Of a DNA stretch of 64,000 nucleotides, positions 1-64,000 are shown piece by piece. A program made the position numbers and the translations under genes. This stretch comes from Ignavibacteriales bacterium CG07_land_8_20_14_0_80_59_12 (lineage in GTDB: Bacteria > Bacteroidota > Ignavibacteria > 0-14-0-80-59-12). Within the stretch, counting starts at the first letter, position 1; every line of letters begins with the position of its first letter. The DNA lies in the NCBI GenBank assembly GCA_002779395.1, contig PEWR01000061.1, positions 5,104-69,103 on the forward strand, given 5' to 3'. The notes under the pieces were generated by a model that saw nothing but the letters and a program-made list of their open reading frames with translations, made no database searches and was not told where the DNA came from.

Positions 1-1681
1 CAAGCGAAGAGAACCGCTCGGCGTTCGTGAGGAGGACTTCGCTCTTCCGGTTGTTTTCCTTCATCTTCGCCTGAGTTGTGTATGTCCCTTGGTGGTACTC
101 AAGGTAGAGCTCATCGTCCCACGTCGGAAGCGACGAAAGATCTTGCTTCTTGAGCCAGTCAATGTACTGCGTCGCGGTCCCGTAGTCGATCGATGGGAAG
201 ATGTCGAGCGTCTTCAGGTGCTCAATCCGGTCGATCATGGCGAGGGACGGGCCGCCGCCGTGATCGCCGACACCGAACAGGACGAGGAGCTTCGTGAAGC
301 CGGTGTTCGCGTCGAATTGCCGCATCCAGTCGACCAGACGGTACGGGTCTTCGATCTGGCTGACGTAATCGAACGGGAAGTAGCTAAGAATTGTCGACTT
401 CTCCGGTGCCTCCCACCAGAAGACACGGTACGGGAACACGTTCACGGCGTTCCATCCGATTTTCTGCGTGATGAACGCATCGATGCCCGCGTTCTTGTAG
501 AACTGCGGCATGTTCCAGTTGTATCCGAACGAATCGGGGTTCCAACCGATCTTCACGTCCTCCCCTAACTTGCTCCTGAAATACCGCTTTGCATAGAGGA
601 GGTGCCTCGCCCACGACTCACCGCTCGGCAGGTTGCAGTCCGGTTCGACCCACATCCCGCCAATGACCTCCCATCGACGGTCCTTCACATGCTGCTGGAT
701 TTGACGGAAGAGGTCTGGGTAAAGCCGCTCCATCCAGTCGTAGTACGCAGCCGAGCTTTGCGTGTACGTGAAGTCCGGCCGCGCATTGAACATGTTCATC
801 ACGGACGAGAAGGTGTTCTTGCACACTTCGATTGTTTCCTTCTCGCGCCACAGCCACGCCGCATCGATGTGTGCATTCGAATCGAAGAAAAGTGTGTACC
901 GTTTCGCGAACTCGCTGATCGGCTTCAGCTCCGATTTCACGCTCTTCAGCGAGACGGTGAAACCGTCGACGGAGCCGCGCGCAAGCGCATCGACGTCGAC
1001 ACGTGCGGCGAGCGTCTGGAGCAGCTCGCCGAGCCGCTTCTTCTCATCACGGCTCATCTTTGACTTGTCAGTCCCGGGATCAACCTTGTTGTTCGAGCTC
1101 GTCTGGTACGTGTCGAAACCGGTGAGCTTCTGCCCCACACGCATGCTGAGCGCAAAGTCCCTGACCGACTGCAGCAAGGGCGCCGTATTCTCTGTCTCGA
1201 TCTCAGCCCTTATGATTCTCAGCGGGCCGCTCGTGTTGATCGCCCGGATCGCGATAAGGAAGGTGTCGCCGGGCTTCCCGTTCTTCGTCAGCTCGAACTC
1301 GCCGTCCCACGGGAAATACCCACGGCTTTCTCCATTGATCCACATGTAGCCGTAGTCATCGACGGAGACAAGGAACTTCGCCGGTCCTGAGATGGGAACC
1401 CCGAGGATCGTCTGCGGCAGGACGATCGTCTTCCTGATCCAGCATGAATCAGGATAGATCCGCTCATTCAGCTTCAGGTTGTCCCATTTCGAATCGTCGA
1501 AGCCCGCCTGTTGTGGGTCCTTCCCATCGAGCTTCGCGATCTTCAGGTCCGGGCTGACCTTCCAGTCGTTGTAGGATGTGGAGACTAGTGAATCGAGCCG
1601 CGACACGAGCCTGTCGACGCTTGTCTGGGCGGAAAGCAGCGTCGTTCCCAGAACGCACGCCGCAAGGAGCCTGCCGAGCAT
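1..1681 (-). CDS. Alpha-mannosidase, glycoside hydrolase family 38, with signal peptide. The C-terminal part runs off the window start.
   Basis: The minus-strand frame is open from the ATG at 1679-1681 to position 1. It is absent from the ORF track because there is no stop inside the window. The N-terminus is a signal peptide, MLGRLLAACVLGTTLLSAQ. GH38 catalytic motifs are read directly: FFDSNAHIDAAWLW, GGMWVEPDCNLPSGES, WNPDSFGY, YLEYHQGTYTTQA. Confidence 0.85.
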   Translation of the reverse strand, partial: MLGRLLAACVLGTTLLSAQTSVDRLVSRLDSLVSTSYNDWKVSPDLKIAKLDGKDPQQAGFDDSKWDNLKLNERIYPDSCWIRKTIVLPQTILGVPISGPAKFLVSVDDYGYMWINGESRGYFPWDGEFELTKNGKPGDTFLIAIRAINTSGPLRIIRAEIETENTAPLLQSVRDFALSMRVGQKLTGFDTYQTSSNNKVDPGTDKSKMSRDEKKRLGELLQTLAARVDVDALARGSVDGFTVSLKSVKSELKPISEFAKRYTLFFDSNAHIDAAWLWREKETIEVCKNTFSSVMNMFNARPDFTYTQSSAAYYDWMERLYPDLFRQIQQHVKDRRWEVIGGMWVEPDCNLPSGESWARHLLYAKRYFRSKLGEDVKIGWNPDSFGYNWNMPQFYKNAGIDAFITQKIGWNAVNVFPYRVFWWEAPEKSTILSYFPFDYVSQIEDPYRLVDWMRQFDANTGFTKLLVLFGVGDHGGGPSLAMIDRIEHLKTLDIFPSIDYGTATQYIDWLKKQDLSSLPTWDDELYLEYHQGTYTTQAKMKENNRKSEVLLTNAERFSSL

Positions 1682-1721
1682 GTTCACGGTGCACCTCCCT
1701 TTGAGAGTGTTGATGGGAATC

Positions 1722-2678
1722 TCATCTCTTTCTGAACTGGTCGAGAAGGACTGCAAGGAGTATGACAACGCCGACCATCACCTGCTGTACATACGAGCCG
1801 ACATTCAGCAGGTTCAGGCCGTTGCGAAGCACGGCGATGAGCATCGCGCCGATGAACGTCCCGACGATGGATCCCCTTCCGCCCGAGAGGCTTGTCCCTC
1901 CCACAACGACGGCGGCGATGACATCGAGCTCATACATGATGCCGGCATTGGGTTGTCCGGAGTTCATCCGCGAGGCAAGAAGGATCCCGCTCACTGCCGA
2001 GAGGACGCCGCTGATTGTGTAGACACCCGTGAGCACGCGATGCGTCCTGATGCCTGCAAGCCGCGCCGCCTCAATGTTCCCGCCAACCGCAAACACGTAC
2101 CTCCCGAACCGAGTGTATTTCAGAACGACGTGTGCGGTCAGATACACGATGACCATGATGATCGTCGGTATCGGGACGCCGAGGAGGCGCCCGGTGCCGA
2201 GTACGCTGAATGCCTCCGGAAGCTCCCAGACCGGCCTCCCCTCTGTCACGACAAACGAGGCGCCGCGCCACACGGTCATGAGCGCAAGGGTGACAATAAA
2301 CGGCGCGATGTTGAACCGGGTGATGAAGAAGCCGGCAAACGAGCCGGAAAAGGCGCCGACCACCAACCCTGCAAAGATGGCAAGGGGAAGAGCGGCTGTC
2401 ACCGGGATCCCGGTCTTCAGCGTCCCTGTCGCGACGATCCCGGCGAATGCAACGACCGACCCGACGGAGAGGTCGATGCCCGCGGTAAGTATGACGAACG
2501 TCATGCCGGCGGCGATGATTGCCGTGATCGACGCCTGGAGGGTGACATTGAGGAGGTTCTCGGCAGTAAAGAAGTACGGTGAGAGCTGTGAGAAGGCGAG
2601 GAACTCGACGACGAGCACCGCACCAATACCCAGCTCGCTGAAGCGCCTCAGGGTGAAACTACCTGTTTCGTTCTTCAT
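1722..2678 (-). CDS. ABC sugar transporter permease (RbsC/XylH-like, about 10 TM helices)
   Basis: The track ORF is 1722..2912. The N-terminal 78 residues are non-hydrophobic junk, so the start is placed at the internal ATG at 2678 (MKNETGSF), which has a GGAGA RBS. The remainder is a typical branched/ribose-type permease (GIDLSVGSVVAF..., GGTSLSGGRGSIVGT). Confidence 0.85.
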   Translation of the reverse strand: MKNETGSFTLRRFSELGIGAVLVVEFLAFSQLSPYFFTAENLLNVTLQASITAIIAAGMTFVILTAGIDLSVGSVVAFAGIVATGTLKTGIPVTAALPLAIFAGLVVGAFSGSFAGFFITRFNIAPFIVTLALMTVWRGASFVVTEGRPVWELPEAFSVLGTGRLLGVPIPTIIMVIVYLTAHVVLKYTRFGRYVFAVGGNIEAARLAGIRTHRVLTGVYTISGVLSAVSGILLASRMNSGQPNAGIMYELDVIAAVVVGGTSLSGGRGSIVGTFIGAMLIAVLRNGLNLLNVGSYVQQVMVGVVILLAVLLDQFRKR

Positions 2679-2740
2679 TCTCCACGATGTCAGAAGTTGT
2701 AGACAACATGGACGGTGTCGGGTCCCCGGGTCAGGATTCT

Positions 2741-2932
2741 TCACTGGATGACAGAGCCGTCCTTGAGAAGCAATTTCGAATTCCTCTTCAACGACGTGTC
2801 GGTCGGCACCGCCCTCATCGTGTCGAGGGAGGTCGTTGGGCCCGGGACGGTCGCGGGTTTCTCCTCCATCGACAGCAACGATCCACCGCCAAACAGTGCT
2901 ATGATGGCACACATGAGCAAGATATGCTTCAT
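2741..2932 (-). CDS. Small hypothetical protein (63 aa) with a signal-peptide-like N-terminus, sitting between the ABC ATPase and the permease
   Basis: The ATG is 10 nt after the ATPase stop. The N-terminus MKHILLMCAIIALFGGGSLLS is hydrophobic and the rest is hydrophilic. It occupies an unusual 266-bp spacer inside the operon. No homology is recognised. Confidence 0.25.
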   Translation of the reverse strand: MKHILLMCAIIALFGGGSLLSMEEKPATVPGPTTSLDTMRAVPTDTSLKRNSKLLLKDGSVIQ

Positions 2933-2944
2933 CGACGCGCTCTC

Positions 2945-4462
2945 TCAGTTGTTCGGCATCTCACCCACCCGCCGGAAGCTCGTGGCGAGCGTCATGATCC
3001 GTTCCTGGGTCGCCTCGCTGCGAGTCAGTTCCCCGCTGACCCTCCCCTCGCACATCACGACGATCCGATCGGACATCCCGAGCAGCTCGAGGAGATCTGA
3101 TGAGATCATCACGATGCCTGTCCCTTCCGCCGCAAGCCTGTTGACCAATGTGTAGATCTCGTACTTCGCTCCGACGTCGATCCCGGCGGTCGGCTCATCG
3201 AAAACAAGGACCTTCGAGCGCGTGTGGAGCCAGCGGGCGAGCACCACCTTCTGCCGGTTTCCGCCGCTCAGGCTCTCAACCCTCACCTCCAGCGACGGAG
3301 CTTTGATGCGAAGCTGATCAACGAACGCCATCGCCGCACCCTTTTCCTTCGAACCGCTGATGAAGGGTCCGGTAAGAAGATCGCGGAGGTTCGAGAGTGT
3401 AATGTTCTCCCTTACGTTCATTTCCGCGATGAGGCCGTACCGGTTCCGGTCCTCGGTGAGGAGGCCAATCCCGAGGTCAATGGCTTCACGCGGCGAGCGG
3501 GGATTGATCTCGCAGCCGTCGAGGAAGATGCTGCCGCTTTCCTTGCGGTCAGCGCCAAAGATGAGACGGGCGACCTCGCTTCTGCCCGCGCCGACAAGTC
3601 CGGCAAGGCCGAGGATCTCTCCGCGGTGCAGCGAGAGTGTGATATCCTTCAACCTTCCACCCGTCACATGCTCCAGCCTCAGCGTTTCATCCCCGCGCTG
3701 GAGATGCACACCCGGGAACTCGTTTTCGAGCTCCCGCCCGACCATCCACCTGATGAGCTGCCGCCGGTCGACTTCCGCGACGGCTCGTGTCTCGACCATT
3801 TTCCCGTCGCGCAGCACGGTGACCCGGTCGCCGATCTCAAAAACCTCTTCGAGCCGGTGGGAGATATAGATGATGCCCACACCCTCGGCCTTCAAGCGGC
3901 GGATGACACCGAAGAGGTTCTGGATCTCATGTTCCGTGAGAGAGGTGGTTGGCTCGTCGAGGGCCAGGATGCGGACCTTCCGCGAGATCGCCTTCGCGAT
4001 CTCGACCGTTTGACGCTGCGCGACACTCAGGTCCCCCACGATGGCGGAGACGTCGATCTCCTCGCCGAGCTGCCGAAGCGCACCGCGCGCGGTCGACTCC
4101 ATTGCCTTCCGGTCGATGAACGGCAAACCGGGAATGGTCGGCTCGGACCCGAGGAGAATGTTCTCCGCGACCGTGAGCGCCGGGACAAGCTTGAAGTCCT
4201 GGTAGATCATCCCGATCCCGAGCGACTGTGATGCCGCTGGGGTCCCGATCTCCACCCTTCTTCCCTCGATGAGGATCTCGCCCGCGTTCTTCCCGATGGC
4301 GCCGGCGAGGATCTTCATGAGCGTCGACTTGCCCGCCCCGTTCTCCCCGACCAGGCAGTGGACCTCGCCCGCGGAGAGGCTGAAGTTCACATCGTCAAGC
4401 GCGAGGACACCCGGATACCGCTTGACAATACCCCGCATCCCGAGGAGCGGAGGCGTCGTCAC
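2945..4462 (-). CDS. ABC sugar transporter ATP-binding protein with duplicated ABC domains (RbsA/MglA-like)
   Basis: There are two Walker A sites (GENGAGKST; GLVGAGRSE) and two ABC signatures (LSVAQRQ; LSGGNRQKV) in 505 aa. It overlaps the upstream binding-protein gene by 4 nt. Confidence 0.9.
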   Translation of the reverse strand: MTTPPLLGMRGIVKRYPGVLALDDVNFSLSAGEVHCLVGENGAGKSTLMKILAGAIGKNAGEILIEGRRVEIGTPAASQSLGIGMIYQDFKLVPALTVAENILLGSEPTIPGLPFIDRKAMESTARGALRQLGEEIDVSAIVGDLSVAQRQTVEIAKAISRKVRILALDEPTTSLTEHEIQNLFGVIRRLKAEGVGIIYISHRLEEVFEIGDRVTVLRDGKMVETRAVAEVDRRQLIRWMVGRELENEFPGVHLQRGDETLRLEHVTGGRLKDITLSLHRGEILGLAGLVGAGRSEVARLIFGADRKESGSIFLDGCEINPRSPREAIDLGIGLLTEDRNRYGLIAEMNVRENITLSNLRDLLTGPFISGSKEKGAAMAFVDQLRIKAPSLEVRVESLSGGNRQKVVLARWLHTRSKVLVFDEPTAGIDVGAKYEIYTLVNRLAAEGTGIVMISSDLLELLGMSDRIVVMCEGRVSGELTRSEATQERIMTLATSFRRVGEMPNN

Positions 4463-5388
4463 CGCGCCGCCTGTTTCGAAAGGGCCTCCCGGTCGACGAT
4501 GCCGACGTCCACAGGCACGGCCCGCGGCACCTTCTCTCCGGCGAAGCAGGCCCTGATCTCATCGATCGTCGCGGAGCCAATCTTCTTCGGGTACTGGACG
4601 ACATCCGCCTTCAGTGGTGTCCCCCTCATGATCGCGTCCGCCGCGGGAGGCGTCGCATCGTACCCCACGATGACGACCTTCGACCGCTTGAACTGCTGAA
4701 CCGCATCGAGTGCGCCGAGTGCCGAATCATCATTGATCCCGAAAATCCCATTCAGGTCAGGGTGGGCCTGCAGCGCGTCGGCCGCAACCTCAAGCGATTT
4801 GTCGCGGACTCCCTGTCCGTTGACATCGGCAGCCACCTCTATCCCGGGGTACTTCGCAATAGCTTCGCGGAAGCCCTGCACACGGTCGAGGACTGATGTG
4901 ATCGCGGGCTGATTGATGATGCCGATCTTCCCCTTCCCGCCGAGCAACTTCGCGAGGTACTCCCCTGCGAGACGTCCACCCGCGACGTTATCCGATGCGA
5001 TGTGGCAGACAACATCTCCTTCCTCGGCAGCAATGTCCGCCGTAAAGACCGGGATGCCCGCTTTGTTCGCCTTCCTGATCCCCGTTCCGACTCCCTTCGA
5101 GTCCACCGGACAGACGAGGATCGCATCGACTTTTCTTGCCACGAAGTCTTCAATCTGCGCAGTCTGCTTTCCGAGATCGAAATCGGCCGATGTGATGATC
5201 AGATCGTAGTTGTGCTTCGCCGCTTCCTGCTTCAACCCATCCTCGAGGTCGCGGTAGAACATGTGGCCACGTGTGAGGAGTGTCACGCCGATCACTTTCG
5301 CCCCTTTTTTCTCTTCCTTCTTTCCACATGAGCCGAAGAGGAATGAAATCGCCAGCGCACAGCACAGGACCATCGCAATTCGTTTCAT
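4459..5388 (-). CDS. Periplasmic sugar-binding lipoprotein of the ABC transporter (RbsB-like)
   Basis: Lipoprotein signal MKRIAMVLCCALAISFLFGSCG. Type-I periplasmic-binding fold motifs are present (KVIGVTLL..., DAILVCPVDS, IVGYDATP). Confidence 0.9.
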   Translation of the reverse strand: MKRIAMVLCCALAISFLFGSCGKKEEKKGAKVIGVTLLTRGHMFYRDLEDGLKQEAAKHNYDLIITSADFDLGKQTAQIEDFVARKVDAILVCPVDSKGVGTGIRKANKAGIPVFTADIAAEEGDVVCHIASDNVAGGRLAGEYLAKLLGGKGKIGIINQPAITSVLDRVQGFREAIAKYPGIEVAADVNGQGVRDKSLEVAADALQAHPDLNGIFGINDDSALGALDAVQQFKRSKVVIVGYDATPPAADAIMRGTPLKADVVQYPKKIGSATIDEIRACFAGEKVPRAVPVDVGIVDREALSKQAAR

Positions 5389-5406
5389 ATCATGCTCCAG
5401 GCTTCG

Positions 5407-5649
5407 TTAGACCGTTTCGATGCCCGATTTCAGCGGAAGGAGAAGGGCGATGACAAAGGCAAGAATACCGAGCCCAAAGAAGACGTGGCCGATCCCGGCA
5501 TCGTGTTCAAGCAGGCCGAGAGTCCCAAGCATATAGGACCAGTCATGTGTTCCCTTCCCGAGGAGGGGTAGAACGTGCGCCCGTGCATCGGCGGCGTAGA
5601 CGCTGATGTTGATGAGGTTCTGACCGAGCCAGACGATGAAGACCTGCAT
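5407..5649 (-). CDS. Hypothetical small membrane protein (2 TM helices)
   Basis: The track ORF is 5407..5835, but only the C-terminal 80 aa from ATG 5649 (MQVFIVWLGQ... GLGILAFVIALLLPL) look protein-like. It lies 19 nt upstream of the binding-protein gene on the same strand. No homology is recognised. Confidence 0.3.
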   Translation of the reverse strand: MQVFIVWLGQNLINISVYAADARAHVLPLLGKGTHDWSYMLGTLGLLEHDAGIGHVFFGLGILAFVIALLLPLKSGIETV

Positions 5650-6212
5650 TCCGAACCGGTAGCCGTTCCTGAGGAAGTGAATCTTTTCCACATTTGCTGC
5701 GTAGTCAGTCAAGGGACTTGGCCAGCGTATGCCGCCGGATGGGATCAATGGCGAGCTCTCACGAGAGAACCGTTTGAGGGCCGCGGCGCTCGAACGCAGT
5801 GTTGAGAAATTACGCAGAAAACAGTAGAATAACAATCACTCCAGCCGCTGGATTCTCACGAGCTGTCGTGCCGCTTTTCTCGTCGTCTCCAGAGATCATC
5901 TTCATCCGCGTACACCAGCCCGTTCTCGTGTCGTCCGTGGTTCAATTCTTCTTCTCTGACACGCAGTTGCTTATATTGTGTGCATTGGCTCTCTTTGCCC
6001 CTCTCACACCGCACGAATATGGAGTCATGTGAATGGACAGGAATCGGATCTACCGCCACCTTGGCGAGTTCGAGCCCTTCAAGGACCTTGACGACCGGGA
6101 GCGCCGTCTCGTCGCCTGCAGCACGGAGGTGAAGCCAAGGAGTTTGAAGCCTTAAGCGGCCGCGATCGATTGTATACTCTGAGATGACACACTACAGGCG
6201 AGGCGAAAAACG

Positions 6213-6704
6213 ATGATGGACAAGCAACCGAATTCACGCATGTGCTTCATCTGCGGGCTGCAGAACCCGGTCGGTCTGAAGATGTCGATCTACAGCGACC
6301 CGGAAACGCGGCAGTCAACCTCCACTGTCACGATACCTGACCACTTCCGCGGATATCCCGGAGTAGTCCACGGCGGCATCATTGCGGCGATGCTCGATGA
6401 AGTCGCGGGGCGCGCGCTCCTCATCGACGGCGGCGACGACTATCTCATGGTCACCTTGAAGCTCGAAGTCAAGTACCGCCGTCCGACCCCCACGCTCACA
6501 CCGCTCACGATCGTCGGGAAGGTGACGCAGCCCGGCACCTCCCGGGCTGCCGTCCACGGTGAGATCCGCCTGCCCGACGGGACAGTCACTGCGGAGGCCG
6601 ATATCGTCCTCGCGCGAACGCCAGGGAGCGTCCGAGACCTGTGGGATGACGAGCGCGAGGACTGGAAGGTGTACCCGGACAACGAGGGGGCAGCCCCGAG
6701 TTGA
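6213..6704 (+). CDS. Hotdog-fold acyl-CoA thioesterase (PaaI/YbgC-like)
   Basis: CFICGxxNPxGL N-terminal motif and HGG catalytic region (YPGVVHGGIIAAMLDEVAG); 163 aa. Confidence 0.8.
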   Translation: MMDKQPNSRMCFICGLQNPVGLKMSIYSDPETRQSTSTVTIPDHFRGYPGVVHGGIIAAMLDEVAGRALLIDGGDDYLMVTLKLEVKYRRPTPTLTPLTIVGKVTQPGTSRAAVHGEIRLPDGTVTAEADIVLARTPGSVRDLWDDEREDWKVYPDNEGAAPS

Positions 6705-6787
6705 AGGGCTGCCGGCAGAACAACGAAATCCCGATGCCATTCGTCGTCCAGATGGAACACTTCATCATTTCTCCCTATTCTGATCTC

Positions 6788-6917
6788 CTAGAAGTCCGGC
6801 CGAAAACCCGCATGTCGACGGGAGTGTAGCATGAAGCTTGCGCCATTTCTTGAGCACACGTGATCTCAGAAGAAAAACAGGCGAATCCATGTTCAACCAG
6901 CGTGACGCTCAAGAGTC
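6788..6917 (+). mobile_element. Solo 130-bp left-end fragment of an IS5/IS1182-family element (copy 1). It includes the first 9 codons of the transposase, after which homology stops.
   Basis: It is about 97% identical (3 mismatches) to 9869..9998, where the same sequence continues into a transposase ORF. The shared string begins ctagaagtccggccgaaaacccgcatgtcgacggg and ends atgttcaacc[a/g]gcgtgacgctcaagagtc. Confidence 0.6.
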
Positions 6918-6939
6918 AAATAAGAGGTGAAAAGTCAAA

Positions 6940-6964
6940 CCCCCTCTCCATAGAGGAGAGGGGG
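6940..6964 (-). terminator. Probable intrinsic terminator for gene 6992..7570
   Basis: Perfect 10-bp GC-rich stem ccccctctcc/ggagaggggg with a 5-nt loop. On the minus strand it is followed by GTTTGACTTTTC. It lies 27 nt past the stop codon. Confidence 0.4.
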
Positions 6965-6991
6965 TTAAAGAACCTCTTCGGGGAGTGTGGT

Positions 6992-7570
6992 CTACCGCAC
7001 GTAGGCTAACTTCTTCACATTGGTGGATGTTCTGCTACTCACCTCAGATTTCGCCACCATACGATAGAAGTAAATCCCGCTGGCAACAGCCTCCGGCTTC
7101 CAATCAACTTTGTGAAAACCAGGTGGCTCAATCCCTTCAACGAGCGTTGCAACTTCTTCTCCAAGCACATTGTAGAGCTTGATGCTCACCTGAGATTCCT
7201 CAGGAAGTGCAAATTCAATCATAGTGCTCGGATTAAATGGATTCGGGTAGTTCTGCTCAAGCCGATACTCAGTAGGAAGCATCTCGCCCGGCTGCTCTGC
7301 TACACCTGTCAACAGATAGCGCTGCACGTGCCAGAAGCCGGCGATCTGCTTATTGGATGCATTGCTCGTTGTGCCGATGAATGGCTGTCCGAGCGTGCCA
7401 ACAAGCTTGTTGTCCCTGGAACTGAGTGAACCTCCTCCACTTCCAAAGACGCTCCGCGGGATGGCATACTGCCCTGATGCACTCTGGCAGAAGAGAAACA
7501 AGAAAACCACAATTCCTGCCGAAAAAATTGTCCCGCTAAAAGAAACGGGATTTTCAAGAAGATGTCTCAT
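6992..7570 (-). CDS. Small secreted protein with a T9SS C-terminal sorting domain (192 aa); cargo function unknown
   Basis: Signal peptide MRHLLENPVSFSGTIFSAGIVVFLFLFCQSASGQ. The last ~85 aa form a type-A Por secretion tail (NYPNPFNPSTMIEFALPEESQVSIKLYNVLGEEVATLV...GIYFYRMVA). GC is about 50% versus about 62% for the window. Confidence 0.8.
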   Translation of the reverse strand: MRHLLENPVSFSGTIFSAGIVVFLFLFCQSASGQYAIPRSVFGSGGGSLSSRDNKLVGTLGQPFIGTTSNASNKQIAGFWHVQRYLLTGVAEQPGEMLPTEYRLEQNYPNPFNPSTMIEFALPEESQVSIKLYNVLGEEVATLVEGIEPPGFHKVDWKPEAVASGIYFYRMVAKSEVSSRTSTNVKKLAYVR

Positions 7571-7583
7571 TTTTTTACCCTCC

Positions 7584-9617
7584 TCACTTTGCCTCTGGCT
7601 TTGCTTGCATCTTCTCTTGCTCAGCTTTCATCTTCTCTTGCTCAGCTTTCATCTTCTCTTGCTCAGCCCTCATCTGCTCCTCCATCTCGTGGTTCTTCTC
7701 ATAGTCTATACCCAACGTCTCTGATACGCCGTATTCCTTTGGATGGATGTACTTCCCTCGCTCCGCACCGGTTTTCTCCACCTCAACTTGAGCGGGATGC
7801 GCTTTAACATACGGGTCGTTACGGATGCCTGTGACCTGCCAGGAGACTCTCACGTTCGGTTTGTCAGTCTTGATTGAGAAGCGGTTGTTGTGAATTTCTT
7901 CACTCACGATTGCCTGAGCAAACTGTCCGATGACCGTTAATTGGTAGCGAAAGTCGCGGTTGAGGGCTTCGAAGTAGTCGGGTAGGGTGACCGTTGCCTC
8001 ACCATTAGCATCAGTAACGACGTTACCATTGTAGATATTCAGCACCTCATCCGACTCCACACAGAAATGGGCCAGGTACTTATTTGCCGGGTCGAGCGGA
8101 TGATCAATTTTGAATGACTTGTAGCCACCGACGTAGAGATGTCCTACGATCACCACATCGCCTTCGAAGTGGCCAGCGGGGGAGCTGCCGCTGCTCCAGC
8201 CATACACGGCGATGCCGGTGGTACTGTAGCCATATACGCCGTAGGGGTTGCCGGAGCCCCACACGCCGCAGTCACTCATGCCAAGGTATCCGAAGTTGCC
8301 GCTACTGCTGTAGCCATACACGCCATAGTCCGCGCCGTCGCCATACACGCCGTAGGTGCCGTGTCCATACACGCCGTAGCTTTGGCCGCCAAGGTATCCA
8401 TAGCGACCGCTCCCGTCGTTGCAGCCATACACGCCATACTCCCCGGCCTTGCCATACACGCCAGTGCTCCTGAAGCTCGTACCTCTGCCATAGACGCCGT
8501 AGCCGCTGTTGCTTTCGCCATACACGCCGTTGCCGCTGTTGTTGTAGCCATGCACGCCGTCGTTGCTGGTGCTTTCGCCATAGACGCCGTAGCCGCTGCC
8601 GCTGTAGCCATAGACGCCGTAGCCGCTGTTGCTGTAGCCAAACACGCCATCGTTGCTGTTGCTTTCGCCATACACGCCGTAGCCGCTGCCGCTGTAGCCA
8701 AACACGCCTTCGCCGCTGCTGCCAAGCCATCCGTAGTTGCCGCTGGTGCTGTGTATGCCAGACACGCCGGAGACGTAACCGCCAAGGTATCCGTAGCTGT
8801 CGCTAGTGCTGTTGTAGCCTTTCACGCCGGCGCCGCTGCCGGAATTTGTAGCAAAGATAATTGAATTTGGAGAAGCAGAGCTGCCGCTGAGTGAAAGAGG
8901 AACCCTCACGTTCAACGTCACATCACCAGTCGTTCCTCCACCGGATAAGCCTGTACCGGCAGTGACCCCAGTGATGTCGCCGCCAGCTCCGCCTGGGGTT
9001 GTGGCAATGGTCAAGGTGTTACCCAACGGGGTGATGCTTACGTTGGACCCTGCCTGCAGCGTGACGTTGTCGTGCAAGCTGTTCAGGCTCTTGACCACCT
9101 CTCCAGAGGCAATCTTGGTGCTGTCCACAGCACCATCGGCAATCTTCGCTGAGGTAACTGCATTGTTGTTAATACTTGGATTTGGATATCTCCCTGTTAA
9201 ATCACCGCCAGCTGTAATACCATTGATGCTGTCTGTGTTTGCAGCACGGAAGCTGTAGCCAGAGCCTGTCAACTGCATTCTCGGCGTAAGTTCCGTACCA
9301 GCTCCAACTGTTACTTCAAGCCAGTACGGCTTGTTAAAGGGCAGGTTTAATGTATCTACGCTCCCTAAGTTCACGCTGAATATCCCTTTGCTGACTGCAA
9401 CTGATTGTACCTCTTGCCATAGCGGCGTACCGCCTGTGGTAACGTCGTAGAGCTTGAAGGTGAGGCTGTAGTTACCATCAGGTACAGCCGTGCCGCTGGC
9501 ATCTGTCAAGATCCCCTGGTAGCTGATCGTCTTGGGAATTTGTGCAAGGCTCAATGGTGCAAGAAGAAGCACCATCAGTGCGATGGACAAGAATGTCCAA
9601 CGTAGAGTTGTGTTCAT
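7584..9617 (-). CDS. Gly/Tyr-rich repeat fibre-like secreted protein (677 aa). It has a signal peptide, an N-terminal beta domain, GYGVYG decapeptide repeats, a conserved C-terminal domain and a heptad coiled-coil tail.
   Basis: AAGGAGG RBS. Signal peptide MNTTLRWTFLSIALMVLLLAPLSLAQ. N-terminal domain ISYQGILTDASGTAVPDGNYSLTFKLYD. Central region has ~15 copies of the GYGVYG core across residues ~260-470, of which 8 are regular 30-bp units. C-terminal domain KSFKIDHPLDPANKYLAHFCVESDEVLNIYNGNVVTDANGEATVTLPDYFEALNRDFRYQLTVIG. Tail MRAEQEKMKAEQEKMKAEQEKMQAKPEAK. There is no T9SS C-terminal domain. Confidence 0.85.
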   Translation of the reverse strand: MNTTLRWTFLSIALMVLLLAPLSLAQIPKTISYQGILTDASGTAVPDGNYSLTFKLYDVTTGGTPLWQEVQSVAVSKGIFSVNLGSVDTLNLPFNKPYWLEVTVGAGTELTPRMQLTGSGYSFRAANTDSINGITAGGDLTGRYPNPSINNNAVTSAKIADGAVDSTKIASGEVVKSLNSLHDNVTLQAGSNVSITPLGNTLTIATTPGGAGGDITGVTAGTGLSGGGTTGDVTLNVRVPLSLSGSSASPNSIIFATNSGSGAGVKGYNSTSDSYGYLGGYVSGVSGIHSTSGNYGWLGSSGEGVFGYSGSGYGVYGESNSNDGVFGYSNSGYGVYGYSGSGYGVYGESTSNDGVHGYNNSGNGVYGESNSGYGVYGRGTSFRSTGVYGKAGEYGVYGCNDGSGRYGYLGGQSYGVYGHGTYGVYGDGADYGVYGYSSSGNFGYLGMSDCGVWGSGNPYGVYGYSTTGIAVYGWSSGSSPAGHFEGDVVIVGHLYVGGYKSFKIDHPLDPANKYLAHFCVESDEVLNIYNGNVVTDANGEATVTLPDYFEALNRDFRYQLTVIGQFAQAIVSEEIHNNRFSIKTDKPNVRVSWQVTGIRNDPYVKAHPAQVEVEKTGAERGKYIHPKEYGVSETLGIDYEKNHEMEEQMRAEQEKMKAEQEKMKAEQEKMQAKPEAK
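7603..7686. repeat. 21-bp tandem repeat, about 3.5 copies, encoding AEQEKMK heptads at the C-terminus of the fibre protein
   Basis: gcttgcatcttctcttgctca / gctttcatcttctcttgctca (twice) / a degenerate 4th unit. The period of 21 bp equals 7 aa. Confidence 0.8.
8482..8751. repeat. 30-bp imperfect tandem repeat, 8 regular units from 8512 with a degenerate copy upstream, encoding (S/N)SGYGVYGES decapeptides inside the fibre gene
   Basis: Units such as GCCATAGACGCCGTAGCCGCTGTTGCTTTC recur with 2-6 substitutions each. Antisense ORFs in the track (8139..8864, 8276..8785, 8302..8730) are artefacts of this repeat. Confidence 0.8.
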
Positions 9618-9868
9618 GGTACTACCTCCTTGTTTTGTTTGTTATGATGGTTTGTTTCCTAACGTGCAAAAGACGTTGGGCTGTTGACTGTCCCGCTGAA
9701 AAGAACGGGATTTTTCAATCTGTGCACATCTATGTTTACCCCTTTCCTTGTAGGAGAGGGTAGGGTGAGGTCATGAAATGCCTGGCTCATTGCTGCAACT
9801 GTTTCCTTCTGCATCCGCTTATTTACTGTTATATATAGTAGGAATTTGCTTCAGCTGCAAAAGATAAT

Positions 9869-10430
9869 CTAGAAGTCCGGCCGAAAACCCGCATGTCGAC
9901 GGGAGTGTGGCATGAAGCTTGCGCCATTTCTTGAGCACACGTGATCTCGGAAGAAAAACAGGCGAATCCATGTTCAACCGGCGTGACGCTCAAGAGTCTC
10001 TTCTCAATTCTGACAGTCAGTTTCTCAAAACTGTGGGTCGAGACACGTTCTATGGATTTCTCTCTGAGCATCGGCACGGGATCTTCCGTGACGACGACTT
10101 CGGATTTCTCTACTGCCGGAACAACGGCCGCCCGTCGGTCCCGCCGAGCATCTTAGCTCTCTCACTTCTCCTGCAGATCTACAACAAGGTCTCGGACGAC
10201 GAGGCGGCGCGCCGTGCCCACTTCGATCTCCAGTGGCAGGTCGCGCTCGGGATCCCCGTCGGTTCGCAAACGTTCGTCAAGAGCACGTTGCAGATGTTCC
10301 CTTCGCAACTCATTCTCCATGAGACAGCGCGCGACATTTTCATGAAGTCGATTGGCAACCACCTAACTGTCCGGAAGGCTGTGACACGGTACAACGCCGA
10401 GAATGCTCTCCGCCTCACCGATCAGGCTGT
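9869..10430 (+). mobile_element. Truncated IS5/IS1182-family element (copy 2): left end plus the N-terminal ~150 codons of the transposase. The 3' boundary is approximate.
   Basis: The first 130 bp duplicate 6788..6917. The encoded N-terminus contains the InsH-type DUF772 motif FLYCRNNGRPSVPPSILALSLLLQIYNKVSDDEAARRAHFDLQWQVALGI. There is no DDE catalytic region. The ORF runs into the oppositely oriented gene at 10435. Confidence 0.6.
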
Positions 10431-10506
10431 TCTGTCATTTCACCAAGGTCATCTTCTGAATCTTCGAGAACGACCCTCCCGTTATCTGATAGAAGTAGAG
10501 ACCTGA
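9970..10506 (+). pseudogene. Transposase N-terminal fragment (IS5/IS1182 family), truncated
   Basis: The true start is most likely MFNRRDAQESLL at 9970; the track ORF 9919..10506 starts at an upstream in-frame codon. Only ~150-180 aa of the expected ~450 are present, and the tail is probably read-through into antisense of the neighbouring gene. Confidence 0.55.
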
Positions 10507-10740
10507 GGAAAACCCTGAGGCGTCGAACAGAACCGCATGCATCCCGGGCGAGAGCGTCTCATCCACCAGCTTGGTGATTTCCCGGCCCATCGAGTCGAAA
10601 ACCCTCAGCACGACGTGTTCTGACTGTGGCAATTCAAAGCTTATCATGGTGTTTGGATTGAAGGGATTTGGAGAGAGGTGAAGCTTGCCCCTGTTGCGCC
10701 CGAATCGGATGTACGGCAATGGCGGCAAAACAGAAGGCAA
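10435..10740 (-). pseudogene. Orphan T9SS C-terminal sorting domain, a remnant of a decayed secreted-protein gene
   Basis: The track ORF begins at a TTG. Only the last ~80 aa are domain-like (SPNPFNPNTMISFELPQSEHVVLRVFDSMGREITKLVDETLSPGMHAVLFDASGFSSGLYFYQI). An ATG-initiated signal-peptide ORF (MRILSGIAVAFCFAAIAV...) lies in another frame at 10723-10765. The upstream PQQ gene is in the third frame. Confidence 0.5.
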
Positions 10741-10787
10741 CCGCGATACCGGACAAGATTCTCATTGTTTCCCCCTTTCTTGTTTGT

Positions 10788-12041
10788 TCATTTGATCGCG
10801 TATACGTGGTGACCGGGATTGTTGGAGCTCACATATATTCTCCCGTTACCGCTGATTGCCGGCGGAGAATCGATATTGGGGATCCAACCGCCCAGACCTC
10901 CCGCGAGATACATCTGAAACTTCATCGTGCCATCTGGATTCAGAGCAATGAAGTTGGTTGAATCGGCTGGATTCCCGTATGGTCTGCGAGAGTGAGTGAG
11001 TCCAAAGTAGATTGTCCCATCCACGTCAATGGCTGGTATGCAGTCAGAAAGTGCAGGAAGTGGGTATTTCCACTTCAGTCTGCCTGCGTAGTCGATCGCA
11101 TACAAATCCAAACACGTGATAACATAGATCGTGCCGTCCCATCCGATGATGGGCCCGATGCCCAACCCTGTCCAGGGCACTCCAGGGAGTCGCCACCGCA
11201 GCACGCCCGATTGGTCGAACGAGCATAATTCATCCGCTCCGGCACAGAAGTAGACATTGCCGTCGTTGTCAACTGCAGGCGCCGATGGTACTTTTCTGCA
11301 AGTCAACCTCAAATGACCGCTCGTGTCCACAGCATAAAGCGCGTGGCCACCAGGGACATAGAGTAATGTGCCATCCGGGCTCATCGCCGGTGAGTATTGA
11401 ACGGAGTCACTGTCGGGCTTCCACTTCCAGTGTAGTGTCCCATCCCTTCGGATAGCGTATAGTGAACCTACCGCAAGATAGACTGTTCCCCCATCTTTCG
11501 AGATTACCGGCGAACTGAAGCTCGCATTCCCTACCACAGGGAATCTCCATTTCAGAAAACCACCACGGTCATAAGCAAACAGGTACCGTTGCCAGTTGTC
11601 ATAACCGTCCACGTGCACATTCCCATCAGCAGCGACCAACGCCGAGCCGTCTCCTGCAGTGGATTTGCTCCACTTTAACTGACCATCTGCTCCTATGGCG
11701 AGGAAATCCGGAGAAAAAGAACTGACGCGCACGTAGATTGTCCCGTTTTCATCAATCACCGGGGATGAGAATACCCCACCGCCAGCGAAAAACGTCCACT
11801 CGACTTTCCCCTCTTGCGGACCGCGGTACGGGCTCCTTCCGGTATGCTGCGCATCATGGAGGAACATTGGCCAGGGGGAATTGGCTAACCCCGGCCAGGA
11901 GATCTCATGTTGTTGCTTGGTTAGAAAATGCGCGGTGTCCGGCGGCGCAACTAGTTGGCTGTTCTTCCTACATGACGCGGAGAAGAGAGCGAAGGACAGG
12001 ATGAGAACTGATCCCACAAATGCTGCAAGTGCGCTTCGCAT
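10788..12041 (-). CDS. PQQ-like beta-propeller repeat lipoprotein (BamB-like fold)
   Basis: AGGAGG RBS. Lipoprotein signal LILSFALFSASC. Repeated xDGTIY(V/F) blades recur throughout (DENGTIYV, DGNVHV, DGGTVYLAV, DGTLLYV, DGNVYF, DGTIYV, NGRIYV). GC is about 52%. Confidence 0.8.
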   Translation of the reverse strand: MRSALAAFVGSVLILSFALFSASCRKNSQLVAPPDTAHFLTKQQHEISWPGLANSPWPMFLHDAQHTGRSPYRGPQEGKVEWTFFAGGGVFSSPVIDENGTIYVRVSSFSPDFLAIGADGQLKWSKSTAGDGSALVAADGNVHVDGYDNWQRYLFAYDRGGFLKWRFPVVGNASFSSPVISKDGGTVYLAVGSLYAIRRDGTLHWKWKPDSDSVQYSPAMSPDGTLLYVPGGHALYAVDTSGHLRLTCRKVPSAPAVDNDGNVYFCAGADELCSFDQSGVLRWRLPGVPWTGLGIGPIIGWDGTIYVITCLDLYAIDYAGRLKWKYPLPALSDCIPAIDVDGTIYFGLTHSRRPYGNPADSTNFIALNPDGTMKFQMYLAGGLGGWIPNIDSPPAISGNGRIYVSSNNPGHHVYAIK

Positions 12042-12501
12042 CTTTAACCTCCTGTATATCGTGACACTCTATTATCGGAGAGATGAGTATGCAAGCAGAA
12101 GCGTTCGCACCTCTCTCCCGAAAACGTCGAAGACCTTCAAGACGACCGGCTCCTTCACCGGGATCTTGAACTCGATCAGGGTCGATGCGCCCCGGAAGCT
12201 GGATCGGAGGATTCGGAGTGAGGTAGACGTAGTTGTCGTTCGGTTCATTCCGGTAAGCGTACCGGTATTCGAGCCGACCGCACGTTCGCCCGCGGAACGC
12301 GTTCATGTCGGAGATCGAGAACCTTGTCGCCAGGGTGTCGATGTTCAATCCACTCATGCTCCACTCCGCGGGCGAGGAGAAGTCCTGCATGAGATAGCTT
12401 CCAGCCGGTGCGACAACCTTCACGGTGGCGGTGTCCGATACGCCTCCGTAGCGGCACACAACGATTGCCTCGCCGCTCCGTTGCCCGCCGTGACGGGGAC
12501 C

Positions 12502-13344
12502 TCAGAACTTCAGGACCTCACGAATCCGCTTGAGAACCGGCTGGATTTCACGGTCCCAGAATTTCCAGTCGTGCCTTCCCGGCACCTCGCGATATTCGTA
12601 CCACGCCCCTGCGGCCCGGAGCGAATCCGCAAGTGCGCGGTTTCGCAGAAGAATGCTCTCCAGTCCATCCTGGATGCCGACGGCCATGTAAATGTACGGA
12701 AGTGTCCCGGGCTCTGCCTCCTTGTACACGGTAAACAGATCGTCGCCCGGCGGGAACGTACTTCGTTTCTCTCCGTACGCCTTCTCAAGGCTCGGCAGAA
12801 CCCACGAAAACGAGGGCTTCTTCTTGTACTCCTCGACGTCTCCAGGCATCGCGAGGACGCCGCTGAGACTCCCGGCAAAGCGGAACTTGTTTGGGTGCTT
12901 CATCGCGACGAGAAGTGAACCGTACCCTCCCATTGAGAGTCCAGCGATTGCCTGTCGAGCTGTGTCGACTGAGTATTTCTGCTGAATGAAGCGCAGAAGA
13001 TCGATCGCGATGTAGTCCTCATACCGCCCCCGGGGATCGGTCACAGAATTAACATACCACGAGTCGTCCGCATCCGGCATCACGACAATGAGAGGCAAGT
13101 CGGCGACATACTTCGAGATGGAAGTCCGCGTCGTCCAGTCAACAAAGCTCCCGGTGAGCCCATGAAGCAGGTAGAGCGAAGGGTACCGCTTTGAGGCGTC
13201 ATAACCCGAGGGGAGCAGGACTATCAGCTTCTTGACGCTGTCGAGGCTCGGGACGAAGAAGCTGTCGGTTACGGCGATCGTCTCTGCGAGCGCCGCGGCG
13301 GAGTTAAGGAGCAATACCGCGACAAGAGTGGCCCGTCTCTTCAT
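12502..13344 (-). CDS. Secreted esterase (Esterase D/enterochelin-esterase-like alpha/beta hydrolase)
   Basis: The start is placed at the internal ATG 13344 (MKRRATLVAVLLLNSAAALA signal peptide). The track ORF extends to 13491. GLSMGG nucleophile elbow and the LYLLHGLTGS motif are present. Confidence 0.85.
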   Translation of the reverse strand: MKRRATLVAVLLLNSAAALAETIAVTDSFFVPSLDSVKKLIVLLPSGYDASKRYPSLYLLHGLTGSFVDWTTRTSISKYVADLPLIVVMPDADDSWYVNSVTDPRGRYEDYIAIDLLRFIQQKYSVDTARQAIAGLSMGGYGSLLVAMKHPNKFRFAGSLSGVLAMPGDVEEYKKKPSFSWVLPSLEKAYGEKRSTFPPGDDLFTVYKEAEPGTLPYIYMAVGIQDGLESILLRNRALADSLRAAGAWYEYREVPGRHDWKFWDREIQPVLKRIREVLKF

Positions 13345-13536
13345 GTTGCATCCATCTTCATGTGAGCATTGTCCACGTGAACGCTGGTTCGAGAGGGATG
13401 TTGTAGCAGTGGGCCGTGTCCCAGAAACCGGGGTACTCGAGCCAGGCAGGAAATGGCGGCGTCCAGCTGAGCCGATTGCCGCCACCGACAAACCACTTCT
13501 CCTCGCGTGAGAGAAACCGAACGGGGTCTATTCGTC

Positions 13537-16152
13537 TCATTTGAACACGACCTGAACTTGATGCTTCACGAATTCCCCGCCCCGACCACCTGGAATCTGC
13601 ACGTGGATGACGTCGCCGTCCAGTGCCGCCCCGGTGACTGAAGCAACCCGGGAGGCGTTCCTGACAGGGAGAGAATAGGCCTCTCCGCTCACTCCCTCAA
13701 CCAGAAGCCTCAGCGTGTCCCCCTCCAGGTTCTGTGAGACGACTTTCAACGAGTAGTTCGTCGCGCCGGGACTCGTCTGGATTGCCGGTGCGACGATTTC
13801 AGGGACCGCATTCCACTCAAGCGCGGCGACCGACCGGGCAGAGACAGAGAGACGAACCGTTGGATGGACGTCCTGCGAGTTCAGCGAAAGCTCCGCATCA
13901 GCCGGCGTGCCATCGAGGACCGCCTTCACTTCTCGAACACCGAGGGGAAGTGCGGGCGAGAATTGAAGCTCCACCACGCCCGGGCCCTCCTTCCTGACCC
14001 GAAGCTCCATGCTCCCGTTCGTGCGTTTCAGAATGAGATCGACGGTCATCAGGCCGACACGAACGTTTCTCACCGCGATGCTGTCCCAGTCCGGGGAAAG
14101 GTGGGGGGCAAACAGAATCTTCCCTCTCACCGCGTCGACCTCCAATCCAAGGAGCCCCCGCACCAGCGGGACAACATATCCGGTAGTGGAGAACCCCTGG
14201 TGGTGGTACGCCTCACCAAGCTTCTGGTTAAGTGTCCCCGAAAAGACCTCGGGAACGCAGCCGATTCCGTTCGTGAACGCCTGCCGAACCACGGAACAAA
14301 GCGTCTGATATCCGGAGAGGCCGAAGTGATGCCGGAATTGCGCCGTCCCGAGGAACGTCGATAGAAAAGGCCACACGGCCCCATAGTTGTAGTTCGTGGG
14401 CTCGAAGTACGCGGATGACGGCGGGAGGGAGCGTGTCCCCCAGTCCGTGCAGAGGTCAGCGCCGCTGTAGGCTTCGAGACTCTGCAGAGTGCGGTTCTCG
14501 TCAAGCAGGCTGAACATCATGGCGGTGGCGGGCCAAGGTGTTTTCTCCTTTACCTGCTCGTTTTCCTCCGTTGCACCGTAGCTGTAGAAGCCGAGGTCGT
14601 TCATCCAGAACTTCTGTTCAAGCGCCTTCTGCGCGCGGATGAGTTGCGGCTCGGCGGCTTTCCGCATTTCGTGATCGCCGACCACATCCGCCATCTCAGT
14701 CATTTCTCTTATTGCCTGCGTCCACACCGCGCACGTGTACATATCGGCATAGATGCCGACAAGCTTCCCAAACTCCAGCGCGCCGAGCCCGGCACCTTTC
14801 AGGTCCATCAAGCCGTCGCCGTCGCTGTCCTTGGACAGGCACCATTGGTACGCCTGCTTGAGCGACCGCCAGCTCTTCTTGATGAAATCCGCGTCGCCGC
14901 TTGAGCGGAGGTAGTCCCCCATCGCGACGATGTACCACGGCGTCGTGTCGGCATGGTTGTAGCCGTAGTGGTAGTCGTTCCACCAGTCGACGAGTCCGTC
15001 GCTCTGCGACAGCTCATGCGCCATCTTTCCAACGTCCCTGTTCACAGTGCCCGGTCGCTTCCGAATCGGGAAATCTTCCTGCCGCTGCCACTTCTGCGCA
15101 AAGGCAAGGCCCTCCCGCACTGCAGCAAAGGCACCGTAGCTGTCGAACGCAAGCGTGTTGATAAACGCATCCCCACCGAAGAACCATGCAAACCCCGGAC
15201 GCGCGCTCCCACCCGAGAGTCCGAAGCCGGCGACGAGGCCCGTCCCGAGTGCCGGATTCCTCACGAGAAGATTGTCGAGCGCAATCTTCCCCCATTCGAA
15301 AGCCCTATCAATCTCCTTCACGGGAGTCGAGATCTGCACCGTTGACTCGCGGAGTGCCCGGTAATATCCTTGATTCCGCTTGTACAGTCCTTCCGCATCT
15401 GTCCACAGGTGCTTATAAATCGACTTCACGGAGTCCATCTTCATCCCTTGGCCCCCTGCAATCACGAGTGGGATGAAATGGCCTGCTGATTCGCCCGCAC
15501 TCAGGCTAATCTTGAACTGGAGCGGCGCGTCGGCGAACATATGCGCGGGAGGCGCCGCCATCGGCTCGCTCGCCGGTGACCCGCAGAGGAAGATCGCCCG
15601 CCACCTCCCCTCTGAGATAACGTATGCGTTCGCGACATCGTCCCAGTAGCTGAACTGCCCTCCGATTCCTGCGGGCCACATCGGCTCCATGACGGGAAGG
15701 AAGCTTGCCACGATGGTGAGCGGAGCAGTCGTGTGGACATCGAGGAGAAGGACCGCCCCCGGCTCGTCCAGCGGGACGATGGCGATCTCTCGCACCGTGA
15801 ACGACTCATAGGAGTAGGTAATAACCGTCGCTTCGGGCGCCACGGAGACCGTGCGGACAACGTCGCGCGCAAGGATCGGCTGCGTCGACGTGCCGAGAAG
15901 GAATGAGAGTTCGAAATTCCGCAGCGGCTTCCAGGGCCACACCCACATCTCGAACGAGCCGCTCTCGTAGCCCATGAGGCCAGCCCTGCGGCCGATCTTG
16001 TCGAAGTACTGGAGCGGTTGCGCGAGCCGCGTCACCTCGATGTCGCTTAGCTCAAGCCTGAAGGCAGGGACGAGGACTGTGTCCGGCAGCGCCTCACGCG
16101 CGAACCCGATCGTGACACTGCATATGAGAAGGAGAATCCAACGGCGCATCAT
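13537..16152 (-). CDS. Secreted glycoside hydrolase, six-hairpin (alpha/alpha)6 clan GH-G-like (amylo-alpha-1,6-glucosidase/GH63-type catalytic domain) with extra beta domains
   Basis: The start is placed at ATGATG 16152 (MMRRWILLLICSVTIGFA signal peptide). The track ORF extends to 16365. Motifs read directly: PGFAWFFGGDAFINTL (the WF-GRD-type motif) and WWNDYHYGYNHADTTPWYIVAMGDYL. Length 871 aa. Confidence 0.7.
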   Translation of the reverse strand: MMRRWILLLICSVTIGFAREALPDTVLVPAFRLELSDIEVTRLAQPLQYFDKIGRRAGLMGYESGSFEMWVWPWKPLRNFELSFLLGTSTQPILARDVVRTVSVAPEATVITYSYESFTVREIAIVPLDEPGAVLLLDVHTTAPLTIVASFLPVMEPMWPAGIGGQFSYWDDVANAYVISEGRWRAIFLCGSPASEPMAAPPAHMFADAPLQFKISLSAGESAGHFIPLVIAGGQGMKMDSVKSIYKHLWTDAEGLYKRNQGYYRALRESTVQISTPVKEIDRAFEWGKIALDNLLVRNPALGTGLVAGFGLSGGSARPGFAWFFGGDAFINTLAFDSYGAFAAVREGLAFAQKWQRQEDFPIRKRPGTVNRDVGKMAHELSQSDGLVDWWNDYHYGYNHADTTPWYIVAMGDYLRSSGDADFIKKSWRSLKQAYQWCLSKDSDGDGLMDLKGAGLGALEFGKLVGIYADMYTCAVWTQAIREMTEMADVVGDHEMRKAAEPQLIRAQKALEQKFWMNDLGFYSYGATEENEQVKEKTPWPATAMMFSLLDENRTLQSLEAYSGADLCTDWGTRSLPPSSAYFEPTNYNYGAVWPFLSTFLGTAQFRHHFGLSGYQTLCSVVRQAFTNGIGCVPEVFSGTLNQKLGEAYHHQGFSTTGYVVPLVRGLLGLEVDAVRGKILFAPHLSPDWDSIAVRNVRVGLMTVDLILKRTNGSMELRVRKEGPGVVELQFSPALPLGVREVKAVLDGTPADAELSLNSQDVHPTVRLSVSARSVAALEWNAVPEIVAPAIQTSPGATNYSLKVVSQNLEGDTLRLLVEGVSGEAYSLPVRNASRVASVTGAALDGDVIHVQIPGGRGGEFVKHQVQVVFK

Positions 16153-16377
16153 TCTTCGTTTTCCTTTCGGCCTATGAGTATCATCCGTGCTGCCGGCGGC
16201 TGCACATTTTCCCTCAACCCCGGGAGTCACTGCAGGTTGCGCCGTGGCGGGCCGAAGCAATCGGGTCGCGAACTGACGCGGAGCGGCACCATTGGAGAGG
16301 TCCTCACGCTGGGAGCCCCTCACATCCTCCGCCCGCAGGCGGGCCGCGTGACTCGCAATGACCAACTTTGACGGGAA

Positions 16378-17493
16378 CTACTTCTTTTCCAGGTCAAGCG
16401 TGTCGAGAACCTTGCCGTGGTCGTTGTAGACGACAAGGTGGAGCGTGGTCGGGGTTACGTCCCCGATTGCGTAACAGTAGTCTGCCGCATACTTCAAGAC
16501 GTTCGGTCCGTTCTCGGGGGTGTAGATCGGCGCGCCCGCCGTCCCGATCACAAAGTGATGAATCTTGTTCACCAGACTGTGCTGAAAGAAATGCGAGTGC
16601 CCCGAGAGAACGATATCGACGTGGTACTTCTCGAATAGGTTCTCGGACATCGCCTCCATCTCGACGTCGTTGCCATGTCCCCCCTCGCAGTATGCGGGCT
16701 TGTGGGAGATCACGATGTTCCATTTGTTCGTGCTCTCCTTCAGGTCCCTCTCGGCAAACCGGTACTGGGGGCTCCCCATTGTGGAGGTGATCTCGTTGTT
16801 CACCACAAGCGCATGGACATCGCCGTAGTCGAAAGAATAGTACTCCTGTTTTCCCGATGAAGACACAGGCGCCTGCGTGAACGCCTTTGTGTTCGTCGAC
16901 CAGCGTTCATGGTTCCCCGTGGCGTTGAAGAACGGGACGTGGGAAGCGAGTTCAAGCTCACGGGGACGGAAGAATTCGTCCTTGAAAGAGCGGTACGAAC
17001 TGCTGCTGCAAAGGTCTCCACCGTAGAGAGAGACCGCGGGGTTTGCATCGCTGATCCGCGCGGCGATCATGTCATGGATCCCCGTTCCTCCGCGGACATC
17101 CGCGAGCCATGCGAACCGGAAGCTGGTGCCGGGTTCGACAGCCGTTCTGAATGAGGCGCCTGCGGAAGTGCTTCCCCCCTGCTCCGCCCGGTAGCAGTAC
17201 AGTGTGTTCGGCTTGAGCCCTGAGAGGAGCACCTTGTGAACATACGTAGATGGAGAGGCTCCGGTCTGGGCGATCGACCCGGCGGTCGTGCTGTGCCCGT
17301 AGTCACCTGTTGTGCCGTACTCGACTCTAACAGCTTCCTTCGAGTCACATTCCGCAAGCACGTATACACTCGTCTTCGTGACCGCCTGCAGGTAAGGCGT
17401 CATGAGAATCCTCGGGTATGCGAGGACCGGCAGGAGGAGAAGAATTGCAAGCAGCGCGAGACGTCGGCATGATCGGTTCATCTGTTCCCTCAT
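16378..17493 (-). CDS. Secreted metallophosphoesterase (purple-acid-phosphatase-like calcineurin fold)
   Basis: Signal peptide. Motifs GDLCSS..., GNHE and GHSHFFQ are present. The N-terminal region is a PAP-like beta domain. Confidence 0.85.
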   Translation of the reverse strand: MREQMNRSCRRLALLAILLLLPVLAYPRILMTPYLQAVTKTSVYVLAECDSKEAVRVEYGTTGDYGHSTTAGSIAQTGASPSTYVHKVLLSGLKPNTLYCYRAEQGGSTSAGASFRTAVEPGTSFRFAWLADVRGGTGIHDMIAARISDANPAVSLYGGDLCSSSSYRSFKDEFFRPRELELASHVPFFNATGNHERWSTNTKAFTQAPVSSSGKQEYYSFDYGDVHALVVNNEITSTMGSPQYRFAERDLKESTNKWNIVISHKPAYCEGGHGNDVEMEAMSENLFEKYHVDIVLSGHSHFFQHSLVNKIHHFVIGTAGAPIYTPENGPNVLKYAADYCYAIGDVTPTTLHLVVYNDHGKVLDTLDLEKK

Positions 17494-17697
17494 CTTGTTT
17501 TCGATTGGACTCGTTCCTTCGTCTGCTGTTCGGCGTCGCTCTCCTGTAGTTTACTGATGTGCAGGGACATCTTCAAGACCCACCCTGCTGACGACGCGGC
17601 GCAGTGTGTGCTGGACCACTTCACTCCCGGCGGGCCGCACTTTGCGGCTCACACAGTGCAGCAGGCACGGAACGACAGCCGCGTGTTTCCGATTTGA

Positions 17698-17726
17698 TTG
17701 TTTTTTTTCTTCGCATTTGCTATACT
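17698..17726 (+). promoter_or_regulatory. Sigma70-type promoter TTGTTT-N17-TATACT for smpB, probably giving a leaderless mRNA
   Basis: The -10 box ends 10 nt before the smpB ATG at 17737. There is no Shine-Dalgarno sequence. Confidence 0.4.
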
Positions 17727-17736
17727 TTTCATCGCG

Positions 17737-18204
17737 ATGAAGGAAGTGGAACGGGGGATCAACGAACGGGTTGTGGCGACGAACCGGAAGGCGCGCCACG
17801 AGTTCTTCATCGTAGAGACATACGAAGCGGGCATCTCTCTCGTTGGGACAGAGGTGAAGTCCCTTCGCCAAGGGAAGATGAACCTGCAGGAGAGCTATGC
17901 TGTCATCAGGGACGGCCAGCTGGTCCTCGAGGGAGCGCACATCAGCCCCTACGAGCGGGGTGGTTATGTCAACCATGATCCCGACCGGCCGCGCCGCCTC
18001 CTCCTCCACCGCAAGGAGATACGAAAGCTGATCGGGAAGACGGCCGTGAAAGGGATGACACTCATTCCTCTGCGGGTCTACTTCAAAGGGCAGCATGCGA
18101 AGGTTGAGCTTGCTCTCGCCCGCGGAAAGCACGAATACGACAAGCGCCAGGCCATCGCTCAGCGAGAGATGAAACGCGAAATGGAGCGGCAACACGACGA
18201 CTGA
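17737..18204 (+). CDS. smpB: SsrA-binding protein SmpB
   Basis: The start is placed at the internal ATG (MKEVERGINERVVATNRKARHEFFIVETYEAGISLVGTEVKSLR...). The track ORF starts at 17698. Canonical SmpB throughout, 155 aa. Confidence 0.9.
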   Translation: MKEVERGINERVVATNRKARHEFFIVETYEAGISLVGTEVKSLRQGKMNLQESYAVIRDGQLVLEGAHISPYERGGYVNHDPDRPRRLLLHRKEIRKLIGKTAVKGMTLIPLRVYFKGQHAKVELALARGKHEYDKRQAIAQREMKREMERQHDD

Positions 18205-18261
18205 ATTGGTCATATGGCTTCACGACCTCTGACATCACTATCCAGGAGATAACTGATAGAG

Positions 18262-19482
18262 TTGTTCCCCCCGGTCAACGAACAAATCGACGTCATTCGG
18301 CGCGGATGCGCCGAGATCATTCCCGAAGAAGACCTCTCTCGGAAACTTGAACTTTCCTTCAAGAAGAATCAGCCGCTGACCGTCAAACTGGGATGCGACC
18401 CCAGCCGCCCGGACCTCCACCTCGGCCATTCTGTTGTCCTCCGTAAGCTACGGCAGTTCCAAGACCTGGGGCACACGGCCGTTCTCATTGTCGGGGACTT
18501 CACCGGCATGATCGGGGATCCCTCAGGCCAGAACAAGACCCGGCCTTCCCTTTCCCTCGAAGAAGCGCGGCTCAACGGAGAGAGCTACCTTGCGCAGGCA
18601 CGGCTGGTCCTTTCCGACGAGCGGCTTCGGATGGTCTACAACTCGGAGTGGCTGGCCAGGATGAGCTTCGAGGACGTCATCCGCCTCGCGAGTAAGTACA
18701 CAATTGCACGCATCCTCGAGAGGGACGACTTCACCAAGCGTCTGAGGGCGAGCGAGCCGATCAGCATCCATGAGCTCCTCTACCCTCTCGCGCAGGCGAT
18801 GGATTCGGTCGCCATCCGCGCCGACATTGAGCTCGGCGGCACCGATCAGAAATTCAACCTCCTCGTCGGCCGGGAGATACAGCGTGAATACGGAATCGAC
18901 CCGCAGGTAATTGTCACGACGCCGATCCTCCGGGGAACGGATGGGATCGAGAAGATGAGCAAGTCACTCGACAACTACATCGCCTTGAACGATCCACCGG
19001 GAGAAATGTACGGGAAGACTCTGTCCATCCCCGACTCGCTCATCTACGACTACTTCCTCCTCACGACGCAGGCGACGGCCGGTGAGCTTGCCGCGATCAA
19101 GGAGCAGCTCGACTCCCATTCCGTAAACCCACGGAATCTTAAGCGCCAGCTCGCCCGCGAGATTGTTGCCCTCTACCACGGCCACGACGCCGTCCGCGCG
19201 GCCGAAGAGGCATTCGATCGGGTCTTCGTGCAGAAGGGGGTCCCCGACGACATCCCCACCTTCGTGCTCAAGGCGGAGCGTAGCGCCGCAACAATCAGTC
19301 AGTTCCTCGCGCTTACCGGGCTGACCTCCTCCGGAAACGAGGCGCGGCGGCTTATCCTCCAGGGAGGCGTCACTATCGACGGCGAGAAGGTGAGCGACCC
19401 TCTCGCTCCACTTCCCCCCGACAGAGAGTTCATCATCAAGGTCGGCAAACGGCGATTCATCAAAGTCGTACGGCCCGAGTGA
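18262..19482 (+). CDS. tyrS: Tyrosyl-tRNA synthetase
   Basis: HLGH (DLHLGH) and KMSKS motifs plus a C-terminal S4-like domain. The TTG start has a stop 12 nt upstream and no in-frame ATG or GTG. Confidence 0.9.
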   Translation: MFPPVNEQIDVIRRGCAEIIPEEDLSRKLELSFKKNQPLTVKLGCDPSRPDLHLGHSVVLRKLRQFQDLGHTAVLIVGDFTGMIGDPSGQNKTRPSLSLEEARLNGESYLAQARLVLSDERLRMVYNSEWLARMSFEDVIRLASKYTIARILERDDFTKRLRASEPISIHELLYPLAQAMDSVAIRADIELGGTDQKFNLLVGREIQREYGIDPQVIVTTPILRGTDGIEKMSKSLDNYIALNDPPGEMYGKTLSIPDSLIYDYFLLTTQATAGELAAIKEQLDSHSVNPRNLKRQLAREIVALYHGHDAVRAAEEAFDRVFVQKGVPDDIPTFVLKAERSAATISQFLALTGLTSSGNEARRLILQGGVTIDGEKVSDPLAPLPPDREFIIKVGKRRFIKVVRPE

Positions 19483-19488
19483 CCACCA

Positions 19489-20052
19489 ATGGAAGGAGAC
19501 ACTGAATTGTACGTTCCGTCGAAAATCTTTTTCACCAAAGGAGTCGGCCGCCACAAGGACTATCTTCAATCCTTCGAGCTTGCCCTCCGCGACGCGAAGA
19601 TCGAGAAGTGCAACATCGTGGCGGTTTCCAGTATTCTACCGCCGCGGTGCAAGCGGATCTCAACGGACGAAGGGTTAAAGCTCCTTCAGCCGGGACAGAT
19701 CACCTTCTGCGTCCTCGCCCGGAATGCAACGTGCGAGCCGAACCGTCTCATCGCCGCCTCGATCGGCGTGGCAACTCCGGCGGAGGTGGAGATGTACGGG
19801 TATCTCTCTGAGCACCATCCGTTCGGCGAAACTGACGAGAAAGCGGGGGAGTACGCTGAGGACCTTGCTGCGACGATGCTTGCGACGACGCTCGGGCTGG
19901 AGTTCGACCCGAATACGGCGTGGGATGAGCGTGAGAAGCTCTACAAGATGAGCGGCAAGATCGTGCGGACGTTCAACGTGACGCAGTCGGCGCAGGGGGA
20001 TAAGAACGGCCTCTGGACGACGGTGGTCTCGACCGCTGTCCTCCTACCGTGA
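19489..20052 (+). CDS. pdaD: Pyruvoyl-dependent arginine decarboxylase (PdaD family)
   Basis: [11 protein letters not shown]...VAVSSILPP self-cleavage Ser-Ser region; 187 aa. Confidence 0.8.
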
Positions 20053-20086
20053 CCTTCTTCAACGGATTCCCTTCCACACACGGAAT

Positions 20087-20112
20087 GAACGGGGGAGGCG
20101 CCTCCCCCGTTC
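20087..20112. terminator. 26-nt perfect palindrome between convergent genes; candidate bidirectional terminator or protein-binding site
   Basis: gaacgggggaggc|gcctcccccgttc. There is no flanking T-tract. Confidence 0.35.
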
Positions 20113-20132
20113 CTCCCCTCTCTCCTCTCACT

Positions 20133-20879
20133 TCAGAAGCTCACGGTGCAAGCCACAAGCGCTCCCCCGGAGAGAGGAATCACAAACACACTTAACTTCT
20201 CGGTCCCTGACCCGCCGGCGCGGCTCTCCCCTGCAGGCAGTACCTGCGACTCCCGAAAAACGGAGCGGTCGAGTCTCTCAAATTCCCCCTCAAGCAGATG
20301 CATCGCGTACCCCGATGCGACACCAACCGCCACCCCCCCGAGAACATCGCCCGGATAGTGCAGCCCGAGATAGACTCGCCCGTACGCCACGAGTACAGCC
20401 CAGGCATAGGACGCGGCAATGACAGCAGGCCTCGGGTACCGGAGCGAGAGAGCAGTCGCCGCGGCAAACGCCACCGCCGTGTGTCCGGAGGGGAACGAAT
20501 AGGCGTCGGCGGACTCAAGATGCTGCACGTGAACGTCAGACAACCTCACGTACGGTCGATCGCGCCTGATCAGTTCCTTCACAGCGAGGGTGACAAGAAG
20601 CGCCATGGCAGACGAGGCCCCGATGGTGTATCCGGTCACCCGCGCCGGCCGGTCGTCTGCGCCGAGCCCGTAGACGAAGAAACCCGCCGGCAATGCAATG
20701 ACGGCGGGCTTCACGGCGGCGGCGTTGAACCCGATGACGCGGTCGAGGAAGGGACTCTGAGAGTCATTGATTGAACGAAAAAGACGGACGTCTATCGACT
20801 CGTCCGGCTGAGCGTGCGAGACAGCCGGGATGAGGAAGAGGAGCAATCCGACGAGAGAAGCACGCGGGAGGGATCTCAT
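20133..20879 (-). CDS. PAP2-family (phosphatidic acid phosphatase type 2) membrane phosphatase
   Basis: KELIRRDRP, SFPSGHT and GLHYPGDV motifs with a signal peptide. Confidence 0.85.
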   Translation of the reverse strand: MRSLPRASLVGLLLFLIPAVSHAQPDESIDVRLFRSINDSQSPFLDRVIGFNAAAVKPAVIALPAGFFVYGLGADDRPARVTGYTIGASSAMALLVTLAVKELIRRDRPYVRLSDVHVQHLESADAYSFPSGHTAVAFAAATALSLRYPRPAVIAASYAWAVLVAYGRVYLGLHYPGDVLGGVAVGVASGYAMHLLEGEFERLDRSVFRESQVLPAGESRAGGSGTEKLSVFVIPLSGGALVACTVSF

Positions 20880-21622
20880 AGCGGGAACTTCAAGAGGTAT
20901 TCCTCATAGGTGCGGGCAACCCGTTCGACGTAGTCCGCGGTGCCGTCGCCGTTCTTGAAGAAGCCGTTCCTTGGCCGCGGGGTTCCCCAAACGTCCTGGT
21001 GAAGTGTTGAGAACTGCGGCGCCAGGAGCGGCAGCGATCCTCTCACAGACTCCCAGTTGGCCGGATCCTCACCGAGGTACCGCACTACATCCTGGGCGTC
21101 AAGGACACGGCCCGGTCCGGCATTGTAGGCGGCGATCATGAGCTTGGCCCGGTCCATCCCGACGGCTCCATCGAAGAGCAGCGAAAGCCGCCACAGGTAG
21201 TAGATACCGGCAGCGATGTTGTCGCGCGGCGCCTCTACCGAGTCGAGGCCCAGCGTGGTCGCGATCGACTTCCCCGTCGTCGGCATGAGCTGCATGAGCC
21301 CGAACGCGCCGCGGTTGCTTCGGGCACCAGTCTGGAAACGCGATTCCCCGACGATGACCGAGAGGACAAGCCTCCAGTCGAGCGCGTACCGCTTCGAGTA
21401 CTTTCGAACGATCTCCACGATCTGTTCGGGCGGCATGCTTTCCCGCCGGACACCTTCATCCACCGTCCGGGGTGACACTGCGTCGGAACGCACGACCGCC
21501 TGCTGGCCGCGCGGCTCCCCCGGTGCGTCCAACAGGAGCGTGGACTGCCGAGGCATGTCCGAGCAGCTTGCAACAAGGAGCGCTCCGAAGCAGAGTATCT
21601 TCGCGGCGGAAATCCTGCTCAA
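20876..21622 (-). CDS. Lytic transglycosylase (SLT domain) lipoprotein
   Basis: LLVASCS lipobox. ESRFQ..., GAFGLMQLMPTT and AYNAGPGRV motifs are present. Confidence 0.85.
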   Translation of the reverse strand: MSRISAAKILCFGALLVASCSDMPRQSTLLLDAPGEPRGQQAVVRSDAVSPRTVDEGVRRESMPPEQIVEIVRKYSKRYALDWRLVLSVIVGESRFQTGARSNRGAFGLMQLMPTTGKSIATTLGLDSVEAPRDNIAAGIYYLWRLSLLFDGAVGMDRAKLMIAAYNAGPGRVLDAQDVVRYLGEDPANWESVRGSLPLLAPQFSTLHQDVWGTPRPRNGFFKNGDGTADYVERVARTYEEYLLKFPL

Positions 21623-21831
21623 TTCAAGCCCAGCCCGATGATGAGACCAATCATGACGAAGAGTCCGCCGACTGCGTTGCCGAACGCGAGGTTCGCCTTC
21701 TCAAGTTCCCTCGCAAACGAGAAGTGCGTCACACGGCCGAACAGCTTGCACGACGCAGTGGCAGAGAGAATTCCGATGAGGACTCCGCCAATGGCATACG
21801 CGAAACTCAGAACCGCTATCCTTGCAGGCAT
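21619..21831 (-). CDS. Small 2-TM membrane protein (70 aa), translationally coupled (ATGA overlap) to the downstream transglycosylase gene
   Basis: Hydrophobic helix - KLFGRVTHFSFARELEKANLAFGN - hydrophobic helix. Confidence 0.4.
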   Translation of the reverse strand: MPARIAVLSFAYAIGGVLIGILSATASCKLFGRVTHFSFARELEKANLAFGNAVGGLFVMIGLIIGLGLN

Positions 21832-21867
21832 TCAGTTCGATCACCGCTTCGACATCCAACCGAGGGC

Positions 21868-22329
21868 TCACGGCCCCCACTCAAGAACCTCGATCCGCAC
21901 ACGCACAGTCCCGCTGGCGATAAGACCGATCTGCTTCGCCGCGGCGAGTGAAAGATCGATGATCCGCTCTTCCTTGAACGGCCCGCGGTCGTTAATCCTG
22001 ACCGTGACATCGCGACCGTTCTCAAGGTTCGTTACGCGGACCCGCGTGCCGAACGGCCACTCCCTGTGAGCCGCCGTCAACGCGTTCATGTCGTACACCT
22101 CGCCGCTCGACGTCTTCCGGCCGTGGTACTGGTCAGCGTAGTACGACGCGATCCCTTCATACAACGTAATAGCACGGCCCGACGGACTCGACGCTTTCCC
22201 GTCCGCCCGCCGAACGGCGGGCGCCGATTCCTGCGACGTGAACCGCGGCGCAACCGCACATCCACACAACATCATCCCCGCAAGCATCCCACACGGGAGG
22301 AGAAGCCCGTACGAAAGCCGTTGTCTCAC
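21868..22329 (-). CDS. RlpA-like lipoprotein (double-psi beta-barrel)
   Basis: GIASYYADQYHGRKTSSGEVYDMNALTAAHREWPFGTRVRVTNLENGRDVTVRINDRGPF. Confidence 0.85.
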   Translation of the reverse strand: MRQRLSYGLLLPCGMLAGMMLCGCAVAPRFTSQESAPAVRRADGKASSPSGRAITLYEGIASYYADQYHGRKTSSGEVYDMNALTAAHREWPFGTRVRVTNLENGRDVTVRINDRGPFKEERIIDLSLAAAKQIGLIASGTVRVRIEVLEWGP

Positions 22330-23414
22330 AGATAGTCTGAGAGTTGTTTCCGCCGTATGGTGTCGACGACTTCCTTGACGTCCTGTGAATGCATCCGCTT
22401 ACAGACAAGCACTGCGTCGGGCGTTTCGATCACGATGACATCCGAGACGCCCACCGTTGCGACAAGCCGGCCGCTCGAATGAATCAGCGAGCGTGATGTC
22501 CCCTTCGCGATCACGAGCCCGTCGACCGCATTTCCATCTTCATCCTTCGGCAGGAGCCGATACACCTCGTCCCAGCTTCCGATGTCGTTCCAGTTAAACG
22601 CCGCCTTGATCACAAAGACCCGGTCCGCTTTCTCCATTACTCCGTAGTCGATCGACACGGAGCGGATGAGGCCATACACAGTATCGACCGTCTCCTCGTA
22701 GCCGTGAGTCCCGATGGATGGCTCAACAGTCGCGAGCCCCTGCGCGAGGTCGGGGAGATGCCGGTTGATCTGTTCAAGGATCACATCGGCGCGCCACACG
22801 AACATCCCGGAATTCCAAAGGAAATCGCCGCTCTCGAGAAACTTCTGGGCCGTTGCCAGGTTCGGCTTCTCTGCGAACGTCTTGACACGGTAGATATCTT
22901 TGCCCACAGGACGATTCCCGACCTCCCCTTCATCAAGAATCTGAATGTACCCGTAGCCCGTCTCCGGGCGAGTCGGGTGAATGCCGATCGTGACGAGCGC
23001 GGCTGACTCGTCGGCCACCCTCGCCGCCGTCTCAATGGCGCGATGGAACAAAGGTTCGTCTTCGATCCTGTGGTCGGCCGGAAGGACAACCATGACGCCG
23101 GCGGGGTTCAGGCGTTTCACATGGAGCGCCGCGAGCCCGATGCAGGGGGCGGTATTTCGACCCACGGGCTCAACAAGGAAGTTCGCTCGAGGGATCTGCG
23201 GCAGTTGCGCAAGGACACTCTCGAGCTGGGATTCGTTCGTCACGACGAATGTCCTCTCCGGCGGCACCAGCGAGCCGATGCGGTCGAACGTCGATTGAAG
23301 AAGCGACTCCTTGCCGATGATCTTCAGGAGCTGCTTTGGCATGCGCTCCCGGCTCGTCGGCCAGAAACGCGCCCCCACCCCGCCGGCCATGATAACCGCA
23401 TAGAGCTCAGGCAT
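22326..23414 (-). CDS. manC: Mannose-1-phosphate guanylyltransferase (GDP-mannose pyrophosphorylase)
   Basis: AVIMAGGVGARFWP...PKQL N-terminal nucleotidyltransferase motif; 362 aa. Confidence 0.9.
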   Translation of the reverse strand: MPELYAVIMAGGVGARFWPTSRERMPKQLLKIIGKESLLQSTFDRIGSLVPPERTFVVTNESQLESVLAQLPQIPRANFLVEPVGRNTAPCIGLAALHVKRLNPAGVMVVLPADHRIEDEPLFHRAIETAARVADESAALVTIGIHPTRPETGYGYIQILDEGEVGNRPVGKDIYRVKTFAEKPNLATAQKFLESGDFLWNSGMFVWRADVILEQINRHLPDLAQGLATVEPSIGTHGYEETVDTVYGLIRSVSIDYGVMEKADRVFVIKAAFNWNDIGSWDEVYRLLPKDEDGNAVDGLVIAKGTSRSLIHSSGRLVATVGVSDVIVIETPDAVLVCKRMHSQDVKEVVDTIRRKQLSDYL

Positions 23415-23501
23415 GCAGATTCCCTCTGATAGTGTTTTCAGCTGAAACGATTGAGTTCCCCCGGGTCCCGTCGATGATCACGACGGAAAGGGTCCCGCGA
23501 T

Positions 23502-24671
23502 TCAGTCCGGCCTGGAATCCCGAACAAACACTCGAGGGACCCGGGGGGACACTGAACAGGTAATTTCGTATGGAATAGTATCGATGAGACGGGCCACATC
23601 CCAAGCGGTGATCTGATTCCCGCCCTGTGTCCCGATGAAGACGACCTCATCGCCGACCGCGACATGATCATCCCCCACGTCCACCATCACGTGATCCATG
23701 GCAATCGTGCCGACAACCGGGTAGCGGCGCCCGCCGATCAGTACCGACGCACGGTTGGTGAGGCGGCGGCTGAGCCCGTCCGCGTAGCCGACCGGGATCG
23801 TGGCAATAAGCACCTCACGAGTGGTATAGTACCGCCGACCATAGCTGATGCTGGTCGCCTCGGCAACACGCTTTGCGAAGACGACCCTCGACTTGATGCT
23901 CATCACGGGACGAAGAGGCACGCTTTCGGTGGTCTCCTGCGACGGGTAGTAGCCGTAAAGCATGATCCCCGGACGAACCATCGTAAAGTAGCTTTCCGGA
24001 AGATCAAGGATGCCCGCGCTCCCGGCCATGTGGACATCCTGAACCTCGATTCGGAGTTTCCCCAATGCATCGAGGACGTGCCCGAACCTCTGTAACTGGT
24101 TCTCGGAAAATGACTTATCCGCCTCGTCCGCCGCCGCGAAATGCGAGAAGACACCAGTGATTTCAAGATGCGGCATGCGCGCGATGGTCACAATGGAGTC
24201 CGCCGCGGAATTCCACTCGAATCCAAGCCGTCCCATCCCGGTATCCACTTTGACGTGGACCGGGCACCGTAGGTTTCGCTTCTGTGCCTCCTCCTCAAGG
24301 CGAGCTGCAACATCTATGGACGCGACCGCTGGGATCAGCTTGTAATCGAAGTAGAGAGGCATCTGTTCCCACATCGGCGAGGTGAAGACAAGGGTTTCCG
24401 CGGAGAGCCCTGCATCCCGCAGTGCTATGGCCTCCTCAGGAAATGCCACAGCCAGGCAATCTGCCTCTCCAGCGAGCGCCTCTCGGGCGATCTCGACGCT
24501 TCCATGCCCATATGCATTCGCCTTCACAACCGCCATGATCTTGACGCCAAAGCCGACCCGCTTCCTCACCCCGCGGAGGTTGTACGAGAAAGCGTCGAGG
24601 TTCACCTCGACCCAGCCGGGCCGTGTCGGCATCGCCTGTGTCGGCTGATAAGTCGATCCCGGTTCTTGCAT
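23502..24671 (-). CDS. alr: Alanine racemase
   Basis: AVVKANAYGHG PLP-lysine motif. The start could also be the ATG at 24632. Confidence 0.9.
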   Translation of the reverse strand: MQEPGSTYQPTQAMPTRPGWVEVNLDAFSYNLRGVRKRVGFGVKIMAVVKANAYGHGSVEIAREALAGEADCLAVAFPEEAIALRDAGLSAETLVFTSPMWEQMPLYFDYKLIPAVASIDVAARLEEEAQKRNLRCPVHVKVDTGMGRLGFEWNSAADSIVTIARMPHLEITGVFSHFAAADEADKSFSENQLQRFGHVLDALGKLRIEVQDVHMAGSAGILDLPESYFTMVRPGIMLYGYYPSQETTESVPLRPVMSIKSRVVFAKRVAEATSISYGRRYYTTREVLIATIPVGYADGLSRRLTNRASVLIGGRRYPVVGTIAMDHVMVDVGDDHVAVGDEVVFIGTQGGNQITAWDVARLIDTIPYEITCSVSPRVPRVFVRDSRPD

Positions 24672-24703
24672 GGAGATACGGGTACTGAACCAATGCCTTG
24701 TAA

Positions 24704-24732
24704 AGTATAAGGTTTCTCGAACTCAGATGCAA
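24704..24732 (-). promoter_or_regulatory. Sigma70-type promoter TTGCAT-N17-TATACT upstream of alr
   Basis: Read on the minus strand in the AT-richer 24672-24760 spacer. Confidence 0.4.
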
Positions 24733-24868
24733 TTAAGTCCGTGTCCACTCAGCGAACGGACCCTCCCGCAGAACGACTCAGGGAGAGCCAATGATGGCCC
24801 TCTGATTTCGTGCGGCAGCTTTGCCAATTCTGCTCCGGATTCGCAGAAAACGCGCCTCCTTGAAAGGA

Positions 24869-26245
24869 TCATGGATTCAGTCTTGTCAGCACATCTCTTA
24901 TCTTCCTGAGACCTTCGTCCAGCTCATCCTTTTGGATATTGAGAGCCGGACGGAACCGGATCGTTCTCTCGCCGCAGCCCAGCATCAGGACCCCTTCCTC
25001 GTACAGCTCGCTCCGGAAGGTATTCCTCAACTGAGGCGTTGGGAAATCCATAGCGCAGAAAAGGCCCCTGCCCCTTGTGTTGCTGACCAGGGCCGGGAAT
25101 TCCCTTTCAATCACACGAAGCTCATCCAGAAGGTGAACGCCGAGCCTCGCCGCGTGGTCGACAAGCCTTTCCTCCTCGATGATTTCCAGGTACTTCGCGA
25201 CCCGCACCATGTCCGCGAGGTTCCCGCCCCAGGTCGAGTTCAGCCTCCCCGCCTTCTGGAACACGTTTCCCTCCACCTCGTCGATCCGGGTGCCTGCGAG
25301 AAAGCCGCAGATCTGAGTCTTTTTCCCGAACGCCATCATGTCCGGGTTCACAAAATGCTGATGGGCCCACATCTTGCCGGTCAATCCCACGCCCGTCTGG
25401 ATTTCGTCAAAAACGAGCATGAAGTCATTCTCGTCTGCCAGCAGCCTGAGCCCCTCCAGAAACTCCTTCCGGAAGTGGTTGTCCCCCCCCTCCGCCTGGA
25501 TCGGCTCAATGATAAGCGCTGCAACATTGTGCCCGTATTCACCAATCGCCCCCTTGATCTCGTCGACGGCGATTTCTTCGCGGCGTTTTACATCTTCAAG
25601 GTTTTTCTCGTTCAGAGGGAACCTGATCGCGGGGTTTGAAATCCTGGGCCATCTGAACTTCGGGAAGTAGTCAACCTTGACGGGATCGGTGTTTGTGAGG
25701 GAGATCGTGTAACCGGTCCGTCCGTGGAAGGCCTGCCGGAAATGAAGGACGACGAGCCTGCTCTCGTCTGCCGTTGAGCGGTAGAACCCTGACGCCAGGT
25801 TCTTCCTCATCTTCCAGTCGAACGCCGCCTTCAGCGCGTTCTCAACACCGAGCGCACCCCCCTCGATGAAGAAGACGTGCGGGAGATAGTCGGGCATCGC
25901 GATGCGCGCAAACGTGTCCACAAACTCCGCCATCTCAACTGTGTAGACGTCGGAGTTCGTCGGTTTGTTCACAGCCGCCCTGCCGATCTTCTCGATGAAT
26001 TCAGGCGTCATCATCTTCGGGTGGTTCATGCCGATGGGAGCCGAGGCGAAGTACGAGAAGAGGTCGAGGAACCACCTGTCGTGCCGCGCATCGTAGATGC
26101 GTGAGCCGTGGCTTTTCCCTATGTCGACCACGAGGTCAAAACCGTCCGCCAGCATGTGCTTTCCGAGGATCTCGTGCACATCGCGGGGGGTGATCGGTGA
26201 CCGGGTCTGGATCCGCCCGAGAGCGGCCGTCTGAAACTCTGCCAT
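24869..26245 (-). CDS. lat: L-lysine 6-aminotransferase (class-III aminotransferase, LAT family)
   Basis: DGFDLVVDIGKSHGSRIYDARHDRWFLDLFSYFASAPIGMNHP is an LAT-type N-terminus. A PLP-lysine region is present. Confidence 0.8.
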   Translation of the reverse strand: MAEFQTAALGRIQTRSPITPRDVHEILGKHMLADGFDLVVDIGKSHGSRIYDARHDRWFLDLFSYFASAPIGMNHPKMMTPEFIEKIGRAAVNKPTNSDVYTVEMAEFVDTFARIAMPDYLPHVFFIEGGALGVENALKAAFDWKMRKNLASGFYRSTADESRLVVLHFRQAFHGRTGYTISLTNTDPVKVDYFPKFRWPRISNPAIRFPLNEKNLEDVKRREEIAVDEIKGAIGEYGHNVAALIIEPIQAEGGDNHFRKEFLEGLRLLADENDFMLVFDEIQTGVGLTGKMWAHQHFVNPDMMAFGKKTQICGFLAGTRIDEVEGNVFQKAGRLNSTWGGNLADMVRVAKYLEIIEEERLVDHAARLGVHLLDELRVIEREFPALVSNTRGRGLFCAMDFPTPQLRNTFRSELYEEGVLMLGCGERTIRFRPALNIQKDELDEGLRKIRDVLTRLNP

Positions 26246-26259
26246 AGCGACCTCACATC

Positions 26260-27753
26260 CTATTGGTTGTACGTATCAATCTGTGCCTTCTGGAGCTTAC
26301 CGCTGAAATCGACGTACACCGTTTTCCACTCGGTATAGAAATCGAAAACAGTCCATCCGCCTTCGCGATGGCCGTTGCCGGTCTGCTTTACGCCGCCGAA
26401 CGGCATATGCGCCTCGGCGCCGATTGTCGCACCGTTGATGTAGGTGATGCCCGCCTCGATATCGCGCATTGCACGGAAGGCCCGGTTCACGTCCTGCGTG
26501 AAGATGGAAGAGGAGAGCCCATAGCTGGTCCCGTTCAGGACATCGACCGCCTCTTCGAATGATTTCACTGTGAGGACAGAGAGGACCGGTCCGAAGATCT
26601 CCTCCACGGCGATCCGCATCGCGGGAGTGACCCCGTCGAAGATCGTCGGCTTGTAGAACCATCCCAAGTCGAGGTCACCGCCCGTCGCGGCTTCACCGCC
26701 GAGGACAAGCTTCGCGCCCTCCTGCCTGCCGATTTCGACGTAGCTGTGGACCCTCTCGCGCTGCCCTTCATTAATGCAGGGACCCACCTCAACATCGGGC
26801 AGAAGCCCGTCGCCGAGCCGGAGCTTCGACGCCCGGTTGATGAGCATCTTCATGAACATGTCGTGGATCTTCTCGTGAAGAATGAGGCGGCTGGTCGCTG
26901 TGCACCTCTGTCCGGTGGTACCGAACGCTCCCCAGAGCACCGCATCAAGCGCGAGATCGAGGTTCGCATCATCCATCACGATCTGCGCGTTCTTGCCTCC
27001 GAGCTCGAGCGAGATCCGCTTCAGAGTGCGGCTCCCCACTTCGGAAAGCTTCTTCCCGACGACAGTCGAGCCGGTGAAGCTCAACGCATCGACGTCCGTG
27101 TGCTCGACAATGGCGTTCCCGACTTCTCCTCCGCCGCCGTGAACAATGTTGATGACACCCGTCGGCAGCCCCGCTTCCTCGAGGATCTTCACGAGCATCG
27201 TGGCGGTCGCCGGCGTGTCGGAGGCGGGCTTGAAGACAACTGTGTTCCCCGAGACGAGCGCCGGGAAGATCTTCCACGTTGGAATCGCCATTGGGAAGTT
27301 CCACGGTGTGACAACGCCGACAACGCCGATCGGCACGCGGAAGGAGAGATTCATTTTGTTGGGGAGCTCGGAGGGCGCGTTCATTCCGAAGAGCCTCCGC
27401 CCTTCCGTGGCAGCGTAGTAGCCGGTATCGATCCCTTCCTGCACGTCGCCGCGTGTCTCGAGGAGCACTTTCCCCATCTCGCGTGTCATGAGACGGGCGA
27501 TTTCTTCCTTGCGCGCTACGAGGAGGTCGGCCGCCTTTCGAACGATGTCGCCTCGTTTGGGCGCAGGGACCAGACGCCATGTCTTGAAAGCCGCCCTGGC
27601 GGCCTTCACTGCTTCATCCACATCTTCTTTCGATGACTTCGGGAAGGTACCGACGACCTCATCCCAGCGTGCCGGGTTCCGATCTTCAAAGGTCCTCCCG
27701 GATTTCGTATCAACCCATTGACCGTTGATGTAGTTCTGAAATTTCTCCGACAT
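26260..27753 (-). CDS. Aldehyde dehydrogenase, probably piperideine-6-carboxylate/aminoadipate-semialdehyde dehydrogenase
   Basis: The start is placed at ATG 27753 (MSEKFQNYINGQWV) with an AAAGGAG RBS. The track ORF extends to 27960. ALDH motifs ELGGKN and the catalytic Cys region GQRCTA are present. It lies 15 nt downstream of lat. Confidence 0.85.
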   Translation of the reverse strand: MSEKFQNYINGQWVDTKSGRTFEDRNPARWDEVVGTFPKSSKEDVDEAVKAARAAFKTWRLVPAPKRGDIVRKAADLLVARKEEIARLMTREMGKVLLETRGDVQEGIDTGYYAATEGRRLFGMNAPSELPNKMNLSFRVPIGVVGVVTPWNFPMAIPTWKIFPALVSGNTVVFKPASDTPATATMLVKILEEAGLPTGVINIVHGGGGEVGNAIVEHTDVDALSFTGSTVVGKKLSEVGSRTLKRISLELGGKNAQIVMDDANLDLALDAVLWGAFGTTGQRCTATSRLILHEKIHDMFMKMLINRASKLRLGDGLLPDVEVGPCINEGQRERVHSYVEIGRQEGAKLVLGGEAATGGDLDLGWFYKPTIFDGVTPAMRIAVEEIFGPVLSVLTVKSFEEAVDVLNGTSYGLSSSIFTQDVNRAFRAMRDIEAGITYINGATIGAEAHMPFGGVKQTGNGHREGGWTVFDFYTEWKTVYVDFSGKLQKAQIDTYNQ

Positions 27754-27934
27754 TCCGCAGCTCCTTTCAGTTACGGCTGAAGCGAATCGACGGTCGTTGA
27801 CGGTGGCGCATTCGACCTGGCGCGAAGAGGATGCCGAGGAACGGGATTCTCGGGCATCCGTGGAACATGCGAATTGCGATGTGTTCAGCAGCGTTGGGAT
27901 AAAGGTGCGTCCCGTGCCTGGTGGGAAAGCTGGA

Positions 27935-29308
27935 TCACTGCATCGTCCCCTTGCTCTCATCCGCAGCGCGTGCCGTCTGCGCGCGTGTTGTGTCGGACCT
28001 CACATTCACGGGTTGTCTAAGTCCTGCCCGCTCAAAGATTTCATCAACGTGACGGAAGGCTTTTGCAGTGTCGAATACCTCGTTGATCTCCTCGCGGCTC
28101 AACTTCGCCAAGACACTGGCATCCCCTTCGATGAGGTCCCGGAACTTCTCGTGCGTCCGCCATGCCTGCATCGCGTGTTCCTGGACGATCGCGTAAGCAA
28201 CCTCGCGCGAAACCCCTTTCTGAACCAGCGCAAGAAGGAGCGCCTGCGAGAAAATGAGTCCGCCCGTGCGCTCAAGGTTCCTTACCATTGACTCGGGATA
28301 CACCTGCATCCCGCGGACCACATCCGTGAACGTGGTCAGCATGTTGTCGAGGAGGATACACGAGTCGGGGAGAATAATCCGTTCGACGGATGAATGCGAG
28401 ATGTCCCGTTCATGCCAGAGCGTGATGTTCTCCATCGCGGCAAGCGCATTTCCCCGCAGGACGCGCGAAAGCCCGGCCAGGCGCTCGCATGTGACCGGAT
28501 TCCGCTTGTGCGGCATCGCGGAAGAGCCCTTTTGTCCGGCAGCGAACGGCTCTTCCACTTCGAGAACCTCCGTCCTCTGGAGATGCCTGATCTCGGTCGC
28601 GAACTTTTCGATCGACGAGCCGATAAGAGCGATGGTCGTCATGAACTCCGCGTGCCTGTCACGCTGGATGATCTGGGTGGAGACCGGCGCGGGAGTGAGC
28701 CCGAGCTTCCCGCAGACATACATTTCGACGAACGGGTCAAGGTGCTCGTATGTCCCAACGGCGCCGGAAATCTTGCCGGCGGAGACTGTGTCTTTCGCAC
28801 GCCGCAGGCGCTCCTCGTGCCTTCCCAGCTCGTCGTACCAGATGGCAAGCTTCAAGCCGAATGTGATCGGCTCTGCGTGCACACCGTGCGTCCGTCCGAT
28901 CATCGCGGTCGTCTTGAACTCCCGGGCTCTCTCTCCCACCGCCGAGCGGAGAGATGAGAGGTCCGACTCAAGGAGCTCTGCCGACTGCCTGAGCTGGACG
29001 GCGAGTCCGGTGTCGAGGACATCCGACGATGTCATCCCGTAATGGATGTGGTGCGCCAGAGGCCCGACGTTGTCGCCCACGTTTGTGAGGAAGGCGATAA
29101 CGTCATGCTTCACCTGCCGCTCGATCTCGTCAATCCGGGCGGTGTCAAAGCGTGCTTTGCGGCGAATCTCTTCGACGTCACTCCGCGGAATCTCTCCGCG
29201 CTCGGCCCGCGCCTCGCAGGCGAGGAGCTCGATCTCGAGGAAGACACGGAATCTGTTCTCTTCGGACCAAATCTGCCCCATCTCCGGACGTGTGTAGCGG
29301 GGGATCAT
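27935..29308 (-). CDS. purB: Adenylosuccinate lyase
   Basis: GSSAMPHKRNP fumarate-lyase signature; 457 aa. Confidence 0.9.
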   Translation of the reverse strand: MIPRYTRPEMGQIWSEENRFRVFLEIELLACEARAERGEIPRSDVEEIRRKARFDTARIDEIERQVKHDVIAFLTNVGDNVGPLAHHIHYGMTSSDVLDTGLAVQLRQSAELLESDLSSLRSAVGERAREFKTTAMIGRTHGVHAEPITFGLKLAIWYDELGRHEERLRRAKDTVSAGKISGAVGTYEHLDPFVEMYVCGKLGLTPAPVSTQIIQRDRHAEFMTTIALIGSSIEKFATEIRHLQRTEVLEVEEPFAAGQKGSSAMPHKRNPVTCERLAGLSRVLRGNALAAMENITLWHERDISHSSVERIILPDSCILLDNMLTTFTDVVRGMQVYPESMVRNLERTGGLIFSQALLLALVQKGVSREVAYAIVQEHAMQAWRTHEKFRDLIEGDASVLAKLSREEINEVFDTAKAFRHVDEIFERAGLRQPVNVRSDTTRAQTARAADESKGTMQ

Positions 29309-30489
29309 GACTTGCCCAGCCTGAGTGTGACCACCTGTTCGTGCTTGTCCCTGAAAACTTTGAGGCGGAGCATATCGCCGACCTTCAACTCGTTAAGGAT
29401 GCCGATGATATCCTGCTCCTTTTCCACCTTCTCCCCGTTCGCCTCAAGGATGATATCTCCTACTCGTATCCCGGCGCGTTCCCCCGTGCTCCCTGCGGCC
29501 ACGTCTTTCACGACGAGGCCCAACGGCTTCGGAAGCCCGAAGTACTTCGCGATGTTCCCGTCCACTCTCTGGACCGAGATGCCTGTCGAAATACTCCGGT
29601 CGATCTTCCCGTTTTTCCTTAACTCGTCGACGACAGCCTTCACCCTGTTCACCGGGATCGCAAAGCCGAGGCCGATGTTCCCCTGGTTCGGTGTGTAGAT
29701 GATCGTGTTCATCCCGATCACCTCCCCCATGCTGTTGACGAGAGGACCGCCGCTGTTCCCGCTGTTGATCGCGGCGTCGGTCCCAATCATGTTCCGGTAG
29801 GAGCGCCGCGGGTCGTCCGACTGCAGGTTCATGTGGAGGGCGCTCACGACTCCGACAGTCACGTAGGGCTGGTCGTTGATCTCGAACATCCCGAAGGGGT
29901 TCCCAAACGCAATCACCCATTCTCCGATCATGACGTTGTCCGAGTTCCCGAGGACGAGGTGAGGGAGGTTCCTTCCGTCGATTTTCAGGAGGGCGATGTC
30001 GGACACAACATCATGGCCGATGACTTTTGCCGGGTGCTTCTCACCGTTCGTCATCGTCACGGTTATTTCCTTCGCGTTTCCCGCGACGTGGTCGTTTGTG
30101 ACGATGTATCCGTCCGGTGAGATGATGAACCCCGAGCCGGCATTTTGGACCTGCTGCTTCTGGGTTCCGAAAAACTGCCGGAAAAAGGGGTCGTCGCCGA
30201 AGAAACGCGAGAACGGATCCCGGTATTCGATCACTTCAATGACGCTGACGCCGACGACCGCCGGGGATACGCGACCCACGGTGCGGGTAATCGCCGTCTC
30301 CCTCGACTTCTGGATTTCGTCGCCCAGCGAGGGCCGGTCAGTCTGCTGATACCGCGCCTCTTCGAAAACGGGTGCCCCTCCCCCCTTCGCGACGGCCGAG
30401 CGGTGTGTCCCGCCGATGTAGTAGCCAAGCAGCGCGCCGAAGAGGAGCGGGACAATTGCCAGGAGGGTCATGACGAATCGTCGCTTCAT
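29305..30489 (-). CDS. htrA: HtrA/DegP-family periplasmic serine protease (trypsin domain plus PDZ)
   Basis: The start is placed at ATG 30489 (MKRRFVMTLLAIVPLLFG) with a GGAAG RBS; this avoids an 11-nt overlap with plsY. The HD...GNSGGPLVN catalytic triad region is present. Confidence 0.9.
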   Translation of the reverse strand: MKRRFVMTLLAIVPLLFGALLGYYIGGTHRSAVAKGGGAPVFEEARYQQTDRPSLGDEIQKSRETAITRTVGRVSPAVVGVSVIEVIEYRDPFSRFFGDDPFFRQFFGTQKQQVQNAGSGFIISPDGYIVTNDHVAGNAKEITVTMTNGEKHPAKVIGHDVVSDIALLKIDGRNLPHLVLGNSDNVMIGEWVIAFGNPFGMFEINDQPYVTVGVVSALHMNLQSDDPRRSYRNMIGTDAAINSGNSGGPLVNSMGEVIGMNTIIYTPNQGNIGLGFAIPVNRVKAVVDELRKNGKIDRSISTGISVQRVDGNIAKYFGLPKPLGLVVKDVAAGSTGERAGIRVGDIILEANGEKVEKEQDIIGILNELKVGDMLRLKVFRDKHEQVVTLRLGKS

Positions 30490-30505
30490 TTTGCTTCCGA
30501 TCTTC

Positions 30506-31150
30506 TCATACGGCACTACCCGCGCTCTCTCCGAGCCGGGTGATAGCCTGCCGGATTGGTTTCACATGTTTCAGGAGAAGCAGCAGTGAAAGGATGACGA
30601 AGAATACGCGCACTTCCGAAGGGAGTGCTTCAGGTTTCACAAGGCGATCAAGGATTGAACCGGGGAGGACGACGAGGAGAATGGGGGTCAAGAGGATTGC
30701 GAATCCGCTTGCAAGGTGGGTCTGCTTGAAGAGGTACTTGCCCAGCAGCCAGATCGCCCCCCAGACGGCCAGCACCGGCCACATAGTAAGGAGAAGCGCG
30801 CCGGCACCGACCGCAAGCCCCCGCCCCCCCTTGAAGCCGAGCCAGATGGAGAAGTTGTGCCCGAGCACCGCGGCAAGGGCCGCGCTCGCCATGTAGTAGA
30901 ACACGGGGCCAAAGAGCGCGAGGGCGACCCAGACCGCTGCAAAACCCCTAAACACGTCCCCGAGGAGGACCAGCACGCCCGCCTTCTGTGAACCGGTGAA
31001 GCGGTAGCTGTTCATGGTTCCCGAGTTCCCGCTGCCAACAGTCGTGATGTCCTCGCCGGTATGCCGCTTCCCTACGGCGTAGGCCGTAGGGATGGAGCCA
31101 ATAAGGTAGCCAAGGGCAACGACAATTATTTCGGGGATCAGGTCAATCAT
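30506..31150 (-). CDS. plsY: Glycerol-3-phosphate acyltransferase PlsY
   Basis: LIGSIPTAY...GKR...GSGNSGTMN motif region. Confidence 0.9.
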   Translation of the reverse strand: MIDLIPEIIVVALGYLIGSIPTAYAVGKRHTGEDITTVGSGNSGTMNSYRFTGSQKAGVLVLLGDVFRGFAAVWVALALFGPVFYYMASAALAAVLGHNFSIWLGFKGGRGLAVGAGALLLTMWPVLAVWGAIWLLGKYLFKQTHLASGFAILLTPILLVVLPGSILDRLVKPEALPSEVRVFFVILSLLLLLKHVKPIRQAITRLGESAGSAV

Positions 31151-31179
31151 CTTTCATCGTAGGTCTGTTCCGCCCTTAG

Positions 31180-31208
31180 AACTTACGAAAAACGGGACTA
31201 AGAAACAA
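31180..31208 (-). promoter_or_regulatory. Promoter TTGTTTCTTAG...-N17-TAAGTT upstream of plsY. It shares an extended TTGTTTCTTAG -35 region with the glgA promoter.
   Basis: The minus strand reads TTGTTTCTTAGTCCCGTTTTTCGTAAGTT, 24 nt before the plsY ATG. Confidence 0.45.
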
Positions 31209-31406
31209 GGCGTCCTAGGGCTCTTCCTCCAGCTAAGTGATAACCGTATAATGAGTTACAGCAAGGAGGCGTACACGACATGGAGTCGGCGCATCCTCTT
31301 CCTTGATTGAAGCGCCGTACGGTGGGACGTCGGCCTTCTGAGGATAGGACGAAAGTTCCGGGGCAGGGCCCGTCCACGGGCGCAGGGGTGAGGGGGAGAC
31401 AGCCGC

Positions 31407-32321
31407 TCAGCTCGTTCGTGTCACCACGAAGTCTATGAGGTTAATGAGCGAGCCCTTCCCAGGGGATTCAGGGAAGGCTCCCAGGGCCGCCTTGGCATCG
31501 GCGGCGTAGGCTTCAGCACGAGCCTCTGAGTACTCGATCCCCCCGTGGTCCGAGACGAACTTGACGACCGCGGAGACGTCCTTTGCCTTCGCGCCGTTCT
31601 TGATGAGGCCGATGATCCGCTGTCCCTCGGCTGACGTTGAACTCCTGAGGGCATGGATGAGCGGGAGTGTGATCTTCTTCTCTTTCAGATCTCCACCGAC
31701 CGGTTTGCCGAGCAGTGAAGACTTCCCGACGAAGTCGAGGACATCGTCACGGATCTGGAATGCAATCCCGAGGTTCTCACCGAAAGCGCGGAGCGAGGAA
31801 TGGGCCGACTCGTCGGCCGTTGCACTCTGAGCGCCGAGCTCCGCACAGGTGGCAATGAGCGATGCAGTCTTGTCTCCGATGATCCGCAGGTATGTTTCTT
31901 CATTGATATCGAGTTTACGAGTCTTCTGAATCTGCAGAAGCTCCCCCTCGCTCATCCGCCGGACAGTGTTCGAGATCGTCTTGAGGAACTTAAAGTCGTC
32001 GTTCTCGAGAGAAAGGAGGAGCCCTCTCGCCAGGAAGTAGTCTCCCATGAGCACCGCAACCTTGTTCTTCCAGATGGCATTCACGGAGAGGATCCCGCGC
32101 CTGGTGTCGGCATTGTCGACCACGTCGTCGTGGACGAGGGTGGCGGTGTGGAGAATCTCGACAAGCGATGCCGCCCTGTACGTGCTCTCATTGATTCCTC
32201 CGCTTACGCTCGCGGAGAGGAGAACGAGGATTGGCCGGATGCGCTTCCCCTTCTGTTTCACCAGGTATCGCGCCACCGTGTCGACGACCGCGACTTTCGA
32301 GCGCATGGTCGACTTGAACAC
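31407..32321 (-). CDS. ispB: Polyprenyl diphosphate synthase (IspB-type)
   Basis: DDxxD motifs LVHDDVVDNADTRRG and FQIRDDVLDF. Confidence 0.85.
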   Translation of the reverse strand: MFKSTMRSKVAVVDTVARYLVKQKGKRIRPILVLLSASVSGGINESTYRAASLVEILHTATLVHDDVVDNADTRRGILSVNAIWKNKVAVLMGDYFLARGLLLSLENDDFKFLKTISNTVRRMSEGELLQIQKTRKLDINEETYLRIIGDKTASLIATCAELGAQSATADESAHSSLRAFGENLGIAFQIRDDVLDFVGKSSLLGKPVGGDLKEKKITLPLIHALRSSTSAEGQRIIGLIKNGAKAKDVSAVVKFVSDHGGIEYSEARAEAYAADAKAALGAFPESPGKGSLINLIDFVVTRTS

Positions 32322-32385
32322 GTCGTCGAACGTGCGGAGCTCATTCTCGACCGGGGCTGTGATGTCCTTCAGCGTCGCGCGCCTC

Positions 32386-33096
32386 TCACGTTTCCTGCTC
32401 TTTCTTTTGCGCCGCCTTCGAGACCCATATGCTCACCTCGTAGAGCAGCATGAGCGGTATCGCAAGGATGACCTGGCTCACCGGGTCGGTCCCGGGCGTC
32501 AGGGCCGCAGCAAGGATGAAGATAACGACGATGGCATGGCGCCGGTAGTGCCGCATGAACGACGGTTTCAGGATACCTAACTTTGAGAGGAACCACGAAG
32601 CCATCGGAAGCTCGAACACAATCCCGGCCCCGAGGATCACGCTCACGACAAAACTGATATACTCCTGGATGGCGATATTGTTCTCGATGTTCTTCGAGCC
32701 GAAGGCGGCGAAGAACCGGAGTGCCATCGGGAGCATGGCAAAGTAGGCGAATGCGATCCCGGAGAAGAAGCAGATCGAGGTGAAGGCTACGATCCAGAAG
32801 GCATACTTCCTCTCCCTCGGCATCAGCCCCGGTGCGATGAACTTCCAGAGCTGGTACAGGATCACCGGCGTGCTCAGGACGACACCACCGATGATGGCGA
32901 CCTCCATATAGAGAAGGAGCTGCCCGAACGGCTTCAGGTTCTGGAGGTGGAACCCCGACTTGATCGCCGGACGGAGGAGCACGCCGTCAATGAGCCAGTC
33001 AATGAATATCCAGCAGACGATCGCGCCGAGGACGACTGAAACAAGTGCCTTGACCAGCCGCCAGCGGAGTTCCTCGAGGTGATCGAAGAAGGACAT
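32386..33096 (-). CDS. tatC: Twin-arginine translocase subunit TatC
   Basis: The start is placed at ATG 33096 (MSFFDHLEELRWRL) with a GAAGGAG RBS. The track ORF starts 19 codons upstream. Six TM helices. Confidence 0.9.
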   Translation of the reverse strand: MSFFDHLEELRWRLVKALVSVVLGAIVCWIFIDWLIDGVLLRPAIKSGFHLQNLKPFGQLLLYMEVAIIGGVVLSTPVILYQLWKFIAPGLMPRERKYAFWIVAFTSICFFSGIAFAYFAMLPMALRFFAAFGSKNIENNIAIQEYISFVVSVILGAGIVFELPMASWFLSKLGILKPSFMRHYRRHAIVVIFILAAALTPGTDPVSQVILAIPLMLLYEVSIWVSKAAQKKEQET

Positions 33097-33176
33097 CTCC
33101 TTCTCGTCCCCCCGCATCTCCCCACGGGGCGAATCGTCGCGTTCTTCTGTCATCGGCCAGACCCGGCTCCAAAAGC

Positions 33177-34466
33177 CTATACCAGCTCAGGATACAGCGG
33201 GAACCGGGCACAGAGATCCTCGACTCCATTTCTGACGTTCGCTTCCACAGCCGCATCCCCGATCCGTGTGATCACGCGGTCGATGAGATCTGCGATGATC
33301 TCCATCTCCGGCTCCTTCATCCCTCGCGTCGTCATCGCCGGTGTCCCGATCCTGATGCCGCTCGTCACCATCGGGCTTTGGGTGTCAAACGGAACCATGT
33401 TCTTGTTCACGGTGATGCCGGCGGCGTTGAGACTGTCCTCCGCCGCCTTCCCCGTTACCCCTTTGTTCCGCAGGTCGATGAGCATCAGGTGGTTATCGGT
33501 CCCGCCCGAAACGACCGCATATCCCTTCTCTGCCATCTTCAACGCAAGGTGCTTGGCATTCCGGATGACATGGGCGGCATACTCCCTGAACTCGGGTTTC
33601 AGGTTTTCCCCGAAGGCAACCGCCTTTGCCGCAATAACATGCATGAGGGGCCCACCCTGCATCCCGGGCATAACGGTGCTGTCCATCACCTCCGACATAC
33701 GTTTCAGGCGTCCACTCTTCGGTGCGGTGATGCCGAGCCGGTTCTCATGGTCTCTCCCGATGAGGATGAGGCCGCCGCGGGGGCCGCGGAGGGTCTTGTG
33801 TGTCGTCGAAGTGACGACGTCACAGTATGGGAGTGGGTCGCGGAGGAGCTTCGCCGCGATGAGTCCGGCCGGATGCGCAATGTCCGCCATGATGAACGCA
33901 CCCACGCTGTCTGCGACTGTGCGGAACTTGTCGTACTCGTAGTCGCGTGAGTACGCGCTCGCGCCGATGATAATAAGCTTCGGTTTCTCCCGCTTTGCGA
34001 CGTCTTCGACCTGGTTGAAATCCACGCGTCCGGTCTCGCGCTCAACACCGTAGGAGACGATACGGTAGAGTCGTCCGGAGAAGTTGACAGGGGAGCCGTG
34101 GGTAAGGTGCCCGCCGTGGGCGAGGTTCATCCCCATGACGGTGTCCCCCGGCTTCACATAGGTGAAATAGACCGCCATGTTTGCCTGCGAGCCCGAGTGC
34201 GGCTGCACGTTGGCATACTCAGCCCCGAAGAGCGCCTTCACACGGTCGCGTGCAAGGTTCTCTGCAACGTCGACGTACTCGCAGCCGCCGTAGTACCGCT
34301 TTCCCGGGTACCCTTCGGCATACTTGTTCGTCATGACCGAGCCAAGCGCTTCGAGGACAGCCGGGCTGACGAAGTTCTCCGACGCGATGAGCTCAAGCTT
34401 CGCGTTCTGCCGGTGAACCTCGCTCTGCAGTGAAGCGAAGACCTCGGGGTCGCGGCTCTTCAACAT
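33177..34466 (-). CDS. glyA: Serine hydroxymethyltransferase
   Basis: [15 protein letters not shown]-lysine motif; 429 aa. Confidence 0.95.
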
Positions 34467-34497
34467 GAGTGAGGCGATCGTCGTCCTCTTTACATGG

Positions 34498-34935
34498 CTA
34501 CAGGTTCGTCAGGGTATGGATCAGCTCAACTCGCCGCTCGTGACGCCCTCCCTCGAATGGCGTCGTGAGGAATTCGCGGACGATCGCTTCGGCGGTCGCC
34601 CAGTCCGTGAGCCGTCCGCCGATGGCGAGAACGTTGGCGTCATTGTGGAGCCGGCCTAACCGCGCCGCTTCGACGCACTGGCACGCGGCCGCGCGCACGC
34701 CGGGGTGTTTGTTTGCTACAATCGACATCCCGATACCGGTACCGCAGAGAAGGATTCCCCTTTCGCACTCGCCGGTAGAAACCGCGGCCGCCGCAGCGTG
34801 CGCGAAGATAGGATAGTCAGACGCTTCCTGAGAGGCCGTTCCAAAGTCACGATACGAAAGCCCCAGAGATGTCAGGACTCCTTTGAGCCGCTCCTTGTAC
34901 TCGAACCCCGCGTGGTCGCTCGCGAGCGCGATCAT
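34498..34935 (-). CDS. rpiB: Ribose-5-phosphate isomerase B
   Basis: [14 protein letters not shown]...[13 protein letters not shown] (RpiB/LacAB family). Confidence 0.9.
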
Positions 34936-34936
34936 C

Positions 34937-36199
34937 CTATCGCTCCTCGGGCCTATCGAACCACTTCTCGCTGGCGCTCAGCATCAGGCCGATGCGGAAG
35001 ACGCTGTCCTTCGGAAGGTCGCCGTTCGCGGAAGAGCGGAGGGCGTATTCGGCCGAGAGCCGCAGGAGCGTCCCGGTCGAGATTGGAAGCCCTACCCCGC
35101 CGCTCACACCGAGCTCATGTGTCGTGCTTCCCTTCACAGTCTCGTAGAGAGTCGAGTAGAATGCGCCGCCGCGCAGTTCCGTGCGCTCGGAGTATGAGGC
35201 CGTCGGGTCGACGGACGCGATCCGCTCGACCCCGATCGAAACCCGACTGAGATCGCTGAACGGTGAGGATGGGAGAAGAGGGCTCGACTTCGACCACGGC
35301 TGCATGTAATAGTCAGCCGCAACAAATGAGCGCGTGCCGAGCGGCAGGGAGACTCCCACGCCGAATGCGAGCGGCATATCCATGCTCGCGGAGACGCCGG
35401 CGGTCGTATCCTTCAGCTGTGCATAGCTGTAGTACGATTCGTACGAGAGGTTAAGTGTCGTTGGCGTAGTGAGGACGACACCGAGGGATGCGTTCTTGAG
35501 TGCCTCAATCGGGATGATCGACGGGATGTCGTCGAAGATCGCACCGAACGTGAAGTCCGCGCCGTACGCACCCGTGGTCTTCCTGATACTTCCCCCGGCA
35601 AGTTCATGGTTGTCGCTAAACTCAATAATTGTGTTCTGTCCGGCCGTTCCGAAGACGTAGTTGAACCGGGCGCCGAAGTGAAGTGACTTCAAGAGATCGT
35701 AGGAGAATCCGATCGTTCCGACCGACGTCCCTCCGTCACCAAAGTAGCGTACCTTCGCCGTCGAGCCGAAGAGGGAGGTCGGGCTCTCGATATTGTAGTT
35801 CATCGTTGAGAAGGGAAGGAACCCCCCCGCCACCGCAAGCCCCTGGCTTTCTGAAATCGGGATGGCAAAGAGTACGCCGTTGAAGTTGCCCCAGCTCTGA
35901 AAGACTCTCCCGTTCGGATCGCTCGTCCTGTACCCCTCGTAGAGGAACCCGACGTCAAGACGGGTCCGCTCGATGCGTGCCCACCCGGCAGGGTTGAGCG
36001 CGTTGATAGAACGAGGCCTCAGAAGCGCAATTCCGGTGTTTGCCATTCCTGCAGCCGCAGTGCCTCCCAGGTACCGGAGGTCGCCGAGGCCAAGACTGGA
36101 ATAGGGAGACCCACCCCCCGACGCCACAAGGAGAGAGGGGAGCATGGCACTCAGGAGAAGCATTCGTCGGAACACGGTCATCGGGTGCTGTTTCCTCAT
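34937..36199 (-). CDS. Putative outer-membrane protein (FadL/TodX-like N-terminal motif), signal peptide
   Basis: Signal peptide MRKQHPMTVFRRMLLLSAMLPSLLVA. Gly/Ser/Tyr-rich alternating pattern typical of beta-barrels. NALNPAG motif. It does not end in an aromatic residue, so the call is tentative. Confidence 0.4.
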   Translation of the reverse strand: MRKQHPMTVFRRMLLLSAMLPSLLVASGGGSPYSSLGLGDLRYLGGTAAAGMANTGIALLRPRSINALNPAGWARIERTRLDVGFLYEGYRTSDPNGRVFQSWGNFNGVLFAIPISESQGLAVAGGFLPFSTMNYNIESPTSLFGSTAKVRYFGDGGTSVGTIGFSYDLLKSLHFGARFNYVFGTAGQNTIIEFSDNHELAGGSIRKTTGAYGADFTFGAIFDDIPSIIPIEALKNASLGVVLTTPTTLNLSYESYYSYAQLKDTTAGVSASMDMPLAFGVGVSLPLGTRSFVAADYYMQPWSKSSPLLPSSPFSDLSRVSIGVERIASVDPTASYSERTELRGGAFYSTLYETVKGSTTHELGVSGGVGLPISTGTLLRLSAEYALRSSANGDLPKDSVFRIGLMLSASEKWFDRPEER

Positions 36200-37356
36200 T
36201 TCACTGGTGTGTATCTGATGATGAGCCGGGGGCGGAGCAGCGTGTCGGCCTGCGCACCGTAGAAGACGAACCGGTCGAGACGGTAGCTCTCAGCGAGCGG
36301 ACGGAGCACGATGCCCTGGTTGGATTCTCCGGAAACCCAGCGCTGCACGATCGGGCCGATGGGAACCTCCAGCGTCTGCGAGGTAAGAGATCGCGGGGCG
36401 CTCGGCTGGTAGCCCGTCGTGCTGTACGCCTTGCTCGAAGAGTCGGTCACGAAGTACGCGACGAGGCTGTCGACCGAGTAGTGGTTCAACAGTGTCGCCT
36501 GCTGATCGACCGAGAGGATGAGCCGCGCATCATGAATGATTGCCCGGGCTGGAATTGATCTCACGTCGGCGAAGAGGTATCCGCGCTGGCCAACGCCTCC
36601 TGCGATGACAAACCGTCCCTGGGGGATGCTGAGAGAACCCGGGTGGGCCGCGTAGGCGGACGAGCCGGTGATGAGCTGCAGCGTGTCGAGTCTACCGCTC
36701 TTCGCGTAGGCGATCTCAAGCCGCGGGGGCGTCCCCCAGATGAACGAGCCGAATCCCTTGACGATGTTCGTGCCGCCTGACGCGACGAGGGCGATACCGT
36801 TGACGGGGACCGAATCTGCTCTCTGCTGAAACCACCTTTGAATGAGCGCAGGATCCAGCGAGATCGCAACCGTGCCGGTGTCGGGAAAGACGCCCGTGAG
36901 TGAGCCGACAGAAGCGGAGTTGTAGAAGCCCGGCGTGATGGATGACCAGTATACACTGTCCGCTTTCCAGGCCGATGCCACTTCGTGGACGCTCATCAAG
37001 AACGATGCGAGTGTGTCCCCGAACGAGTAGGTTGGGCTGAGCGTGAGGATCGCGCTCGAGACGGCCGCTCCCTTGAGCGTGTCCGGAATGTCGGAGAAAG
37101 AGAGAAGTCCCACCGATTCACAGAGGGGCGAGTTCCCGACGATCAACACGTTGCCCTGTCCCGTGCCGAAGGTTGCCGGGAAGGTCACCGCCTGGGATGG
37201 GTAGAGTATGGAGCTGTCTGCCGCCACGAGATCCTCCGGAGGTATGATCCCGATCCCTGTCCCGTTTGGCTCCTTGGTGCAGGCGTTCAGGAGGAAAGAA
37301 AGGAGCAGCACAGACAGTGCCGCGAATGTCCGCCCCGGGTGAAGGAAGCTGCGCAT
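36196..37356 (-). CDS. Hypothetical lipoprotein (DUF4270-like, the family that commonly neighbours glgA in Bacteroidetes)
   Basis: Lipobox LLSFLLNAC. 386 aa. The DUF4270 guess rests on synteny with glgA and length only, not on motifs. Confidence 0.45.
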   Translation of the reverse strand: MRSFLHPGRTFAALSVLLLSFLLNACTKEPNGTGIGIIPPEDLVAADSSILYPSQAVTFPATFGTGQGNVLIVGNSPLCESVGLLSFSDIPDTLKGAAVSSAILTLSPTYSFGDTLASFLMSVHEVASAWKADSVYWSSITPGFYNSASVGSLTGVFPDTGTVAISLDPALIQRWFQQRADSVPVNGIALVASGGTNIVKGFGSFIWGTPPRLEIAYAKSGRLDTLQLITGSSAYAAHPGSLSIPQGRFVIAGGVGQRGYLFADVRSIPARAIIHDARLILSVDQQATLLNHYSVDSLVAYFVTDSSSKAYSTTGYQPSAPRSLTSQTLEVPIGPIVQRWVSGESNQGIVLRPLAESYRLDRFVFYGAQADTLLRPRLIIRYTPVK

Positions 37357-37362
37357 ACAGTC

Positions 37363-37951
37363 CTATCCGTTGTTCGTTGAAGTCACACTCGTGATGTAGC
37401 GGACGGCGTCAAGCAGGTCGTCGGCCACGTGCTCAGGGACCGCCCCGTCCGGACCGATTCTTTTTTCTTCCACCGATCCGTAGCCGGTCCTCACAAGAAC
37501 GGAACGAGCACCTCCGTTGTGCCCGGTCTCCACATCGATGAGCTTGTCACCGACAATGAACGACCGGCTCAGGTCGATGCCGAGCTCGTCACGCGCACGC
37601 AAGAGCATGCCCGGTTTCGGCTTCCGGCAGCTGCACTCATCGGCCGGCGAAAGGTCGGGCGCCGCCGGGAGATGCGGACAGTAGAAGATGCCATCAACTG
37701 CGACCCCGTCAGCGGCGAGGAGCTCTTCGAGCCGCGCGTTGACCCTCCTGACATCTTCCTCGGTGAGGAGTCCCCTGCCGACACCGGCCTGGTTCGAGAC
37801 GATGATGATCTTGAAACCGTTCGCGCGGGCTTCGCGGATAGCCTCGGCTGCCCCGGGTATGAGACGGACCTGGTCCGGTGAAGAGAGGAAATTCGCTTCC
37901 TCATTGACTGTCCCGTCGCGGTCAAGAAAGATAGCACCACTGGAGCGGGTC
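37363..37951 (-). CDS. gmhB: D-glycero-D-manno-heptose-1,7-bisphosphate phosphatase-like HAD phosphatase
   Basis: AIFLDRDGTVNE and CSCRKPKPGM motifs. The start is probably the GTG at 37951, 2 nt into the glgA stop. The track ORF extends to 38010. Confidence 0.75.
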
Positions 37952-39440
37952 ACGATTTCTTTCCGAGTTTCCGGTACAGGCCGAGGTACTTCTTCGCTGA
38001 AGACTCCCACGAGAAATCCCTCGACATCCCTTCCTTTACAATCCTACGCCAGAGAGTCTGGTCACGCCACGCCTTCAAAGCGCGGTCGATGGCACCGAGG
38101 AGGGCAGGCGCCTTGTACTCTTCGAACTTGAACCCGGTCCCCTTCCCCGACTTCGGCTCTACATCCTCAATCGTGTCATCGAGCCCGCCGGTAGCACGGA
38201 CAATGGGGACGGTGCCATATTTCAGGCTGTAGAGTTGATTGAGTCCGCAAGGCTCATACCGCGACGGCATGAGGAACATATCCGAGCCGGCCTCGATGAG
38301 GTGGGCAAGCTCATTACTGAAGCCCAGATAGACTCCGACCTTCGAGGGGAATTTCTTCTTCAGCGACTCGAAGAGGTCGTGGTACTTCTTCTCGCCCGTC
38401 CCAAGGACAACGATCTGAAGGTCGCGCTTCATGAGTTCGTCGGCGACCTCGCCGATAAGGTCAAATCCCTTCTGGTCGGCGAGCCGTGAGATGATGCCGA
38501 TGACGGGGGTGGAGTCGTTGAACTCGAGGTTGAGTTTCTTCAGGAGCGCCTTCTTGTTCTCGACCTTGTTGTTGACCGTGGCGGGTTCATAGCGGAACGG
38601 GATGAGCGTATCGACAGCGGGGCTCCAGACGTTGTAGTCAATGCCGTTGATGATGCCGAAGAGGTCGTTCTTGCGTTTCTGGAGGACGCCGCTCATCCCT
38701 GCGCCGAACTCCTCGTGCGTCCGGATCTCAACCGCGTAGCGCTCGCTCACCGTCGTGATGATGTCGGCAAATACCAACCCGGACTTCAGGAAATTGAGGT
38801 GGCCGAAGAACTCGACTCCCTTGGGGGAGAAAAGCTCCTGCGGGAGGCCTGTCTTCTTGAATGATGGTGCGGGAAATGAACCCTGGTAGGCAATGTTGTG
38901 CACCGTGAAGACGGTCTTCACATCCTTGAAGAACGGGTCGTTCTTGTAGAAGGTCTTCAGGTAGACGGGGATGAGTCCGGTCTGCCAGTCATTGCAGTGG
39001 ATGATGTCTGGCTGCCAGCCGAGGCGCTTGAGCGTCTCAAGGATCCCCCGGCAGTAGAAAATGAACCGCTCGTCGTTGTCCGGATAGTCCTTCTTCGTGG
39101 CCGGATCCACATAGAGACCGCTTCGGCTTCCAAAAAAGCCGTCATGCGTGTAGAAGTAGACCTGTACCTTCGCACGCTGGCCCACAATGAAAGAGGAACG
39201 TATTCCACCCTTCTCCACCCTGTCACCGATGGGGATCTTGATGTCGCGAAGACGGATCACCTCGTGGAGCCTGAACTTCCCTTCGTCGATGGCTCCGTAC
39301 TTGGGCATCATGATACGAACCTCAACGCCAAGCTCTTTCAGCGTCTGAGGGAGCGCCCCGGAGACGTCCGCGAGGCCGCCGGTTTTCGCAAACGGATCGA
39401 CCTCGCTCGAAACGAAGAGGACATTCAACGGTTTCAGCAT
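37950..39440 (-). CDS. glgA: Glycogen (starch) synthase
   Basis: The start is placed at ATG 39440 (MLKPLNVLFVSSEVDPFAKTGGLADV; the KTGGL motif). The track ORF has a 94-codon junk extension. C-terminal GT-B domain. Confidence 0.9.
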   Translation of the reverse strand: MLKPLNVLFVSSEVDPFAKTGGLADVSGALPQTLKELGVEVRIMMPKYGAIDEGKFRLHEVIRLRDIKIPIGDRVEKGGIRSSFIVGQRAKVQVYFYTHDGFFGSRSGLYVDPATKKDYPDNDERFIFYCRGILETLKRLGWQPDIIHCNDWQTGLIPVYLKTFYKNDPFFKDVKTVFTVHNIAYQGSFPAPSFKKTGLPQELFSPKGVEFFGHLNFLKSGLVFADIITTVSERYAVEIRTHEEFGAGMSGVLQKRKNDLFGIINGIDYNVWSPAVDTLIPFRYEPATVNNKVENKKALLKKLNLEFNDSTPVIGIISRLADQKGFDLIGEVADELMKRDLQIVVLGTGEKKYHDLFESLKKKFPSKVGVYLGFSNELAHLIEAGSDMFLMPSRYEPCGLNQLYSLKYGTVPIVRATGGLDDTIEDVEPKSGKGTGFKFEEYKAPALLGAIDRALKAWRDQTLWRRIVKEGMSRDFSWESSAKKYLGLYRKLGKKS

Positions 39441-39483
39441 CGAAGCAATCCCCCATCCCGTGGCAGGTACAAAATACTTGTCT

Positions 39484-39512
39484 AAGGTACGAAAGGAAGG
39501 GCTAAGAAACAA
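39484..39512 (-). promoter_or_regulatory. Promoter TTGTTTCTTAG...-N17-TACCTT upstream of glgA
   Basis: The minus strand reads TTGTTTCTTAGCCCTTCCTTTCGTACCTT. The first 11 nt are identical to the plsY promoter. Confidence 0.45.
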
Positions 39513-39580
39513 ACCTCCTTTTGAGGCCCATGGAAGGCACATGAAGCGTCGCTCCCGTCTCTCCCCGCCTTCATCGGCTA

Positions 39581-39609
39581 TTGAAACATCGTTCGGCTTG
39601 CGGTATATT
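39581..39609 (+). promoter_or_regulatory. Strong sigma70-type promoter TTGAAA-N17-TATATT for the multihaem cytochrome gene, followed by a ~125-nt structured 5' UTR
   Basis: ttgaaacatcgttcggcttgcggtatatt. Downstream there are nested inverted repeats gagaagcc/ggcttctc and cttgc/gcaag before the GGAGGAG RBS. Confidence 0.5.
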
Positions 39610-39736
39610 GTCACGTTGCGCCGTGCCTCAAGAGCTGTGCTGGGTGCAGGCTCTCGCATTGCCGCCGGCCTCTGTGAGAGAAGCCTTGCGCGGCAAGCGG
39701 GGCTTCTCGAGGCCGCCAACAACGGAGGAGAAAGGA

Positions 39737-41233
39737 ATGAGAAGGAAGAGGTTCCCGGATATACTGTACAACCCCATCAGCATGGTCGGAGCGGGCATTG
39801 CGACTGTCAGCTTCGTGATGATTGTGTTCTTGATGCTCGTTGACATCGTTACCGCCGCGCCGGCTCCCTACCTGGGTATCATCACTTTCATCCTGCTTCC
39901 TGCCATCCTCATCCTCGGCCTCATCATCGTCTCGGTCGGTGTTCTGGCGGAGCGTCGCCGGCGGCATCGCATGACCGGCATCGAAAAACCCCCTCTCCCG
40001 CGGATTGACTTGAATGAACCGAGACAGCGGACGGCGTTCTTCTTCTTCTCCACCGGCACTATCGTGCTGCTCCTTTTCAGCGCCGTCGGCAGCTACCGGG
40101 CATTCGAGTTCACCGAATCGGTCCAGTTCTGCGGCACGCTTTGCCATGAAGTCATGAACCCTGAATACACTACGTACCGTCATTCCCCGCACGCACGCGT
40201 GCGATGCGTCGACTGCCACGTCGGCTCAGGAGCGAGCTGGTACGTGCGATCGAAGCTTTCGGGCGTGTATCAGATCTACGCCGCCCTCTTCGATAAATAC
40301 CCCCGCCCGATCCCAACGCCGATCAAGAATCTGCGTCCCGCCAGGGAGACATGTGAGGAGTGTCACTGGCCGGGTGCTTTTCTCGGCGAGAAGAGGATCA
40401 CGAAAGAATACTTCCTCTCGGATTCCGGAAATTCTGCCTGGACTCTCGATATGCTCCTGAAGATCGGAAGCGGGACAGTGGCCGAGGAGCCGCGTCCGGG
40501 CGTCCACTGGCACGTTTCCAACACTATCGTAAAGTATATCGCAACCGACTCGATACTGCAGGTCCTCCCCTGGGTGAGCCTCGAGCAGCCGGGCAAGAAG
40601 CCGATCATTTACGTCTCCGAGGAGAATCCCATATCTGACGAACAAATGAGAGAAGCGAAGGTCGCGACCGTGGACTGCATGGATTGCCACAACCGCCCAA
40701 CGCATATCATACGGAATCCGACCGACGCCGTGAATGCCGCGATGGCGAAAGGAAGCATCAACCCGACGCTTCCGCTTGCCAAGAAGATCTCCGTCCAGGC
40801 GCTCATCCCTAACTACACGTCAGAGGAGACGGCGTTTGACAGCATCGGGATTCAGTTGAGGGAGTATTACCAGCAGAACTACCCGCAGATATTCACGAGC
40901 CGAAAGGGCGACATTGAATCGGCCGTAACTGCGCTCAAGGCCATCTACCAGGAGAACTTTTTCCCATACATGCGCGTCGACTGGCGGGCGTACCGAAACA
41001 ACATCGGCCACCACAATACCGCGGGCTGCTTCCGGTGCCATGACGGCAAGCACAAGAGCAGCGACGGCCGCGTCATCTCGAATGACTGCCAAACCTGTCA
41101 CGTGATCCTCGCACAGGGGAGGAGCCTCGCGAGGGAGGCGAACCTCTTCGGCCTCCCATTTCAGCACCCGGCCGATGTCGGGGACGCCTGGAAGACCACG
41201 CTGTGCAGCGACTGCCACGACGGAACACAGTAG
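39737..41233 (+). CDS. Membrane-anchored heptahaem c-type cytochrome: NapC/NirT-like N-terminal module plus an extra multihaem C-terminal domain
   Basis: Seven CxxCH motifs (CGTLCH, CVDCH, CEECH, CMDCH, CFRCH, CQTCH, CSDCH). N-terminal TM helix. NapC/NrfH-type spacing of haems 1-2 (C..CH...SPH..VRCVDCH). The start is placed at ATG 39737 with a GGAGGAG RBS. The track ORF starts at an upstream TTG. Confidence 0.85.
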   Translation: MRRKRFPDILYNPISMVGAGIATVSFVMIVFLMLVDIVTAAPAPYLGIITFILLPAILILGLIIVSVGVLAERRRRHRMTGIEKPPLPRIDLNEPRQRTAFFFFSTGTIVLLLFSAVGSYRAFEFTESVQFCGTLCHEVMNPEYTTYRHSPHARVRCVDCHVGSGASWYVRSKLSGVYQIYAALFDKYPRPIPTPIKNLRPARETCEECHWPGAFLGEKRITKEYFLSDSGNSAWTLDMLLKIGSGTVAEEPRPGVHWHVSNTIVKYIATDSILQVLPWVSLEQPGKKPIIYVSEENPISDEQMREAKVATVDCMDCHNRPTHIIRNPTDAVNAAMAKGSINPTLPLAKKISVQALIPNYTSEETAFDSIGIQLREYYQQNYPQIFTSRKGDIESAVTALKAIYQENFFPYMRVDWRAYRNNIGHHNTAGCFRCHDGKHKSSDGRVISNDCQTCHVILAQGRSLAREANLFGLPFQHPADVGDAWKTTLCSDCHDGTQ

Positions 41234-41360
41234 AAGGCAGCACCCCCCAGACAACGCACGATTTGCGCACGCCCGGCAAAGTCTGCATGAACATGAGGGG
41301 CGTGTTGCCTTATTGCCGCGGAAACCAATGGCTTTCGGCAGTCTGCCGCTGGCACGGGGA

Positions 41361-41389
41361 TTGAAGCTCATTGTACGGAGAGATAGAAT
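41361..41389 (+). promoter_or_regulatory. Sigma70-type promoter TTGAAG-N17-TAGAAT for the lipoprotein gene
   Basis: It lies 42 nt upstream of ATG 41431. Confidence 0.4.
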
Positions 41390-41430
41390 CTTCACGACGC
41401 CAGCTTGTTGCACATTACTCGAGGGACGAG

Positions 41431-42384
41431 ATGAAACAGACGACCTTGAAGCTACGAGACACATGGTTATGCATTGTCGCATCCGTGCTTATCCTTGGTG
41501 CGGCGCTGTCAGGATGCCAGAAGAGCAGCAACCCGGCTCAGCCGACATCAGAAGCATCCGCATCAACAAACCAGGATGCCGCCCTCTCGGTCGCGAGTGC
41601 CGTGAGTGAGAACAACGGCGGTGCGCTTGATCAGATGGGCGATGCGGCCGACCTCTCCTGTGGCCTCAGGATTCGCGGAGATTCCGAGGGGCTCATGTGG
41701 GGACACGGCGTGGGGATGGGAATGGGATTCGGTCATGGGCATGGAATTGTCGACACGACGTACAATCCGGCCACAGCTTGGTGGACGGCAAATCTGACGC
41801 GGACACGAGGCTCGGAAGACGGCAACTACTCTGCGACATTGACTCGAACGTATCAATACCAGTTCCTGGACAAGAATGGTCAGCCGCAGAAATACTGGAA
41901 GGTCACGAACGCGGGCGGAACGGTCGACACAGCCTACAGCATCCACTTCAAGATCATTCGCGGCTCCGGAGAGCACCACACTCCCCGCATATCAGCCCAC
42001 CTCACATCGCTCAGCGGCGACTGGATGGTAACAGGAACGAATACGCGAACCATCACGATAAACGGAACGTATGCCCGCACGGGCGTGGATACCGTCATGA
42101 GACATGATGCGATGAGGACGCTGAGCTATTCACTTGACCTCACTTTCAACAATGTGACAGGCCCGAGGACCGGACGGGAGGAGTTTTCGCGCAAGACGAG
42201 CGGCACGATTACCGGGACATACACTGGACTTGCGACATACACGAAGGGGAATGAGCACTCGGAGCAAACCATCAGCCGCACGATCAATATCACTTTTAGC
42301 GGTAGCGGCCGGGGAGGCATCGACGTGGACAACGACCACTTCCCCTTCGACTCCTCGCTGGGCGATCTTGACGAGAACGATTGA
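41431..42384 (+). CDS. Hypothetical lipoprotein with a His/Met-rich motif (GHGVGMGMGFGHGHG); possible periplasmic metal-binding beta-rich protein
   Basis: The start is placed at ATG 41431 (MKQTTLKLRDTWLCIVASVLILGAALSGCQ lipobox). Thr/Ser/Gly-rich beta-strand-like repeats (TRTYQYQF, TGTNTRTITINGTYARTG, GTITGTYTGLATYTKG). Confidence 0.6.
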   Translation: MKQTTLKLRDTWLCIVASVLILGAALSGCQKSSNPAQPTSEASASTNQDAALSVASAVSENNGGALDQMGDAADLSCGLRIRGDSEGLMWGHGVGMGMGFGHGHGIVDTTYNPATAWWTANLTRTRGSEDGNYSATLTRTYQYQFLDKNGQPQKYWKVTNAGGTVDTAYSIHFKIIRGSGEHHTPRISAHLTSLSGDWMVTGTNTRTITINGTYARTGVDTVMRHDAMRTLSYSLDLTFNNVTGPRTGREEFSRKTSGTITGTYTGLATYTKGNEHSEQTISRTINITFSGSGRGGIDVDNDHFPFDSSLGDLDEND

Positions 42385-42496
42385 CAACTCTTGACTGCCG
42401 GACTGCTTGCCACGGCTATCAATAGACCTTGTTGCGCTCGGTGAGAGACTATGCGCAAGCCGGTGAAAGACGGGGCTAGTGTGCGTCGCTCCGCGT

Positions 42497-42997
42497 CTAT
42501 GCCTTGGGCTTTCGAGGATATCCATACAACTTGGTTGCGCAATCCGGACAGATTCCGTGCGTAGCCTGCCGTCCCCCGCTCTCCTCCAGGTATTTCTCGA
42601 TAGGGAACCACTGACCTTCTTCAGTTCGGTACTTCTTGCAGTTGGCACAAATAGGAAGCAGAGTCTCCAAGTCACGGATACGCTTTTCTTCTGCCTGCTG
42701 ATGCTTGATGATCTTTATGAAGCCAAGAATAAGGAGCACAATACCCATAGCATCCGCGACATTTCCCATCTGAGCAAAAACCGTTTCGAGTGTTTTTGCG
42801 GATAGACCAAGGAGTTCGGGAAGCCGGCTGGACGGATGTTCGACGAGAACGTCGCACAAGCGACCTATGGAGAGAAAACAGACGGCTGGAAGTATTGGCG
42901 CGAGCGAGAAGAACCGATCCCTTTCTCTCCACACAGTGAAGAACCCCCAAAGGAGAAGAAAGAAGGTAAGCAGATCAACCGCAACAACTATGTCCAT
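42497..42997 (-). CDS. Small membrane protein with a C-terminal Cys-rich putative zinc-ribbon/metal-binding domain
   Basis: Two N-terminal TM helices, an amphipathic segment, then LPICANCKKYRTEEGQWFPIEKYLEESGGRQATHGICPDCATKLYG (CxxC...HGICPxC). GC is about 52%. Confidence 0.6.
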   Translation of the reverse strand: MDIVVAVDLLTFFLLLWGFFTVWRERDRFFSLAPILPAVCFLSIGRLCDVLVEHPSSRLPELLGLSAKTLETVFAQMGNVADAMGIVLLILGFIKIIKHQQAEEKRIRDLETLLPICANCKKYRTEEGQWFPIEKYLEESGGRQATHGICPDCATKLYGYPRKPKA

Positions 42998-43067
42998 TTT
43001 TCAACTCCTATCGTGTTCCCATCTTGCCAAGTGAGCTAGGCAGGCAAGGGCGCAAATGTTTCTGCGC

Positions 43068-43253
43068 TCATATACCTGAGACTCGATTGACATCCCCGAC
43101 CGAACCACGAAATGCCAATCTGCCGAACACCGCCTTCTCGTATCGCGTTGCGGGAACCTCCTGACCGGGGAACCGGGACAGCGTCTCAGCAACGGGTACG
43201 AAACCCATCTTGCGGTAGAAGCCGCCGTTGTAACGAGGAATGATTGTCTCAAC
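43068..43253 (-). pseudogene. C-terminal fragment of a GNAT-family acetyltransferase with no start codon
   Basis: The frame opens immediately after a stop and encodes ...IIPRYNGGFYRKMGFVPVAETLSRFPGQ..., where FY.K.GF is a typical GNAT C-terminal strand. It lies directly 3' of tRNA-Arg. Confidence 0.35.
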
Positions 43254-43310
43254 TCAGGTGACGGTACCGTTGATGGGTGTGAGAAGGGGCTCAGAAACTG
43301 GCGAGTTTTG

Positions 43311-43384
43311 TACGCCCGGGGGGATTCGAACCCTCAACCCTCAGCTCCGTAGGCTGATGCTCTATCCAGTTGAGCTACGGGCGC
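43311..43384 (-). tRNA. tRNA-Arg (anticodon ACG)
   Basis: Cloverleaf: GCGCCCG/TA/GCTC-AACTGGATA-GAGC/A/TCAGC-CTACGGA-GCTGA/GGGTT/GAGGG-TTCGAAT-CCCCC/CGGGCGT/A. G1-U72 pair. One A-C mismatch in the T-stem. CCA is not encoded. Confidence 0.9.
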
Positions 43385-43401
43385 ATGACAATCCACTCAG
43401 A

Positions 43402-43430
43402 AATTTAGCAATTCGACAGATCGTTTGCAA
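43402..43430 (-). promoter_or_regulatory. Sigma70-type promoter TTGCAA-N17-TAAATT for tRNA-Arg
   Basis: The -10 box ends 17 nt before the mature tRNA 5' end. Confidence 0.45.
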
Positions 43431-43718
43431 ACTGCCGACGGCGAGACACAAATCACGCGCCCCTCTTGAAACGGTTCACGGTTGGATCCACCTCGAGTAC
43501 TCAGTGGGCCTGAAGAAGAGAATCCTCACATCGGGAGCAAACAGAAATGTCCTCACCTGCTCATCAAGGTAGGGGCTTCTCTCAAAGCCCTCAAGTCTCG
43601 CTGACGATGTGCAGCCTGAGAATTGAAGGGCAAGAGCGAGAATGCAACCAACGAAGAGGGCCCGCGTTGATGCAAGCGAGTTCGGAAGGGATTCCTGCGT
43701 CGAGGGGACGCCGCAGAA

Positions 43719-44984
43719 TTACCGACTCTTCCCTTTCGTGAGGGAAGTCAACTGCAGTTCGATCCGCTTCCCTTCACTCCGGGCCCCGATGATGCGGTAA
43801 TGCGCTTTCGCACGTTCCAGAGCCGCACGCGCAGGAGCTTCTTCGCCGCGCGCAAGGGCAAGCTGTCCGAGCTCCTCGTACGATTCGGCAAGGTTCAGCG
43901 GATTACGATATTCCTCGTTGATGCGGATACTTGTCTGCAGGTAAAGCTCGGCGACATCCAGGTCCCCCATGGCGCGTTGGATGCCCGCCTTCACTTTGTA
44001 AACGTCGGCCATGCCCAGACGGTCGTCAAGCTCACGGAAGACTGAAAGCGCACGGTTGGCAAATGCGACGGCGAGCGGGTAATCTCCCTGCTTCTGGTGA
44101 AGAGCCGACTTGCCGAGGTACGAGAGCCCGATGAGCGGCTTGTACTCAGCGCGAGCCGAGTAGCCAAGGCTCATGTCAAACTGCCCGAGTGCCTCGGTGT
44201 GCTCCCCCTTCGCAAGGTACATCATCGCGTAGTTGTGATGGAGCTCCGCGAGTCTGGTGAGACTCCCGAGCTCTTCGAACCGTGGAAGGACCTGCTGGTA
44301 GAAAATGAGCGCCTCGTCGTGCTTCCCTTGTATGTTCGCCAGGATGCCGAGGTCCATCGTCACGACTGCCGACATCTCGGCTTGCTTCGCCCGCTCGAAC
44401 ATGCTGCGGGCTTTCCGCATGTGCGCGGCGGCCTCCTTCAGGTCACCGCGCTCTGCAAGCGAAATACCGAGGTGGTTCTCCACACGAGCAAGGCCAAGCT
44501 GGTCCTTGGCCCGGGTGAAGTGTTTCGCCGCCTGGTGGAGGTCGGCATGGGCTTGTTCCCACTTCGCCTGCCGGAGAAAGATCTCGGCCCGTCTTGTGAG
44601 CGCCATGCCTGCAGCGCGTGCAAACCGCAGGGAGCTGCCCGCCCTCTCAACAACAAGGTCGGCAAGCCGCTCTGCAGTCGGATAGTCACCGGTCGTCACG
44701 CTGAGCGCGGCTGCCTCGTTTGCGAGGTCGAGGAAACTCTCCTTCGGCAGCGCCCTCTCGCATTCGGTTATCGCGGCCTCGAGATAGAATGATTCATCCC
44801 CTCCGCGCTTCTCGCCCGGAATGCCAGCGGCCTTTCCCAGAAGCTGCTCCTCGGACTCCTGCAGCTTTTCAATATCGGACCGTATTCTCTTCAGGAGCGC
44901 GTCGTCGCAGAACCTGCCCAGAAGGTCCCACAAGGATCCCCCCTTAGCCTCCGGTGAGGAGGCGTCCACTTGCGCCTTTTTCAT
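43719..44984 (-). CDS. Tetratricopeptide-repeat protein
   Basis: Multiple TPR-like helical repeats (alternating A/L/G/Y patterns). No signal peptide. 421 aa. Confidence 0.75.
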   Translation of the reverse strand: MKKAQVDASSPEAKGGSLWDLLGRFCDDALLKRIRSDIEKLQESEEQLLGKAAGIPGEKRGGDESFYLEAAITECERALPKESFLDLANEAAALSVTTGDYPTAERLADLVVERAGSSLRFARAAGMALTRRAEIFLRQAKWEQAHADLHQAAKHFTRAKDQLGLARVENHLGISLAERGDLKEAAAHMRKARSMFERAKQAEMSAVVTMDLGILANIQGKHDEALIFYQQVLPRFEELGSLTRLAELHHNYAMMYLAKGEHTEALGQFDMSLGYSARAEYKPLIGLSYLGKSALHQKQGDYPLAVAFANRALSVFRELDDRLGMADVYKVKAGIQRAMGDLDVAELYLQTSIRINEEYRNPLNLAESYEELGQLALARGEEAPARAALERAKAHYRIIGARSEGKRIELQLTSLTKGKSR

Positions 44985-44998
44985 ATGTCAGGCAGCCC

Positions 44999-45601
44999 TC
45001 AGAACCCGAATCCGTAGCGGGAGAAATGGGGTATTTCTCCATCCTCGCAGACTATCTTTCCTCGAGACCGAGAGACCGTGATGTTGGCGCTCATCGGCTC
45101 CCATGAAGCGGTCGCAGGATCGTACCAGTAAAGATGGACGTTGGCCCCCTCCGGAACCGCCGACAGATCGAGGCCGGTCGTCGTCATGTCGAGAAGCGCT
45201 GGCGTTCGGAACGCCGTCCCCCCGGGTCCGAAGTCCGCTGCAAGCATCTCATCATCAAGCGCAATGCTGAACCATCCGCTCTCGCTGATCGACTGCGGCG
45301 CTATCCGAAGAGACATGTCCGTCCTCACCGTCACAGCACGCCCCTCATCGAGGTATTCCCCATGCACCTTCAGCAGGCCACCAGACAGAGCAGTGATGAA
45401 CTTACTCACTGTGATGTCCTTCGAGAGCGGTCCCCCCCCAGAGCGCGGCAGAAAGATGAGGGTCGGTGTTGGGCTGACTGACCCTGTACCAACCGCAGGA
45501 TTGGCAGGCACACCGACAGGATTATCCAGTGTCGAGCACCCTGCAAGAAGGGTCATCACAGCGACGAGGACGATCCCGAAAATCATGTTCGGGCGCTTCA
45601 T
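44999..45601 (-). CDS. Hypothetical lipoprotein
   Basis: The start is placed at ATG 45601 (MKRPNMIFGIVLVAVMTLLAGCS) with an AGGAAAGGA RBS. The track ORF extends to 45694. It ends in ...GFGF. Confidence 0.6.
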   Translation of the reverse strand: MKRPNMIFGIVLVAVMTLLAGCSTLDNPVGVPANPAVGTGSVSPTPTLIFLPRSGGGPLSKDITVSKFITALSGGLLKVHGEYLDEGRAVTVRTDMSLRIAPQSISESGWFSIALDDEMLAADFGPGGTAFRTPALLDMTTTGLDLSAVPEGANVHLYWYDPATASWEPMSANITVSRSRGKIVCEDGEIPHFSRYGFGF

Positions 45602-46029
45602 TCCTTTCCTCCTTGGGATGTTCGAACAATGCCTGCATGAAGGCGTGCAAATACTATGCCAGTAGTCGCAGGTCATCGCAGAAAGCAACGGCAAAAGAGC
45701 TTACACTGGCCGTCTGAAGCTCTACAAGAGGGAGGGAAGGTGAAACTGTAATGAAACGTTACACCTCATCGTAACGTCCTGTTGCAGAACTCGTGCGGAC
45801 AGACCTGACCGGCCCTCTGGATGGGGACACGCGGTCCGGCCGGCGAACCCTTAGGAGCATCAGGCTGCCTGCGGGGAGTCCACCCTGATCGCAGTTTGCG
45901 ATCCACTCTTGCGAGTCTCATTGGAAGCTGCATCTGGATTAGGCGGAGGGATCTCGTCCTCAACCGGCATGGGTTGGTTGAGACAAGAAATCAGCTGAGG
46001 GAAAAGGGAGAAGACTGGTGCGCGGCTTG

Positions 46030-46102
46030 TAGCGCTAACGGGAATCGAACCCGTATTTCAGCCTTGAGAGGGCTGCGTCCTAAACCGTTAGACGATAGCG
46101 CC
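46030..46102 (-). tRNA. tRNA-Glu (anticodon CTC)
   Basis: GGCGCTA/TC/GTCT-AACGGTTTA-GGAC/G/CAGCC-CTCTCAA-GGCTG/AAAT/ACGGG-TTCGATT-CCCGT/TAGCGCT/A. Confidence 0.85.
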
Positions 46103-46109
46103 GCTGAAG

Positions 46110-46182
46110 CTGCCCGGCCAGGGCTCGAACCTGGACTTTTCTGATCCAGAGTCAGACGTGTTGCCAATTACACCACCGGGCA
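46110..46182 (-). tRNA. tRNA-Gln (anticodon CTG)
   Basis: TGCCCGG/TG/GTGT-AATTGGCA-ACAC/G/TCTGA-CTCTGGA-TCAGA/AAAGT/CCAGG-TTCGAGC-CCTGG/CCGGGCA/G. It has the U1-A72 pair typical of bacterial tRNA-Gln. It is 7 nt from tRNA-Glu. Confidence 0.85.
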
Positions 46183-46194
46183 GTTCCGTTCAAT

Positions 46195-46223
46195 AAAATA
46201 CCACTATCGAGTTTCAAAATCAA
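46195..46223 (-). promoter_or_regulatory. Sigma70-type promoter TTGATT-N17-TATTTT for the tRNA-Gln/tRNA-Glu pair
   Basis: The -10 box ends 12 nt before the tRNA-Gln 5' end. Confidence 0.45.
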
Positions 46224-46339
46224 GACGCTCTCGATGTGTTGAACCCGTTTCAGACTCCTTGCATTTCAGCGGCCACTTGCGTAATTTTTTTTACCTCGAA
46301 TGATGACTTCGTTTCTTACCATCAGTTGTCCGGGCATCC

Positions 46340-46822
46340 ATGGCGACGTTCCGCGGCGTTGATTACTACAGTCTCGGCTCCCTCCTCTCTCCCGAAGAAA
46401 TCCTCGTCCGTGATACGATACGCGAATTCGTGGACGACAACGTTCTCCCGATTATTGAGAGGCACTACAGGGAAGGCACATTTCCCCTGGAGCTCGTCCC
46501 GAGGATGGCTGAGCTGGGCCTTCTGGGTGCCACCCTCCCCGGGAAATACGACTGTGCAGAAATGAACAACGTCGCCTGCGGGCTCATCATGCAGGAGCTC
46601 GAACGCGGCGACAGCGGTGTTCGAAGTTTCGCCTCGGTCCAAAGCGCGCTCGAGATCGCCCGCACCGCGCGGGAGATACTCGGTGCGAACGGCATCCTTG
46701 ACGAGTATCCCGTGATGCGGCACATGGCTAACCTGGAATCAGTGAAGACGTATGAGGGAACGCACGAGATGCAGACGCTCATCATCGGCGCCGACATCAC
46801 CGGAATAGAATCGTACCGATAG
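46340..46822 (+). pseudogene. Glutaryl-CoA dehydrogenase-like acyl-CoA dehydrogenase with a ~270-aa in-frame internal deletion (N-terminal ~100 aa fused to C-terminal ~60 aa)
   Basis: The N-terminus ...[52 protein letters not shown]...[25 protein letters not shown] joins directly to the C-terminal helix [54 protein letters not shown]. The whole middle beta domain and the catalytic region are absent. Confidence 0.55.
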
Positions 46823-46873
46823 ACGGCTCATGCTTGGTACTTTCTCCGCTGCAACGCGGAGCCGGCACGATGA

Positions 46874-48418
<1,545 letters not shown>

Positions 48419-48429
48419 GACAGGCCCCG

Positions 48430-49500
48430 GTGCACGCTACACGACTTCTCATCGCGCTGCGCACTCTCATGGAGAAAGAGCGCCTCGACGCTCTTCTCCT
48501 GACCGATCCTCCCCACGTCAGGTTCTTCAGCGGCTTCAAGGGATCGACAGCGCTCCTCTTCATCACGCGCCGATCCGCTCTTCTCATCACAGACGGTCGC
48601 TACCGCGGCGAATCACGATCCGTGCAGCATGTCGCAGTGCACATTGCGAAACGCTCCCTCTTTGAGGCCCTCGGGAAGAAAGTTCATCTCCCCCCGGACT
48701 CCGTTGTGGGCATCCACGAGCGTCACGCCTCGTTTGCAGATGTCCAGGCGATGAAGTTTCATCTCCCCGGGATGAAAGTGCGCACAGCTGCAAAGTTGAT
48801 CGGCAGCGTGACATCCGTGCGGTCGAGGCGCGACCTTGCCTCCCAGTCCACAGCGGTGAAGCTATCGGAGTTCGTCTTCGGGGAGATTCTCGATATGCTC
48901 CGTCCCGGCGTGCGGGAGGACGAGATCGCCGCGGAGATCACGTACCTCCACAGGCGCTTCGGCGCAGAGCGAGACGCGTTCGAGCCTATCGTAGCGAGCG
49001 GGCCCCGTTCCACGCTCCCGCATGCCTGCCCGAGGGGAAGGAAACTCAGGCGCGGCGACCTCGTCGTTATCGACTTTGGATGCGTCGTGGGCGGGTTCAC
49101 CTCCGACATTGCCCGTACGGTCTCGATCGGCCGGCCGTCACGCCGCGTGCGAGAGATGTACGATGCGGTCCTCGAAGCCCAATCACGTGCCATCGAGGCG
49201 GTTGCCGACGGAGTCCGGGGGAAGGAAGTTGACCGCGCCGCGCGCGATCTGCTCACATCCCGGGGGTACGGAAGAGAATTCATTCATGCCGCGGGACACG
49301 GTCTCGGCATCGAAGTCCATGAGCCGCCCCGGATCTCTCCGCGGAGCAACGACATCCTCGCACGCGGGAATGTCATCGCGATCGAGCCGGGCGTCTACCT
49401 CCCCCGTGTCGGGGGGATCAGGCTCGAGGATGACCTCATTGTCACACGATCGGGCGCGGCTCTCCTTACTCATCTTCCACGCGAAATGATCATTGTATGA
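48430..49500 (+). CDS. M24-family Xaa-Pro aminopeptidase/dipeptidase
   Basis: Pita-bread fold motifs DFGCVVGGFTSD, HAAGHGLGIEVHE and GNVIAIEPGVY...IRLEDD. GTG start. Confidence 0.85.
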   Translation: MHATRLLIALRTLMEKERLDALLLTDPPHVRFFSGFKGSTALLFITRRSALLITDGRYRGESRSVQHVAVHIAKRSLFEALGKKVHLPPDSVVGIHERHASFADVQAMKFHLPGMKVRTAAKLIGSVTSVRSRRDLASQSTAVKLSEFVFGEILDMLRPGVREDEIAAEITYLHRRFGAERDAFEPIVASGPRSTLPHACPRGRKLRRGDLVVIDFGCVVGGFTSDIARTVSIGRPSRRVREMYDAVLEAQSRAIEAVADGVRGKEVDRAARDLLTSRGYGREFIHAAGHGLGIEVHEPPRISPRSNDILARGNVIAIEPGVYLPRVGGIRLEDDLIVTRSGAALLTHLPREMIIV

Positions 49501-50816
49501 CCGAGGCAAACCGGACGATAGAGGGGGAATACCGGAAACGGGTTCTCATCATTGCGTACTACTTCCCTCCGATGGGGCTGAGCGGTGTCCAGCGAACCCT
49601 CAAGTTCGCGAAGTATCTCCCACCACTCGGCTGGAAACCGACCGTTCTCACCGTGACACCGACCGGATACTTCGCCCAGGACGAGTCCCTCCTCGGCGAA
49701 GTTGAATCCGCCGGGATCGAGGTCATCAGGACAGGTTCTCTCGACCCAACACGCGCTTTCTCGAAGCGCAACAACGCACCTGTCGTAGTGAAGATGCCTT
49801 CAGAACCATTCCGGAAGCTCCTCAACATAACGAGCCAGATCTTCTTCATACCAGACAACAAGATCGGATGGAAGCGGCGGGCGCTCCGTGCCGCCCTCGC
49901 GTTCATGGAGCGGGAGAAGGTCGATCTCATCTTCGCGACGGCGCCCCCCTACACCGACTTCCTCATCGGTGCGGAGCTACAGCGGAAAACGGGAATTCCG
50001 CTCGTCGTCGACTACCGTGACGCCTGGTACGACAATCCGTACCATTTCTACTTCACTCCACTTCATCGCTATCTTCACGCGCGGCTCGAGAAACGGGTCC
50101 TCCGCGCAGCCAACAAGATCATCACCATCAACCGGCGCATCAAGGAGCTCCTCCTCAGGCGCTATCGTTTCCTCCGGTACGACGACGTGTTGATTGTGCC
50201 GCAGGGATACGACCCATCGGACTTCAACGTCGACTCCGAAGCTCTTCCCCGCACACCGAAGATGCGGTTCACCTATGCCGGGACGTTCATTGACAAGCGG
50301 TCACCGAAGTTCTTCCTCCGCGCCCTCAAGAACGCGCTCGCACGCACACCCGAGATGCGCGGGAACATCGAGGCGTGCTTCCTCGGGAACTTCCGGGAAG
50401 AGAACCGGAAGCTCGTGACCGCCCTCGGACTCGAAGACGTCGTGAACGTTGTCGGGTACAAAGGTCACGCTGAGACCGCCAGGTATCTCCTCGCATCGGA
50501 CGTCCTGTGGCTCATCATCGGCGAGGGGAAGGGGGAGGACATGATGTCGACGGGTAAACTCTTCGACTACATCGGCGCTCGAAAGCCGATTCTCGGATGT
50601 GTCCCCGAAGGCGTCGCACGTACCGTAATCCGTGAGTCAAAAGCCGGCAACGTCACATCACCGTACGATGAGCATGAGATCGAGCAGGCCATCCAGAAGC
50701 TGTACCGCGACTGGAAGTCCGGTGCGCTTCCGGTGCCTGACAACGCATTCACGCAGAAATACCGCCGAGACATCCTCACGGCGGAGCTCGCACGCATCTT
50801 CGAGTTCATGACATGA
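49497..50816 (+). CDS. Glycosyltransferase (GT4/GT-B-like)
   Basis: 439 aa. The N-terminal domain (KRVLIIAYYFPP...) and C-terminal domain are typical of group-1 glycosyltransferases. The assignment rests on architecture only. Confidence 0.65.
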   Translation: MTEANRTIEGEYRKRVLIIAYYFPPMGLSGVQRTLKFAKYLPPLGWKPTVLTVTPTGYFAQDESLLGEVESAGIEVIRTGSLDPTRAFSKRNNAPVVVKMPSEPFRKLLNITSQIFFIPDNKIGWKRRALRAALAFMEREKVDLIFATAPPYTDFLIGAELQRKTGIPLVVDYRDAWYDNPYHFYFTPLHRYLHARLEKRVLRAANKIITINRRIKELLLRRYRFLRYDDVLIVPQGYDPSDFNVDSEALPRTPKMRFTYAGTFIDKRSPKFFLRALKNALARTPEMRGNIEACFLGNFREENRKLVTALGLEDVVNVVGYKGHAETARYLLASDVLWLIIGEGKGEDMMSTGKLFDYIGARKPILGCVPEGVARTVIRESKAGNVTSPYDEHEIEQAIQKLYRDWKSGALPVPDNAFTQKYRRDILTAELARIFEFMT

Positions 50817-52114
50817 GAATCCTCGTTCTTGGCGCGGGCGGCCGGGAGCATGCCATCACATGGAAGCTCTCGCTGAGCAATCCATCCCGTCTTTTCTGCG
50901 CCCCCGGGAACGGCGGCATCGCGGAAGCGGCGGAATGCGTCCCGCTCAAGGCCGACGATCCTGTCGCGGTTCGGCAGTTCGCACTTCAGAACTCGATTGA
51001 GCTCGTCGTCATCGGGCCGGAGGGGCCGCTTGTAGCCGGTGTCGCGGATGCCCTTCGGGAAGAACGGATCCCCGTGTTCGGCCCGGACTGTTCCGCGGCA
51101 GCAATTGAAGGGAGCAAGGCCTTTGCAAAGGCGTTCATGGAGCGATGGAGGATACCGACCGCCCGGCACGTCGTCTTCACACGGGGGGAGTCGTCCCGGG
51201 CCCACCGGTACATCGATGAACACGGCACACCCGTCGTTGTCAAGGCGGACGGTCTCGCCGCCGGCAAGGGCGCTTTCGTCACCGAAAATGCCCTCGATGC
51301 CCATGCCGTCATCGATGACCTCTTCACAAGGGGACTCCTTGGCGCAGCCAGCGACCGAATCATAGTCGAGGAGTTCATGCGCGGAGACGAAGCTTCCGTG
51401 TTCGCGCTCACAGATGGACGCAACTTCGTGATCCTCCCCCCCGCACAGGATCACAAGCGTGTCTTCGACGGAGACCGGGGACCGAACACCGGCGGCATGG
51501 GGGCGTACGCTCCAACCGCACTCATCGACGGCCCCCTCCTCGGACGCATCATTGAAGAGATCATTGAACCAGCGATTCGTGGACTCGCGGCGGAAGGAAA
51601 GCGCTACCTCGGATGTCTCTACGCAGGCCTTATGATCACCGCCGAAGGGCCGAAGGTCATCGAGTTCAACGCGCGGCTCGGGGACCCTGAGACGCAGGCG
51701 GTCCTCCCCGTTATCGACGTCGACTTCCCGGGGCTGCTTCTCGCATGCGCAACAGGCGGACTGGACGGCAGCCGCATCATTGGGCCATCCCGTACCGCCG
51801 CAACAGTCGTCATCGTATCGCAGGGGTACCCCGGTCGCTACGAAACAGGAAAGGAGATCGGAGGACTTGCCGCTCTCAGAAACCGGGACGACGTTGTGGT
51901 TTTTCACAGTGGGACCCGGCGTGACGGCGATCGCATCCTCACCTCGGGCGGACGTGTTCTCTCCGTGACCGGCGTTGCCGGAAGGGACGATCTTCAGACG
52001 GCGATCGCTTCGGCCTACGACGCAGTGGGACAGGTTCGCTTCGAAGGGGCATATTTCAGGTCGGACATCGCTGCAAGAGGGTTGCGCTACACAGGCTCGA
52101 GGAATGCTCAATGA
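50813..52114 (+). CDS. purD: Phosphoribosylamine-glycine ligase
   Basis: MRILVLGAGGREHAI N-terminus and ATP-grasp domain. Confidence 0.95.
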   Translation: MRILVLGAGGREHAITWKLSLSNPSRLFCAPGNGGIAEAAECVPLKADDPVAVRQFALQNSIELVVIGPEGPLVAGVADALREERIPVFGPDCSAAAIEGSKAFAKAFMERWRIPTARHVVFTRGESSRAHRYIDEHGTPVVVKADGLAAGKGAFVTENALDAHAVIDDLFTRGLLGAASDRIIVEEFMRGDEASVFALTDGRNFVILPPAQDHKRVFDGDRGPNTGGMGAYAPTALIDGPLLGRIIEEIIEPAIRGLAAEGKRYLGCLYAGLMITAEGPKVIEFNARLGDPETQAVLPVIDVDFPGLLLACATGGLDGSRIIGPSRTAATVVIVSQGYPGRYETGKEIGGLAALRNRDDVVVFHSGTRRDGDRILTSGGRVLSVTGVAGRDDLQTAIASAYDAVGQVRFEGAYFRSDIAARGLRYTGSRNAQ

Positions 52115-53034
52115 AGATACTCGTCACAGGCGGAGCGGGCTTCATAGGTTCACACATCGTCGACGCCTACATAGCCGCTGGGCATGACGTGGCGGTGATT
52201 GATAACCTCTCCACGGGAAGGCGTGAGAACATCCAACACGCGGCCCGCTTCTATGAACTCGACATACGCAGCAAGGCAATCGGAGAAGTGTTCGAGCGTG
52301 AGCGCTTCGACGTTGTGAACCACCAGGCGGCTCAAATCGATGTCCGGAAGTCCGTCAAGGATCCCGTCGAAGACGCCTCCGTGAACATTCTTGGCGGCCT
52401 GAACCTCCTGGAGAGCGCGCGAAGGACCGGTGTGGACAAGATCATCTTCTCCTCCACGGGCGGTGCGATCTATGGCGAACAGGACTGCTTCCCGGCCGAC
52501 GAGTCCCATCCCACACGACCCGTTTCTCCGTACGGCGTCGCGAAACTTGCACTGGAGCACTACTTGTTCTACTATCGGCAGGCGCACGGCCTTGAGTACT
52601 GCGTGCTCCGGTACGCCAATGTCTACGGCCCCCGCCAGAACTCGAACGGTGAAGCCGGCGTCGTGGCGATTTTCACGAGCAAGATGCTGACAGGCGAGCA
52701 ACCGGTCATCAACGGCGACGGGCACCAGACGAGGGATTATGTCTATGTCTCGGACGTCGCGCGTGCCAACGTTCTCGCTCTCTCCCTCGACCACTCGGAC
52801 GTCTTCAACATCGGAACGGGCATTGAAACCGACGTGCGTCAGCTCCTCCACATGCTCTCCGGGCTCATCGGGGCCAGGGCGCCGGAAGTGTACGCACCCG
52901 CCAAGGCGGGTGAGCAGATGAGGAGCGTGATCTCGTGGCGGAAGGTCCACGACGCACTCGGCTGGCAACCCGATACGCCTCTTGAGGAGGGATTACGTCG
53001 TACCGTCGACTCATTCCGGAAGGCTCTCGTATGA
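52111..53034 (+). CDS. NAD-dependent sugar epimerase/dehydratase (GalE-like SDR)
   Basis: TGGAGFIGSH Rossmann motif and YxxxK region (YGVAKLALEHY). Confidence 0.85.
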   Translation: MKILVTGGAGFIGSHIVDAYIAAGHDVAVIDNLSTGRRENIQHAARFYELDIRSKAIGEVFERERFDVVNHQAAQIDVRKSVKDPVEDASVNILGGLNLLESARRTGVDKIIFSSTGGAIYGEQDCFPADESHPTRPVSPYGVAKLALEHYLFYYRQAHGLEYCVLRYANVYGPRQNSNGEAGVVAIFTSKMLTGEQPVINGDGHQTRDYVYVSDVARANVLALSLDHSDVFNIGTGIETDVRQLLHMLSGLIGARAPEVYAPAKAGEQMRSVISWRKVHDALGWQPDTPLEEGLRRTVDSFRKALV

Positions 53035-53990
53035 GCCACGACCGCGAGAACTGCAGCGCGCTCGTGGATGGGGTCGTCCGGGGGGACAAGCGTGCCCTCG
53101 CGCGCGCGATCTCGCTCGTTGAGAGTTACCGGCCGGAATCGGAGACGCTCCTCAAGGTCATCTTCGCGAAAACCGGCCGCGCGTACAGGGTGGGGATCAC
53201 AGGTCCACCAGGTGCCGGCAAGAGCACACTCGCATCGAGGATCGCTCGTCACTACGGCAACCGGGGGTTGAAAGTGGGGATCATTGCCGTCGATCCGACA
53301 AGTCCATTCACCGGCGGCGCGCTGCTGGGGGACCGTGTCCGTATGAGCGATGTTGAGCTTGACGGAAGCGTGTTCATCAGAAGCATGGCCTCGAGGGGAA
53401 GCCTCGGGGGGTTGAGCGTCGCGACGCAGGACGCGGCCGATGTCCTCGACGCGGCGGGGTTCGATCTCATCCTGCTCGAGACCGTCGGCGTGGGACAGTC
53501 GGAGCTTGACGTGGTCCGCGCCGCCGACACGGTCATCGTGGTCCTTGTCCCTGAATCCGGCGACTCGATCCAGGCGATGAAGGCGGGCCTCATGGAGATC
53601 GCGGACCTCTTTGTGATGAACAAGTCCGACCGCCCGGGAGCCGACCAGGCGGCAACGGCGCTGAGAACCATCCTTTCTCTCCGGCCGAACCCGCACAGCT
53701 GGACACCTGAAGTGCTGAAGACAACCGCGAGCGAGTCGCAGGGGATTGACCGGGTCTGCACCTTCATCGAGAAGCATCGCGAATTCCAGTCGTCGAACGG
53801 CCTCCTCGAACAGCGGCGCGCTGCCCGGCTGCAGGAGAAGGTGAAAGAGCTCGTGATCCGCTCTCTCCATACCGAGTTCTGGAACAACGAACGCCGCGAG
53901 CTCCTCGAGGCCAGGCTCCCCTCCCTCTGCGAGCGGTCAACCTCTCCGTACGAGGTCGTCGAAGAACTCTTGCGTACGTTCCCTTTGTGA
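53031..53990 (+). CDS. meaB: Methylmalonyl-CoA-mutase-associated GTPase MeaB/ArgK
   Basis: G1 motif GITGPPGAGKST, VDPTSPFTGGALLGDRVRM and the NKSD G4 motif. Confidence 0.9.
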   Translation: MSHDRENCSALVDGVVRGDKRALARAISLVESYRPESETLLKVIFAKTGRAYRVGITGPPGAGKSTLASRIARHYGNRGLKVGIIAVDPTSPFTGGALLGDRVRMSDVELDGSVFIRSMASRGSLGGLSVATQDAADVLDAAGFDLILLETVGVGQSELDVVRAADTVIVVLVPESGDSIQAMKAGLMEIADLFVMNKSDRPGADQAATALRTILSLRPNPHSWTPEVLKTTASESQGIDRVCTFIEKHREFQSSNGLLEQRRAARLQEKVKELVIRSLHTEFWNNERRELLEARLPSLCERSTSPYEVVEELLRTFPL

Positions 53991-54057
53991 ATCGCCGCCC
54001 CGTCAGACACCTGCCCCTTGGCGGGGGGTCAAGATAGGGCATTCGTTCCGCAACCAT

Positions 54058-55248
54058 TTGACAGGGTGGACTGCCATGCCTGACGCACACGCTCCTTCCG
54101 GAATCGAATTCTCCTTCACTGACACGATGAAGATGGTTCAATCGCTTGCACGCGACTTCGCTGTCTCGGAGATCAGACCCGTCGTCGTGAAATACGACGA
54201 GTCGCAGGAGTTCCCATTCGACCTCGTGCGTAAGATGGGGGAGCTCGGCTTCATGGGGATCCTGTTCCCGGATGAGTACGGCGGCGCCGGGTTCGGGTAC
54301 CTCGAGTACGTCGTGATCCTTGAGGAGCTTTCGAAGATTGACCCCTCGATCGGGCTCATCGTTGCCGCGCACAACAGCCTCTGTACCAACCACATCTACA
54401 GGTTCGGGAACACGAGCCAGAAAAAGGAGTACTTACCCGGTCTCTGCACCGGCCGAACCGTCGGCGCATGGGCGCTCACGGAGCCCGGGTCGGGAAGCGA
54501 TGCCGGTGCGATGAGGTCAACAGTTCGGCGCGAAGCCGACGCGTTCATACTCAACGGTTCAAAGGCCTTCTGCACAAACGGCTCGGTCGCAGGGACGGCA
54601 GTGGTCATGGCGGTAACCGATCCGTCGAAAGCGAAGAAAGGGATTTCCGCGTTCATCCTTGAGAAGGGTATGCAGGGCTTCTTCCCTTCGAAGAAGGAGA
54701 ACAAGCTCGGCATGCGGGCCTCTGACACATCGAGCCTGACGTTCGACAACGTGCGCATCCCACGGGGGAACCTCCTCGGTGAAGAGGGAAGCGGCTTCCG
54801 CCAGGCCCTCACGATCCTGGACGGCGGCCGCATCAGTATCGCCGCCCTCGCCCTCGGGATCGCGCAGGGGGCGCTCGGCGCAAGCGTGAAGTACTCCCGA
54901 GAGCGCGAACAGTTCGGGAAACCGATCGGCGAGTTCCAGGCCATCCAGTGGAAGCTCGCCGACATGGCAACGGAGATCGAGGCCGCACGGCTCCTCACGC
55001 TGAAAGCGGCGTTCCTCAAGGACCGGGGGAACGAGGTCGTCCTCGAGTCGTCCATGGCGAAGTACTACGCGAGCGAGGCGGCCGCCCGCGCGACATCGGA
55101 GGCTGTTCAGATCCACGGAGGCTACGGCTTCATCAAGGAATTCCCTGTGGAGAAGCTGTACCGCGATGTGAAGCTCACGACCATCGGCGAGGGGACATCG
55201 GAGATACAGAAGCTCATCATCGCACGGGAGCTTCTGAAGACGTTCTGA
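54058..55248 (+). CDS. Acyl-CoA dehydrogenase (short/branched-chain type)
   Basis: GAWALTEPGSGSDAGAM, the YAxE region and the catalytic E in the TTIGEGTSEIQ region near the C-terminus. Confidence 0.9.
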   Translation: MTGWTAMPDAHAPSGIEFSFTDTMKMVQSLARDFAVSEIRPVVVKYDESQEFPFDLVRKMGELGFMGILFPDEYGGAGFGYLEYVVILEELSKIDPSIGLIVAAHNSLCTNHIYRFGNTSQKKEYLPGLCTGRTVGAWALTEPGSGSDAGAMRSTVRREADAFILNGSKAFCTNGSVAGTAVVMAVTDPSKAKKGISAFILEKGMQGFFPSKKENKLGMRASDTSSLTFDNVRIPRGNLLGEEGSGFRQALTILDGGRISIAALALGIAQGALGASVKYSREREQFGKPIGEFQAIQWKLADMATEIEAARLLTLKAAFLKDRGNEVVLESSMAKYYASEAAARATSEAVQIHGGYGFIKEFPVEKLYRDVKLTTIGEGTSEIQKLIIARELLKTF

Positions 55249-55278
55249 AGCTGCGCCTTCATTCCCGTTCAGTCTGAG

Positions 55279-56943
55279 GTGAAGACCGTGTCACGCATCG
55301 GAAGCGAAGTCGCACACGACCTCACGTTCAACAGGCAGGATGACTCGCTGAGGAACATGGTGAGGATCCTTCGTGCCCGGGAGGAAACCGTCCGCGCCGG
55401 CGGCGGTGATGAGAACGTGGAGAGGCACCACAAGCGCGGCAAGCTCACCGCGCGCGAGAGAATCTCCAGGCTCATCGATCCCGGCCTGCCTTTCCTTGAG
55501 ATCGGCAGCTTCGCGGCGCACGGGATGTACGAAGAGTATGGCGGCGCTCCGTCGGCGGGTGTCGTGACCGGCATCGGGAGAGTTCAGGGGCGCGACGTCG
55601 TCATCGCGGCGAACGATGCGACTGTGAAGGCCGGTGCATGGTTCCCGATCACCTGCAAGAAGAACCTCCGCGCACAGGAGATCGCAATGGAGAACCGGAT
55701 CCCCATCGTTTACCTTGTCGATTCGGCGGGTGTCTTCCTCCCCCTCCAGTCCGAGATCTTCCCCGACAGGGAACATTTCGGGAGGATCTTCCGCAACAAC
55801 GCGGTCATGTCCGCGATGGGAATCCCGCAGATCGCCGCGATCATGGGCCCCTGCGTGGCCGGCGGCGCGTACCTCCCGATCATGAGTGACGAGGCGCTCA
55901 TCGTCGAAGGGACCGGGAGCGTGTTTCTCGCGGGCCCGCACCTCGTCCGTGCGGCGATAGGGGAGGACGCAGACATCGAGACGCTCGGCGGGGCGACGAC
56001 ACACTCTGAGATCAGCGGAGTCACCGACTACAAGGTGAAGAACGATGACGAGGCGATCCAGGCTCTTCGGAGCATTCTCGGCAAGCAGGGGAAACATCCC
56101 CGGGCCGGGTTCGACAGGATTCAGCCCGCACCGCCGCGCTTCGGACCCGAGGAGATTTACGGGATCATCCCAGATGACAGGTCCCGTCCCTTCGATATGT
56201 ACCAGGTCATCGCCCGCATCGTCGACGGCGGCGAAATCGACGAGTACAAGGCAGCATACGGAAAAACGCTCATCACCGCGTACGCGCGTGTCGACGGCTG
56301 GGCGGTGGCCATCGTCGCAAACCAGCGACGCGTCGTGAGGACACGGACGGGCGAGATGCAGATCGGCGGCGTCATCTACAGCGACAGCGCCGACAAGGCG
56401 GCCCGGTTCATCATGAACTGCAACCAGAAGCACATCCCTCTCGTTTTCTTCCAGGATGTCGCAGGCTTCATGGTGGGGACACGCGCCGAGCAGGGCGGGA
56501 TCATCAAGGACGGTGCAAAGATGGTGAACGCAGTCGCCAACAGCGTCGTACCCAAGATCACGTTCATCACCGGCAACAGCCACGGTGCGGGCAACTACGC
56601 CATGTGCGGCAAGGCCTATGACCCGCGATTCATCTTCGCCTGGCCGACAGCACAGATAGCCGTCATGGGAGGAGAGCAGGCAAGCGAGACACTTCTCAGC
56701 ATCCGCGTCAGCCAGCTCAAGAGGGAGGGGCGGCACCCGTCGGAGGCGGAGAAGAGGAAACTCCTCGACGAAATCCAGTCCCGCTATGAGGCGGAGGCCG
56801 ATCCTTATTTCGCCGCGGCGCGGCTCTGGATCGACGGCATCGTAGACCCGTGCGAAACACGCGGGCTCATTTCTCGTAGTATAGACATAGCGGACAATAA
56901 TCCCGACTTTCCTCCCTTCAAGCTTGGCGTGATCCAGGTGTGA
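55279..56943 (+). CDS. Acyl-CoA carboxylase carboxyltransferase subunit (methylcrotonoyl-/propionyl-CoA carboxylase beta-type)
   Basis: Two carboxyltransferase half-domains. GKLTARERI motif. GTG start with a GAGGTG RBS. 554 aa. Confidence 0.9.
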   Translation: MKTVSRIGSEVAHDLTFNRQDDSLRNMVRILRAREETVRAGGGDENVERHHKRGKLTARERISRLIDPGLPFLEIGSFAAHGMYEEYGGAPSAGVVTGIGRVQGRDVVIAANDATVKAGAWFPITCKKNLRAQEIAMENRIPIVYLVDSAGVFLPLQSEIFPDREHFGRIFRNNAVMSAMGIPQIAAIMGPCVAGGAYLPIMSDEALIVEGTGSVFLAGPHLVRAAIGEDADIETLGGATTHSEISGVTDYKVKNDDEAIQALRSILGKQGKHPRAGFDRIQPAPPRFGPEEIYGIIPDDRSRPFDMYQVIARIVDGGEIDEYKAAYGKTLITAYARVDGWAVAIVANQRRVVRTRTGEMQIGGVIYSDSADKAARFIMNCNQKHIPLVFFQDVAGFMVGTRAEQGGIIKDGAKMVNAVANSVVPKITFITGNSHGAGNYAMCGKAYDPRFIFAWPTAQIAVMGGEQASETLLSIRVSQLKREGRHPSEAEKRKLLDEIQSRYEAEADPYFAAARLWIDGIVDPCETRGLISRSIDIADNNPDFPPFKLGVIQV

Positions 56944-57698
56944 AAAGAAGAATCCTGATCCCGCTTCTCATCGCGTCCGCGATGGCCGCAGGGGCGCTCC
57001 ACGCCCTGCCGCGAAAACCAGCATCGGACCGCGACTCCATTCTCTTCCGGGCGGAGCGGATTCTTGTTGAGATCCGCGAATCGTACCACAGGTTCTCGCT
57101 GGGACGCAACGCGAGGGATATCATCCTCCCAGATTTCCTCAGGGATGCGCTTGAGCTGCAGGCGATGATCCGCGATGACCGTTTCGAGACGGTGCGTGCG
57201 ATCGTGACCGATGAGGAGCTCGTCGACCTCATCTACTGGCAGGCCATGGCCGTAAGCGACGGTGACGTGCGGCGCGGACTCCTTGTCATGACCCTCGCCG
57301 TCATGGACCACTGGAAACTCGGCCTGCGGCTGCGGCCCTTCGGTATCCTCCGCCTCCCCCTCACACTCGAATCCGAGGATGAGTTCCGTGTAAGGGCCTC
57401 GCGGCTTCCCAGGAACCTCTTCGGTGACACCCCGTCCGATGCGTACGGGGACAGGGACAAGTTGCAGCATTTCTTCGGTTCAGCGTATCTTACAGAGGGA
57501 CCCGGAGGAAAGACGTTCGCCGACGCAACGGGCGAGTTCGTGGAATGGGGGGAGTCGGCCTTTGTCGTGGGTGGAGTGAACGATGTGCGAGACGTGGCCG
57601 CGAACCGCCGTGGACAGGCCTTCGCACGCGCGCTCACCGCCAACCCTGATGCGCGTCCGTCCGATTTCCTCGGAGGCGACCTGAAACAATCACCCTGA
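56940..57698 (+). CDS. Hypothetical secreted protein
   Basis: Signal peptide MKRRILIPLLIASAMAAGALHA. No recognised domain. It overlaps the previous gene by 4 nt. Confidence 0.5.
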   Translation: MKRRILIPLLIASAMAAGALHALPRKPASDRDSILFRAERILVEIRESYHRFSLGRNARDIILPDFLRDALELQAMIRDDRFETVRAIVTDEELVDLIYWQAMAVSDGDVRRGLLVMTLAVMDHWKLGLRLRPFGILRLPLTLESEDEFRVRASRLPRNLFGDTPSDAYGDRDKLQHFFGSAYLTEGPGGKTFADATGEFVEWGESAFVVGGVNDVRDVAANRRGQAFARALTANPDARPSDFLGGDLKQSP

Positions 57699-57705
57699 CA
57701 TCCAT

Positions 57706-59118
57706 ATGCATATGGCAAAGCGGACAGTCCTCGTCGTCGACGACGATGAGAGCATTCGATCAAGCATCAAGATGATCCTCGAGTATGAAGGGTACGCGAC
57801 CCTTCTGGCGCCTGACGGCCTCACGGCTCTCCGGGACGTCGATCCCGCCTCCGTCGACACGGTCTTACTCGATGTAAAGATGCCTGCGATCGACGGAATC
57901 GAGGTCCTCGAGCGGCTCCGGGCGCGCGACAGCGACCTGCCGATCATCATGATCTCGGGACACGGGATGATCGAAACCGCCGTCGAGGCAACGAAGAAGG
58001 GAGCATTCGATTTTCTCGAGAAGCCGCTCGACCGCGACCGTCTCCTCCTCGTCATCCGAAACGCTGTCGAGCAGCGGTCCCTCCTCAAGGAGTTCAGAAA
58101 AGTCCGCGAAGCCTCGGAGAGGGGGGACAGGATCCTCGGCGAGAGTCCCGCCATCCGGAATATTCACGAGATGATCAAACGCGCCGGTCCGACCGACGCG
58201 CGCATGCTCATCAGCGGTGAGAACGGCACCGGGAAAGAGCTTGTCGCGCGCGCACTCCACCGTGCCAGCCAACGTGCGAAGGGTCCGTTCGTCGAGGTCA
58301 ACTGCGCCGCCATTCCGAAGGACCTTATCGAGTCGGAGCTCTTCGGACATGAGAAGGGGGCATTCACCGGGGCCGCATCGCAGTATATCGGGAAGTTTGA
58401 GCAGGCGGACGGAGGGACGATCTTCCTCGACGAGGTCGGAGACATGAGCCTCGAGGCGCAGGCGAAGGTGCTCCGCGTTCTTGAAGAGGGGAAAGTCGAG
58501 CGTGTCGGCGGACGCGGGCTCATTCAGGTCGATGTCCGTCTCCTTGCCGCGACAAACAAGGACCTTCCCAAGATGATCGAAGAAGGGACGTTCCGGGAGG
58601 ACTTCTACCACCGGCTCAACGTCATCCCGATCCAGGTCCCCCCTCTCCGCGAGCGGAAAGAGGACATCCGCATCCTCGGGGAGCACTTCATTCGAGAGGT
58701 ATGCGAGCGGAACGGCATGCCGATGAAGTCACTTTCGAGCGGCGCCTTCCTTGCGCTCGAGCGCCGGGAATGGCGGGGGAACGTGCGGGAGCTCAGGAAC
58801 GTCATCGAACGACTCGCCATCATGACGCCGCGTGCGACGATCGACGCGCCCGACGTCGAAGCGCTCGTCACTTCAACACACGGGGAGTTCGAGGACGTCC
58901 TCCACACGAGCACCACCTTCCAAGACTTCAAAGAGCGGTCCGAGGCGGCGTTTATCAAGTACCAGCTCGATCTTCACAAGTGGAACATCAGCCGGACGGC
59001 AGAGGCGCTCGGAATCCAGCGGAGCCACCTCTACACGAAGATGAAGCGGTACGGACTGATGAAAGAGGATGTCGAGGAGGCCCCGGCGGTGAGCGCCGCA
59101 GATGATGAAGAGTCATAG
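57706..59118 (+). CDS. Sigma54-dependent response regulator (NtrC family: REC, AAA+ and Fis-type HTH domains)
   Basis: Receiver domain D residues. Walker A GENGTGKE. GAFTGA sigma54-contact motif. C-terminal HTH. Confidence 0.9.
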   Translation: MHMAKRTVLVVDDDESIRSSIKMILEYEGYATLLAPDGLTALRDVDPASVDTVLLDVKMPAIDGIEVLERLRARDSDLPIIMISGHGMIETAVEATKKGAFDFLEKPLDRDRLLLVIRNAVEQRSLLKEFRKVREASERGDRILGESPAIRNIHEMIKRAGPTDARMLISGENGTGKELVARALHRASQRAKGPFVEVNCAAIPKDLIESELFGHEKGAFTGAASQYIGKFEQADGGTIFLDEVGDMSLEAQAKVLRVLEEGKVERVGGRGLIQVDVRLLAATNKDLPKMIEEGTFREDFYHRLNVIPIQVPPLRERKEDIRILGEHFIREVCERNGMPMKSLSSGAFLALERREWRGNVRELRNVIERLAIMTPRATIDAPDVEALVTSTHGEFEDVLHTSTTFQDFKERSEAAFIKYQLDLHKWNISRTAEALGIQRSHLYTKMKRYGLMKEDVEEAPAVSAADDEES

Positions 59119-59177
59119 ACCGGGGATTCGCCGCGGAGCTGCGCGAACGAAGACGAATTCGCGCGGACGGGAGGAAG

Positions 59178-59918
59178 CTATGACAACAACCGGCGCTTCC
59201 GGACCACTTCGTACATCACGATCGCCCCGGCCACAGACGCATTGAGCGACTCGGTCTGCCCGTACAGGGGGATTCTCACGAGGAAGTCACACTTGGCCTT
59301 CACGAGGGGCCGGATTCCCTTCCCTTCGTTTCCCACCACGATCGCACACGGGGTTCGATAGTCGACCGCCAGGTACAGATTCTGTGCGCCGGCATCAGTT
59401 CCCACGATCCACACACCCTTCTCCCTCAACTCGTCGATGGTGGCGGCGATGTTAGTTACTTTCGCGACCGGCATGTGTTCCACCGCACCTGCTGAGGCGC
59501 GGGATGTCCCCTGCGTCAGCGACGCGCTGTGGTGGCGCGGGATGATCACACCGTGCACGCCCGCGCATTCAGCCGTTCGAATGAGCGCCCCGAGGTTCTG
59601 CGGGTCCTCGATTTCATCGAGGATAAGGAGGAACGGCGGCTCATTGCGTGTCGTCGCCCTCTCGATGAGGTCGTCGACAGTCGAATACGTCTTCTGTCCG
59701 ACGATCGCCACGACCCCCTGCGTTGTCGCATCGCTCACAAGCTCGCGAAAGGTCGTCTTGTTCGCCTCGACGACCGGGATGTGGCTTTGCTCCGCGAGAT
59801 TCTTGATCCGTTCGATAACCGGCCCCTTCACCCCGTAGAGGAGCACCACCTTCTCGATGAGGGCGCCTGATTTTATCGCTTCGATGACCTGGTTCCGACC
59901 TGCGATTATTTGTGCCAC
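59178..59918 (-). CDS. rlmB: 23S rRNA (guanosine-2'-O)-methyltransferase RlmB (SpoU/TrmH family)
   Basis: N-terminal L30e-like domain and SPOUT motifs (LILDEIEDPQNLGALIRTAE, IVVGNEGKGI). Confidence 0.85.
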   Translation of the reverse strand: MAQIIAGRNQVIEAIKSGALIEKVVLLYGVKGPVIERIKNLAEQSHIPVVEANKTTFRELVSDATTQGVVAIVGQKTYSTVDDLIERATTRNEPPFLLILDEIEDPQNLGALIRTAECAGVHGVIIPRHHSASLTQGTSRASAGAVEHMPVAKVTNIAATIDELREKGVWIVGTDAGAQNLYLAVDYRTPCAIVVGNEGKGIRPLVKAKCDFLVRIPLYGQTESLNASVAGAIVMYEVVRKRRLLS

Positions 59919-59978
59919 GAGCTCACAATTCCTTTGCTGTTCTGAAATGAGATACCGAGTTCCCCCGCGTGTGCCCGT

Positions 59979-60755
59979 CTATTCCTTTCTGCTCTTCTCA
60001 ATGGCCGGCGGCGCCTGGCGGAAACGGTAGAGCCCCGCCGCACCGATAATGATCATCACGACTGAGATCCACTGCGCCTCTGTCAAGCCGAGCGCGATCT
60101 TCGGGTTGAGACGTATGAACTCCACAAGGAGCCGTTCAAGTCCGGCGAGGACAAGGTAGATGAGAAACAATGTTCCCGGCTTCCGCGGTTTCTTCCTGGT
60201 CCCCCAGAGATAGGCGAAAATGATGAGGCAGGCGATCGTCTCGTACACCGGGGTTGGATGGACGCGCACACCGGGGGGCGTTGGGACCACGCCGTTCGGA
60301 TACCCCATCGCCCACGGGAGGTCGCTCAGAATGCCGTAGTCCCCGTCTCCCGCAAGCTGACATCCTATTCTGCCGATCCCGTAGCCGAGGATGAGTGAAG
60401 GCGCAACGGCGTCGAGGAGCCGTGCAAGGGGGTACTTCTTCCGTTTCAAGTAGGCCACACAGGCGATGGTGGCGAGAACAAGTCCTCCGTAGAATGTGAG
60501 CCCGCCGGGCGAGAACGCCATGCCTGCCGGGTCCTTCATGAAGGCGTCCCACTCCTCGATTAGGTAGAGTCCCTTCGCACCCACGATTCCTCCAACGAGC
60601 GCGATGAGCGTGAGCGTCCCCGCAAGGTTCTGATCGATCTTCCTCCGTCTCAGCTCGATGGAGAAAGTCCAGCTGGCAAGGACAAACGCAATGGCAACCA
60701 TAAGCCCGTAGCTGTAGACGGTGAACGGGCCAACATGGAACAGAACGGGACACAT
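59979..60755 (-). CDS. lgt: Prolipoprotein diacylglyceryl transferase
   Basis: Lgt signature region LGYGIGRIGCQLAGDGDYG...LPWAM; 7 TM helices. Confidence 0.9.
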   Translation of the reverse strand: MCPVLFHVGPFTVYSYGLMVAIAFVLASWTFSIELRRRKIDQNLAGTLTLIALVGGIVGAKGLYLIEEWDAFMKDPAGMAFSPGGLTFYGGLVLATIACVAYLKRKKYPLARLLDAVAPSLILGYGIGRIGCQLAGDGDYGILSDLPWAMGYPNGVVPTPPGVRVHPTPVYETIACLIIFAYLWGTRKKPRKPGTLFLIYLVLAGLERLLVEFIRLNPKIALGLTEAQWISVVMIIIGAAGLYRFRQAPPAIEKSRKE

Positions 60756-60759
60756 GATG

Positions 60760-61209
60760 TCAGGTTCCTCCCTTGTGCGAATCGGGTGGGAAGGTGAGAA
60801 TTTCCAGGAACGCCTTCTTCCGCTTCGAGCGTTTCGAGCGGACGGGGATCGGCTTCTTCAGGATGTGGATGCTACCCTCGCTGATGAGGATTGTCGACTG
60901 GTTTCTTTCGCCGTCAGGCTTCTCGACGATGATCTCGTACGTCCCGGTGAGGGGACCGAAGTCTCTTTTCCACCGTGCACTCCCCGTCTCGGGCATCGCG
61001 AGGAGAGGTGAACGGAGGCCGCTCATGTGGAGTGTAATGTTGCGGCCCTCGACGCTCTCCCGTACGACGATCTCGTACCGGAAGCTTCGGAAGAGGCGTG
61101 TTGTCTCAAGCAGCATAATGGTGCTGAGCTCGTCACTCATCTCGTCCCGCTTCAATGCGATCGAGAGTGTATATTCGGTGTCAGGCTTCTTCCGGGGCAT
61201 GCCGGTCAC
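60760..61209 (-). CDS. Hypothetical protein with a Lys/Arg-rich C-terminal tail, embedded in the hisS-lgt operon
   Basis: 149 aa. Tail PIPVRSKRSKRKKAFLEI. Overlaps hisS by 4 nt and is 4 nt from lgt. Confidence 0.5.
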   Translation of the reverse strand: MTGMPRKKPDTEYTLSIALKRDEMSDELSTIMLLETTRLFRSFRYEIVVRESVEGRNITLHMSGLRSPLLAMPETGSARWKRDFGPLTGTYEIIVEKPDGERNQSTILISEGSIHILKKPIPVRSKRSKRKKAFLEILTFPPDSHKGGT

Positions 61210-62468
61210 CCGATCATCCTGAGAAGTGAATCGGCGAGCTCCTCCTTCGGGATCTGGCGCTGCTCACCGTTCCGCATGTCTCTCAACGCAACGAGTCCCG
61301 TCTTCCATTCGTCTCCGCCGAGGAGGACGACGGCATCCGCGCGCTGACGCCCGGCTTCCCGCATCTGAGCCTTTAGGCTCCGCCTGTGGAAATCCATTTC
61401 GGCGCTGATCCCGCTCTGGCGGAGCTCCTGGAGAAGCCGAAACGCGTCCTCTCGCGCTTCCCCGTTGAGCGTCGCCACGAACACGGTCGCGTGCGGTGCT
61501 TCGCCGCGGAAGAGGGAACGTTTCTCAAGGACCACGAGGAGCCGCTCGATCCCGGCGGCGAAGCCGATCCCGGGGGCCGGGCTGCCGCCGAGCTCCTGTG
61601 CAAGGAGATCGTAGCGGCCTCCGCCCGCAAGCGCATCCTGTGATCCCAGGTCGCCGCTCACAAGTTCAAAGGCGGTCTTCGTGTAGTAGTCGAGCCCACG
61701 CACAAGTCGTCCGTCTATCTCAAATGCCACTCCCGTCTTCGTGAGAAGCGACTGAAGCTCCCTGAAATGGTCGCTGCACTCCGGACAGAGATGGTCTTTG
61801 ACGAGCGGTACGTTCGCGGTCGCCGCCCGATCCTGCGGCTCCTTGGAGTCGAGCACGCGCATCGGATTCTCGTCCACACGGCGCTGACTATCCGCTGTGA
61901 GCCGGTCCACGACGCTCCTGAGTGCCTCCTGGAGAATCTTCTTGTACCCCGGACGGCATTTCTCGCAGCCGACAGAGGTCAGCTTGAGGACTGTCTTCTC
62001 CAGTCCGAACGAGGCATAGATGCTCGTCGCGAGGAGGATCACCTCGGCATCGATCTCAGGGTGGGCACTCCCGAGAGCCTCAGCCCCGAACTGGTGGAAC
62101 TGCCGAAGGCGGCCCGCCTGCGGGCGTTCCTGCCGGAACATCGGGGAGATGTAGAAGAGCTTCGTGAGGGGAGCCGACGACCCGAGGTGATGCTGGATGA
62201 ACGCACGAATCACCGAGGCGGTCATTTCGGGCTTCAGCGTGAGGCTTGTCCCTCCCCGGTCTTCAAAGGTGTACATCTCCTTGCTGACGATGTCGGTAAG
62301 CTGGCCGATGCCGCGGGCAAAGAGGGTCGTCTCCTCGAACGCCGGCGTCTGGATCTCCCGGTAGTTGAACCGTCTGAACCAGGCCCGTATCTGATTCTCG
62401 ACGAATTCCCACTCGTACGATTCGTCGGGGAGTATGTCTCTGGTTCCCCGTATCGTTCGAAAACCCAC
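61206..62468 (-). CDS. hisS: Histidyl-tRNA synthetase
   Basis: Class-II motifs FRQERPQAGRLRQFHQ and GGGRYD. Confidence 0.95.
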   Translation of the reverse strand: MGFRTIRGTRDILPDESYEWEFVENQIRAWFRRFNYREIQTPAFEETTLFARGIGQLTDIVSKEMYTFEDRGGTSLTLKPEMTASVIRAFIQHHLGSSAPLTKLFYISPMFRQERPQAGRLRQFHQFGAEALGSAHPEIDAEVILLATSIYASFGLEKTVLKLTSVGCEKCRPGYKKILQEALRSVVDRLTADSQRRVDENPMRVLDSKEPQDRAATANVPLVKDHLCPECSDHFRELQSLLTKTGVAFEIDGRLVRGLDYYTKTAFELVSGDLGSQDALAGGGRYDLLAQELGGSPAPGIGFAAGIERLLVVLEKRSLFRGEAPHATVFVATLNGEAREDAFRLLQELRQSGISAEMDFHRRSLKAQMREAGRQRADAVVLLGGDEWKTGLVALRDMRNGEQRQIPKEELADSLLRMIG

Positions 62469-62558
62469 TTCACAACTCCATTTTCGTTGGCTTCAACGCA
62501 GCTTCGGCAGGGGCTGCTCACCACACAAGTTCAGTCCACGCCGCGGGCGGCCGGTTGA

Positions 62559-63026
62559 TCACTCGTGAAACTTCGCTTCCTCCTCGTGGAAAATCGAGAG
62601 GACATCGGCGGGAGACGAGGCGTGCAGGAGGCGTTTCCGGACGTCCTCCTTGTTCATGAGGCGCGACATCCGGCTCAGGACCTTGATGTGCGGGCCGACC
62701 ATCGTCCCGCGCGTCACGAGGATGAAGACGAGCCTCACGGGCTGCTCGTCGAGCGATTGGTAGTCGACAGGCTCCGCCGTTGTCGCAAACGCTGCACAGA
62801 GGTCGCTCACGCCGTCCGACTTGCCGTGCGGGATCGCGAATCCGTTTCCCACACCGGTGGACATGATCCGCTCACGCTCTAAGATCGCCTCGCGGACCTT
62901 CTCCTTGTCGACGACATTTTTCGAATGCGCAAGGAGATCGATCATCTTCTCGATAAGGTCCTCCTTTGACGACGCAGCCAGGCCGGTCTCGACGAGGTCG
63001 TCGTTGAGCAGGTCAGAAACGTTCAC
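62559..63026 (-). CDS. ptsN: PTS EIIA type-2 (nitrogen-regulatory PtsN-like)
   Basis: GVGNGFAIPHGK active-site His region; 155 aa. Confidence 0.85.
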   Translation of the reverse strand: MNVSDLLNDDLVETGLAASSKEDLIEKMIDLLAHSKNVVDKEKVREAILERERIMSTGVGNGFAIPHGKSDGVSDLCAAFATTAEPVDYQSLDEQPVRLVFILVTRGTMVGPHIKVLSRMSRLMNKEDVRKRLLHASSPADVLSIFHEEEAKFHE

Positions 63027-63068
63027 AGTCCGATCTCCTTTCTTCGAACGGCACGAAAGGGCCCCCGG

Positions 63069-64000
63069 TCACGAGGGGGGCTCCTTCCATGCCTGGAGGC
63101 GTTCCTCAAATTCGTCCGCCGACGCTGCAGCCGTGGGCGCATCAGATGCCTCAACAATGATCGTGAAGACGGGCCGCGTCGGGTCCGGGAGGAGGAGAAT
63201 CGAATGCACGTTCCCTTCGCCGGACCGGTGGACTCTCACGCCGTCAATGAGGTCGCGCTCCATGCTCTCCGTGTACTCCATGATGCGGCGCATGACGGCC
63301 CCACGCGCGGTCCATGGGCAGGGCACGTTCCGAGCCACTCGGTGGAGCCGCGGCGTCTTCTCGTTGAGCTCCCCGATCTTCGTCCCCGTGATCGCCATGA
63401 GCTCCATGATCTTCGCAACGGCGAACATCGCGTCCGAGGCGAAGAGAAAGTCGCTGAATATGAACCCGCCGCGCGTGCCGCCGACGAATGGAAGGCCCTC
63501 ATCAAGCGCCGCCTTCATCATCGAGAGGTGACTATCCTTCGTGCGGAGGACTTCCACGCCCCTCTCCTGCGCGATGAGGTCGACCTCCAGCGTAGCCGAC
63601 GCCGGCACTGCAATTCTCTTCACCGACGGGTTCGCCTCGAGGTACAGCCAAGTCACAAGCGACAGAAGGCGCTGCGAATCGATGACGAATCCCTTCTCAT
63701 CGAGCGCCGTGAGCTTCTCCCCCCCAGCGTCGATTACCCAGCCGGCATCATAGTGGAGTGAAGTTACAACATGCGAGAGCTCCCGGATGGCGGCGTCGAC
63801 CTCCTCGTTCGGCCGTGTCAACTTCCGCGGGTCGATGTACGCGTTCACAGCGAGCACCTGGCAGCCGAGGGAACCGAGGATGTTCGGCATCATCGTCGAC
63901 GCAATGCCGTTGGAGTAGTCAAGGACAACCCGGAAATGCGCTTTCTCCATCGCACCAACGTTCAGCGCGGAGAGGAACTTCTCACGGTAGCTCTCCCTGA
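63069..64000 (-). CDS. Phosphomannomutase/phosphoglucomutase (alpha-D-phosphohexomutase). The N-terminal part runs off the window end.
   Basis: The frame stays open upstream of the track ATG (63950) to position 64000 (RESYREKFLSALNVGAMEKAHFRVVLDYSNG). Domains III-IV of the phosphohexomutase fold are present. Confidence 0.85.
   Translation of the reverse strand, partial: RESYREKFLSALNVGAMEKAHFRVVLDYSNGIASTMMPNILGSLGCQVLAVNAYIDPRKLTRPNEEVDAAIRELSHVVTSLHYDAGWVIDAGGEKLTALDEKGFVIDSQRLLSLVTWLYLEANPSVKRIAVPASATLEVDLIAQERGVEVLRTKDSHLSMMKAALDEGLPFVGGTRGGFIFSDFLFASDAMFAVAKIMELMAITGTKIGELNEKTPRLHRVARNVPCPWTARGAVMRRIMEYTESMERDLIDGVRVHRSGEGNVHSILLLPDPTRPVFTIIVEASDAPTAAASADEFEERLQAWKEPPS

What the first reader, a model, noticed from the sequence alone, without database searches (positions are those of the whole stretch)
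6700..12050. Lower-GC accessory island (about 50% vs about 62%) carrying T9SS-related and fibre genes and punctuated by IS remnants
Every gene from about 6.9 to 12.05 kb has A/T-rich third codon positions compared with the flanking thioesterase (about 58-60%) and esterase/GH genes (about 60-65%). This covers the small T9SS-tailed protein, the Gly/Tyr repeat fibre gene, the orphan T9SS-domain ORF and the PQQ-propeller lipoprotein. The segment contains two truncated direct copies of the same IS5/IS1182-type element and a decayed, multi-frame gene. These are the hallmarks of horizontally acquired DNA that has since been rearranged. It is the only clearly accessory block in the window and the best candidate for an undescribed cell-surface module (a T9SS-exported small protein plus a non-T9SS secreted fibre).
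Basis: seen in the sequence. Interest (0 to 1): 0.7.

Follow-up and report, generated by a model that had tools for sequence, protein, structure and literature searches.

The report
Strain-variable surface-fibre gene islet
A low-GC, strain-variable 5.7-kb patch in an uncultured Ignavibacteriales genome holds, between insertion-sequence scraps, a widely conserved gene pair: a phage-tail-fibre-like surface fibre and a small secreted partner that probably docks the fibre to the cell.

Summary
Window 6700-12050 is 53.0% GC against 59.9% for the rest, not 50 vs 62. It is the lowest 5.35-kb stretch of the window (z = -5.1). GC3 is 0.54-0.65 against 0.75 +/- 0.04.

The gene content is as described. 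There are two direct copies of an IS1182-family left end (6788-6917 and 9869-~10359) and two decayed T9SS-tail remnants.

The block is not one unit.
- Part A (6788-10359) is a fibre cassette bracketed exactly by the IS repeats. A sister strain (98.7% identical flanks) diverges from the window exactly at the truncated IS end and carries a different low-GC gene there.
- Part B is present in all strains seen. It holds the signal-peptide/CTD remnant and a PQQ propeller gene whose interior is hypervariable.

The main result is the cassette itself. In all 11 instances examined, from eight genomes, the small T9SS-tailed gene has a fibre gene immediately upstream. The fibre N-domain resembles the Bdellovibrio MAT N-domain below the curated threshold. 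Its C-domain is shared with phage tail proteins. The small protein's 50-residue N-module co-varies with the fibre N-domain (Mantel r = 0.94).

I infer a T9SS-delivered docking partner for a MAT-like fibre. I could not find an empty site.

The parts
6788..6917 (+). IS1182-family left-end fragment 1. It is 130 bp, starts at the IS terminus CTAGAAGTCC... and is truncated internally.
   Evidence: 98% identical direct repeat of 9869-9998. The 40-mer occurs exactly twice, with 0 expected. Several independent assemblies break at or just after it.
6938..6966 (-). Strong terminator hairpin (12 pairs) ending the fibre/small-protein transcription unit.
   Evidence: Terminator scan. It lies 26 nt after the small protein's stop codon and 21 nt from the truncated end of IS fragment 1.
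6992..7570 (-). Small T9SS cargo protein ('T9small', 192 aa). It consists of a signal peptide, a conserved ~50-aa N-module (QYAIPRSVFGSGG...GTLGQPFIG...AGFW, aa 34-82), a linker and a type A CTD (aa 108-192).
   Evidence: PF18962 29.4 bits (cut-off 27) and TIGR04183 32 bits (cut-off 23). Family alignment A1. In the AF2 model the CTD has pLDDT 92-97 and the N-module 46-51. 225 clusters at 50% identity carry the N-module. GC 49.9%, GC3 0.539.
7584..9617 (-). Fibre protein (677 aa) with a Sec signal peptide and no CTD. Its parts are a MAT-like beta-rich N-domain (aa ~27-125, nt 9243-9539), a neck, Gly/Tyr 10-residue repeats (nt ~8178-8840), a phage-type C-domain (aa ~486-635, nt 7713-8162) and a helical tail with EQEKMKA repeats (nt 7593-7676).
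   Evidence: NF053851 Bdello_MAT_N matches aa 16-86 at E 9e-7 and 28.8 bits, below the cut-off of 60; 49 of 52 family members match. The period-30 repeats were found. In the AF2 model the N-domain has pLDDT ~90 and the C-domain ~95. The C-domain alone is found in 29 IMG/VR loci. BFVD gives 31 hits at E <= 1e-3, and the named ones are phage tail proteins. A 21-nt repeat indel at 7608-7628 distinguishes assemblies.
9618..9868 (-). AT-rich (42% GC) upstream region of the fibre gene. It contains a hairpin at 9689-9714 that recurs at 7529-7554.
9869..10359 (+). IS1182-family left-end fragment 2 (~490 bp). It has the same terminus as fragment 1 plus the N-terminal third of the transposase (DUF772) and is truncated internally.
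   Evidence: PF05598 38.7 bits. NF033551 IS1182 matches model positions 5-123 of 488 only. Its inner end is defined by the point where sister strain L179 diverges.
10435..10766 (-). Dead T9SS cargo gene. An RBS, ATG and signal peptide (43-codon frame) are followed, in a different frame, by a complete type A CTD, with no passenger domain.
   Evidence: Three-frame translation. CTD PF18962 34.2 bits. It is 97-100% identical in strains L181/L084 and present in L179 with a few substitutions.
10788..12041 (-). PQQ-like beta-propeller, a probable lipoprotein (417 aa). It is an ordinary family member, but its interior is hypervariable between near-identical strains.
   Evidence: PF13360 46.7 bits. 3,717 relatives at E <= 1e-5. 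Against L084 it is 56-92% identical per 100 nt, with indels, while the esterase next door is 99-100% identical.
12100..12476 (-). Window-specific segment that replaces a 186-bp AT-rich spacer of the sister strains. It holds a truncated, frame-shifted remnant of another T9SS cargo gene (first half of a CTD at ~12100-12230).
   Evidence: Not alignable to L084/L179. The stitched translation is 43% identical over 44 aa to the orphan CTD, pairwise E 2e-10. No Pfam hit.

Best explanation
The region is a recombination-prone accessory hot spot for cell-surface genes in the chromosome of an uncultured Ignavibacteriales bacterium (Crystal Geyser MAG CG07_land_8_20_14_0_80_59_12). It lies between a thioesterase gene and an esterase/GH116-like gene.

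Its core (6788-10359) is a laterally circulating two-gene cassette, transcribed from about 9868 to the terminator at 6938-6966. The cassette sits exactly between two direct copies of an IS1182-family left end.

Inferred insertion route: the cassette entered by recombination through IS homology. A Campbell-type single crossover of a circle carrying 130 bp of IS would give exactly this '130 bp - insert - 130 bp plus the rest of the IS' layout. The IS was later truncated.

The rest of the block (10360-12476) is older debris of T9SS cargo genes plus a PQQ-propeller lipoprotein gene that diversifies between strains.

Inferred function of the cassette:
1. The 677-aa protein is exported by Sec and forms a trimeric fibre resembling a phage tail fibre or a Bdellovibrio MAT fibre.
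2. The 192-aa protein is exported by the T9SS. Its CTD is removed and its C-terminus is fixed to the cell surface, as for type A cargo.
3. Its free 50-residue N-module then serves as the docking site for the fibre's conserved N-terminal domain, so the fibre projects from the cell with its C-domain distal.

Shown here: the composition, the repeats, the strain polymorphism, the gene pairing, the domain homologies and the co-variation. Inferred: the horizontal origin in this genome, the insertion mechanism, trimerisation, surface anchoring and the docking interaction.
For: Composition: 53.0 vs 59.9% GC, z = -5.1; GC3 0.54-0.65 vs 0.753 +/- 0.040.

Genuine arrangement: independent assemblies reproduce it; two span the whole block and the others cover part of it.

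IS bracket: 130-bp repeats at 6788 and 9869 share the same terminus, and the cassette terminator and promoter region fill the space between them exactly.

Strain variability: L179 is 98.7% identical over window 22228-12476. It then carries a different PQQ allele and diverges at 10359/10360, which is the truncated IS end. A BNR-repeat gene follows (GC3 0.48) that has no counterpart in the window. L181/L084 combine the L179 PQQ allele with the window's IS fragment, so recombination has occurred.

Lateral circulation of the cassette: its closest relatives sit in hosts with very different GC and differ from them in the opposite direction.
- L175: fibre/small-protein GC3 0.63/0.46 vs host 0.31, next to a tyrosine recombinase, with the fibre N-domain 81% identical to the window's.
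- L002: 0.48/0.43 vs 0.29.
- L003: 0.46/0.38 vs 0.33.
- More distant cassettes match their hosts (L143, L174) or lie only slightly below them (L177).

Pairing: the small-protein gene directly follows a fibre gene (4-bp overlap to 99-nt gap; 314 nt after the truncated fibre in L002) in the window, L002 x2, L003 x2, L143 and L174, and in all three look-ups seeded from the small protein (L175, L177/L178, L182).

Fibre identity:
- 49 of 52 family members hit NF053851 Bdello_MAT_N.
- Only the C-domain is shared with 29 viral contigs.
- BFVD matches are phage tail proteins.

Docking inference:
- The N-module identity matrix tracks the fibre N-domain matrix: Mantel r = 0.94, p = 0.0008 for 8 cassettes; r = 0.92 for 12; partial r = 0.92 controlling for the C-domain. 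It does not track the adjacent fibre C-domain (partial r = -0.19) or its own CTD (r = 0.39).
- The N-module is conserved within its clade (window vs close relatives 65-87% identical over the N-terminal 110 aa; 0.33-0.92 across all eight cassettes) but folds at low confidence alone (pLDDT 46-51).
- The same module heads larger T9SS cargo that carry dockerin, cohesin, BACON, TIG or PKD domains.
- The MAT paper states that the partner of the MAT N-domain is unidentified (PMC10769870).
Against: - No relative with an empty thioesterase-esterase site was found. All contigs with an identical thioesterase belong to one strain and carry the cassette.
- The L179 contig ends 0.7 kb past the breakpoint, so a fibre cassette further along in that strain is not excluded.
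- Other genomes are too distant for synteny: GH identity is 63% or less over alignments longer than 2.3 kb, and 66-67% on two short partial contigs.
- Part of the fibre's GC deviation in low-GC hosts comes from Gly-rich composition, not history.
- The MAT N-domain match is below NCBIfam's curated cut-off (28.8 vs 60 bits).
- How a CTD-less fibre crosses the outer membrane is unexplained.
- The co-variation rests on 8-12 cassettes that are phylogenetically structured. It could reflect co-inheritance of the two slowly evolving segments while the C-domain and CTD are swapped.
- No complex prediction or experiment was possible.
- Some fibres occur in tandem without an intervening small-protein gene (L142).
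Confidence: 0.62

Rival explanations
1. The block is native, not acquired. Its low GC and GC3 reflect the amino-acid composition and weak codon adaptation of rarely expressed surface-protein genes and AT-rich spacers. The IS fragments are incidental insertions in a permissive spot.
For: The block is fixed in every assembly of this strain. PQQ propellers and fibres of this family are common in Ignavibacteria and Bacteroidota. Distant cassettes match their host GC3 closely (L143, L174) or lie slightly below it (L177), so the family can be resident. Spacers at 42-51% GC pull the average down.
Against: The deviation is at synonymous sites (z = -5.4, -2.7 and -4.5 for the three genes). The closest cassette relatives deviate from their hosts in the opposite direction, and L175 has GC3 0.63 in a 0.31 host. 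The IS repeats bracket the cassette exactly. A sister strain has other DNA at the IS breakpoint.
Confidence: 0.18
2. The cassette is the remnant of a prophage or tailocin. The fibre is a leftover phage tail fibre and the small downstream gene is its tail-fibre assembly or adhesin gene, analogous to gp37/gp38 or Tfa.
For: The C-domain (aa ~488-631) occurs in 29 IMG/VR contigs at up to 53% identity. PHROG tail families match weakly. BFVD and PDB best matches are phage tail proteins, tailspikes and the R2 pyocin fibre. The gene order, fibre then small gene, mimics phages.
Against: There are no other phage genes in the block. The fibre has a Sec signal peptide and a bacterial MAT-like N-domain that is absent from all 29 viral loci. 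The small protein's N-module is also absent from those loci. The small protein has a signal peptide and a T9SS CTD, which an intracellular chaperone would not need. Cassettes occur as tandem chromosomal paralogues next to other T9SS cargo.
Confidence: 0.07
3. The small T9SS protein is not an anchor but a secretion adaptor or co-exported chaperone. It binds the fibre in the periplasm and supplies the T9SS signal in trans, so the CTD-less fibre is carried out with it.
For: The fibre has no CTD yet is always encoded with a CTD protein. The N-module co-varies with the fibre N-domain. The module is predicted to be disordered alone. This would also explain how the fibre crosses the outer membrane.
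Against: No precedent for trans-acting CTDs was found in the papers searched, and none is known to me. The same N-module heads large multi-domain T9SS cargo, which fits a displayed docking head better than a dedicated chaperone. Tandem fibres without their own small gene exist.
Confidence: 0.13

Closest known systems
Bdellovibrio bacteriovorus MAT (mosaic adhesive trimer) fibres, non-S74 subfamily (Caulton et al. 2024, PMC10769870; NCBIfam NF053851)
   Same: Both have a signal peptide directly followed by a conserved beta-rich N-domain, a long repetitive shaft and a phage-related C-terminal domain, in a chimeric build. They occur as several paralogues per genome. In both, the partner of the N-domain is an unknown surface element.
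   Different: The N-domain matches the MAT model only below the curated cut-off (28.8 vs 60 bits). The host is a T9SS-bearing Ignavibacteriales bacterium with no evidence of predation. Here the C-domain is conserved and the Gly/Tyr shaft varies, whereas MAT tips vary. The fibre gene is always followed by a small T9SS cargo gene, which was not reported for MATs and cannot exist in that form in Bdellovibrio, which to my knowledge lacks a T9SS.
Type A CTD cargo of the type IX secretion system (Por_Secre_tail, PF18962/TIGR04183), for example A-LPS-anchored proteins of Porphyromonas gingivalis
   Same: The small protein has a Sec signal peptide and a C-terminal type A sorting domain above the curated cut-offs. 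The expected fate is CTD removal and surface attachment.
   Different: The passenger is only about 70 residues: a 50-residue conserved module plus a linker, with no enzyme or adhesin domain. It is genetically tied to a CTD-less fibre.
Phage tail fibre genes with a small downstream assembly or adhesin gene (T4 gp37/gp38, lambda/Mu Tfa)
   Same: The gene order, fibre then small partner, is the same. The fibre C-domain is homologous to phage tail proteins.
   Different: The partner here is secreted and surface-targeted. It co-varies with the fibre's N-terminal domain rather than its C-terminal domain. There is no phage context.
IS1182-family insertion sequences (ISNCY/IS5-related, DUF772 N-terminal domain)
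   Same: The transposase N-terminus matches NF033551 and PF05598. Two copies share one terminal sequence.
   Different: Both copies are left-end stumps (130 and ~490 bp) without the DDE domain or a right end, so they are non-functional. They mark past recombination rather than a live element.
Hypervariable genomic islets or flexible regions encoding cell-surface structures
   Same: It shows atypical composition and alternative gene content at one chromosomal site between near-identical strains. It also carries pseudogenes, IS debris and a diversifying surface lipoprotein gene.
   Different: It is very small (about 5.7 kb), has no tRNA or integrase at its borders, and no empty-site allele has been seen yet.

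Membership tests
MAT fibre family (NF053851 / PMC10769870) | Match to the N-domain model at the curated cut-off (60 bits) | tested here: not met
   28.8 bits, E 9e-7, aa 16-86 on model positions 2-74 of 162. 49 of 52 relatives also match, with best E 7.9e-10. The window's own score is below the cut-off; member bit scores were not reported. This points to a homologous domain in a different subfamily.
MAT fibre family (NF053851 / PMC10769870) | [quoted passage not shown] | tested here: met
   In the AF2 model, helix 3-23 is followed by a strand-only domain at aa 31-116 with pLDDT ~90. Family-invariant residues include Q34, L37, G42, W67, G78, G85, F94, L100 and R113.
MAT fibre family (NF053851 / PMC10769870) | Trimeric fibrous shaft | not testable with these tools
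   Only a monomer model could be made, and the shaft has pLDDT 37-55. The period-30-nt Gly/Tyr repeats are compatible with a fibre but prove nothing.
MAT fibre family (NF053851 / PMC10769870) | C-terminal S74 chaperone-protease, or an alternative adhesive tip | tested here: inconclusive
   No Peptidase_S74 or any other Pfam hit. The C-domain is shared with phage tail proteins, but here it is the conserved part rather than a variable tip.
MAT fibre family (NF053851 / PMC10769870) | Surface localisation and a role in cell-cell recognition | not testable with these tools
   Needs experiment.
T9SS type A CTD cargo | C-terminal Por_Secre_tail domain above the curated cut-off | tested here: met
   Small protein: PF18962 29.4 bits (cut-off 27) and TIGR04183 32 bits (cut-off 23). 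Orphan ORF: 34.2 and 36.1 bits. The AF2 CTD has pLDDT 92-97.
T9SS type A CTD cargo | N-terminal Sec signal peptide | tested here: met
   The hydrophobic helix at aa 12-31 ends in ...SASG/QY, is conserved across 37 homologues, and precedes the invariant module. No dedicated signal-peptide predictor was available.
T9SS type A CTD cargo | T9SS machinery (PorU/V/Z, SprA etc.) in the same genome | not tested
   Only a 64-kb window is available. I did not look for machinery genes.
IS1182 family | Full transposase with a DDE catalytic domain | tested here: not met
   Only model positions 5-123 of 488 are present, scoring 62 bits against a cut-off of 270. Both copies are truncated.
IS1182 family | Two terminal inverted repeats and a target-site duplication | tested here: not met
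   Only the left terminus is present, twice and in direct orientation. No inverted repeats were found in 5000-14000.
Genomic island / flexible islet | Atypical composition relative to the host | tested here: met
   z = -5.1 for GC; GC3 z between -2.7 and -5.4.
Genomic island / flexible islet | Presence/absence or content polymorphism between close strains | tested here: inconclusive
   L179 has different DNA at the IS breakpoint and a different PQQ allele. Its contig ends 0.7 kb later, and no empty site was found.
Genomic island / flexible islet | tRNA or integrase at a border | tested here: not met
   The only tRNAs are at 43.3 and 46.0-46.2 kb. There is no recombinase ORF in the block. A related cassette in L175 does sit next to a tyrosine recombinase.

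The most novel reading that the evidence does not exclude
The small T9SS cargo is a new kind of cell-surface 'socket'. It would be a T9SS-delivered, surface-anchored 50-residue docking module that holds the conserved N-terminal domain of MAT-like, phage-derived fibres. This would let T9SS-bearing bacteria display CTD-less fibres and swap fibre shafts, tips and anchors as matched sets. It would name a partner for the kind of N-domain whose receptor is still unknown in Bdellovibrio MATs. It would also define a widespread, unannotated fibre-display system in Ignavibacteria and related FCB lineages.
Probability: 0.33. Interest if true: 0.72.

Novelty: new variant of a known kind. Interest (0 to 1): 0.5.

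Why it matters
The islet itself is ordinary flexible-genome biology. It is a small, IS-scarred, low-GC hot spot for surface genes, useful mainly as a marker of strain diversity in a groundwater Ignavibacteriales population.

The cassette inside it matters more. Thousands of 'hypothetical' fibre proteins in Ignavibacteria, Chlorobi-like and KSB1 genomes share a MAT-like N-domain. Every small T9SS cargo gene of this family that I examined sits directly after such a fibre gene. The small protein's 50-residue N-module co-varies with the fibre N-domain.

If the small protein is the fibre's docking site, three things follow:
- It gives a concrete, testable candidate for how MAT-type fibres are held on a cell surface, which the 2024 MAT paper left open.
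- It adds a new role for T9SS cargo: displaying another protein.
- It suggests these bacteria exchange phage-derived adhesion fibres laterally across hosts with very different GC content.

Tried and rejected
1. Synteny test in other species. A genome-contig scan with the GH116-like neighbour returned 80 loci, but identities were only 43-67% and gene order was not conserved. The exception was L017, where the GH is followed by an SSS transporter, galK and the same sugar ABC operon. This cannot show an empty site.

2. A metagenome scan with the esterase gave one close relative (L084, 3 kb). The others were 56% identical or less.

3. Exact-protein look-ups of the thioesterase returned only the same strain.

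4. Sequence searches of the fibre against PDB chains, as a single sequence and as a profile, gave no hits. Foldseek against PDB gave nothing at E <= 1e-3. The afdb50 library was unavailable, so I could not compare the N-domain with AlphaFold models of Bdellovibrio MATs.

5. The N-module of the small protein was modelled at low confidence, so I did not attempt a fold search with it.

6. The ORF 11968-12459 ('hyp163') has no family hit. I read it as a frame through a dead cargo gene, not a gene. The stitched CTD remnant has no Pfam hit and rests on a pairwise match.

7. Prophage reading: rejected for lack of phage genes and absence of the N-domain and small gene from viral loci.

8. Misassembly: rejected.

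9. Sigma-70 promoter scan: no enrichment, and it is not appropriate for this phylum.

10. Rfam: only three tRNAs, none in the block.

11. Literature: no paper in the library describes DUF5907 or this cassette.

Full report
**Source**

The fibre and the PQQ protein are 100% identical to proteins of 'Ignavibacteriales bacterium CG07_land_8_20_14_0_80_59_12'. The window is therefore chromosomal DNA of an uncultured, unusually GC-rich (59%) member of the Ignavibacteria.

**Observation**

Window 6700-12050 has 53.0% GC against 59.9% for the remaining 58.6 kb.

- Of all 5351-bp windows, those starting at 6701-6901 are the lowest. Windows that do not overlap the block average 59.9 +/- 1.4% and never fall below 56.4%, so z = -5.1.
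- The block's tetranucleotide signature correlates with the rest at r = 0.51, against 0.85 or more for windows clear of the 4-12 kb neighbourhood. The fibre repeats contribute to this.
- At third codon positions the three intact genes score 0.539, 0.645 and 0.574. Forty-three other ORFs give 0.753 +/- 0.040.
- The block is not uniform. The Gly/Tyr repeat stretch is 59% GC, the spacers 42-51% and the IS fragment 56%.
- A second, smaller low-GC patch lies at 42.1-43.6 kb beside tRNA-Arg.

**Anatomy, all on the minus strand unless stated**

1. 6788-6917 (+): 130 bp of an IS left end.
2. 6938-6966: a 12-pair terminator.
3. 6992-7570: a 192-aa protein with a signal peptide, a short conserved module and a type A T9SS CTD.
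4. 7584-9617: a 677-aa protein with a signal peptide and no CTD.
5. 9618-9868: a 42% GC upstream region.
6. 9869-~10359 (+): the same IS left end, continuing into the first third of an IS1182-type transposase (DUF772).
7. 10435-10766: a ribosome-binding site, ATG and signal peptide in one frame, followed by a complete CTD in another frame with no passenger. This is a dead gene.
8. 10788-12041: a PQQ-like beta-propeller with a lipobox-like ...FSASC.
9. 12100-12476: a segment whose stitched translation is 43% identical over 44 residues to the first half of the orphan CTD. This is a second dead cargo gene.

Supporting calls: 2, 5-9, 38, 43, 57, 72, 75, 77.

**Is it an artefact?**

No. Contigs assembled independently from several JGI and ENA samples match the window at 99.7-100% across the same junctions. 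Two of them span the whole block (16.3-16.7 kb); the others cover part of it.

- The only length difference is a 21-nt indel in the EQEKMKA repeat at the fibre's C-terminal tail, giving 670 vs 677 aa.
- Three contigs stop inside or 0.1 kb past the first IS repeat, as assemblers do at repeats.

Supporting calls: 15, 24, 25, 43.

**Is it accessory?**

Cross-species synteny was uninformative. The nearest genomes share only 43-67% identity in the neighbouring GH, and gene order differs. In one distant relative (L017) the GH and the sugar ABC operon that flank the block here are neighbours, with a transporter and galactokinase between them.

Closer strains were informative.

- L179 (ENA, 75.8-kb contig) is 98.7% identical to window 22228-12476. 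It loses alignment in the PQQ upstream spacer, then carries a PQQ allele about 85% identical and the same dead signal-peptide/CTD gene.
- It departs from the window exactly at 10359/10360. This is where the IS1182 homology ends; the family model alignment stops at about nt 10348.
- Beyond that point L179 encodes the start of a BNR-repeat protein (GC 51.6%, GC3 0.48) that has no counterpart anywhere in the window.
- L181/L084 carries the L179 PQQ allele together with the window's IS fragment at 97-100% identity. At least three haplotypes therefore exist, and recombination has shuffled them.

The IS/fibre side of the block is thus strain-variable. The CTD remnant and PQQ side is shared, but the PQQ interior is a mosaic of 56-92% identity next to an esterase that is 99-100% identical.

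I did not find an empty site, and the L179 contig ends 0.7 kb past the breakpoint.

**The cassette**

The fibre has more than 4,900 relatives, mostly unnamed, in Ignavibacteria, Chlorobi-like, Bacteroidota and KSB1 bins. Their contexts show a rule.

- The fibre gene is followed on the same strand by a 172-192-aa T9SS-tailed gene. The spacing runs from a 4-bp overlap to 99 nt, except 314 nt after the C-terminally truncated second fibre of L002.
- This holds in the window, L002 (twice), L003 (twice), L143 and L174.
- It also holds in all three look-ups seeded from the small protein instead: L175/L176, L177/L178 and L182.
- Some fibres stand in tandem without an intervening small gene (L142).

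**Fibre domains**

- The N-domain (aa ~27-125; AF2 pLDDT ~90, all-beta) matches NCBIfam NF053851 'Bdello_MAT_N' at E 9e-7. It scores 28.8 bits against a cut-off of 60. Of 52 relatives, 49 match, with best E 7.9e-10.
- The MAT paper (PMC10769870) says all 21 Bdellovibrio MATs have such a domain directly after the signal peptide. [quoted passage not shown]
- The C-domain (aa ~486-635; pLDDT ~95) is the only part found in IMG/VR: 29 loci at up to 53% identity.
- BFVD gives 31 structural matches at E <= 1e-3. The named ones are phage minor tail or tail-fibre proteins.
- PDB matches are weak, led by tailspike C-domains and the R2 pyocin fibre.
- There is no S74 domain.

The protein is therefore a chimera of a bacterial MAT-like base and a phage-type distal domain, joined by a variable Gly/Tyr shaft.

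**The small protein**

- Its N-terminal 110 residues, which include the 50-residue module after the signal peptide, are 65-87% identical to most of its relatives in the word-indexed search (38-50% for the most distant). The invariant residues are V41, G45, G61, Q62, G66, G78 and W80.
- Alone, the module is modelled at pLDDT 46-51, while the CTD reaches 92-97.
- An exhaustive search finds the module in 225 clusters at 50% identity, nearly always at residues ~22-90 of 170-190-aa proteins.
- It also occurs at the N-terminus of larger T9SS cargo carrying dockerin, cohesin, BACON, TIG or PKD domains before the CTD.
- Type A cargo are fixed by their C-terminal end after CTD removal (established T9SS knowledge). 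The module would therefore be the free, distal end of a surface-anchored stalk.

**Co-variation**

Among eight verified cassettes, the matrix of pairwise identities of the N-module tracks that of the fibre N-domain.

| Comparison | Result |
|---|---|
| N-module vs fibre N-domain, 8 cassettes | Mantel r = 0.94, p = 0.0008 |
| N-module vs fibre N-domain, controlling for C-domain | partial r = 0.92 |
| N-module vs adjacent fibre C-domain, controlling for N-domain | partial r = -0.19 |
| N-module vs its own CTD | r = 0.39 |
| N-module vs fibre N-domain, 12 cassettes (four pairs inferred from equal contig lengths, one later verified) | r = 0.92 |

The two co-varying segments are the two ends of the cassette that lie furthest apart. 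Simple linkage would predict the opposite pattern. The sample is small and phylogenetically structured, so I treat this as suggestive.

**Horizontal movement**

The cassettes most similar to the window's sit in hosts of very different composition and deviate from them upward.

| Locus | Fibre / small-protein GC3 | Host GC3 | Note |
|---|---|---|---|
| L175 | 0.63 / 0.46 | 0.31 | Next to a tyrosine recombinase; fibre N-domain 81% identical to the window's |
| L002 | 0.48 / 0.43 | 0.29 | |
| L003 | 0.46 / 0.38 | 0.33 | |
| Window | 0.645 / 0.54 | 0.753 | Deviates downward |
| L143, L174 | ~host | ~host | More distant cassettes |
| L177 | 0.70 / 0.77 | 0.81 | More distant cassette; slightly below host |

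One cassette clade with intermediate GC3 in hosts from 0.29 to 0.75 is hard to explain without lateral transfer. Gly-rich coding explains part of the total-GC excess in low-GC hosts, but not the GC3 pattern or the small protein's values.

**Mechanism of arrival (inference)**

The layout is: IS bases 1-130, the cassette, then IS bases 1-~490. Both IS pieces start at the true terminus and point the same way. A single crossover between a resident IS and a circular molecule carrying 130 bp of IS plus the cassette would produce this. The three differences between the repeats are all A in copy 1 and G in copy 2. A decayed composite transposon is an alternative.

**Verdict**

The region is a mosaic accessory hot spot, not one island, and its acquisition is inferred from composition, the IS bracket, strain polymorphism and cassette phylogeography rather than from an empty site.
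- The islet is ordinary.
- The conserved fibre plus T9SS-partner cassette, and the co-variation that points to the MAT-like N-domain as the partner's target, is the part worth following up.

Noticed in passing
window 42100-43600: A second, smaller low-GC patch (53-56% GC). It holds a 166-aa membrane protein ORF at 42497-42997 (GC 50.5%, GC3 0.545) ending in a CxxC...CxxC motif, directly beside tRNA-Arg(ACG) at 43310-43384. It may be another small accessory insert at a tRNA.
   Followed up: partly
window 7529-7554 and 9689-9714: The same 26-nt hairpin-forming sequence (TGTCCCGCT.AAAGAACGGGATTTT, 88% identical) lies just inside the 5' end of the small-protein gene and about 70-95 nt upstream of the fibre start codon. 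It could be a shared regulatory or attenuator element, or chance.
   Followed up: no
window 7593-7676 (indel at 7608-7628): The 21-nt EQEKMKA tandem repeat in the fibre's helical tail varies in copy number between assemblies of the same strain (677 vs 670 aa). It is the only length difference in 16.7 kb.
   Followed up: yes
window 10880-11830 vs L084/L179: The interior of the PQQ-propeller lipoprotein gene is 56-92% identical, with indels, between strains whose flanking esterase is 99-100% identical. The first ~200 nt of the gene are 95-97% identical. The pattern looks like allelic replacement or diversifying selection on a surface protein.
   Followed up: partly
L175 4009-7396: A fibre/small-protein cassette with GC3 0.63/0.46 sits in a host with GC3 0.31, immediately next to a phage-integrase-family tyrosine recombinase gene. 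This is the clearest case of recent lateral transfer of this cassette type.
   Followed up: partly
proteins P0173, P0189, P0190, P0214, P0243, P0252, P0234: The 50-residue N-module of the small protein also heads much larger T9SS cargo that contain dockerin and cohesin, BACON, TIG or PKD domains. This hints at modular surface assemblies built on the same head.
   Followed up: partly
L142 6060-15876; L003 10001-17117; L182 2925-7561: Fibre genes of this family often occur as tandem arrays of two to four paralogues. They sit next to beta-propeller T9SS cargo (BNR/sortilin, FG-GAP, NHL).
   Followed up: no
L174 15577-18166 and L182 74-2863: TPR-CHAT proteins lie beside the fibre cassette in two unrelated loci. 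The significance is unknown.
   Followed up: no
L017 12604-16764: In a distant Ignavibacteriaceae genome, the GH116-like gene and the sugar ABC operon that flank the block here are separated only by an SSS transporter and galactokinase. The block therefore interrupts what is elsewhere a carbohydrate-use cluster.
   Followed up: partly
window 6788-6917 vs L134: The single base substitution between the window and the 16.7-kb overlap with L134 appears to fall in IS repeat copy 1. Cross-matches show 2 rather than 3 mismatches to copy 2. This is consistent with gene conversion between the repeats or with assembly noise at a repeat.
   Followed up: no

Follow-up and report, generated by a model that had tools for sequence, protein, structure and literature searches.

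The DNA analysed here is a single stretch of 64,000 nucleotides (the window) from Ignavibacteriales bacterium CG07_land_8_20_14_0_80_59_12, whose naming scheme we take to be that of a Crystal Geyser groundwater MAG. It contains a 130 bp sequence that is present twice, on either side of two genes for secreted proteins. The first-pass annotation of this DNA described the sequence as the left end of an insertion sequence (IS), solitary at one site and continuing into a truncated transposase gene at the other. It also proposed that IS-mediated deletion or recombination had shaped the enclosed cassette and that the repeats could excise or duplicate it. Are the two copies truly the ends of one IS, and of which family? 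Or are they an assembly artefact, the edges of a duplication, a MITE or a regulatory module? If they are IS ends, do they still act upon the genes between them?

Pairwise alignment of copy 1 (6788-6917) with copy 2 (9869-9998) yields 130 columns without gaps, 127 of them identical (97.7%). The three mismatches are at 6828/9909, 6868/9949 and 6899/9980, with A in copy 1 and G in copy 2 each time, and the longest identical blocks are 40, 39 and 30 bp. Similarity breaks off sharply at both edges, and the upstream flanks of the two copies are unrelated. The coordinates, the count of three mismatches at about 97% identity and the abrupt end of homology in copy 1 had all been given correctly in the first-pass annotation, and careful alignment, which it had suggested might reveal many mismatches, leaves only these three. 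The copies have the same direction and a spacing of 3,081 bp, with 2,951 bp of DNA between them. Exactly two occurrences of a 40-mer from the repeat were counted in the window, where 100 shuffles led us to expect none, and a repeat search of the whole 64 kb found no third copy of the 130 bp. In both copies an ATG, at 6889 and 9970, begins the reading MFN(Q/R)RDAQES.

Short-read assemblers break at true repeats, and a few contigs do end within this one (L088 at 6827; Logan contigs begin at 9919), which is what speaks for an artefact of assembly. Three proteins, namely the thioesterase (6213-6704), the small T9SS protein (6992-7570) and the product of the 178-aa DUF772 ORF (9970-10506), were looked up by exact match. 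This retrieved about 20 different contigs, which represent different samples and three assembly sources: ENA (MEGAHIT), JGI and Logan. Their collinear stretches are 99.3-100% identical to the window, or 98.3-98.8% in two contigs that have a mosaic fibre gene. As far as each contig reaches, the gene order is thioesterase, 130-bp copy, small T9SS gene, fibre gene, truncated IS and sorting-domain remnant. The look-up reports differing neighbour genes separately, and no alternative neighbourhood for the queried genes was present among the contigs read. Those of sufficient length hold both repeat copies, copy 1 always with copy 1 flanks and copy 2 always with copy 2 flanks. No contig has lost the differences between copies at repeat positions 41 and 112, and this includes the contigs of the mosaic-fibre strains. 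Copy 1 has an extra T-to-C change at position 52 in many contigs and G, the copy-2 base, at position 81 in one ENA contig. Because the copy-specific differences, each in its unique flanks, are retained in these contigs, many of which read through both copies, the repeat is genuine. The independent assemblies refute an artefact, the concern that the first-pass annotation had itself raised, and we give that reading virtually no credence. The arrangement is fixed in the sampled population.

One-ended fragments of an IS1182-family element

Three diverged relatives of the repeat (L002, L003 and L006; 72-75% nucleotide identity) lie in unrelated contexts and have the same terminus. The similarity of L002 and L003 to the window starts at an identical CTAGA with unrelated sequence upstream, and the same start with unrelated upstream flanks is seen at 38 metagenome loci. 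In L006 the terminus at the matching place is CTAGAGGTGCGGCCGAAAACCC, and CTAGA...GGCCGAAAACCC is common to L006 and the window. Since relatives carry this CTAGA terminus in unrelated contexts, 6788 and 9869 are a real IS terminus and not the arbitrary edge of a duplication.

L006, the closest of the relatives that are of full length, is a complete IS of 1,863 bp (L006:3899-5761, CAVVIT010000007.1, Ignavibacteriota MAG MFD01476.bin.1.164). Its left end is paired with an imperfect inverted partner ending CCGGGCCTCTAG, and its single ORF of 586 aa scores 285.6 bits against NF033551, the NCBIfam model of the IS1182 transposase (488 positions, cut-off 270 bits). Over the part that is retained in the window, L006 is 73% identical in nucleotides and 70% in protein, and the distance from the end of the element to the start codon is equal in L006 and the window fragments. 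L006 is, however, too diverged to be the parent element, and is present in another genome and another context.

The ORF of copy 2 matches Pfam DUF772 (PF05598). Its transposase fragment aligns with profile positions 5-123 of the 488 in NF033551 (E = 3.4e-17, 62.5 bits), which is below the cut-off of 270 as the fragment is truncated. In a tblastn search of the window, the L006 transposase matches over residues 1-129 only, at 70% identity; database homologues align to residues 1 to about 128 of the 178-aa ORF only, and the blastn similarity of copy 2 stops at 10349-10350. No similarity to the DDE region is present anywhere in the 64 kb, either by blastn or by tblastn with the 586-aa L006 transposase, and the only Pfam match is PF05598. 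The repeat is the true left terminus of an IS1182-family insertion sequence, and the fragment descends from a member of that family without being a complete member itself. The terminus shared with relatives bears out the earlier view that the segment is the left end of an IS and includes the first 9-10 transposase codons, as PF05598 and tblastn do for copy 2 running into a truncated DUF772 N-terminus that lacks a DDE domain. That view had put the truncation at about 150 aa of about 450; the truncation stands, but the sizes are 129 aa of about 586 (L006; the NCBIfam profile has 488 positions).

The features of the locus are listed in Table 1. Copy 1 consists of the 22-nt terminal repeat, a leader and transposase codons 1-9 with 2 further nucleotides, and its ORF stops after 13 codons. 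Copy 2 extends much further into the transposase, and the read-through tail of its ORF overlaps the 3' end of a converging gene for a sorting-domain protein. Next to both breaks, that of copy 1 and that of copy 2, there is a converging gene that encodes a T9SS sorting domain, and the break falls 74-78 nt past its stop codon.

Table 1. Features of the repeat pair and of the DNA around it (positions in the window).
Feature	Position	Strand	Basis or content
Solo left-end fragment, copy 1, IS positions 1-130	6788..6917	+	alignment; L002/L003 homology start
Left terminal inverted repeat, copy 1, 22 nt: CTAGAAGTCCGGCCGAAAACCC	6788..6809	+	same 22-mer in 38 JGI loci
Bracketed 2,951-bp segment, apparently one transcription unit	6918..9868	-	upstream region, fibre gene, small T9SS gene, terminator
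Terminator-like hairpin of fibre/T9SS pair	6938..6966	-	12-pair stem, then T-rich tail
192-aa protein, signal peptide and T9SS C-terminal sorting domain	6992..7570	-	PF18962, TIGR04183
Fibre-like secreted protein, 677 aa, Gly/Tyr-rich 30-nt periodic repeats	7584..9617	-	
21-bp tandem repeat in fibre gene (C-terminal)	7593-7676		
Upstream region of fibre gene	9618-9868	-	
Truncated IS, copy 2, positions 1-488 of ~1.86 kb	9869..10356	+	NF033551, PF05598, tblastn, blastn
Terminal repeat, copy 2	9869-9890	+	
Transposase codons 1-129	9970-10356	+	intact: no stop, no frameshift
178-aa ORF: 129 transposase residues and 49-residue read-through tail	9970..10506	+	alignment
Decayed gene beside copy 2 break point	10435..10765	-	ORFs in different frames

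Both fragments are one-ended, the left repeat being present twice and the right absent. No right-repeat-like sequence adjoins either fragment when up to 7 mismatches are allowed, and the right-repeat core TTTTCGGCCGG is absent from the 64 kb window. As there is no right inverted repeat and no transposase, neither fragment can transpose. With the IS1182 family (an ISfinder family; NF033551) they share the DUF772 transposase N-terminus, and their relatives also fit it in size (1.84-2.03 kb), in having one long ORF and in their imperfect terminal inverted repeats; unlike a family member, the window holds only positions 1-130 and 1-488, without the catalytic domain or the right end. Solitary IS ends and remnants in bacterial chromosomes are likewise one-ended, non-coding or with a truncated ORF, immobile and fixed. 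Nothing essential sets the present fragments apart from these, other than that two remnants of the same end here form direct repeats around an intact gene pair. The lineage is unnamed and there is no evidence that it is active at present. For annotation, this means that the 178-aa 'DUF772 protein' is what is left of a dead transposase, and that 6788-6917 is debris that does not code for a protein. The pair documents the decay of an IS1182-family element in a Crystal Geyser-type Ignavibacteriales population, which by itself matters little.

The enclosed gene pair and its variation among strains

The two partial copies, in the same orientation, bracket 2,951 bp with the small T9SS gene and the fibre gene, in agreement with the earlier estimate of about 2.95 kb. 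The 192-aa protein scores 29.4 bits against PF18962 (cut-off 27) and 32 bits against TIGR04183 (cut-off 23). The fibre family is very large, with 4,492 matches at E <= 1e-10, and a comparison of the fibre protein with PDB sequences gave no match. Its N-terminus weakly resembles the model for the Bdellovibrio 'mosaic adhesive trimer' fibres (28.8 bits, cut-off 60), a family described in PMC10769870. The terminator-like hairpin ends 21 bp from the copy 1 break. In addition, the window contains two copies of an imperfect hairpin motif (about 30 nt; plus-strand sequence GTCCCGCT.AAAGAACGGGATTTTCAA), at 7530-7557 and 9690-9718. Read on the minus strand, one motif copy immediately precedes the fibre gene and the other falls where the small T9SS gene starts; one of the two scores as terminator-like.

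On the far side of copy 2 there are a beta-propeller gene and the decayed gene, which is made up of a signal-peptide ORF (10634-10765) and a T9SS sorting-domain ORF (10435-10740) in different frames, with nothing between them. Do the two fragments mark the ends of a tandem or segmental duplication? The upstream flanks are unrelated, and the sorting domains of the genes beside the fragments (10435-10765 and 6992-7570) share only 38% amino acid identity, so that a recent segmental duplication is rejected.

Much of 6750-12000 has a G+C content of 0.47-0.55, while the values to the left of 6750 and to the right of 12250 are about 0.58-0.65; at the edges of the cassette (6918-9868) it is 0.47-0.51. 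Since the shift is near 6750, a compositionally distinct island has its left edge at the left IS end (6788), and this lower-G+C island of secreted-protein genes is thus marked off on the left by the IS remnant. From 6788 to about 12460, with its G+C below that of the flanks, the DNA has the look of a gene graveyard; a separate remnant of 58 aa, at 12072-12248 on the minus strand, looks by eye like a T9SS sorting domain. The gene adjoining copy 1 is a PaaI-type thioesterase (6213-6704), with a G+C of about 0.65, the highest in the neighbourhood. Outside the population's own cluster its closest homologues are about 70% identical, and the named ones are from Chloroflexi-type MAGs (Anaerolineae, Thermoflexales). 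Neither a close outgroup nor an empty site was found through the thioesterase homologues; the one long contig looked up had an F420-type neighbourhood without synteny. Integration next to a tRNA was also considered and is rejected, as positions 1-20000 contain no tRNA or integration-site signature.

The fibre gene and the small T9SS gene form a conserved two-gene module, which is present as tandem arrays in other Ignavibacteria (L152:3001-7613, L153:8001-13191). Because the modules of L152 and L153 are without this IS end, the association with the IS is specific to the present lineage and does not amount to a general cassette system.

Strains of the population differ in patches. Within the fibre gene, mosaic segments at 7877-8117 and 9103-9601 are 5-12% diverged, strain L093 has the central fibre repeat region replaced or shortened, and the 21-bp C-terminal tandem repeat differs by one 7-aa unit, which gives proteins of 670 or 677 aa. 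There are further small divergent patches in the small T9SS gene and the propeller gene. The rest, including both repeat copies, is near-identical. We therefore reject any special conservation of the 130 bp: DNA outside the patches is equally near-identical, and copy 1 is itself polymorphic. As variation is confined to patches in these three genes, the repeats are neither unusually conserved nor breakpoints of exchange. They are of use as a pointer to a hypervariable fibre/T9SS module.

Are the repeats an active recombination device, by which the fibre cassette is currently excised, lost or amplified in the population? The direct homology of 130 bp at 97.7% identity suffices for RecA-type recombination, and the single contig with the copy-2 base at position 81 of copy 1 could reflect gene conversion. 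Yet the flanks are in the parental combination wherever a contig spans a copy. Among the roughly 20 contigs, which are consensus assemblies and as such blind to rare recombinants, we found no deletion junction (copy 1 flank, repeat, copy 2 continuation) and no reciprocal junction of excision, a circle or a duplication. The observed exchanges have their breakpoints within the fibre gene (about 8117 and 9103), not at the repeats. Moreover, loss of the cassette would be irreversible and would not work as a switch. We consider such a device very improbable. In principle, host homologous recombination acting on 130 bp of imperfect direct homology could rarely loop out 3,081 bp, a product that appears in none of the assemblies. 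The proposal that the repeats excise or duplicate the cassette thus finds no junction to support it, and IS-mediated deletion or recombination as the force that shaped the cassette is not demonstrated either, the fragments having neither a right end nor a transposase.

Origin of the two fragments

The best explanation of the locus, to which we assign a probability of about 0.8, is that both segments are inert remnants of one IS1182-family lineage. Most likely they were left by two once-complete copies that flanked the gene pair and were each later truncated. Two complete copies in the same orientation would once have stood on either side of the fibre and small T9SS genes. They may have come in by separate insertions, or together in a composite transposon with the lower-G+C gene pair as its cargo. 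Ordinary deletion would then have removed from each copy all that lay to the right of an internal point, leaving positions 1-130 in copy 1 and positions 1-488 in copy 2. The order and type of these events are inferred.

The similarity to composite transposons is that two IS sequences of the same lineage, in direct orientation, bracket a compositionally distinct transcription unit. In contrast to such transposons, both window copies are truncated, an outer right end and a transposase are absent, and there is no intact copy in the window or in the collections searched; the structure would be a fossil at best. No ancestor with two complete copies was observed. The first-pass annotation had proposed looking for an intact parent, and no element more than 90% identical to the window fragment was found in the JGI metagenomes. 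GTDB species representatives gave 0 matches to a degenerate left-end pattern, which was too strict, a 1-nt indel having caused it to miss even L006. That pattern does match the window, which places the window's genome outside the GTDB collection. In a protein-based scan the best match had only 70% amino acid identity. Against two once-complete copies there is also the lack of a close outgroup genome with an intermediate or an empty site, and two deletions that both removed the right end, both just past the 3' end of a neighbouring gene, are a mild coincidence.

Could a single event have produced the pair? One IS copy may have been resident at the locus, and the cassette may have come in beside another copy of the same IS. 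One homologous crossover within the IS, together with an illegitimate join of IS position 130 to the terminator side of the cassette, would duplicate the first 130 bp, a case of homology-facilitated illegitimate recombination. This requires fewer events, since a single one accounts for the unbroken transcription unit as well as for the sudden break at position 130, and it is in keeping with cassette edges that are lower in G+C than the flanks and with neighbouring DNA that is not duplicated. The 2.3% difference between the copies would then be the divergence of donor and recipient. However, no donor context is known, the fibre/T9SS modules of L152 and L153 in other Ignavibacteria are without such an IS end, and no intermediate genome was found. 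We regard this capture, the main alternative, as rather unlikely. At repeat position 41 the outgroup bases favour G, and at position 112 they favour A, which suggests that each copy carries its own derived change. That pattern fits both histories, whether two insertions or a composite on the one hand or a single capture on the other.

A wider version of the capture appears improbable to us: IS-end fragments may serve as portable homology by which modules of a fibre gene and its T9SS partner are captured or swapped between genomes, copy 1 being the scar of such a capture. If so, it would give Ignavibacteria a recombination route to diversify surface fibres that goes beyond intragenic mosaicism.

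Relatives and MITEs of the same IS group

When JGI metagenomes were scanned for the 22-nt end CTAGARRTCCGGCCGAAAACCC, 38 loci (L114-L151) were identified. Two are from this organism, both of them copy 2, and one is L002. The remaining loci share only their first 22-32 nt with the window. Most of these have an inverted partner 127-425 bp downstream, commonly at sizes of 130 and 167-169 bp, and are for that reason MITEs. At three loci the partner is 1,836-2,028 bp away with an IS1182-type transposase between, as elements of 1.84-2.03 kb. The 22-mer, which has R at positions 6-7 in the JGI loci, ends full-length ISs and MITEs alike. Flanks differ at every locus, and no duplication is evident outside the CTAG...CTAG termini; the terminal CTAG may itself be the duplicated target in these relatives. 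As a by-product, an unnamed IS1182 subgroup from which many MITEs derive now has a defined 22-nt terminus.

This IS group thus does spawn MITEs of 127-425 bp, some of them of 130 bp, and copy 1 has the 22-nt terminal repeat in common with them. Is copy 1 a MITE, or has it been selected as a regulatory module derived from the IS, either a promoter or a small RNA? It presumably retains the transposase promoter region along with the start codon and would point antisense into the cassette. The true MITEs of the group have both inverted repeats, whereas copy 1 has only the left one, with no right repeat at or near 6917, and its identity as a MITE is rejected on this ground. A known or structured RNA is rejected too: copy 1 folds no better than shuffled sequence (z = 0.25), and Rfam gave no credible match (best E = 0.15, below the gathering score). 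The absence of extra conservation in a copy that is polymorphic also speaks against a selected module. A sigma-70 promoter scan, uninformative for this phylum, found nothing. A MITE or regulatory role for copy 1 is in our opinion extremely doubtful, and we retain the interpretation of both copies as decayed IS ends.

One JGI contig has a second element close to copy 2. In L111 (126-1812) a different IS1182-family IS, of 1,687 bp with a 476-aa transposase, abuts window position 9831. This places it within the fibre gene's upstream region, at 38 bp to the left of copy 2. The other flank of L111 (125 bp) and its IS have no match in the window or at any other locus. Either the contig represents a rearranged variant, or it is a chimera joined at a multicopy IS. 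Among the metagenome loci, L123 contains two of the MITEs described above, in inverted orientation and 7.4 kb apart.

Follow-up and report, generated by a model that had tools for sequence, protein, structure and literature searches.

A gene at positions 6992-7570 of the window (the whole stretch of 64,000 nucleotides of Ignavibacteriales DNA that was analyzed) encodes a 192-aa protein that probably exports the product of the adjacent fiber gene, ties it to the cell, or both, given that the conserved head of this protein, about 50 residues in length, is almost always encoded beside a fiber gene. The head, hereafter the module, defines a previously undescribed family, and neither Pfam nor NCBIfam has a model dedicated to it. 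The reading that we favor, with moderate confidence, is that the small protein represents the T9SS-lineage version of a conserved partner or anchor subunit of MAT-like fibers. The features of the locus are as follows.

6992..7570, minus strand: small open reading frame (ORF), 192 aa, PIU45435.1; stop codon at 6992-6994
7472..7570, minus strand: predicted signal peptide, residues 1-33, cleavage between ASG and Q34 (from sequence, an AF2 helix and conservation)
7322..7471, minus strand: conserved N-terminal module, residues 34-83 (from the phmmer family, the alignment and AF2)
7265..7321, minus strand: linker, residues 84-102, with the stretch L-x-T-[SG]-V-E (in the alignment, T88 is conserved in 77% and V90 in 62%)
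6995..7264, minus strand: T9SS type A C-terminal sorting domain (CTD), residues 103-192 (from profile matches, AF2 and PDB matches)
7578..7583, minus strand: Shine-Dalgarno sequence GGAGGG, 7 nt 5' of the ATG of the small ORF
6938..6966, minus strand: terminator-like hairpin of 12 bp, 8 of them G-C, followed by a T-rich tail
7584..9617, minus strand: partner fiber gene, 677 aa, PIU45436.1 (from sequence and profile matches)
9213..9545, minus strand: N-terminal domain of the fiber, residues 25-135, a homolog of the N-terminal domain of Bdellovibrio MAT proteins

The small protein is deposited as a 'hypothetical protein' of an Ignavibacteriales MAG. An identical protein with the same neighbors is carried by 19 metagenome contigs, and a homolog with 82% identity was found as well. 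An N-terminal Sec signal peptide is predicted from the succession of its n-, h- and c-regions (R2/H3 in the n-region, the hydrophobic core IFSAGIVVFLFLF, and a c-region QSASG followed by Q) and from the family consensus AxA before Q; AF2 models a helix over residues 11-26 of this region. The Q at position +1 is 85% conserved in the family, in agreement with the 'Q-rule' (pyroglutamate) for substrates of signal peptidase in Bacteroidota. At the other end of the protein, the tail scores above the curated cut-offs of both Pfam Por_Secre_tail (PF18962; 29.4 bits, cut-off 27) and TIGR04183 (32.0 bits, cut-off 23), in either case over residues 108-179. In the AF2 model obtained from a 92-sequence alignment, residues 103 to 192, approximately, form a beta-sandwich with pLDDT of 95-98, with 6 strands over residues 116-190 and PorU among the fold matches, and the CTD entries of the PDB that are matched by the family profile are 8glj_D and the gingipain CTDs 5hfs and 7pq4. 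Given that the curated cut-offs are passed and that the model is a beta-sandwich, the tail can be delimited to about 90 aa and the passenger to about 67 aa (residues 34-100). The sequence-only reading of this ORF as a signal peptide, a short module and a T9SS tail describes a real protein, and the stretch quoted there as the middle corresponds to residues 35-98; the sizes given for the middle (about 75 aa) and for the tail (about 85 aa) have to be replaced by those above.

By domain criteria, the assignment of the small protein as a predicted T9SS type A cargo, and an unusually small one, is supported. T9SS is expected in the Ignavibacteriales, which are an FCB lineage. The 64-kb window revealed no component of the T9SS machinery (SprA/Sov, PorV, PorU, PorK-N), which counts against the partner or anchor model; ten of its large ORFs were scanned and are housekeeping genes. 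We infer a PorU-type cleavage site within linker residues 84-102. The L-x-T-[SG]-V-E stretch of this linker is kept solely in members of the family that bear a CTD and is a plausible region of sortase processing. PorA, a protein of 246 aa with a 135-aa passenger, has been described as the smallest verified type A cargo; it is cleaved between A27 and Q28 and has its signaling activity in the CTD (PMC12152298). The window protein is similar to PorA in its small size, in its dependence on Sec and T9SS (predicted for the window protein), in the Q at +1, in the type A CTD and in the lack of an enzymatic passenger. However, the 135-residue passenger of PorA is folded and its CTD is the ligand of PorY, whereas the passenger of the window protein comprises only about 67 residues, its conserved element is the N-terminal module and its context is a fiber operon. 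Searches of the PDB with the family profile (E<=1) and with the module profile (E<=10) retrieved no PorA entry (6KJK).

The module is recognizable by the motif Q-Y-x-I-P-x-S-V-F-G-x-G-G ... G-T-x-G-Q-P-x-I-G-(11)-G-F-W. In full, the consensus of 92 full-length members starts with AxA followed by Q-Y-x-I-P-x-S-V-F-G-[NS]-G-G and continues, after an interval, with [RK]-I-x-G-T-[VL]-G-Q-P-x-I-G-(11 residues)-G-F-W-Y, with L-x-T-[SG]-V-E and the CTD behind it; G45, G78 and W80 are invariant in this alignment, and V41, T59, G61, Q62, G66 and F79 are conserved in at least 90% of the sequences. Structure prediction of the module, which had been proposed as a check, yielded four short strands (44-50, 55-60, 66-69 and 74-77) arranged in two hairpins, but at pLDDT of merely 54-68, far from the values of the CTD in the same AF2 model, and was accompanied by no Pfam or PDB match; prediction from the single sequence was uninformative (pLDDT 41). 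From the alignment-based model, we read the module as a unit that would not fold confidently on its own. Given the low pLDDT, the matches obtained in the fold search are generic Ig-like sandwiches contributed by the CTD and are silent on the module. There was no consistent Pfam match of the module among 58 FCB members and 8 variants from other phyla, no sequence relative in the PDB at E<=10 with the module profile, and no relationship to the N-domain of the fiber according to hhalign (probability 0.4%).

The small protein does not stand alone: an exhaustive phmmer search with residues 31-100 retrieved representatives of 225 clusters at 50% identity (E<=1e-3), mostly proteins of 170-185 aa in which the module occupies positions ~22-90. 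The exhaustive search was required because a word-indexed protein search came back nearly empty, with 1 match for the module and 3 for a 58-sequence profile. Three of the phmmer matches (P0003, P0107 and P0140) were rejected as repeat-driven false positives (InlB B-repeat, WD40 and POT proteins). Genuine tandem modules are found in P0011 and P0147 (two copies each) and in P0069 (three copies). At the DNA level, a hand-made degenerate pattern encoding V41, G45, T59, G61-Q62, G66 and G78-F79-W80 produced 1 match in the window and 0 in 100 shuffles, and with one genome per GTDB species at least 120 loci matched the module pattern, 116 of those listed being confirmed by HMM. Among the matches listed, the module loci belong to Ignavibacteriota, Chlorobiota, Kapabacteria, Bacteroidota, Rhodothermota, Calditrichota, Zixibacteria, WOR-3 and Eisenbacteria and, further, to Chloroflexota, Planctomycetota, Acidobacteriota, Gammaproteobacteria and Verrucomicrobiota. 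A phage origin was considered and rejected: none of 2.9 million viral contigs matched the pattern, a PHROG match is lacking for the small protein, and the matches of the fiber to PHROG phage tail and tail-fiber families are weak (E ~4e-4).

In all these proteins the module follows directly after the signal peptide, that is, it is located at the mature N-terminus, and the part behind it varies. A T9SS CTD is present behind the module in 57 of the proteins listed, almost all of them from FCB phyla; 50 of these 57 are 'minimal' like the window protein, and in the longer forms solely BACON, PKD, TIG, cohesin or dockerin domains occur between the module and the CTD. In Zixibacteria, the module is followed by a dockerin (Dockerin_1, 1.3e-9), in Planctomycetota by dockerin/EF-hand-like tails, and in one Thermoanaerobaculia MAG by PKD and SLH domains (SLH at 1.8e-5). 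Most of the listed Chloroflexota proteins (14 of 18) have a tail of 10-24 residues that ends in Y-L-P-L-V-x-R and matches the NCBIfam 'YLP-box putative sorting motif' (NF053834, 'ultrashort_CTERM') at 15.5 bits, with a cut-off of 10. The YLP-box is itself merely a putative sorting motif, a point that we count against the partner or anchor model. Given that the tails vary by lineage, the general layout can be described as one module at the N-terminus, Ig-like spacers in some members, and an end for sorting or anchoring that is particular to the lineage. In this combination of one passenger with alternative ends (T9SS CTD, dockerin, SLH or YLP-box) the family resembles the 'choice-of-anchor' domains and cohesin-dockerin scaffolds; unlike in these, the passenger here is only about 50 residues long and is tied to a fiber gene, and no NCBIfam choice-of-anchor model matches the module.

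The product of the neighboring gene, also a 'hypothetical protein' in public records, consists of a signal peptide, a MAT-like N-domain, a shaft of Gly-rich 10-aa repeats, a conserved C-terminal domain and EQEKMKA heptads, and is probably trimeric; no PDB relative of it was found. Its N-domain matches NCBIfam Bdello_MAT_N (NF053851) at 28.8-30.7 bits (E 2e-7 to 9e-7; cut-off 60 bits), as do 26 of 27 relatives of the fiber (best 4.4e-11), all below this cut-off, which is specific to Bdellovibrio; these low scores count against the partner or anchor model. On profile evidence, the N-domain is homologous to the MAT domain and falls outside the Bdellovibrio subfamily. The MAT (mosaic adhesive trimer) fibers are surface-located, and their N-domain has been proposed to bind an unidentified surface element (PMC10769870). 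The neighbor fiber shares with the non-S74 subfamily of Bdellovibrio MAT proteins the order of signal peptide, N-domain, repetitive shaft and variable C-terminal part, and differs from them in that all its scores are under the 60-bit cut-off. For the Bdellovibrio MAT fibers a small partner is undescribed, and our literature search found no paper on a small partner of MAT-like fibers.

In the window, the stop codon of the fiber gene (TGA, 7584-7586) is located 13 nt 5' of the ATG of the small ORF and overlaps the GGAGGG Shine-Dalgarno sequence, the interval between the genes contains no terminator-like site, and the sole strong terminator-like hairpin (6966-6938) lies 26 nt past the stop codon of the small ORF. 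Co-transcription of the fiber gene and the small ORF, which had been suggested before, is therefore plausible given the short gap, the Shine-Dalgarno sequence placed over the fiber stop codon and the single terminator past the pair. The two genes are indeed on the same strand, at the distance just given and not at 14 nt as had been stated. The 'low-GC island' in which the pair had been placed is real in part: GC content is 0.47-0.51 at 6750-8000 and 9250-10000 and rises to 0.58-0.62 in the Gly-rich middle of the fiber gene. The region is better described as a transcription unit between 130-nt direct repeats of an IS1182 fragment. Apart from the fiber gene, the neighbors of the small ORF in the window are a 4HBT thioesterase gene and the IS1182 fragment; a search through the 4HBT neighbor for contigs of the same organism that lack the cassette revealed only the same arrangement or breaks at the repeat.

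The pairing with a fiber gene is widespread in the family. The loci were fetched by the module alone, so the retrieval itself could not create an association with fibers. In a tblastn search with the window fiber, matches were detected in 78 of the 120 listed loci, in 77 of these on the same strand. With a jackhmmer profile of the fiber N-domain (residues 25-135), an ORF containing this domain was identified in 74 of the 116 HMM-confirmed module loci; the nearest such ORF is within 150 nt of the module gene in 68 of the 74 loci and on the same strand in 73. Any similarity to the fiber is seen in 87 of the 116. The 82%-identical homolog (locus L007) is likewise located directly behind a fiber gene, and the adjacency spans the FCB phyla, Chloroflexota, Planctomycetota, Acidobacteriota and Gammaproteobacteria. 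Of the roles that had been considered for the small protein, a scaffold for the adjacent fiber is the one favored by this evidence, in view of the conservation of the adjacency across several phyla. At least 10 loci encode 2-3 fibers per single module gene, and this ratio fits pairing of the module with the common N-domain and not with the variable tips: the part that the fibers have in common is the N-domain, whereas their shafts and C-terminal parts differ. A CTD is absent from all 89 fiber ORFs (the 3' end is intact in 78), no module-fiber fusion was found among 118 module ORFs and 89 fiber ORFs, and no third gene family, for example a chaperone or a secretin, recurs in the 116 loci. Two observations count against the partner or anchor model. 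The gene order is not fixed (the fiber is upstream of the module gene in 50 loci and downstream in 24), and 29 of the 116 loci show no fiber; given that the loci are fixed 8-kb chunks, several of these missing partners are edge effects, and many of the respective module genes, though not all, are situated at the edge of the chunk.

The module has a single named relative, the N-terminal part of PamT (NF058579), at positions ~5-85 of the 241 in the profile. PamT belongs to the pam pilus operon of the CPR and is predicted by AlphaFold to be a tip subunit to which the next pilin gives a donor strand (bioRxiv 10.64898/2026.03.03.709456). The PamT profile is matched by 19 of the 58 FCB modules (best 9.6e-7, at profile positions of about 29-80) and by modules from Chloroflexota (6.6e-6), Acidobacteriota (2e-5), Lysobacterales (5e-4) and WOR-3 (5e-4), as well as by the triple module of P0069 (2.2e-8). 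The window protein matches it only over positions 23-82, at 15.3 bits (E 0.0098). With a cut-off of 240 bits and a different operon, an assignment of the window protein as PamT itself was rejected; none of the pam operon genes (PamA/PamB pilins, PamC/PamD chaperones) is located beside the small ORF. Both proteins are Sec-exported and present the same module of about 50 residues, G-G-G ... G-T-x-G-Q ... G-F-W, at the mature N-terminus, and PamT and the module proteins alike are encoded alongside subunits of surface filaments and predicted to be at one end of the filament. However, PamT, with its 241 positions, lacks a T9SS tail and is predicted to have an additional Ig-like domain in truncated form, and the filament to which it belongs is not a MAT-like fiber but a pilus built by donor-strand exchange (PamA/PamB, with the chaperones PamC/PamD). 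Furthermore, PamT is placed at the distal tip and not at the base, which counts against the partner or anchor model. Through the module, PamT, the predicted CPR pilus tip, falls into a much wider family.

If the small protein is the partner or anchor subunit of the fiber, the following course of events can be envisaged. After Sec export, the module would bind the conserved N-domain of the fiber (residues 25-135), most likely by beta-strand complementation, given that its two beta-hairpins lack a confident fold in isolation, and possibly as a trimer, which the triple tandem module would mimic. The CTD would then take the small protein, possibly together with the bound fiber, through the T9SS, and PorU-type processing would leave a peptide of about 60 residues that starts with pyroglutamate and is attached to anionic LPS; anchoring of T9SS cargo has been described (PMC13086638). 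The peptide would hold the cell-proximal end of the fiber on the outer membrane, with the variable tip pointing outward. A more far-reaching version of this scenario, which we regard as possible but tentative, is that the small protein works in trans as a T9SS tag and clamps the N-domain of the CTD-less fiber. The CTD would then bring the assembled complex through the translocon SprA, and the fiber would be left by the sortase tethered to LPS via a peptide of ~60 residues; in other phyla, the part of the CTD would be played by a dockerin, SLH or YLP-box tail. We know of no established precedent for the hitch-hiking of a CTD-less protein through the T9SS, a point against the partner or anchor model.

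Among the rival explanations, the one that we take most seriously, while judging it rather unlikely, is that the module protein is not an anchor and instead would nucleate or cap the fiber trimer, the C-terminal signal just co-localizing the two. The conserved adjacency to fiber genes agrees with such an assembly subunit, as phage tail-fiber assembly proteins are likewise encoded beside fiber genes and the fiber is weakly similar to phage tail fibers; the similarity to PamT, a predicted tip or nucleator, and the low confidence of the monomer model, which suggests that the module folds on a partner, point in the same direction. However, the tails are anchoring devices that go beyond export (dockerin, SLH, and a CTD, for which attachment to LPS is the normal outcome), the Ig-like spacers of the long forms suit a stalk and not a chaperone, and the motif was not found in viral contigs. 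An independent small surface peptide (an adhesin, a ligand or an inhibitor), merely co-regulated with the fiber, appears improbable. The passenger is tiny, its distal N-terminus would be displayed after processing of the CTD, and about a quarter of the module loci have no fiber in the chunk; this explanation nevertheless leaves unaccounted for the immediate same-strand adjacency that is seen in the FCB phyla and also in Chloroflexota, Planctomycetota, Acidobacteriota and Gammaproteobacteria, the service of several fiber genes by a single module gene, the conservation of the module while the fiber tips differ, and the lack of a confident autonomous fold.

A PorA-like regulatory cargo, with a CTD that would report the status of the T9SS to a sensor kinase, is suggested by the small size of the protein, which it shares with PorA, and by the signaling of PorA via its CTD (PMC12152298). 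We consider such a role very improbable: the conserved part of the family is the N-terminal module and not the CTD, the module is combined also with non-T9SS tails outside the FCB group, genes of the PorXY type are not adjacent, and, as mentioned above, the family profile yields no PorA entry in the PDB. Still less credence can be given to a generic spacer or low-complexity linker that has no function of its own, the outcome that had been named as fatal to a specific role of the middle. Although the sequence is Gly/Ser-rich and a few phmmer matches are repeat proteins, these matches are the false positives listed above; in the true members G, W, T and Q positions are invariant, the length and the N-terminal location of the module are fixed, and the module occurs also without a T9SS tail.

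Fibers of the MAT type serve in prey recognition by Bdellovibrio and have relatives across many phyla. A small conserved partner with a lineage-specific anchor signal is a concrete candidate for an answer to the question of how the N-terminus of MAT fibers is anchored (PMC10769870), and if the trans-tag reading is true, the class of surface anchor of MAT-type fibers would be identified. For the T9SS field, the family presents a class of cargo in which the passenger is about half the smallest verified size and raises the possibility that a CTD may act in trans for a partner that lacks one. In Chloroflexota, the putative YLP-box sorting motif gains a recognizable passenger.

The transcription unit that comprises the fibre gene and the small gene is enclosed in its entirety between two copies of a 130-nt direct repeat, which are 98% identical and 3081 nt apart, and the right copy coincides with the 5' end of a truncated gene for an IS1182-family transposase. 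The features of this region and of its surroundings are as follows.

6788-6917 and 9869-9998: copies of the 130-nt direct repeat
7529-7554 and 9689-9714, minus strand: copies of a 26-nt hairpin-forming repeat
7593-7676 and 8118-9134: stretches of the fibre gene tied to length polymorphism
9919-10506, plus strand: truncated IS1182-family transposase ORF (NF033551, 4e-17, only 123 of 488 profile positions)
10435-10740, minus strand: 101-aa ORF, essentially a T9SS C-terminal sorting domain (CTD) alone (TIGR04183, 36 bits)
10788-12041, minus strand: PQQ-like beta-propeller ORF, 417 aa
12075-12302, minus strand: further CTD fragment, upstream
14000-64000: genes for SHMT, IMPDH, aldehyde dehydrogenase, adenylosuccinate lyase, an HtrA-like protease, glycogen synthase and a carboxyltransferase

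The same repeat-bracketed arrangement of the unit is seen in independent assemblies, and the direct repeat is the breakpoint of some contigs. Next to the IS fragment, the 101-aa CTD ORF lies 47 nt downstream of the beta-propeller ORF in a different frame; these pieces probably represent a T9SS cargo protein that has been split or frameshifted. This split is present in other assemblies as well. The rest of the window, from 14000 onwards, consists of ordinary chromosomal housekeeping genes, and neither T9SS machinery nor a second fibre or module gene was found in that part.

Within the unit, the fibre varies in length (670, 677 and 690 aa among the members of the PIU45436.1 cluster), and its EQEKMKA heptads are encoded by 21-nt tandem repeats. 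In the strain variant L005, with flanks 93-95% identical, ~258 bp stand in place of ~1017 bp of the Gly-rich shaft; the N-domain and C-domain of the fibre and the small partner are all retained. The hairpin-forming repeat, AAAATCCCGTTTCTTTTAGCGGGACA, occurs in the window in only two copies that differ by 3 mismatches, and in none of the shuffled sequences. One copy precedes the fibre ATG at a distance of ~72-97 nt. The other falls within the small ORF, at codons 6-14, and codes there for an insertion, ENPVSFSG, that is missing in most family members; the latter copy was flagged as terminator-like because a T-run follows the hairpin. The small protein has a homologue with 82% identity (contig L007, 514-1068) that contains an in-frame stop inside the CTD, at the codon equivalent to E116, past which the remaining CTD stays in frame; for this homologue, known from one 1.6-kb contig, the two readings are a pseudogene and a sequencing error.

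In other phyla, the same module carries one of two putative short C-terminal signals. The Chloroflexota module proteins of ~95-105 aa (loci L027, L122, L008, L041, L048, L084, L090 and L121) end in Y-L-P-L-V-x-R, which matches the NCBIfam 'YLP-box putative sorting motif' (ultrashort_CTERM), and those of Lysobacterales end in [IL]-F-x-x-G-F-E. The module also occurs in tandem within one chain, with two copies each in the cluster representatives P0011 and P0147 and three copies, together with a dockerin, in P0069 (MBI2832103.1, Chloroflexota); a chain with three module copies would mimic a module trimer.

What the first reader, a model, noticed from the sequence alone, without database searches (positions are those of the whole stretch)
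7584..9617. 677-aa secreted Gly/Tyr-rich repeat fibre protein with unusual modular architecture
The architecture, in order, is: a signal peptide; an N-terminal domain ISYQGILTDASGTAVPDGNYSLTFKLYD...LWQE; a Gly/Thr-rich linker (GGAGGDITGVTAGTGLSGGGTTGDVTLNV) that looks like tail-fibre triplet repeats; ~15 copies of the GYGVYG core (8 as regular decapeptide units); a conserved C-terminal domain (KSFKIDHPLDPANKYLAHF...LPDYFEALNRDFRYQLTVIG); and a heptad coiled-coil tail (AEQEKMK x3). The N-terminal domain is of a kind I have seen at the start of phage-tail-fibre-like or adhesin-like proteins in the FCB group. Tyr/Gly decapeptide repeats are reminiscent of cross-linkable structural proteins. It has no T9SS tail although its neighbour does. 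It could be a surface fibre or adhesin, a phage-receptor-binding-protein relic, or a biofilm matrix protein. I do not recognise this combination as a described family.
Basis: partly seen in the sequence, partly recalled or inferred. Interest (0 to 1): 0.75.

Follow-up and report, generated by a model that had tools for sequence, protein, structure and literature searches.

The report
Phage-tail-fibre-like surface fibre with adaptor
This gene encodes a secreted fibre built like a phage tail fibre on a base domain related to the prey-binding fibres of Bdellovibrio. It belongs to a very large uncharacterised family and is always paired with a small gene that probably tethers it to the cell surface.

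The parts
9543..9617 (-). Fibre signal peptide (res 1-25; predicted cleavage LSLA|QIPK)
   Evidence: Sequence features; helix 3-19 in the model. The homologous domain starts at residue ~21-26 in nearly all of the best 150 superfamily representatives.
9258..9542 (-). N-terminal base domain (res 26-120), remotely homologous to the Bdellovibrio MAT N-domain
   Evidence: pLDDT about 90, beta-rich. NCBIfam NF053851 Bdello_MAT_N: E 9e-7 for this protein, and 20/20 family members hit it with best E 8e-11, all below the curated cut-off. 61,299 representative clusters carry the domain.
8853..9257 (-). Proximal shaft (res 121-255): DUF5907-like repeat and the GDITGVTAGTGLSGGGTTGDVTLNV tail-fibre motif
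   Evidence: PF19264 is sub-threshold here (E 0.027) but above cut-off in homologues. phrog_38058 tail fiber matches res 211-241. Low pLDDT in the monomer model.
8178..8852 (-). Gly/Ser/Tyr-rich shaft of G[VI]xG decapeptide-type units (res 256-480). The regular array covers res ~299-377, nt 8487-8722.
   Evidence: 17 units, eight at exact 10-aa spacing. TRF 30-nt period with 7.9 copies. Aligns with the repeat shaft of the phage protein L088:6861-8429. A 20-aa indel separates near-identical alleles.
7707..8177 (-). Conserved C-terminal beta-sandwich knob (res 481-637; IDHPLDP...RYQLTVIG...VSWQVTG)
7584..7706 (-). Charged C-terminal helix with AEQEKMK heptads (res 638-677) plus the stop codon
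   Evidence: TRF 21-nt period with 3.7 copies at 7603-7679. Helix 639-672 in both models. Alleles have one heptad fewer.
6992..7570 (-). Partner gene, 192 aa: signal peptide (res 1-34), 48-aa GQP/GFW motif (res 35-83; nt 7322-7468), T9SS type-A CTD (res ~96-186)
   Evidence: Por_Secre_tail PF18962 and TIGR04183. The motif HMM hits 26 ORFs in the loci plus the window; every match examined lies directly beside a fibre gene. Reciprocal search: 18/19 loci. Co-diverges with the N-domain.
7571..7583 (-). 13-nt intergenic spacer with a GGAGG ribosome-binding site (fibre and partner form an operon)
   Evidence: Sequence tgaGGAGGGtaaaaaaATG.
6938..6966 (-). Terminator-like hairpin just after the partner stop codon
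   Evidence: 12-bp stem with 8 GC pairs, followed by a T-rich tail.

Best explanation
The gene encodes a Sec-exported, probably homotrimeric, surface fibre assembled from interchangeable modules. The N-terminal base domain (res 26-120) is related to the base of the Bdellovibrio 'mosaic adhesive trimer' (MAT) fibres. The shaft consists of DUF5907-type repeats and 10-residue G[VI]xG beta repeats. The distal C-terminal beta-sandwich knob is of the phage tail-fibre/tailspike type and is followed by a charged helix. Shaft and knob share ancestry with real phage tail fibres. The base domain and signal peptide are the cellular replacement for a virion-attachment domain. The co-transcribed 192-aa neighbour consists of a signal peptide, a 48-aa GQP/GFW motif and a T9SS CTD. 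I infer that it is the fibre's adaptor. After T9SS export and CTD removal it would be a small stub fixed to the cell surface. The fibre base would dock on it, and it might carry the CTD-less fibre out through the T9SS. The knob would then point outward and bind a ligand, probably a carbohydrate. Shown: the domain architecture, the homologies, the mosaic C-termini, the gene pairing and the co-divergence. Inferred: trimeric state, surface location, base-adaptor docking, co-export and ligand.
Against: No multimer prediction or experiment was possible. In the monomer model res 119-500 have low confidence, pLDDT 36-74. The MAT_N match is sub-threshold (about 30 bits against a cut-off of 60) and covers only profile positions 12-74 of 162. 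Similarity of the knob to solved structures is at fold level only (10-20% identity; Foldseek against PDB gives no hit with E <= 0.001). MAT tips are variable, whereas this knob is 55-70% identical across phyla, which is unusual for a ligand-specific tip. Export of a CTD-less protein by piggy-backing through the T9SS has no established precedent that I know of. The co-divergence result could simply reflect the N-domain and partner being inherited together while knobs recombine. In about two thirds of the genome loci, especially from Acidobacteriota, no adjacent partner was detected.
Confidence: 0.6

Rival explanations
1. The conserved C-terminal domain is not the working tip. It would be an intramolecular trimerisation/folding module, the functional counterpart of the Peptidase_S74 chaperone found at the same position in paralogues. 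It might be removed after assembly, leaving the repeat shaft as the functional surface.
For: It occupies the position that S74 holds in paralogues with the same N-domain. Like S74, it is unusually conserved across phyla and joined to very different shafts, including phage ones. Many polar residues are invariant, including D505, H506 (in at least 90% of sequences), the Asp-Pro pair D509-P510, H517, E521, S592, R599, E612 and K615. It is always at the extreme C-terminus and is followed by a helix, as in S74 chaperone domains (the last point is from my own knowledge).
Against: There is no Peptidase_S74 match and no SDxxxK motif. Its fold resembles mature knob domains that remain on tail fibres and tailspikes. 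Small, evidently terminal alternative tips replace it in close paralogues. No evidence of cleavage is available.
Confidence: 0.2
2. It is a relic of a prophage or tailocin: a stranded receptor-binding protein with no cellular role.
For: Shaft and knob are homologous to phage tail fibres. The region has lower GC (0.47-0.55 against about 0.6) and an adjacent DUF772 transposase fragment.
Against: It has a signal peptide and a cellular N-domain that was not found in 2.9 million viral contigs. There are no phage genes in the flanks. The ORF is intact and conserved, with thousands of homologues in cellular contexts and a conserved non-phage partner. Alleles vary only by whole repeat units.
Confidence: 0.05
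3. It is a Tyr/Gly-rich matrix or structural protein that becomes cross-linked (for example through dityrosine) in a biofilm or cell envelope.
For: The repeat region of this allele is 29% Gly, 17% Ser and 16% Tyr.
Against: Tyr is not conserved at the repeat position: Y in 41.5% of units, with R, S, L, V and A also common. Tyr content varies from 1.2% to 18.8% among homologues, and the phage homologue uses V, Q and L at that position. The folded base and knob domains argue for a discrete fibre rather than a matrix.
Confidence: 0.05
4. The small neighbour is an assembly factor like a tail-fibre chaperone, or an unrelated T9SS cargo that is merely co-transcribed. It would not be an anchor.
For: Phage tail-fibre genes are often followed by small assembly-chaperone genes (my own knowledge). 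The partner motif shows no detectable similarity to any known anchor.
Against: The partner has its own signal peptide and lineage-specific surface-sorting or tethering modules (T9SS CTD, dockerin), which suit an extracellular tether better than a folding factor. The adjacency holds across nine phyla and in 18/19 reciprocal loci. It follows the N-domain whatever the tip.
Confidence: 0.1

Closest known systems
Bdellovibrio bacteriovorus MAT (mosaic adhesive trimer) chimeric fibre proteins (Caulton et al. 2024, PMC10769870; NCBIfam NF053851 Bdello_MAT_N)
   Same: A signal peptide is followed immediately by a conserved beta-rich base domain, with profile homology in 20/20 family members. Both have a long repeat shaft. 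In both, the C-terminus is either Peptidase_S74 or a non-S74 tip, and tips are swapped between paralogues with near-identical N-termini.
   Different: The match is below the family cut-off and covers less than half of the model. The base domain here is about 95 aa rather than about 130. The organism is an Ignavibacteriales MAG that is not known to be predatory. The C-terminal knob is highly conserved rather than variable. A conserved partner gene is present, whereas the paper leaves the anchor of the MAT base unidentified. The trimeric state was not shown here.
Phage tail fibres and minor tail proteins: the uncultivated myovirus-like contig IMGVR_UViG_3300027902_000041 (L088:6861-8429) and Arthrobacter phage Mufasa8 gp19 (QGJ93469.1)
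   Same: L088 has the same G[VI]xG decapeptide shaft and the same C-terminal knob (38% identity over res 159-637). It sits after baseplate-wedge and tail-fibre genes. Mufasa8 gp19 shares the knob (38% identity over res 486-600) and is the last minor tail gene after the tape measure.
   Different: The phage proteins have no signal peptide, no MAT-like base domain and no partner gene. Neither phage protein has been characterised functionally.
C-terminal knob domains of solved tailspikes and fibres: cyanophage Pam1 tailspike (7eea), R2 pyocin fibre (6cl6/6cu2), phage AP22 gp53 (4mtm), Klebsiella K1 lyase (7w1c), LKA1 gp49 (4ru4)
   Different: Only 10-19% identity. No sequence-level relation was found even with a profile. 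Foldseek E-values are no better than 0.016. The conserved IDHPLDP / RYQLT / SWQVTG motifs are specific to this family.
T9SS cargo proteins with a type-A C-terminal domain (Por_Secre_tail, TIGR04183)
   Same: The partner protein is a standard type-A CTD cargo.
   Different: The fibre itself has no CTD. In phyla without a T9SS the partner keeps its N-terminal motif and carries dockerin or other modules in place of the CTD.

Membership tests
Bdellovibrio MAT family (NCBIfam NF053851 Bdello_MAT_N; PMC10769870) | Conserved beta-rich N-terminal domain of ~130 aa immediately after the signal peptide, scoring above the NCBIfam cut-off (60 bits) | tested here: not met
   28.8-30.3 bits, E 9e-7 to 3e-7, profile positions 2-74 and 12-74 of 162. 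All 20 family N-domains hit the model (best E 8e-11) but below the cut-off. This makes it a remote homologue, not a member of the Bdellovibrio subfamily.
Bdellovibrio MAT family | Mosaic C-termini on a constant base: either the Peptidase_S74 chaperone or non-S74 tip domains | tested here: met
   In the N-domain superfamily, 21/78 representatives carry S74 and 9/78 YadA_head. Neighbouring paralogues end in S74. Alternative small tips sit on near-identical N-termini. This protein is of the non-S74 type.
Bdellovibrio MAT family | Homotrimeric fibre displayed on the cell surface | not testable with these tools
   No multimer prediction was available. The monomer model has low confidence across the shaft. 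The only support is indirect: trimer-obligate modules in paralogues and trimeric structural neighbours.
Phage tail fibre / receptor-binding protein | Encoded in a phage tail or baseplate gene module, with an N-terminal virion-attachment domain | tested here: not met
   The neighbours are an ABC transporter, thioesterase, esterase, glycoside hydrolase, phosphatase and TyrRS. The N-terminus is a signal peptide plus a cellular base domain that was not found in viral contigs.
Phage tail fibre / receptor-binding protein | Repeat shaft plus C-terminal knob homologous to those of phage fibres | tested here: met
Peptidase_S74 (intramolecular chaperone) fibres | C-terminal PF13884 domain with the SDxxxK catalytic motif | tested here: not met
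   No PF13884 hit even at E <= 10. The motif is absent from the sequence.
T9SS type-A cargo | C-terminal sorting domain (PF18962 / TIGR04183) | tested here: not met
   No hit in the fibre. The partner meets it: PF18962 E 1e-6, TIGR04183 E 9e-8.
Trimeric autotransporter adhesins (the name given to some homologues by public sources) | C-terminal YadA-type membrane anchor beta-barrel | tested here: not met
   No YadA anchor or autotransporter domain in Pfam at E <= 10. The C-terminus is a soluble beta-sandwich plus a helix. The public names are inconsistent.
DUF5907 repeat proteins (PF19264) | PF19264 repeat scoring above the gathering score (27 bits) | tested here: inconclusive
   15.1 bits, E 0.027 at res 126-177 in this protein. 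Close homologues P0003, P0006 and P0020 score above the cut-off, 29-35 bits.

The most novel reading that the evidence does not exclude
The fibre and its small neighbour form a widespread two-component surface-fibre system that has not been described. The adaptor carries a 48-aa motif with three internal GGxYxLxG-like repeats. This pseudo-threefold motif would cap or dock the threefold base of the trimeric fibre. The adaptor also supplies the lineage-specific export or tether signal: a T9SS CTD in the FCB group, and dockerin or other modules elsewhere. In T9SS organisms the CTD-less fibre would then be carried out by piggy-backing on its adaptor. This would also name a candidate for the unidentified cell-surface anchor of MAT-type fibres.
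Probability: 0.3. Interest if true: 0.75.

Novelty: new variant of a known kind. Interest (0 to 1): 0.55.

Why it matters
MAT fibres were described in 2024 as a speciality of the predator Bdellovibrio, and what anchors their base is still unknown. The present locus shows the same design in a non-predatory Ignavibacteriales genome: a constant secreted base, trimer-type shafts and swappable tips. The base domain occurs in about 61,000 protein clusters across many phyla, so this may be a general bacterial way of building surface fibres from phage tail-fibre parts. The C-terminal knob is present in thousands of proteins and has no name in Pfam or NCBIfam, and public annotations of it disagree. The conserved partner gives a concrete, testable candidate for how such fibres are fixed to the cell. 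In T9SS organisms it would also explain how a protein without a CTD could reach the surface. A cultured carrier, Chryseobacterium oryctis, makes the experiment feasible.

Tried and rejected
- Pfam, NCBIfam, PHROGs and PDB sequence searches on the whole protein gave no family assignment. They returned only weak hints, and a PDB profile search with the knob alignment found nothing.
- Foldseek of the full-length model against PDB gave no hit with E <= 0.001. The N-domain therefore has no solved relative, as the MAT paper also reports.
- The afdb50 fold library was unavailable, so I could not look for Bdellovibrio MAT models directly.
- The third homologue search, with the N-domain profile, returned only short unnamed fragments. 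The exhaustive representative search was used instead.
- The weak NCBIfam hit of the partner to the CPR pilus tip pilin PamT (E 0.0098) was checked against the paper. I dropped it as too weak.
- Profile comparison of the partner motif with the fibre N-domain and with the whole fibre found no similarity.
- Full-text searches for the sequence motifs (IDHPLDP, RYQLTVIG, GYGVYG), for DUF5907, and for T9SS with tail fibre and S74 found no description of this family.
It was repeated with three close sequences.
- The Bacteroidetes Q-rule might explain the conserved Gln at the mature N-termini. I did not rely on it, because the paper says the rule does not hold across the whole FCB group.
- A canonical coiled coil for the tail is not supported, because there is only one hydrophobic residue per heptad.
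Full report
**1. Observation**

Window 7584-9617 holds an ATG-started ORF of 677 aa on the minus strand. An AAGGAGG ribosome-binding site precedes it. The identical protein is public as PIU45436.1, a 'hypothetical protein' of the MAG Ignavibacteriales bacterium CG07_land_8_20_14_0_80_59_12.

- Signal-peptide-like N-terminus, res 1-25.
- Beta-rich domain, res ~26-120.
- Gly/Thr-rich stretch that includes GDITGVTAGTGLSGGGTTGDVTLNV.
- Gly/Ser/Tyr-rich repeat region, res ~256-480 (29% G, 17% S, 16% Y).
- Conserved domain, res ~500-637.
- C-terminal tail with AEQEKMK heptads.

The counts need correcting:
- Exact GYGVYG occurs 4 times and YGVYG 9 times.
- The looser unit G[VI]xG occurs 17 times.
- Eight of the units lie at exact 10-residue spacing. 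At DNA level this is a 30-nt period with 7.9 copies and a 90-nt super-period at 78-88% match.

The array is not an assembly artefact. Independent assemblies reproduce it. Near-identical alleles differ only by whole units: one AEQEKMK heptad and one 20-aa insertion in the shaft.

**2. The C-terminal domain**

With 50 homologues, AlphaFold2 models res 482-677 at mean pLDDT 91.6. The model is a beta-sandwich followed by a long helix, res 639-672.

Sequence identity to all of these is only 10-19%. A profile search of PDB sequences finds nothing, and Foldseek E-values are no better than 0.016. This is therefore a fold-level relation to the distal knobs of trimeric phage fibres and spikes.

The domain is very well conserved:
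- It is 55-70% identical across Ignavibacteria, Bacteroidota, Acidobacteriota, Chloroflexota, Planctomycetota, Verrucomicrobiota, Zixibacteria, Deinococcota and some Gammaproteobacteria.
- 30 columns are invariant in 50 sequences.
- There are 4,742 clusters at 90% identity.
- No Pfam or NCBIfam model covers it.

**3. Phage relatives are real but rare**

Only 9 loci in 2.9 million viral contigs carry the domain. In those loci it ends proteins that have no signal peptide.

One of them, L088:6861-8429 (522 aa), has the same 'SYGVYG' decapeptide shaft. It lies directly after baseplate-wedge (phrog_219) and tail-fibre (phrog_4176) genes. It aligns with res 159-637 of the window protein at 38% identity, E 1e-60.

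Among cultured phages, only Arthrobacter phages Mufasa8 and Sonali have a relative. Mufasa8 gp19 is annotated 'minor tail protein' and is the last of three such genes after the tape measure. It is 38% identical over res 486-600. It is also the best BFVD structural hit.

So the shaft and knob form a genuine tail-fibre module. The window gene itself sits among housekeeping genes: an ABC sugar transporter, thioesterase, esterase, glycoside hydrolase, phosphatase and TyrRS.

**4. The N-terminal domain**

The domain is modelled at pLDDT about 90. It gives a sub-threshold hit to NCBIfam NF053851, the N-domain of the Bdellovibrio 'mosaic adhesive trimer' fibres (E 9e-7). When 20 diverse family N-domains are scanned without their signal peptides, all 20 hit that model and no other family recurs. 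The best E is 8e-11, over profile positions 12-74 of 162.

Caulton et al. (PMC10769870) define MATs as follows:
- A signal peptide is followed by a conserved ~130-aa beta domain.
- The shaft is a trimeric fibre.
- C-termini are either Peptidase_S74 chaperones or diverse tips.
- Tips are exchanged between fibres that have similar N-termini.
- The base is thought to bind an unidentified cell-surface element.

The exhaustive profile search finds the N-domain in 61,299 representative clusters, 31,782 of them at E <= 1e-10. It almost always starts at residue ~21-30. Of 78 of the best representatives, 21 carry Peptidase_S74, 9 YadA_head, 2 UspA1 repeats and 3 DUF5907. My local HMM finds the knob in 22 of 136.

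Related loci show the same mosaic pattern:
- Paralogues with the same N-domain but no knob end in Peptidase_S74. These are L022:6065-8719, L019:5195-8164 and L012:2579-3889, with E 1e-13 to 1e-16.
- Close relatives with almost the same signal peptide and N-domain end in a different small tip (L094, L100, L103) or yet another one (L106).

This is the MAT pattern at a much larger taxonomic scale. The N-domain was not found in viral contigs with the patterns used.

**5. The shaft**

Res 119-500 have low confidence in the monomer model (pLDDT 36-74), and the regular array is below 50. That is expected for an intertwined trimer, but it proves nothing.

Among the 120 best homologues:
- The median is 10 G[VI]xG units per protein.
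- A spacing of 10 residues is the commonest (29%).
- The x position is Tyr in 41.5% of units and aromatic in about 60%.
- Tyr content of the repeat region ranges from 1.2% to 18.8%, with a median of 7.5%. The window protein has 15.4%.

Tyr richness is therefore a feature of this allele, not of the family. That argues against a cross-linking role.

The tail is a predicted helix. Its heptad AEQEKMK has only Met as a hydrophobic residue, so a canonical coiled coil is not shown.

**6. The neighbour is a partner**

The 192-aa gene at 6992-7570(-) starts 13 nt after the fibre stop codon and has its own GGAGG site. A strong terminator-like hairpin follows it at 6938-6966. It encodes a signal peptide, a ~48-aa motif and a T9SS type-A CTD. 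The motif reads ..SVFGSGGG..LVGTLGQPFIG....AGFW.

The same pairing occurs in related Ignavibacteria, sometimes duplicated in tandem.

A motif HMM finds 26 ORFs in the fetched genome loci and the window. Every match examined lies directly next to a fibre gene. They come from Ignavibacteria, Zixibacteria, Rhodothermales, Bacteroidota (where the partner is upstream, including in cultured Chryseobacterium oryctis), Planctomycetota, Acidobacteriota, Gammaproteobacteria, Chloroflexota and Verrucomicrobiota.

The motif is constant, but the rest of the partner is lineage-specific:
- Por_Secre_tail in the FCB group.
- Dockerin_1 in Chloroflexia, in Verrucomicrobia and, sub-threshold, in Zixibacteria.
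- A CarboxypepD_reg-like domain, or BACON plus an Ig domain, in Acidobacteriota.

Outside the FCB group the motif shows three internal GGxYxLxG-like repeats.

In the reciprocal test I started from the partner motif in metagenome contigs. In 18 of 19 loci an N-domain fibre gene lies directly upstream, including fibres without the knob.

On 28 fibre-partner pairs:
- Partner distances correlate with N-domain distances: Spearman 0.75, partial 0.72 given the knob, Mantel p 0.001.
- They do not correlate with knob distances once the N-domain is controlled: partial 0.015, p 0.41.

The partner therefore goes with the base and not with the tip. This shows co-inheritance. Physical contact is an inference.

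**7. Mechanism proposed**

Shown by the evidence:
- The modular architecture and the homologies.
- The tip mosaicism.
- The operon structure.
- The cross-phylum pairing and the co-divergence.

Inferred:
- The protein is a homotrimeric fibre. Support comes from trimer-obligate S74 and YadA modules on the same base, and from trimeric structural neighbours.
- The base docks on the partner. After T9SS export and CTD removal the partner would be a ~60-aa stub attached to the cell surface. The attachment chemistry is established for T9SS type-A cargo in Bacteroidota and was not tested here.
- The CTD-less fibre may leave the periplasm together with its partner.
- The knob points outward and binds a ligand, plausibly a carbohydrate given the lectin-like neighbours.

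The main rival holds that the knob is a folding or trimerisation module analogous to S74. This fits its extreme conservation and its position. It is weakened by its resemblance to mature knobs and by the alternative tips found in close paralogues.

**8. Verdict**

It is best filed as a new variant of a known kind: a MAT-like mosaic fibre derived from phage tail-fibre parts. It carries an unnamed, very widespread C-terminal knob and a conserved adaptor gene that has not been described.

It does not meet the curated threshold for the Bdellovibrio MAT subfamily. It is not a T9SS cargo, an S74 fibre or an autotransporter. Public names for homologues are inconsistent: 'autotransporter beta-barrel domain', 'GLUG motif', 'trimeric autotransporter adhesin' and 'hypothetical'.

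Noticed in passing
window 9829-12041: Upstream of the fibre gene a 101-aa ORF (10435-10740, minus strand) consists of little more than a T9SS CTD (PF18962, E 3e-8). It lies 48 nt after, and in a different frame from, a 417-aa PQQ/BamB-like beta-propeller ORF (10788-12041). A DUF772 transposase fragment lies on the opposite strand at 9919-10506. This looks like a T9SS cargo gene split by a frameshift beside an IS remnant.
   Followed up: partly
window 7000-12000: The segment holding the fibre, the partner and the IS remnant has lower GC (0.47-0.55 in 500-nt windows, apart from the Gly-codon-rich repeats) than the flanks (0.58-0.65). This may mark a horizontally acquired island.
   Followed up: no
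window 7603-7679 and 8178-8852; proteins P0509, P0512: Alleles at least 99% identical from other assemblies lack one AEQEKMK heptad. One of them has a 20-aa (two-unit) insertion after res 436. This is repeat copy-number polymorphism in natural populations.
   Followed up: yes
L094:4211-4906, L100:5102-5884, L103:1692-3473: Minimal fibres of 231-260 aa consist of the same signal peptide and N-domain joined directly to a small alternative tip (..NRAAPIAYAAINSDGT..FSFVTYKP). The same tip also ends a long fibre that has DUF5907 and GVYG repeats. All are followed by the partner gene.
   Followed up: partly
L092:426-953 and L092:1120-1692: Two small proteins share the fibre's signal peptide and the first residues after it (..SLAQVPKK..) but then have an unrelated body. 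They precede a partner gene, and this is the only reciprocal locus without an N-domain fibre.
   Followed up: no
proteins P0385, P0402, P0405, P0427, P0439, P0440, P0444 and others: Other unnamed C-terminal types recur among N-domain proteins. One ends ..GDLLTTS..PGYAMK..GAI.GKAM....VLVTLQ. Another (..FSYRVVAKR..YFEDERLATP.., also ..FDYRIVAKR..) looks like a diverged sister of the knob described here.
   Followed up: no
window residues Q26 (fibre) and Q35 (partner); alignments A2, A5: A Gln at the predicted mature N-terminus is nearly invariant in the fibre family (AQ[IV]P) and common in the partners (..QYAIP). It could become pyroglutamate, but the published Q-rule is said not to cover the whole FCB group (PMC5837995).
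   Followed up: partly
L085 and L089 (IMGVR_UViG_GVMAG-M-3300017963-10_000001): Two contigs binned as a giant-virus MAG encode proteins with collagen-like GxQGxTG repeats and YadA-like repeats that end in the same C-terminal knob. I did not determine whether this is real viral use of the knob or a binning contaminant.
   Followed up: no
L044:5496-5807 and L069:5498-6292: In Xanthomonadales-type genomes the partner ends shortly after the motif with ..LFANGFE / ..FRNGFETP. This short conserved C-terminal tag may be a lineage-specific sorting signal.
   Followed up: no
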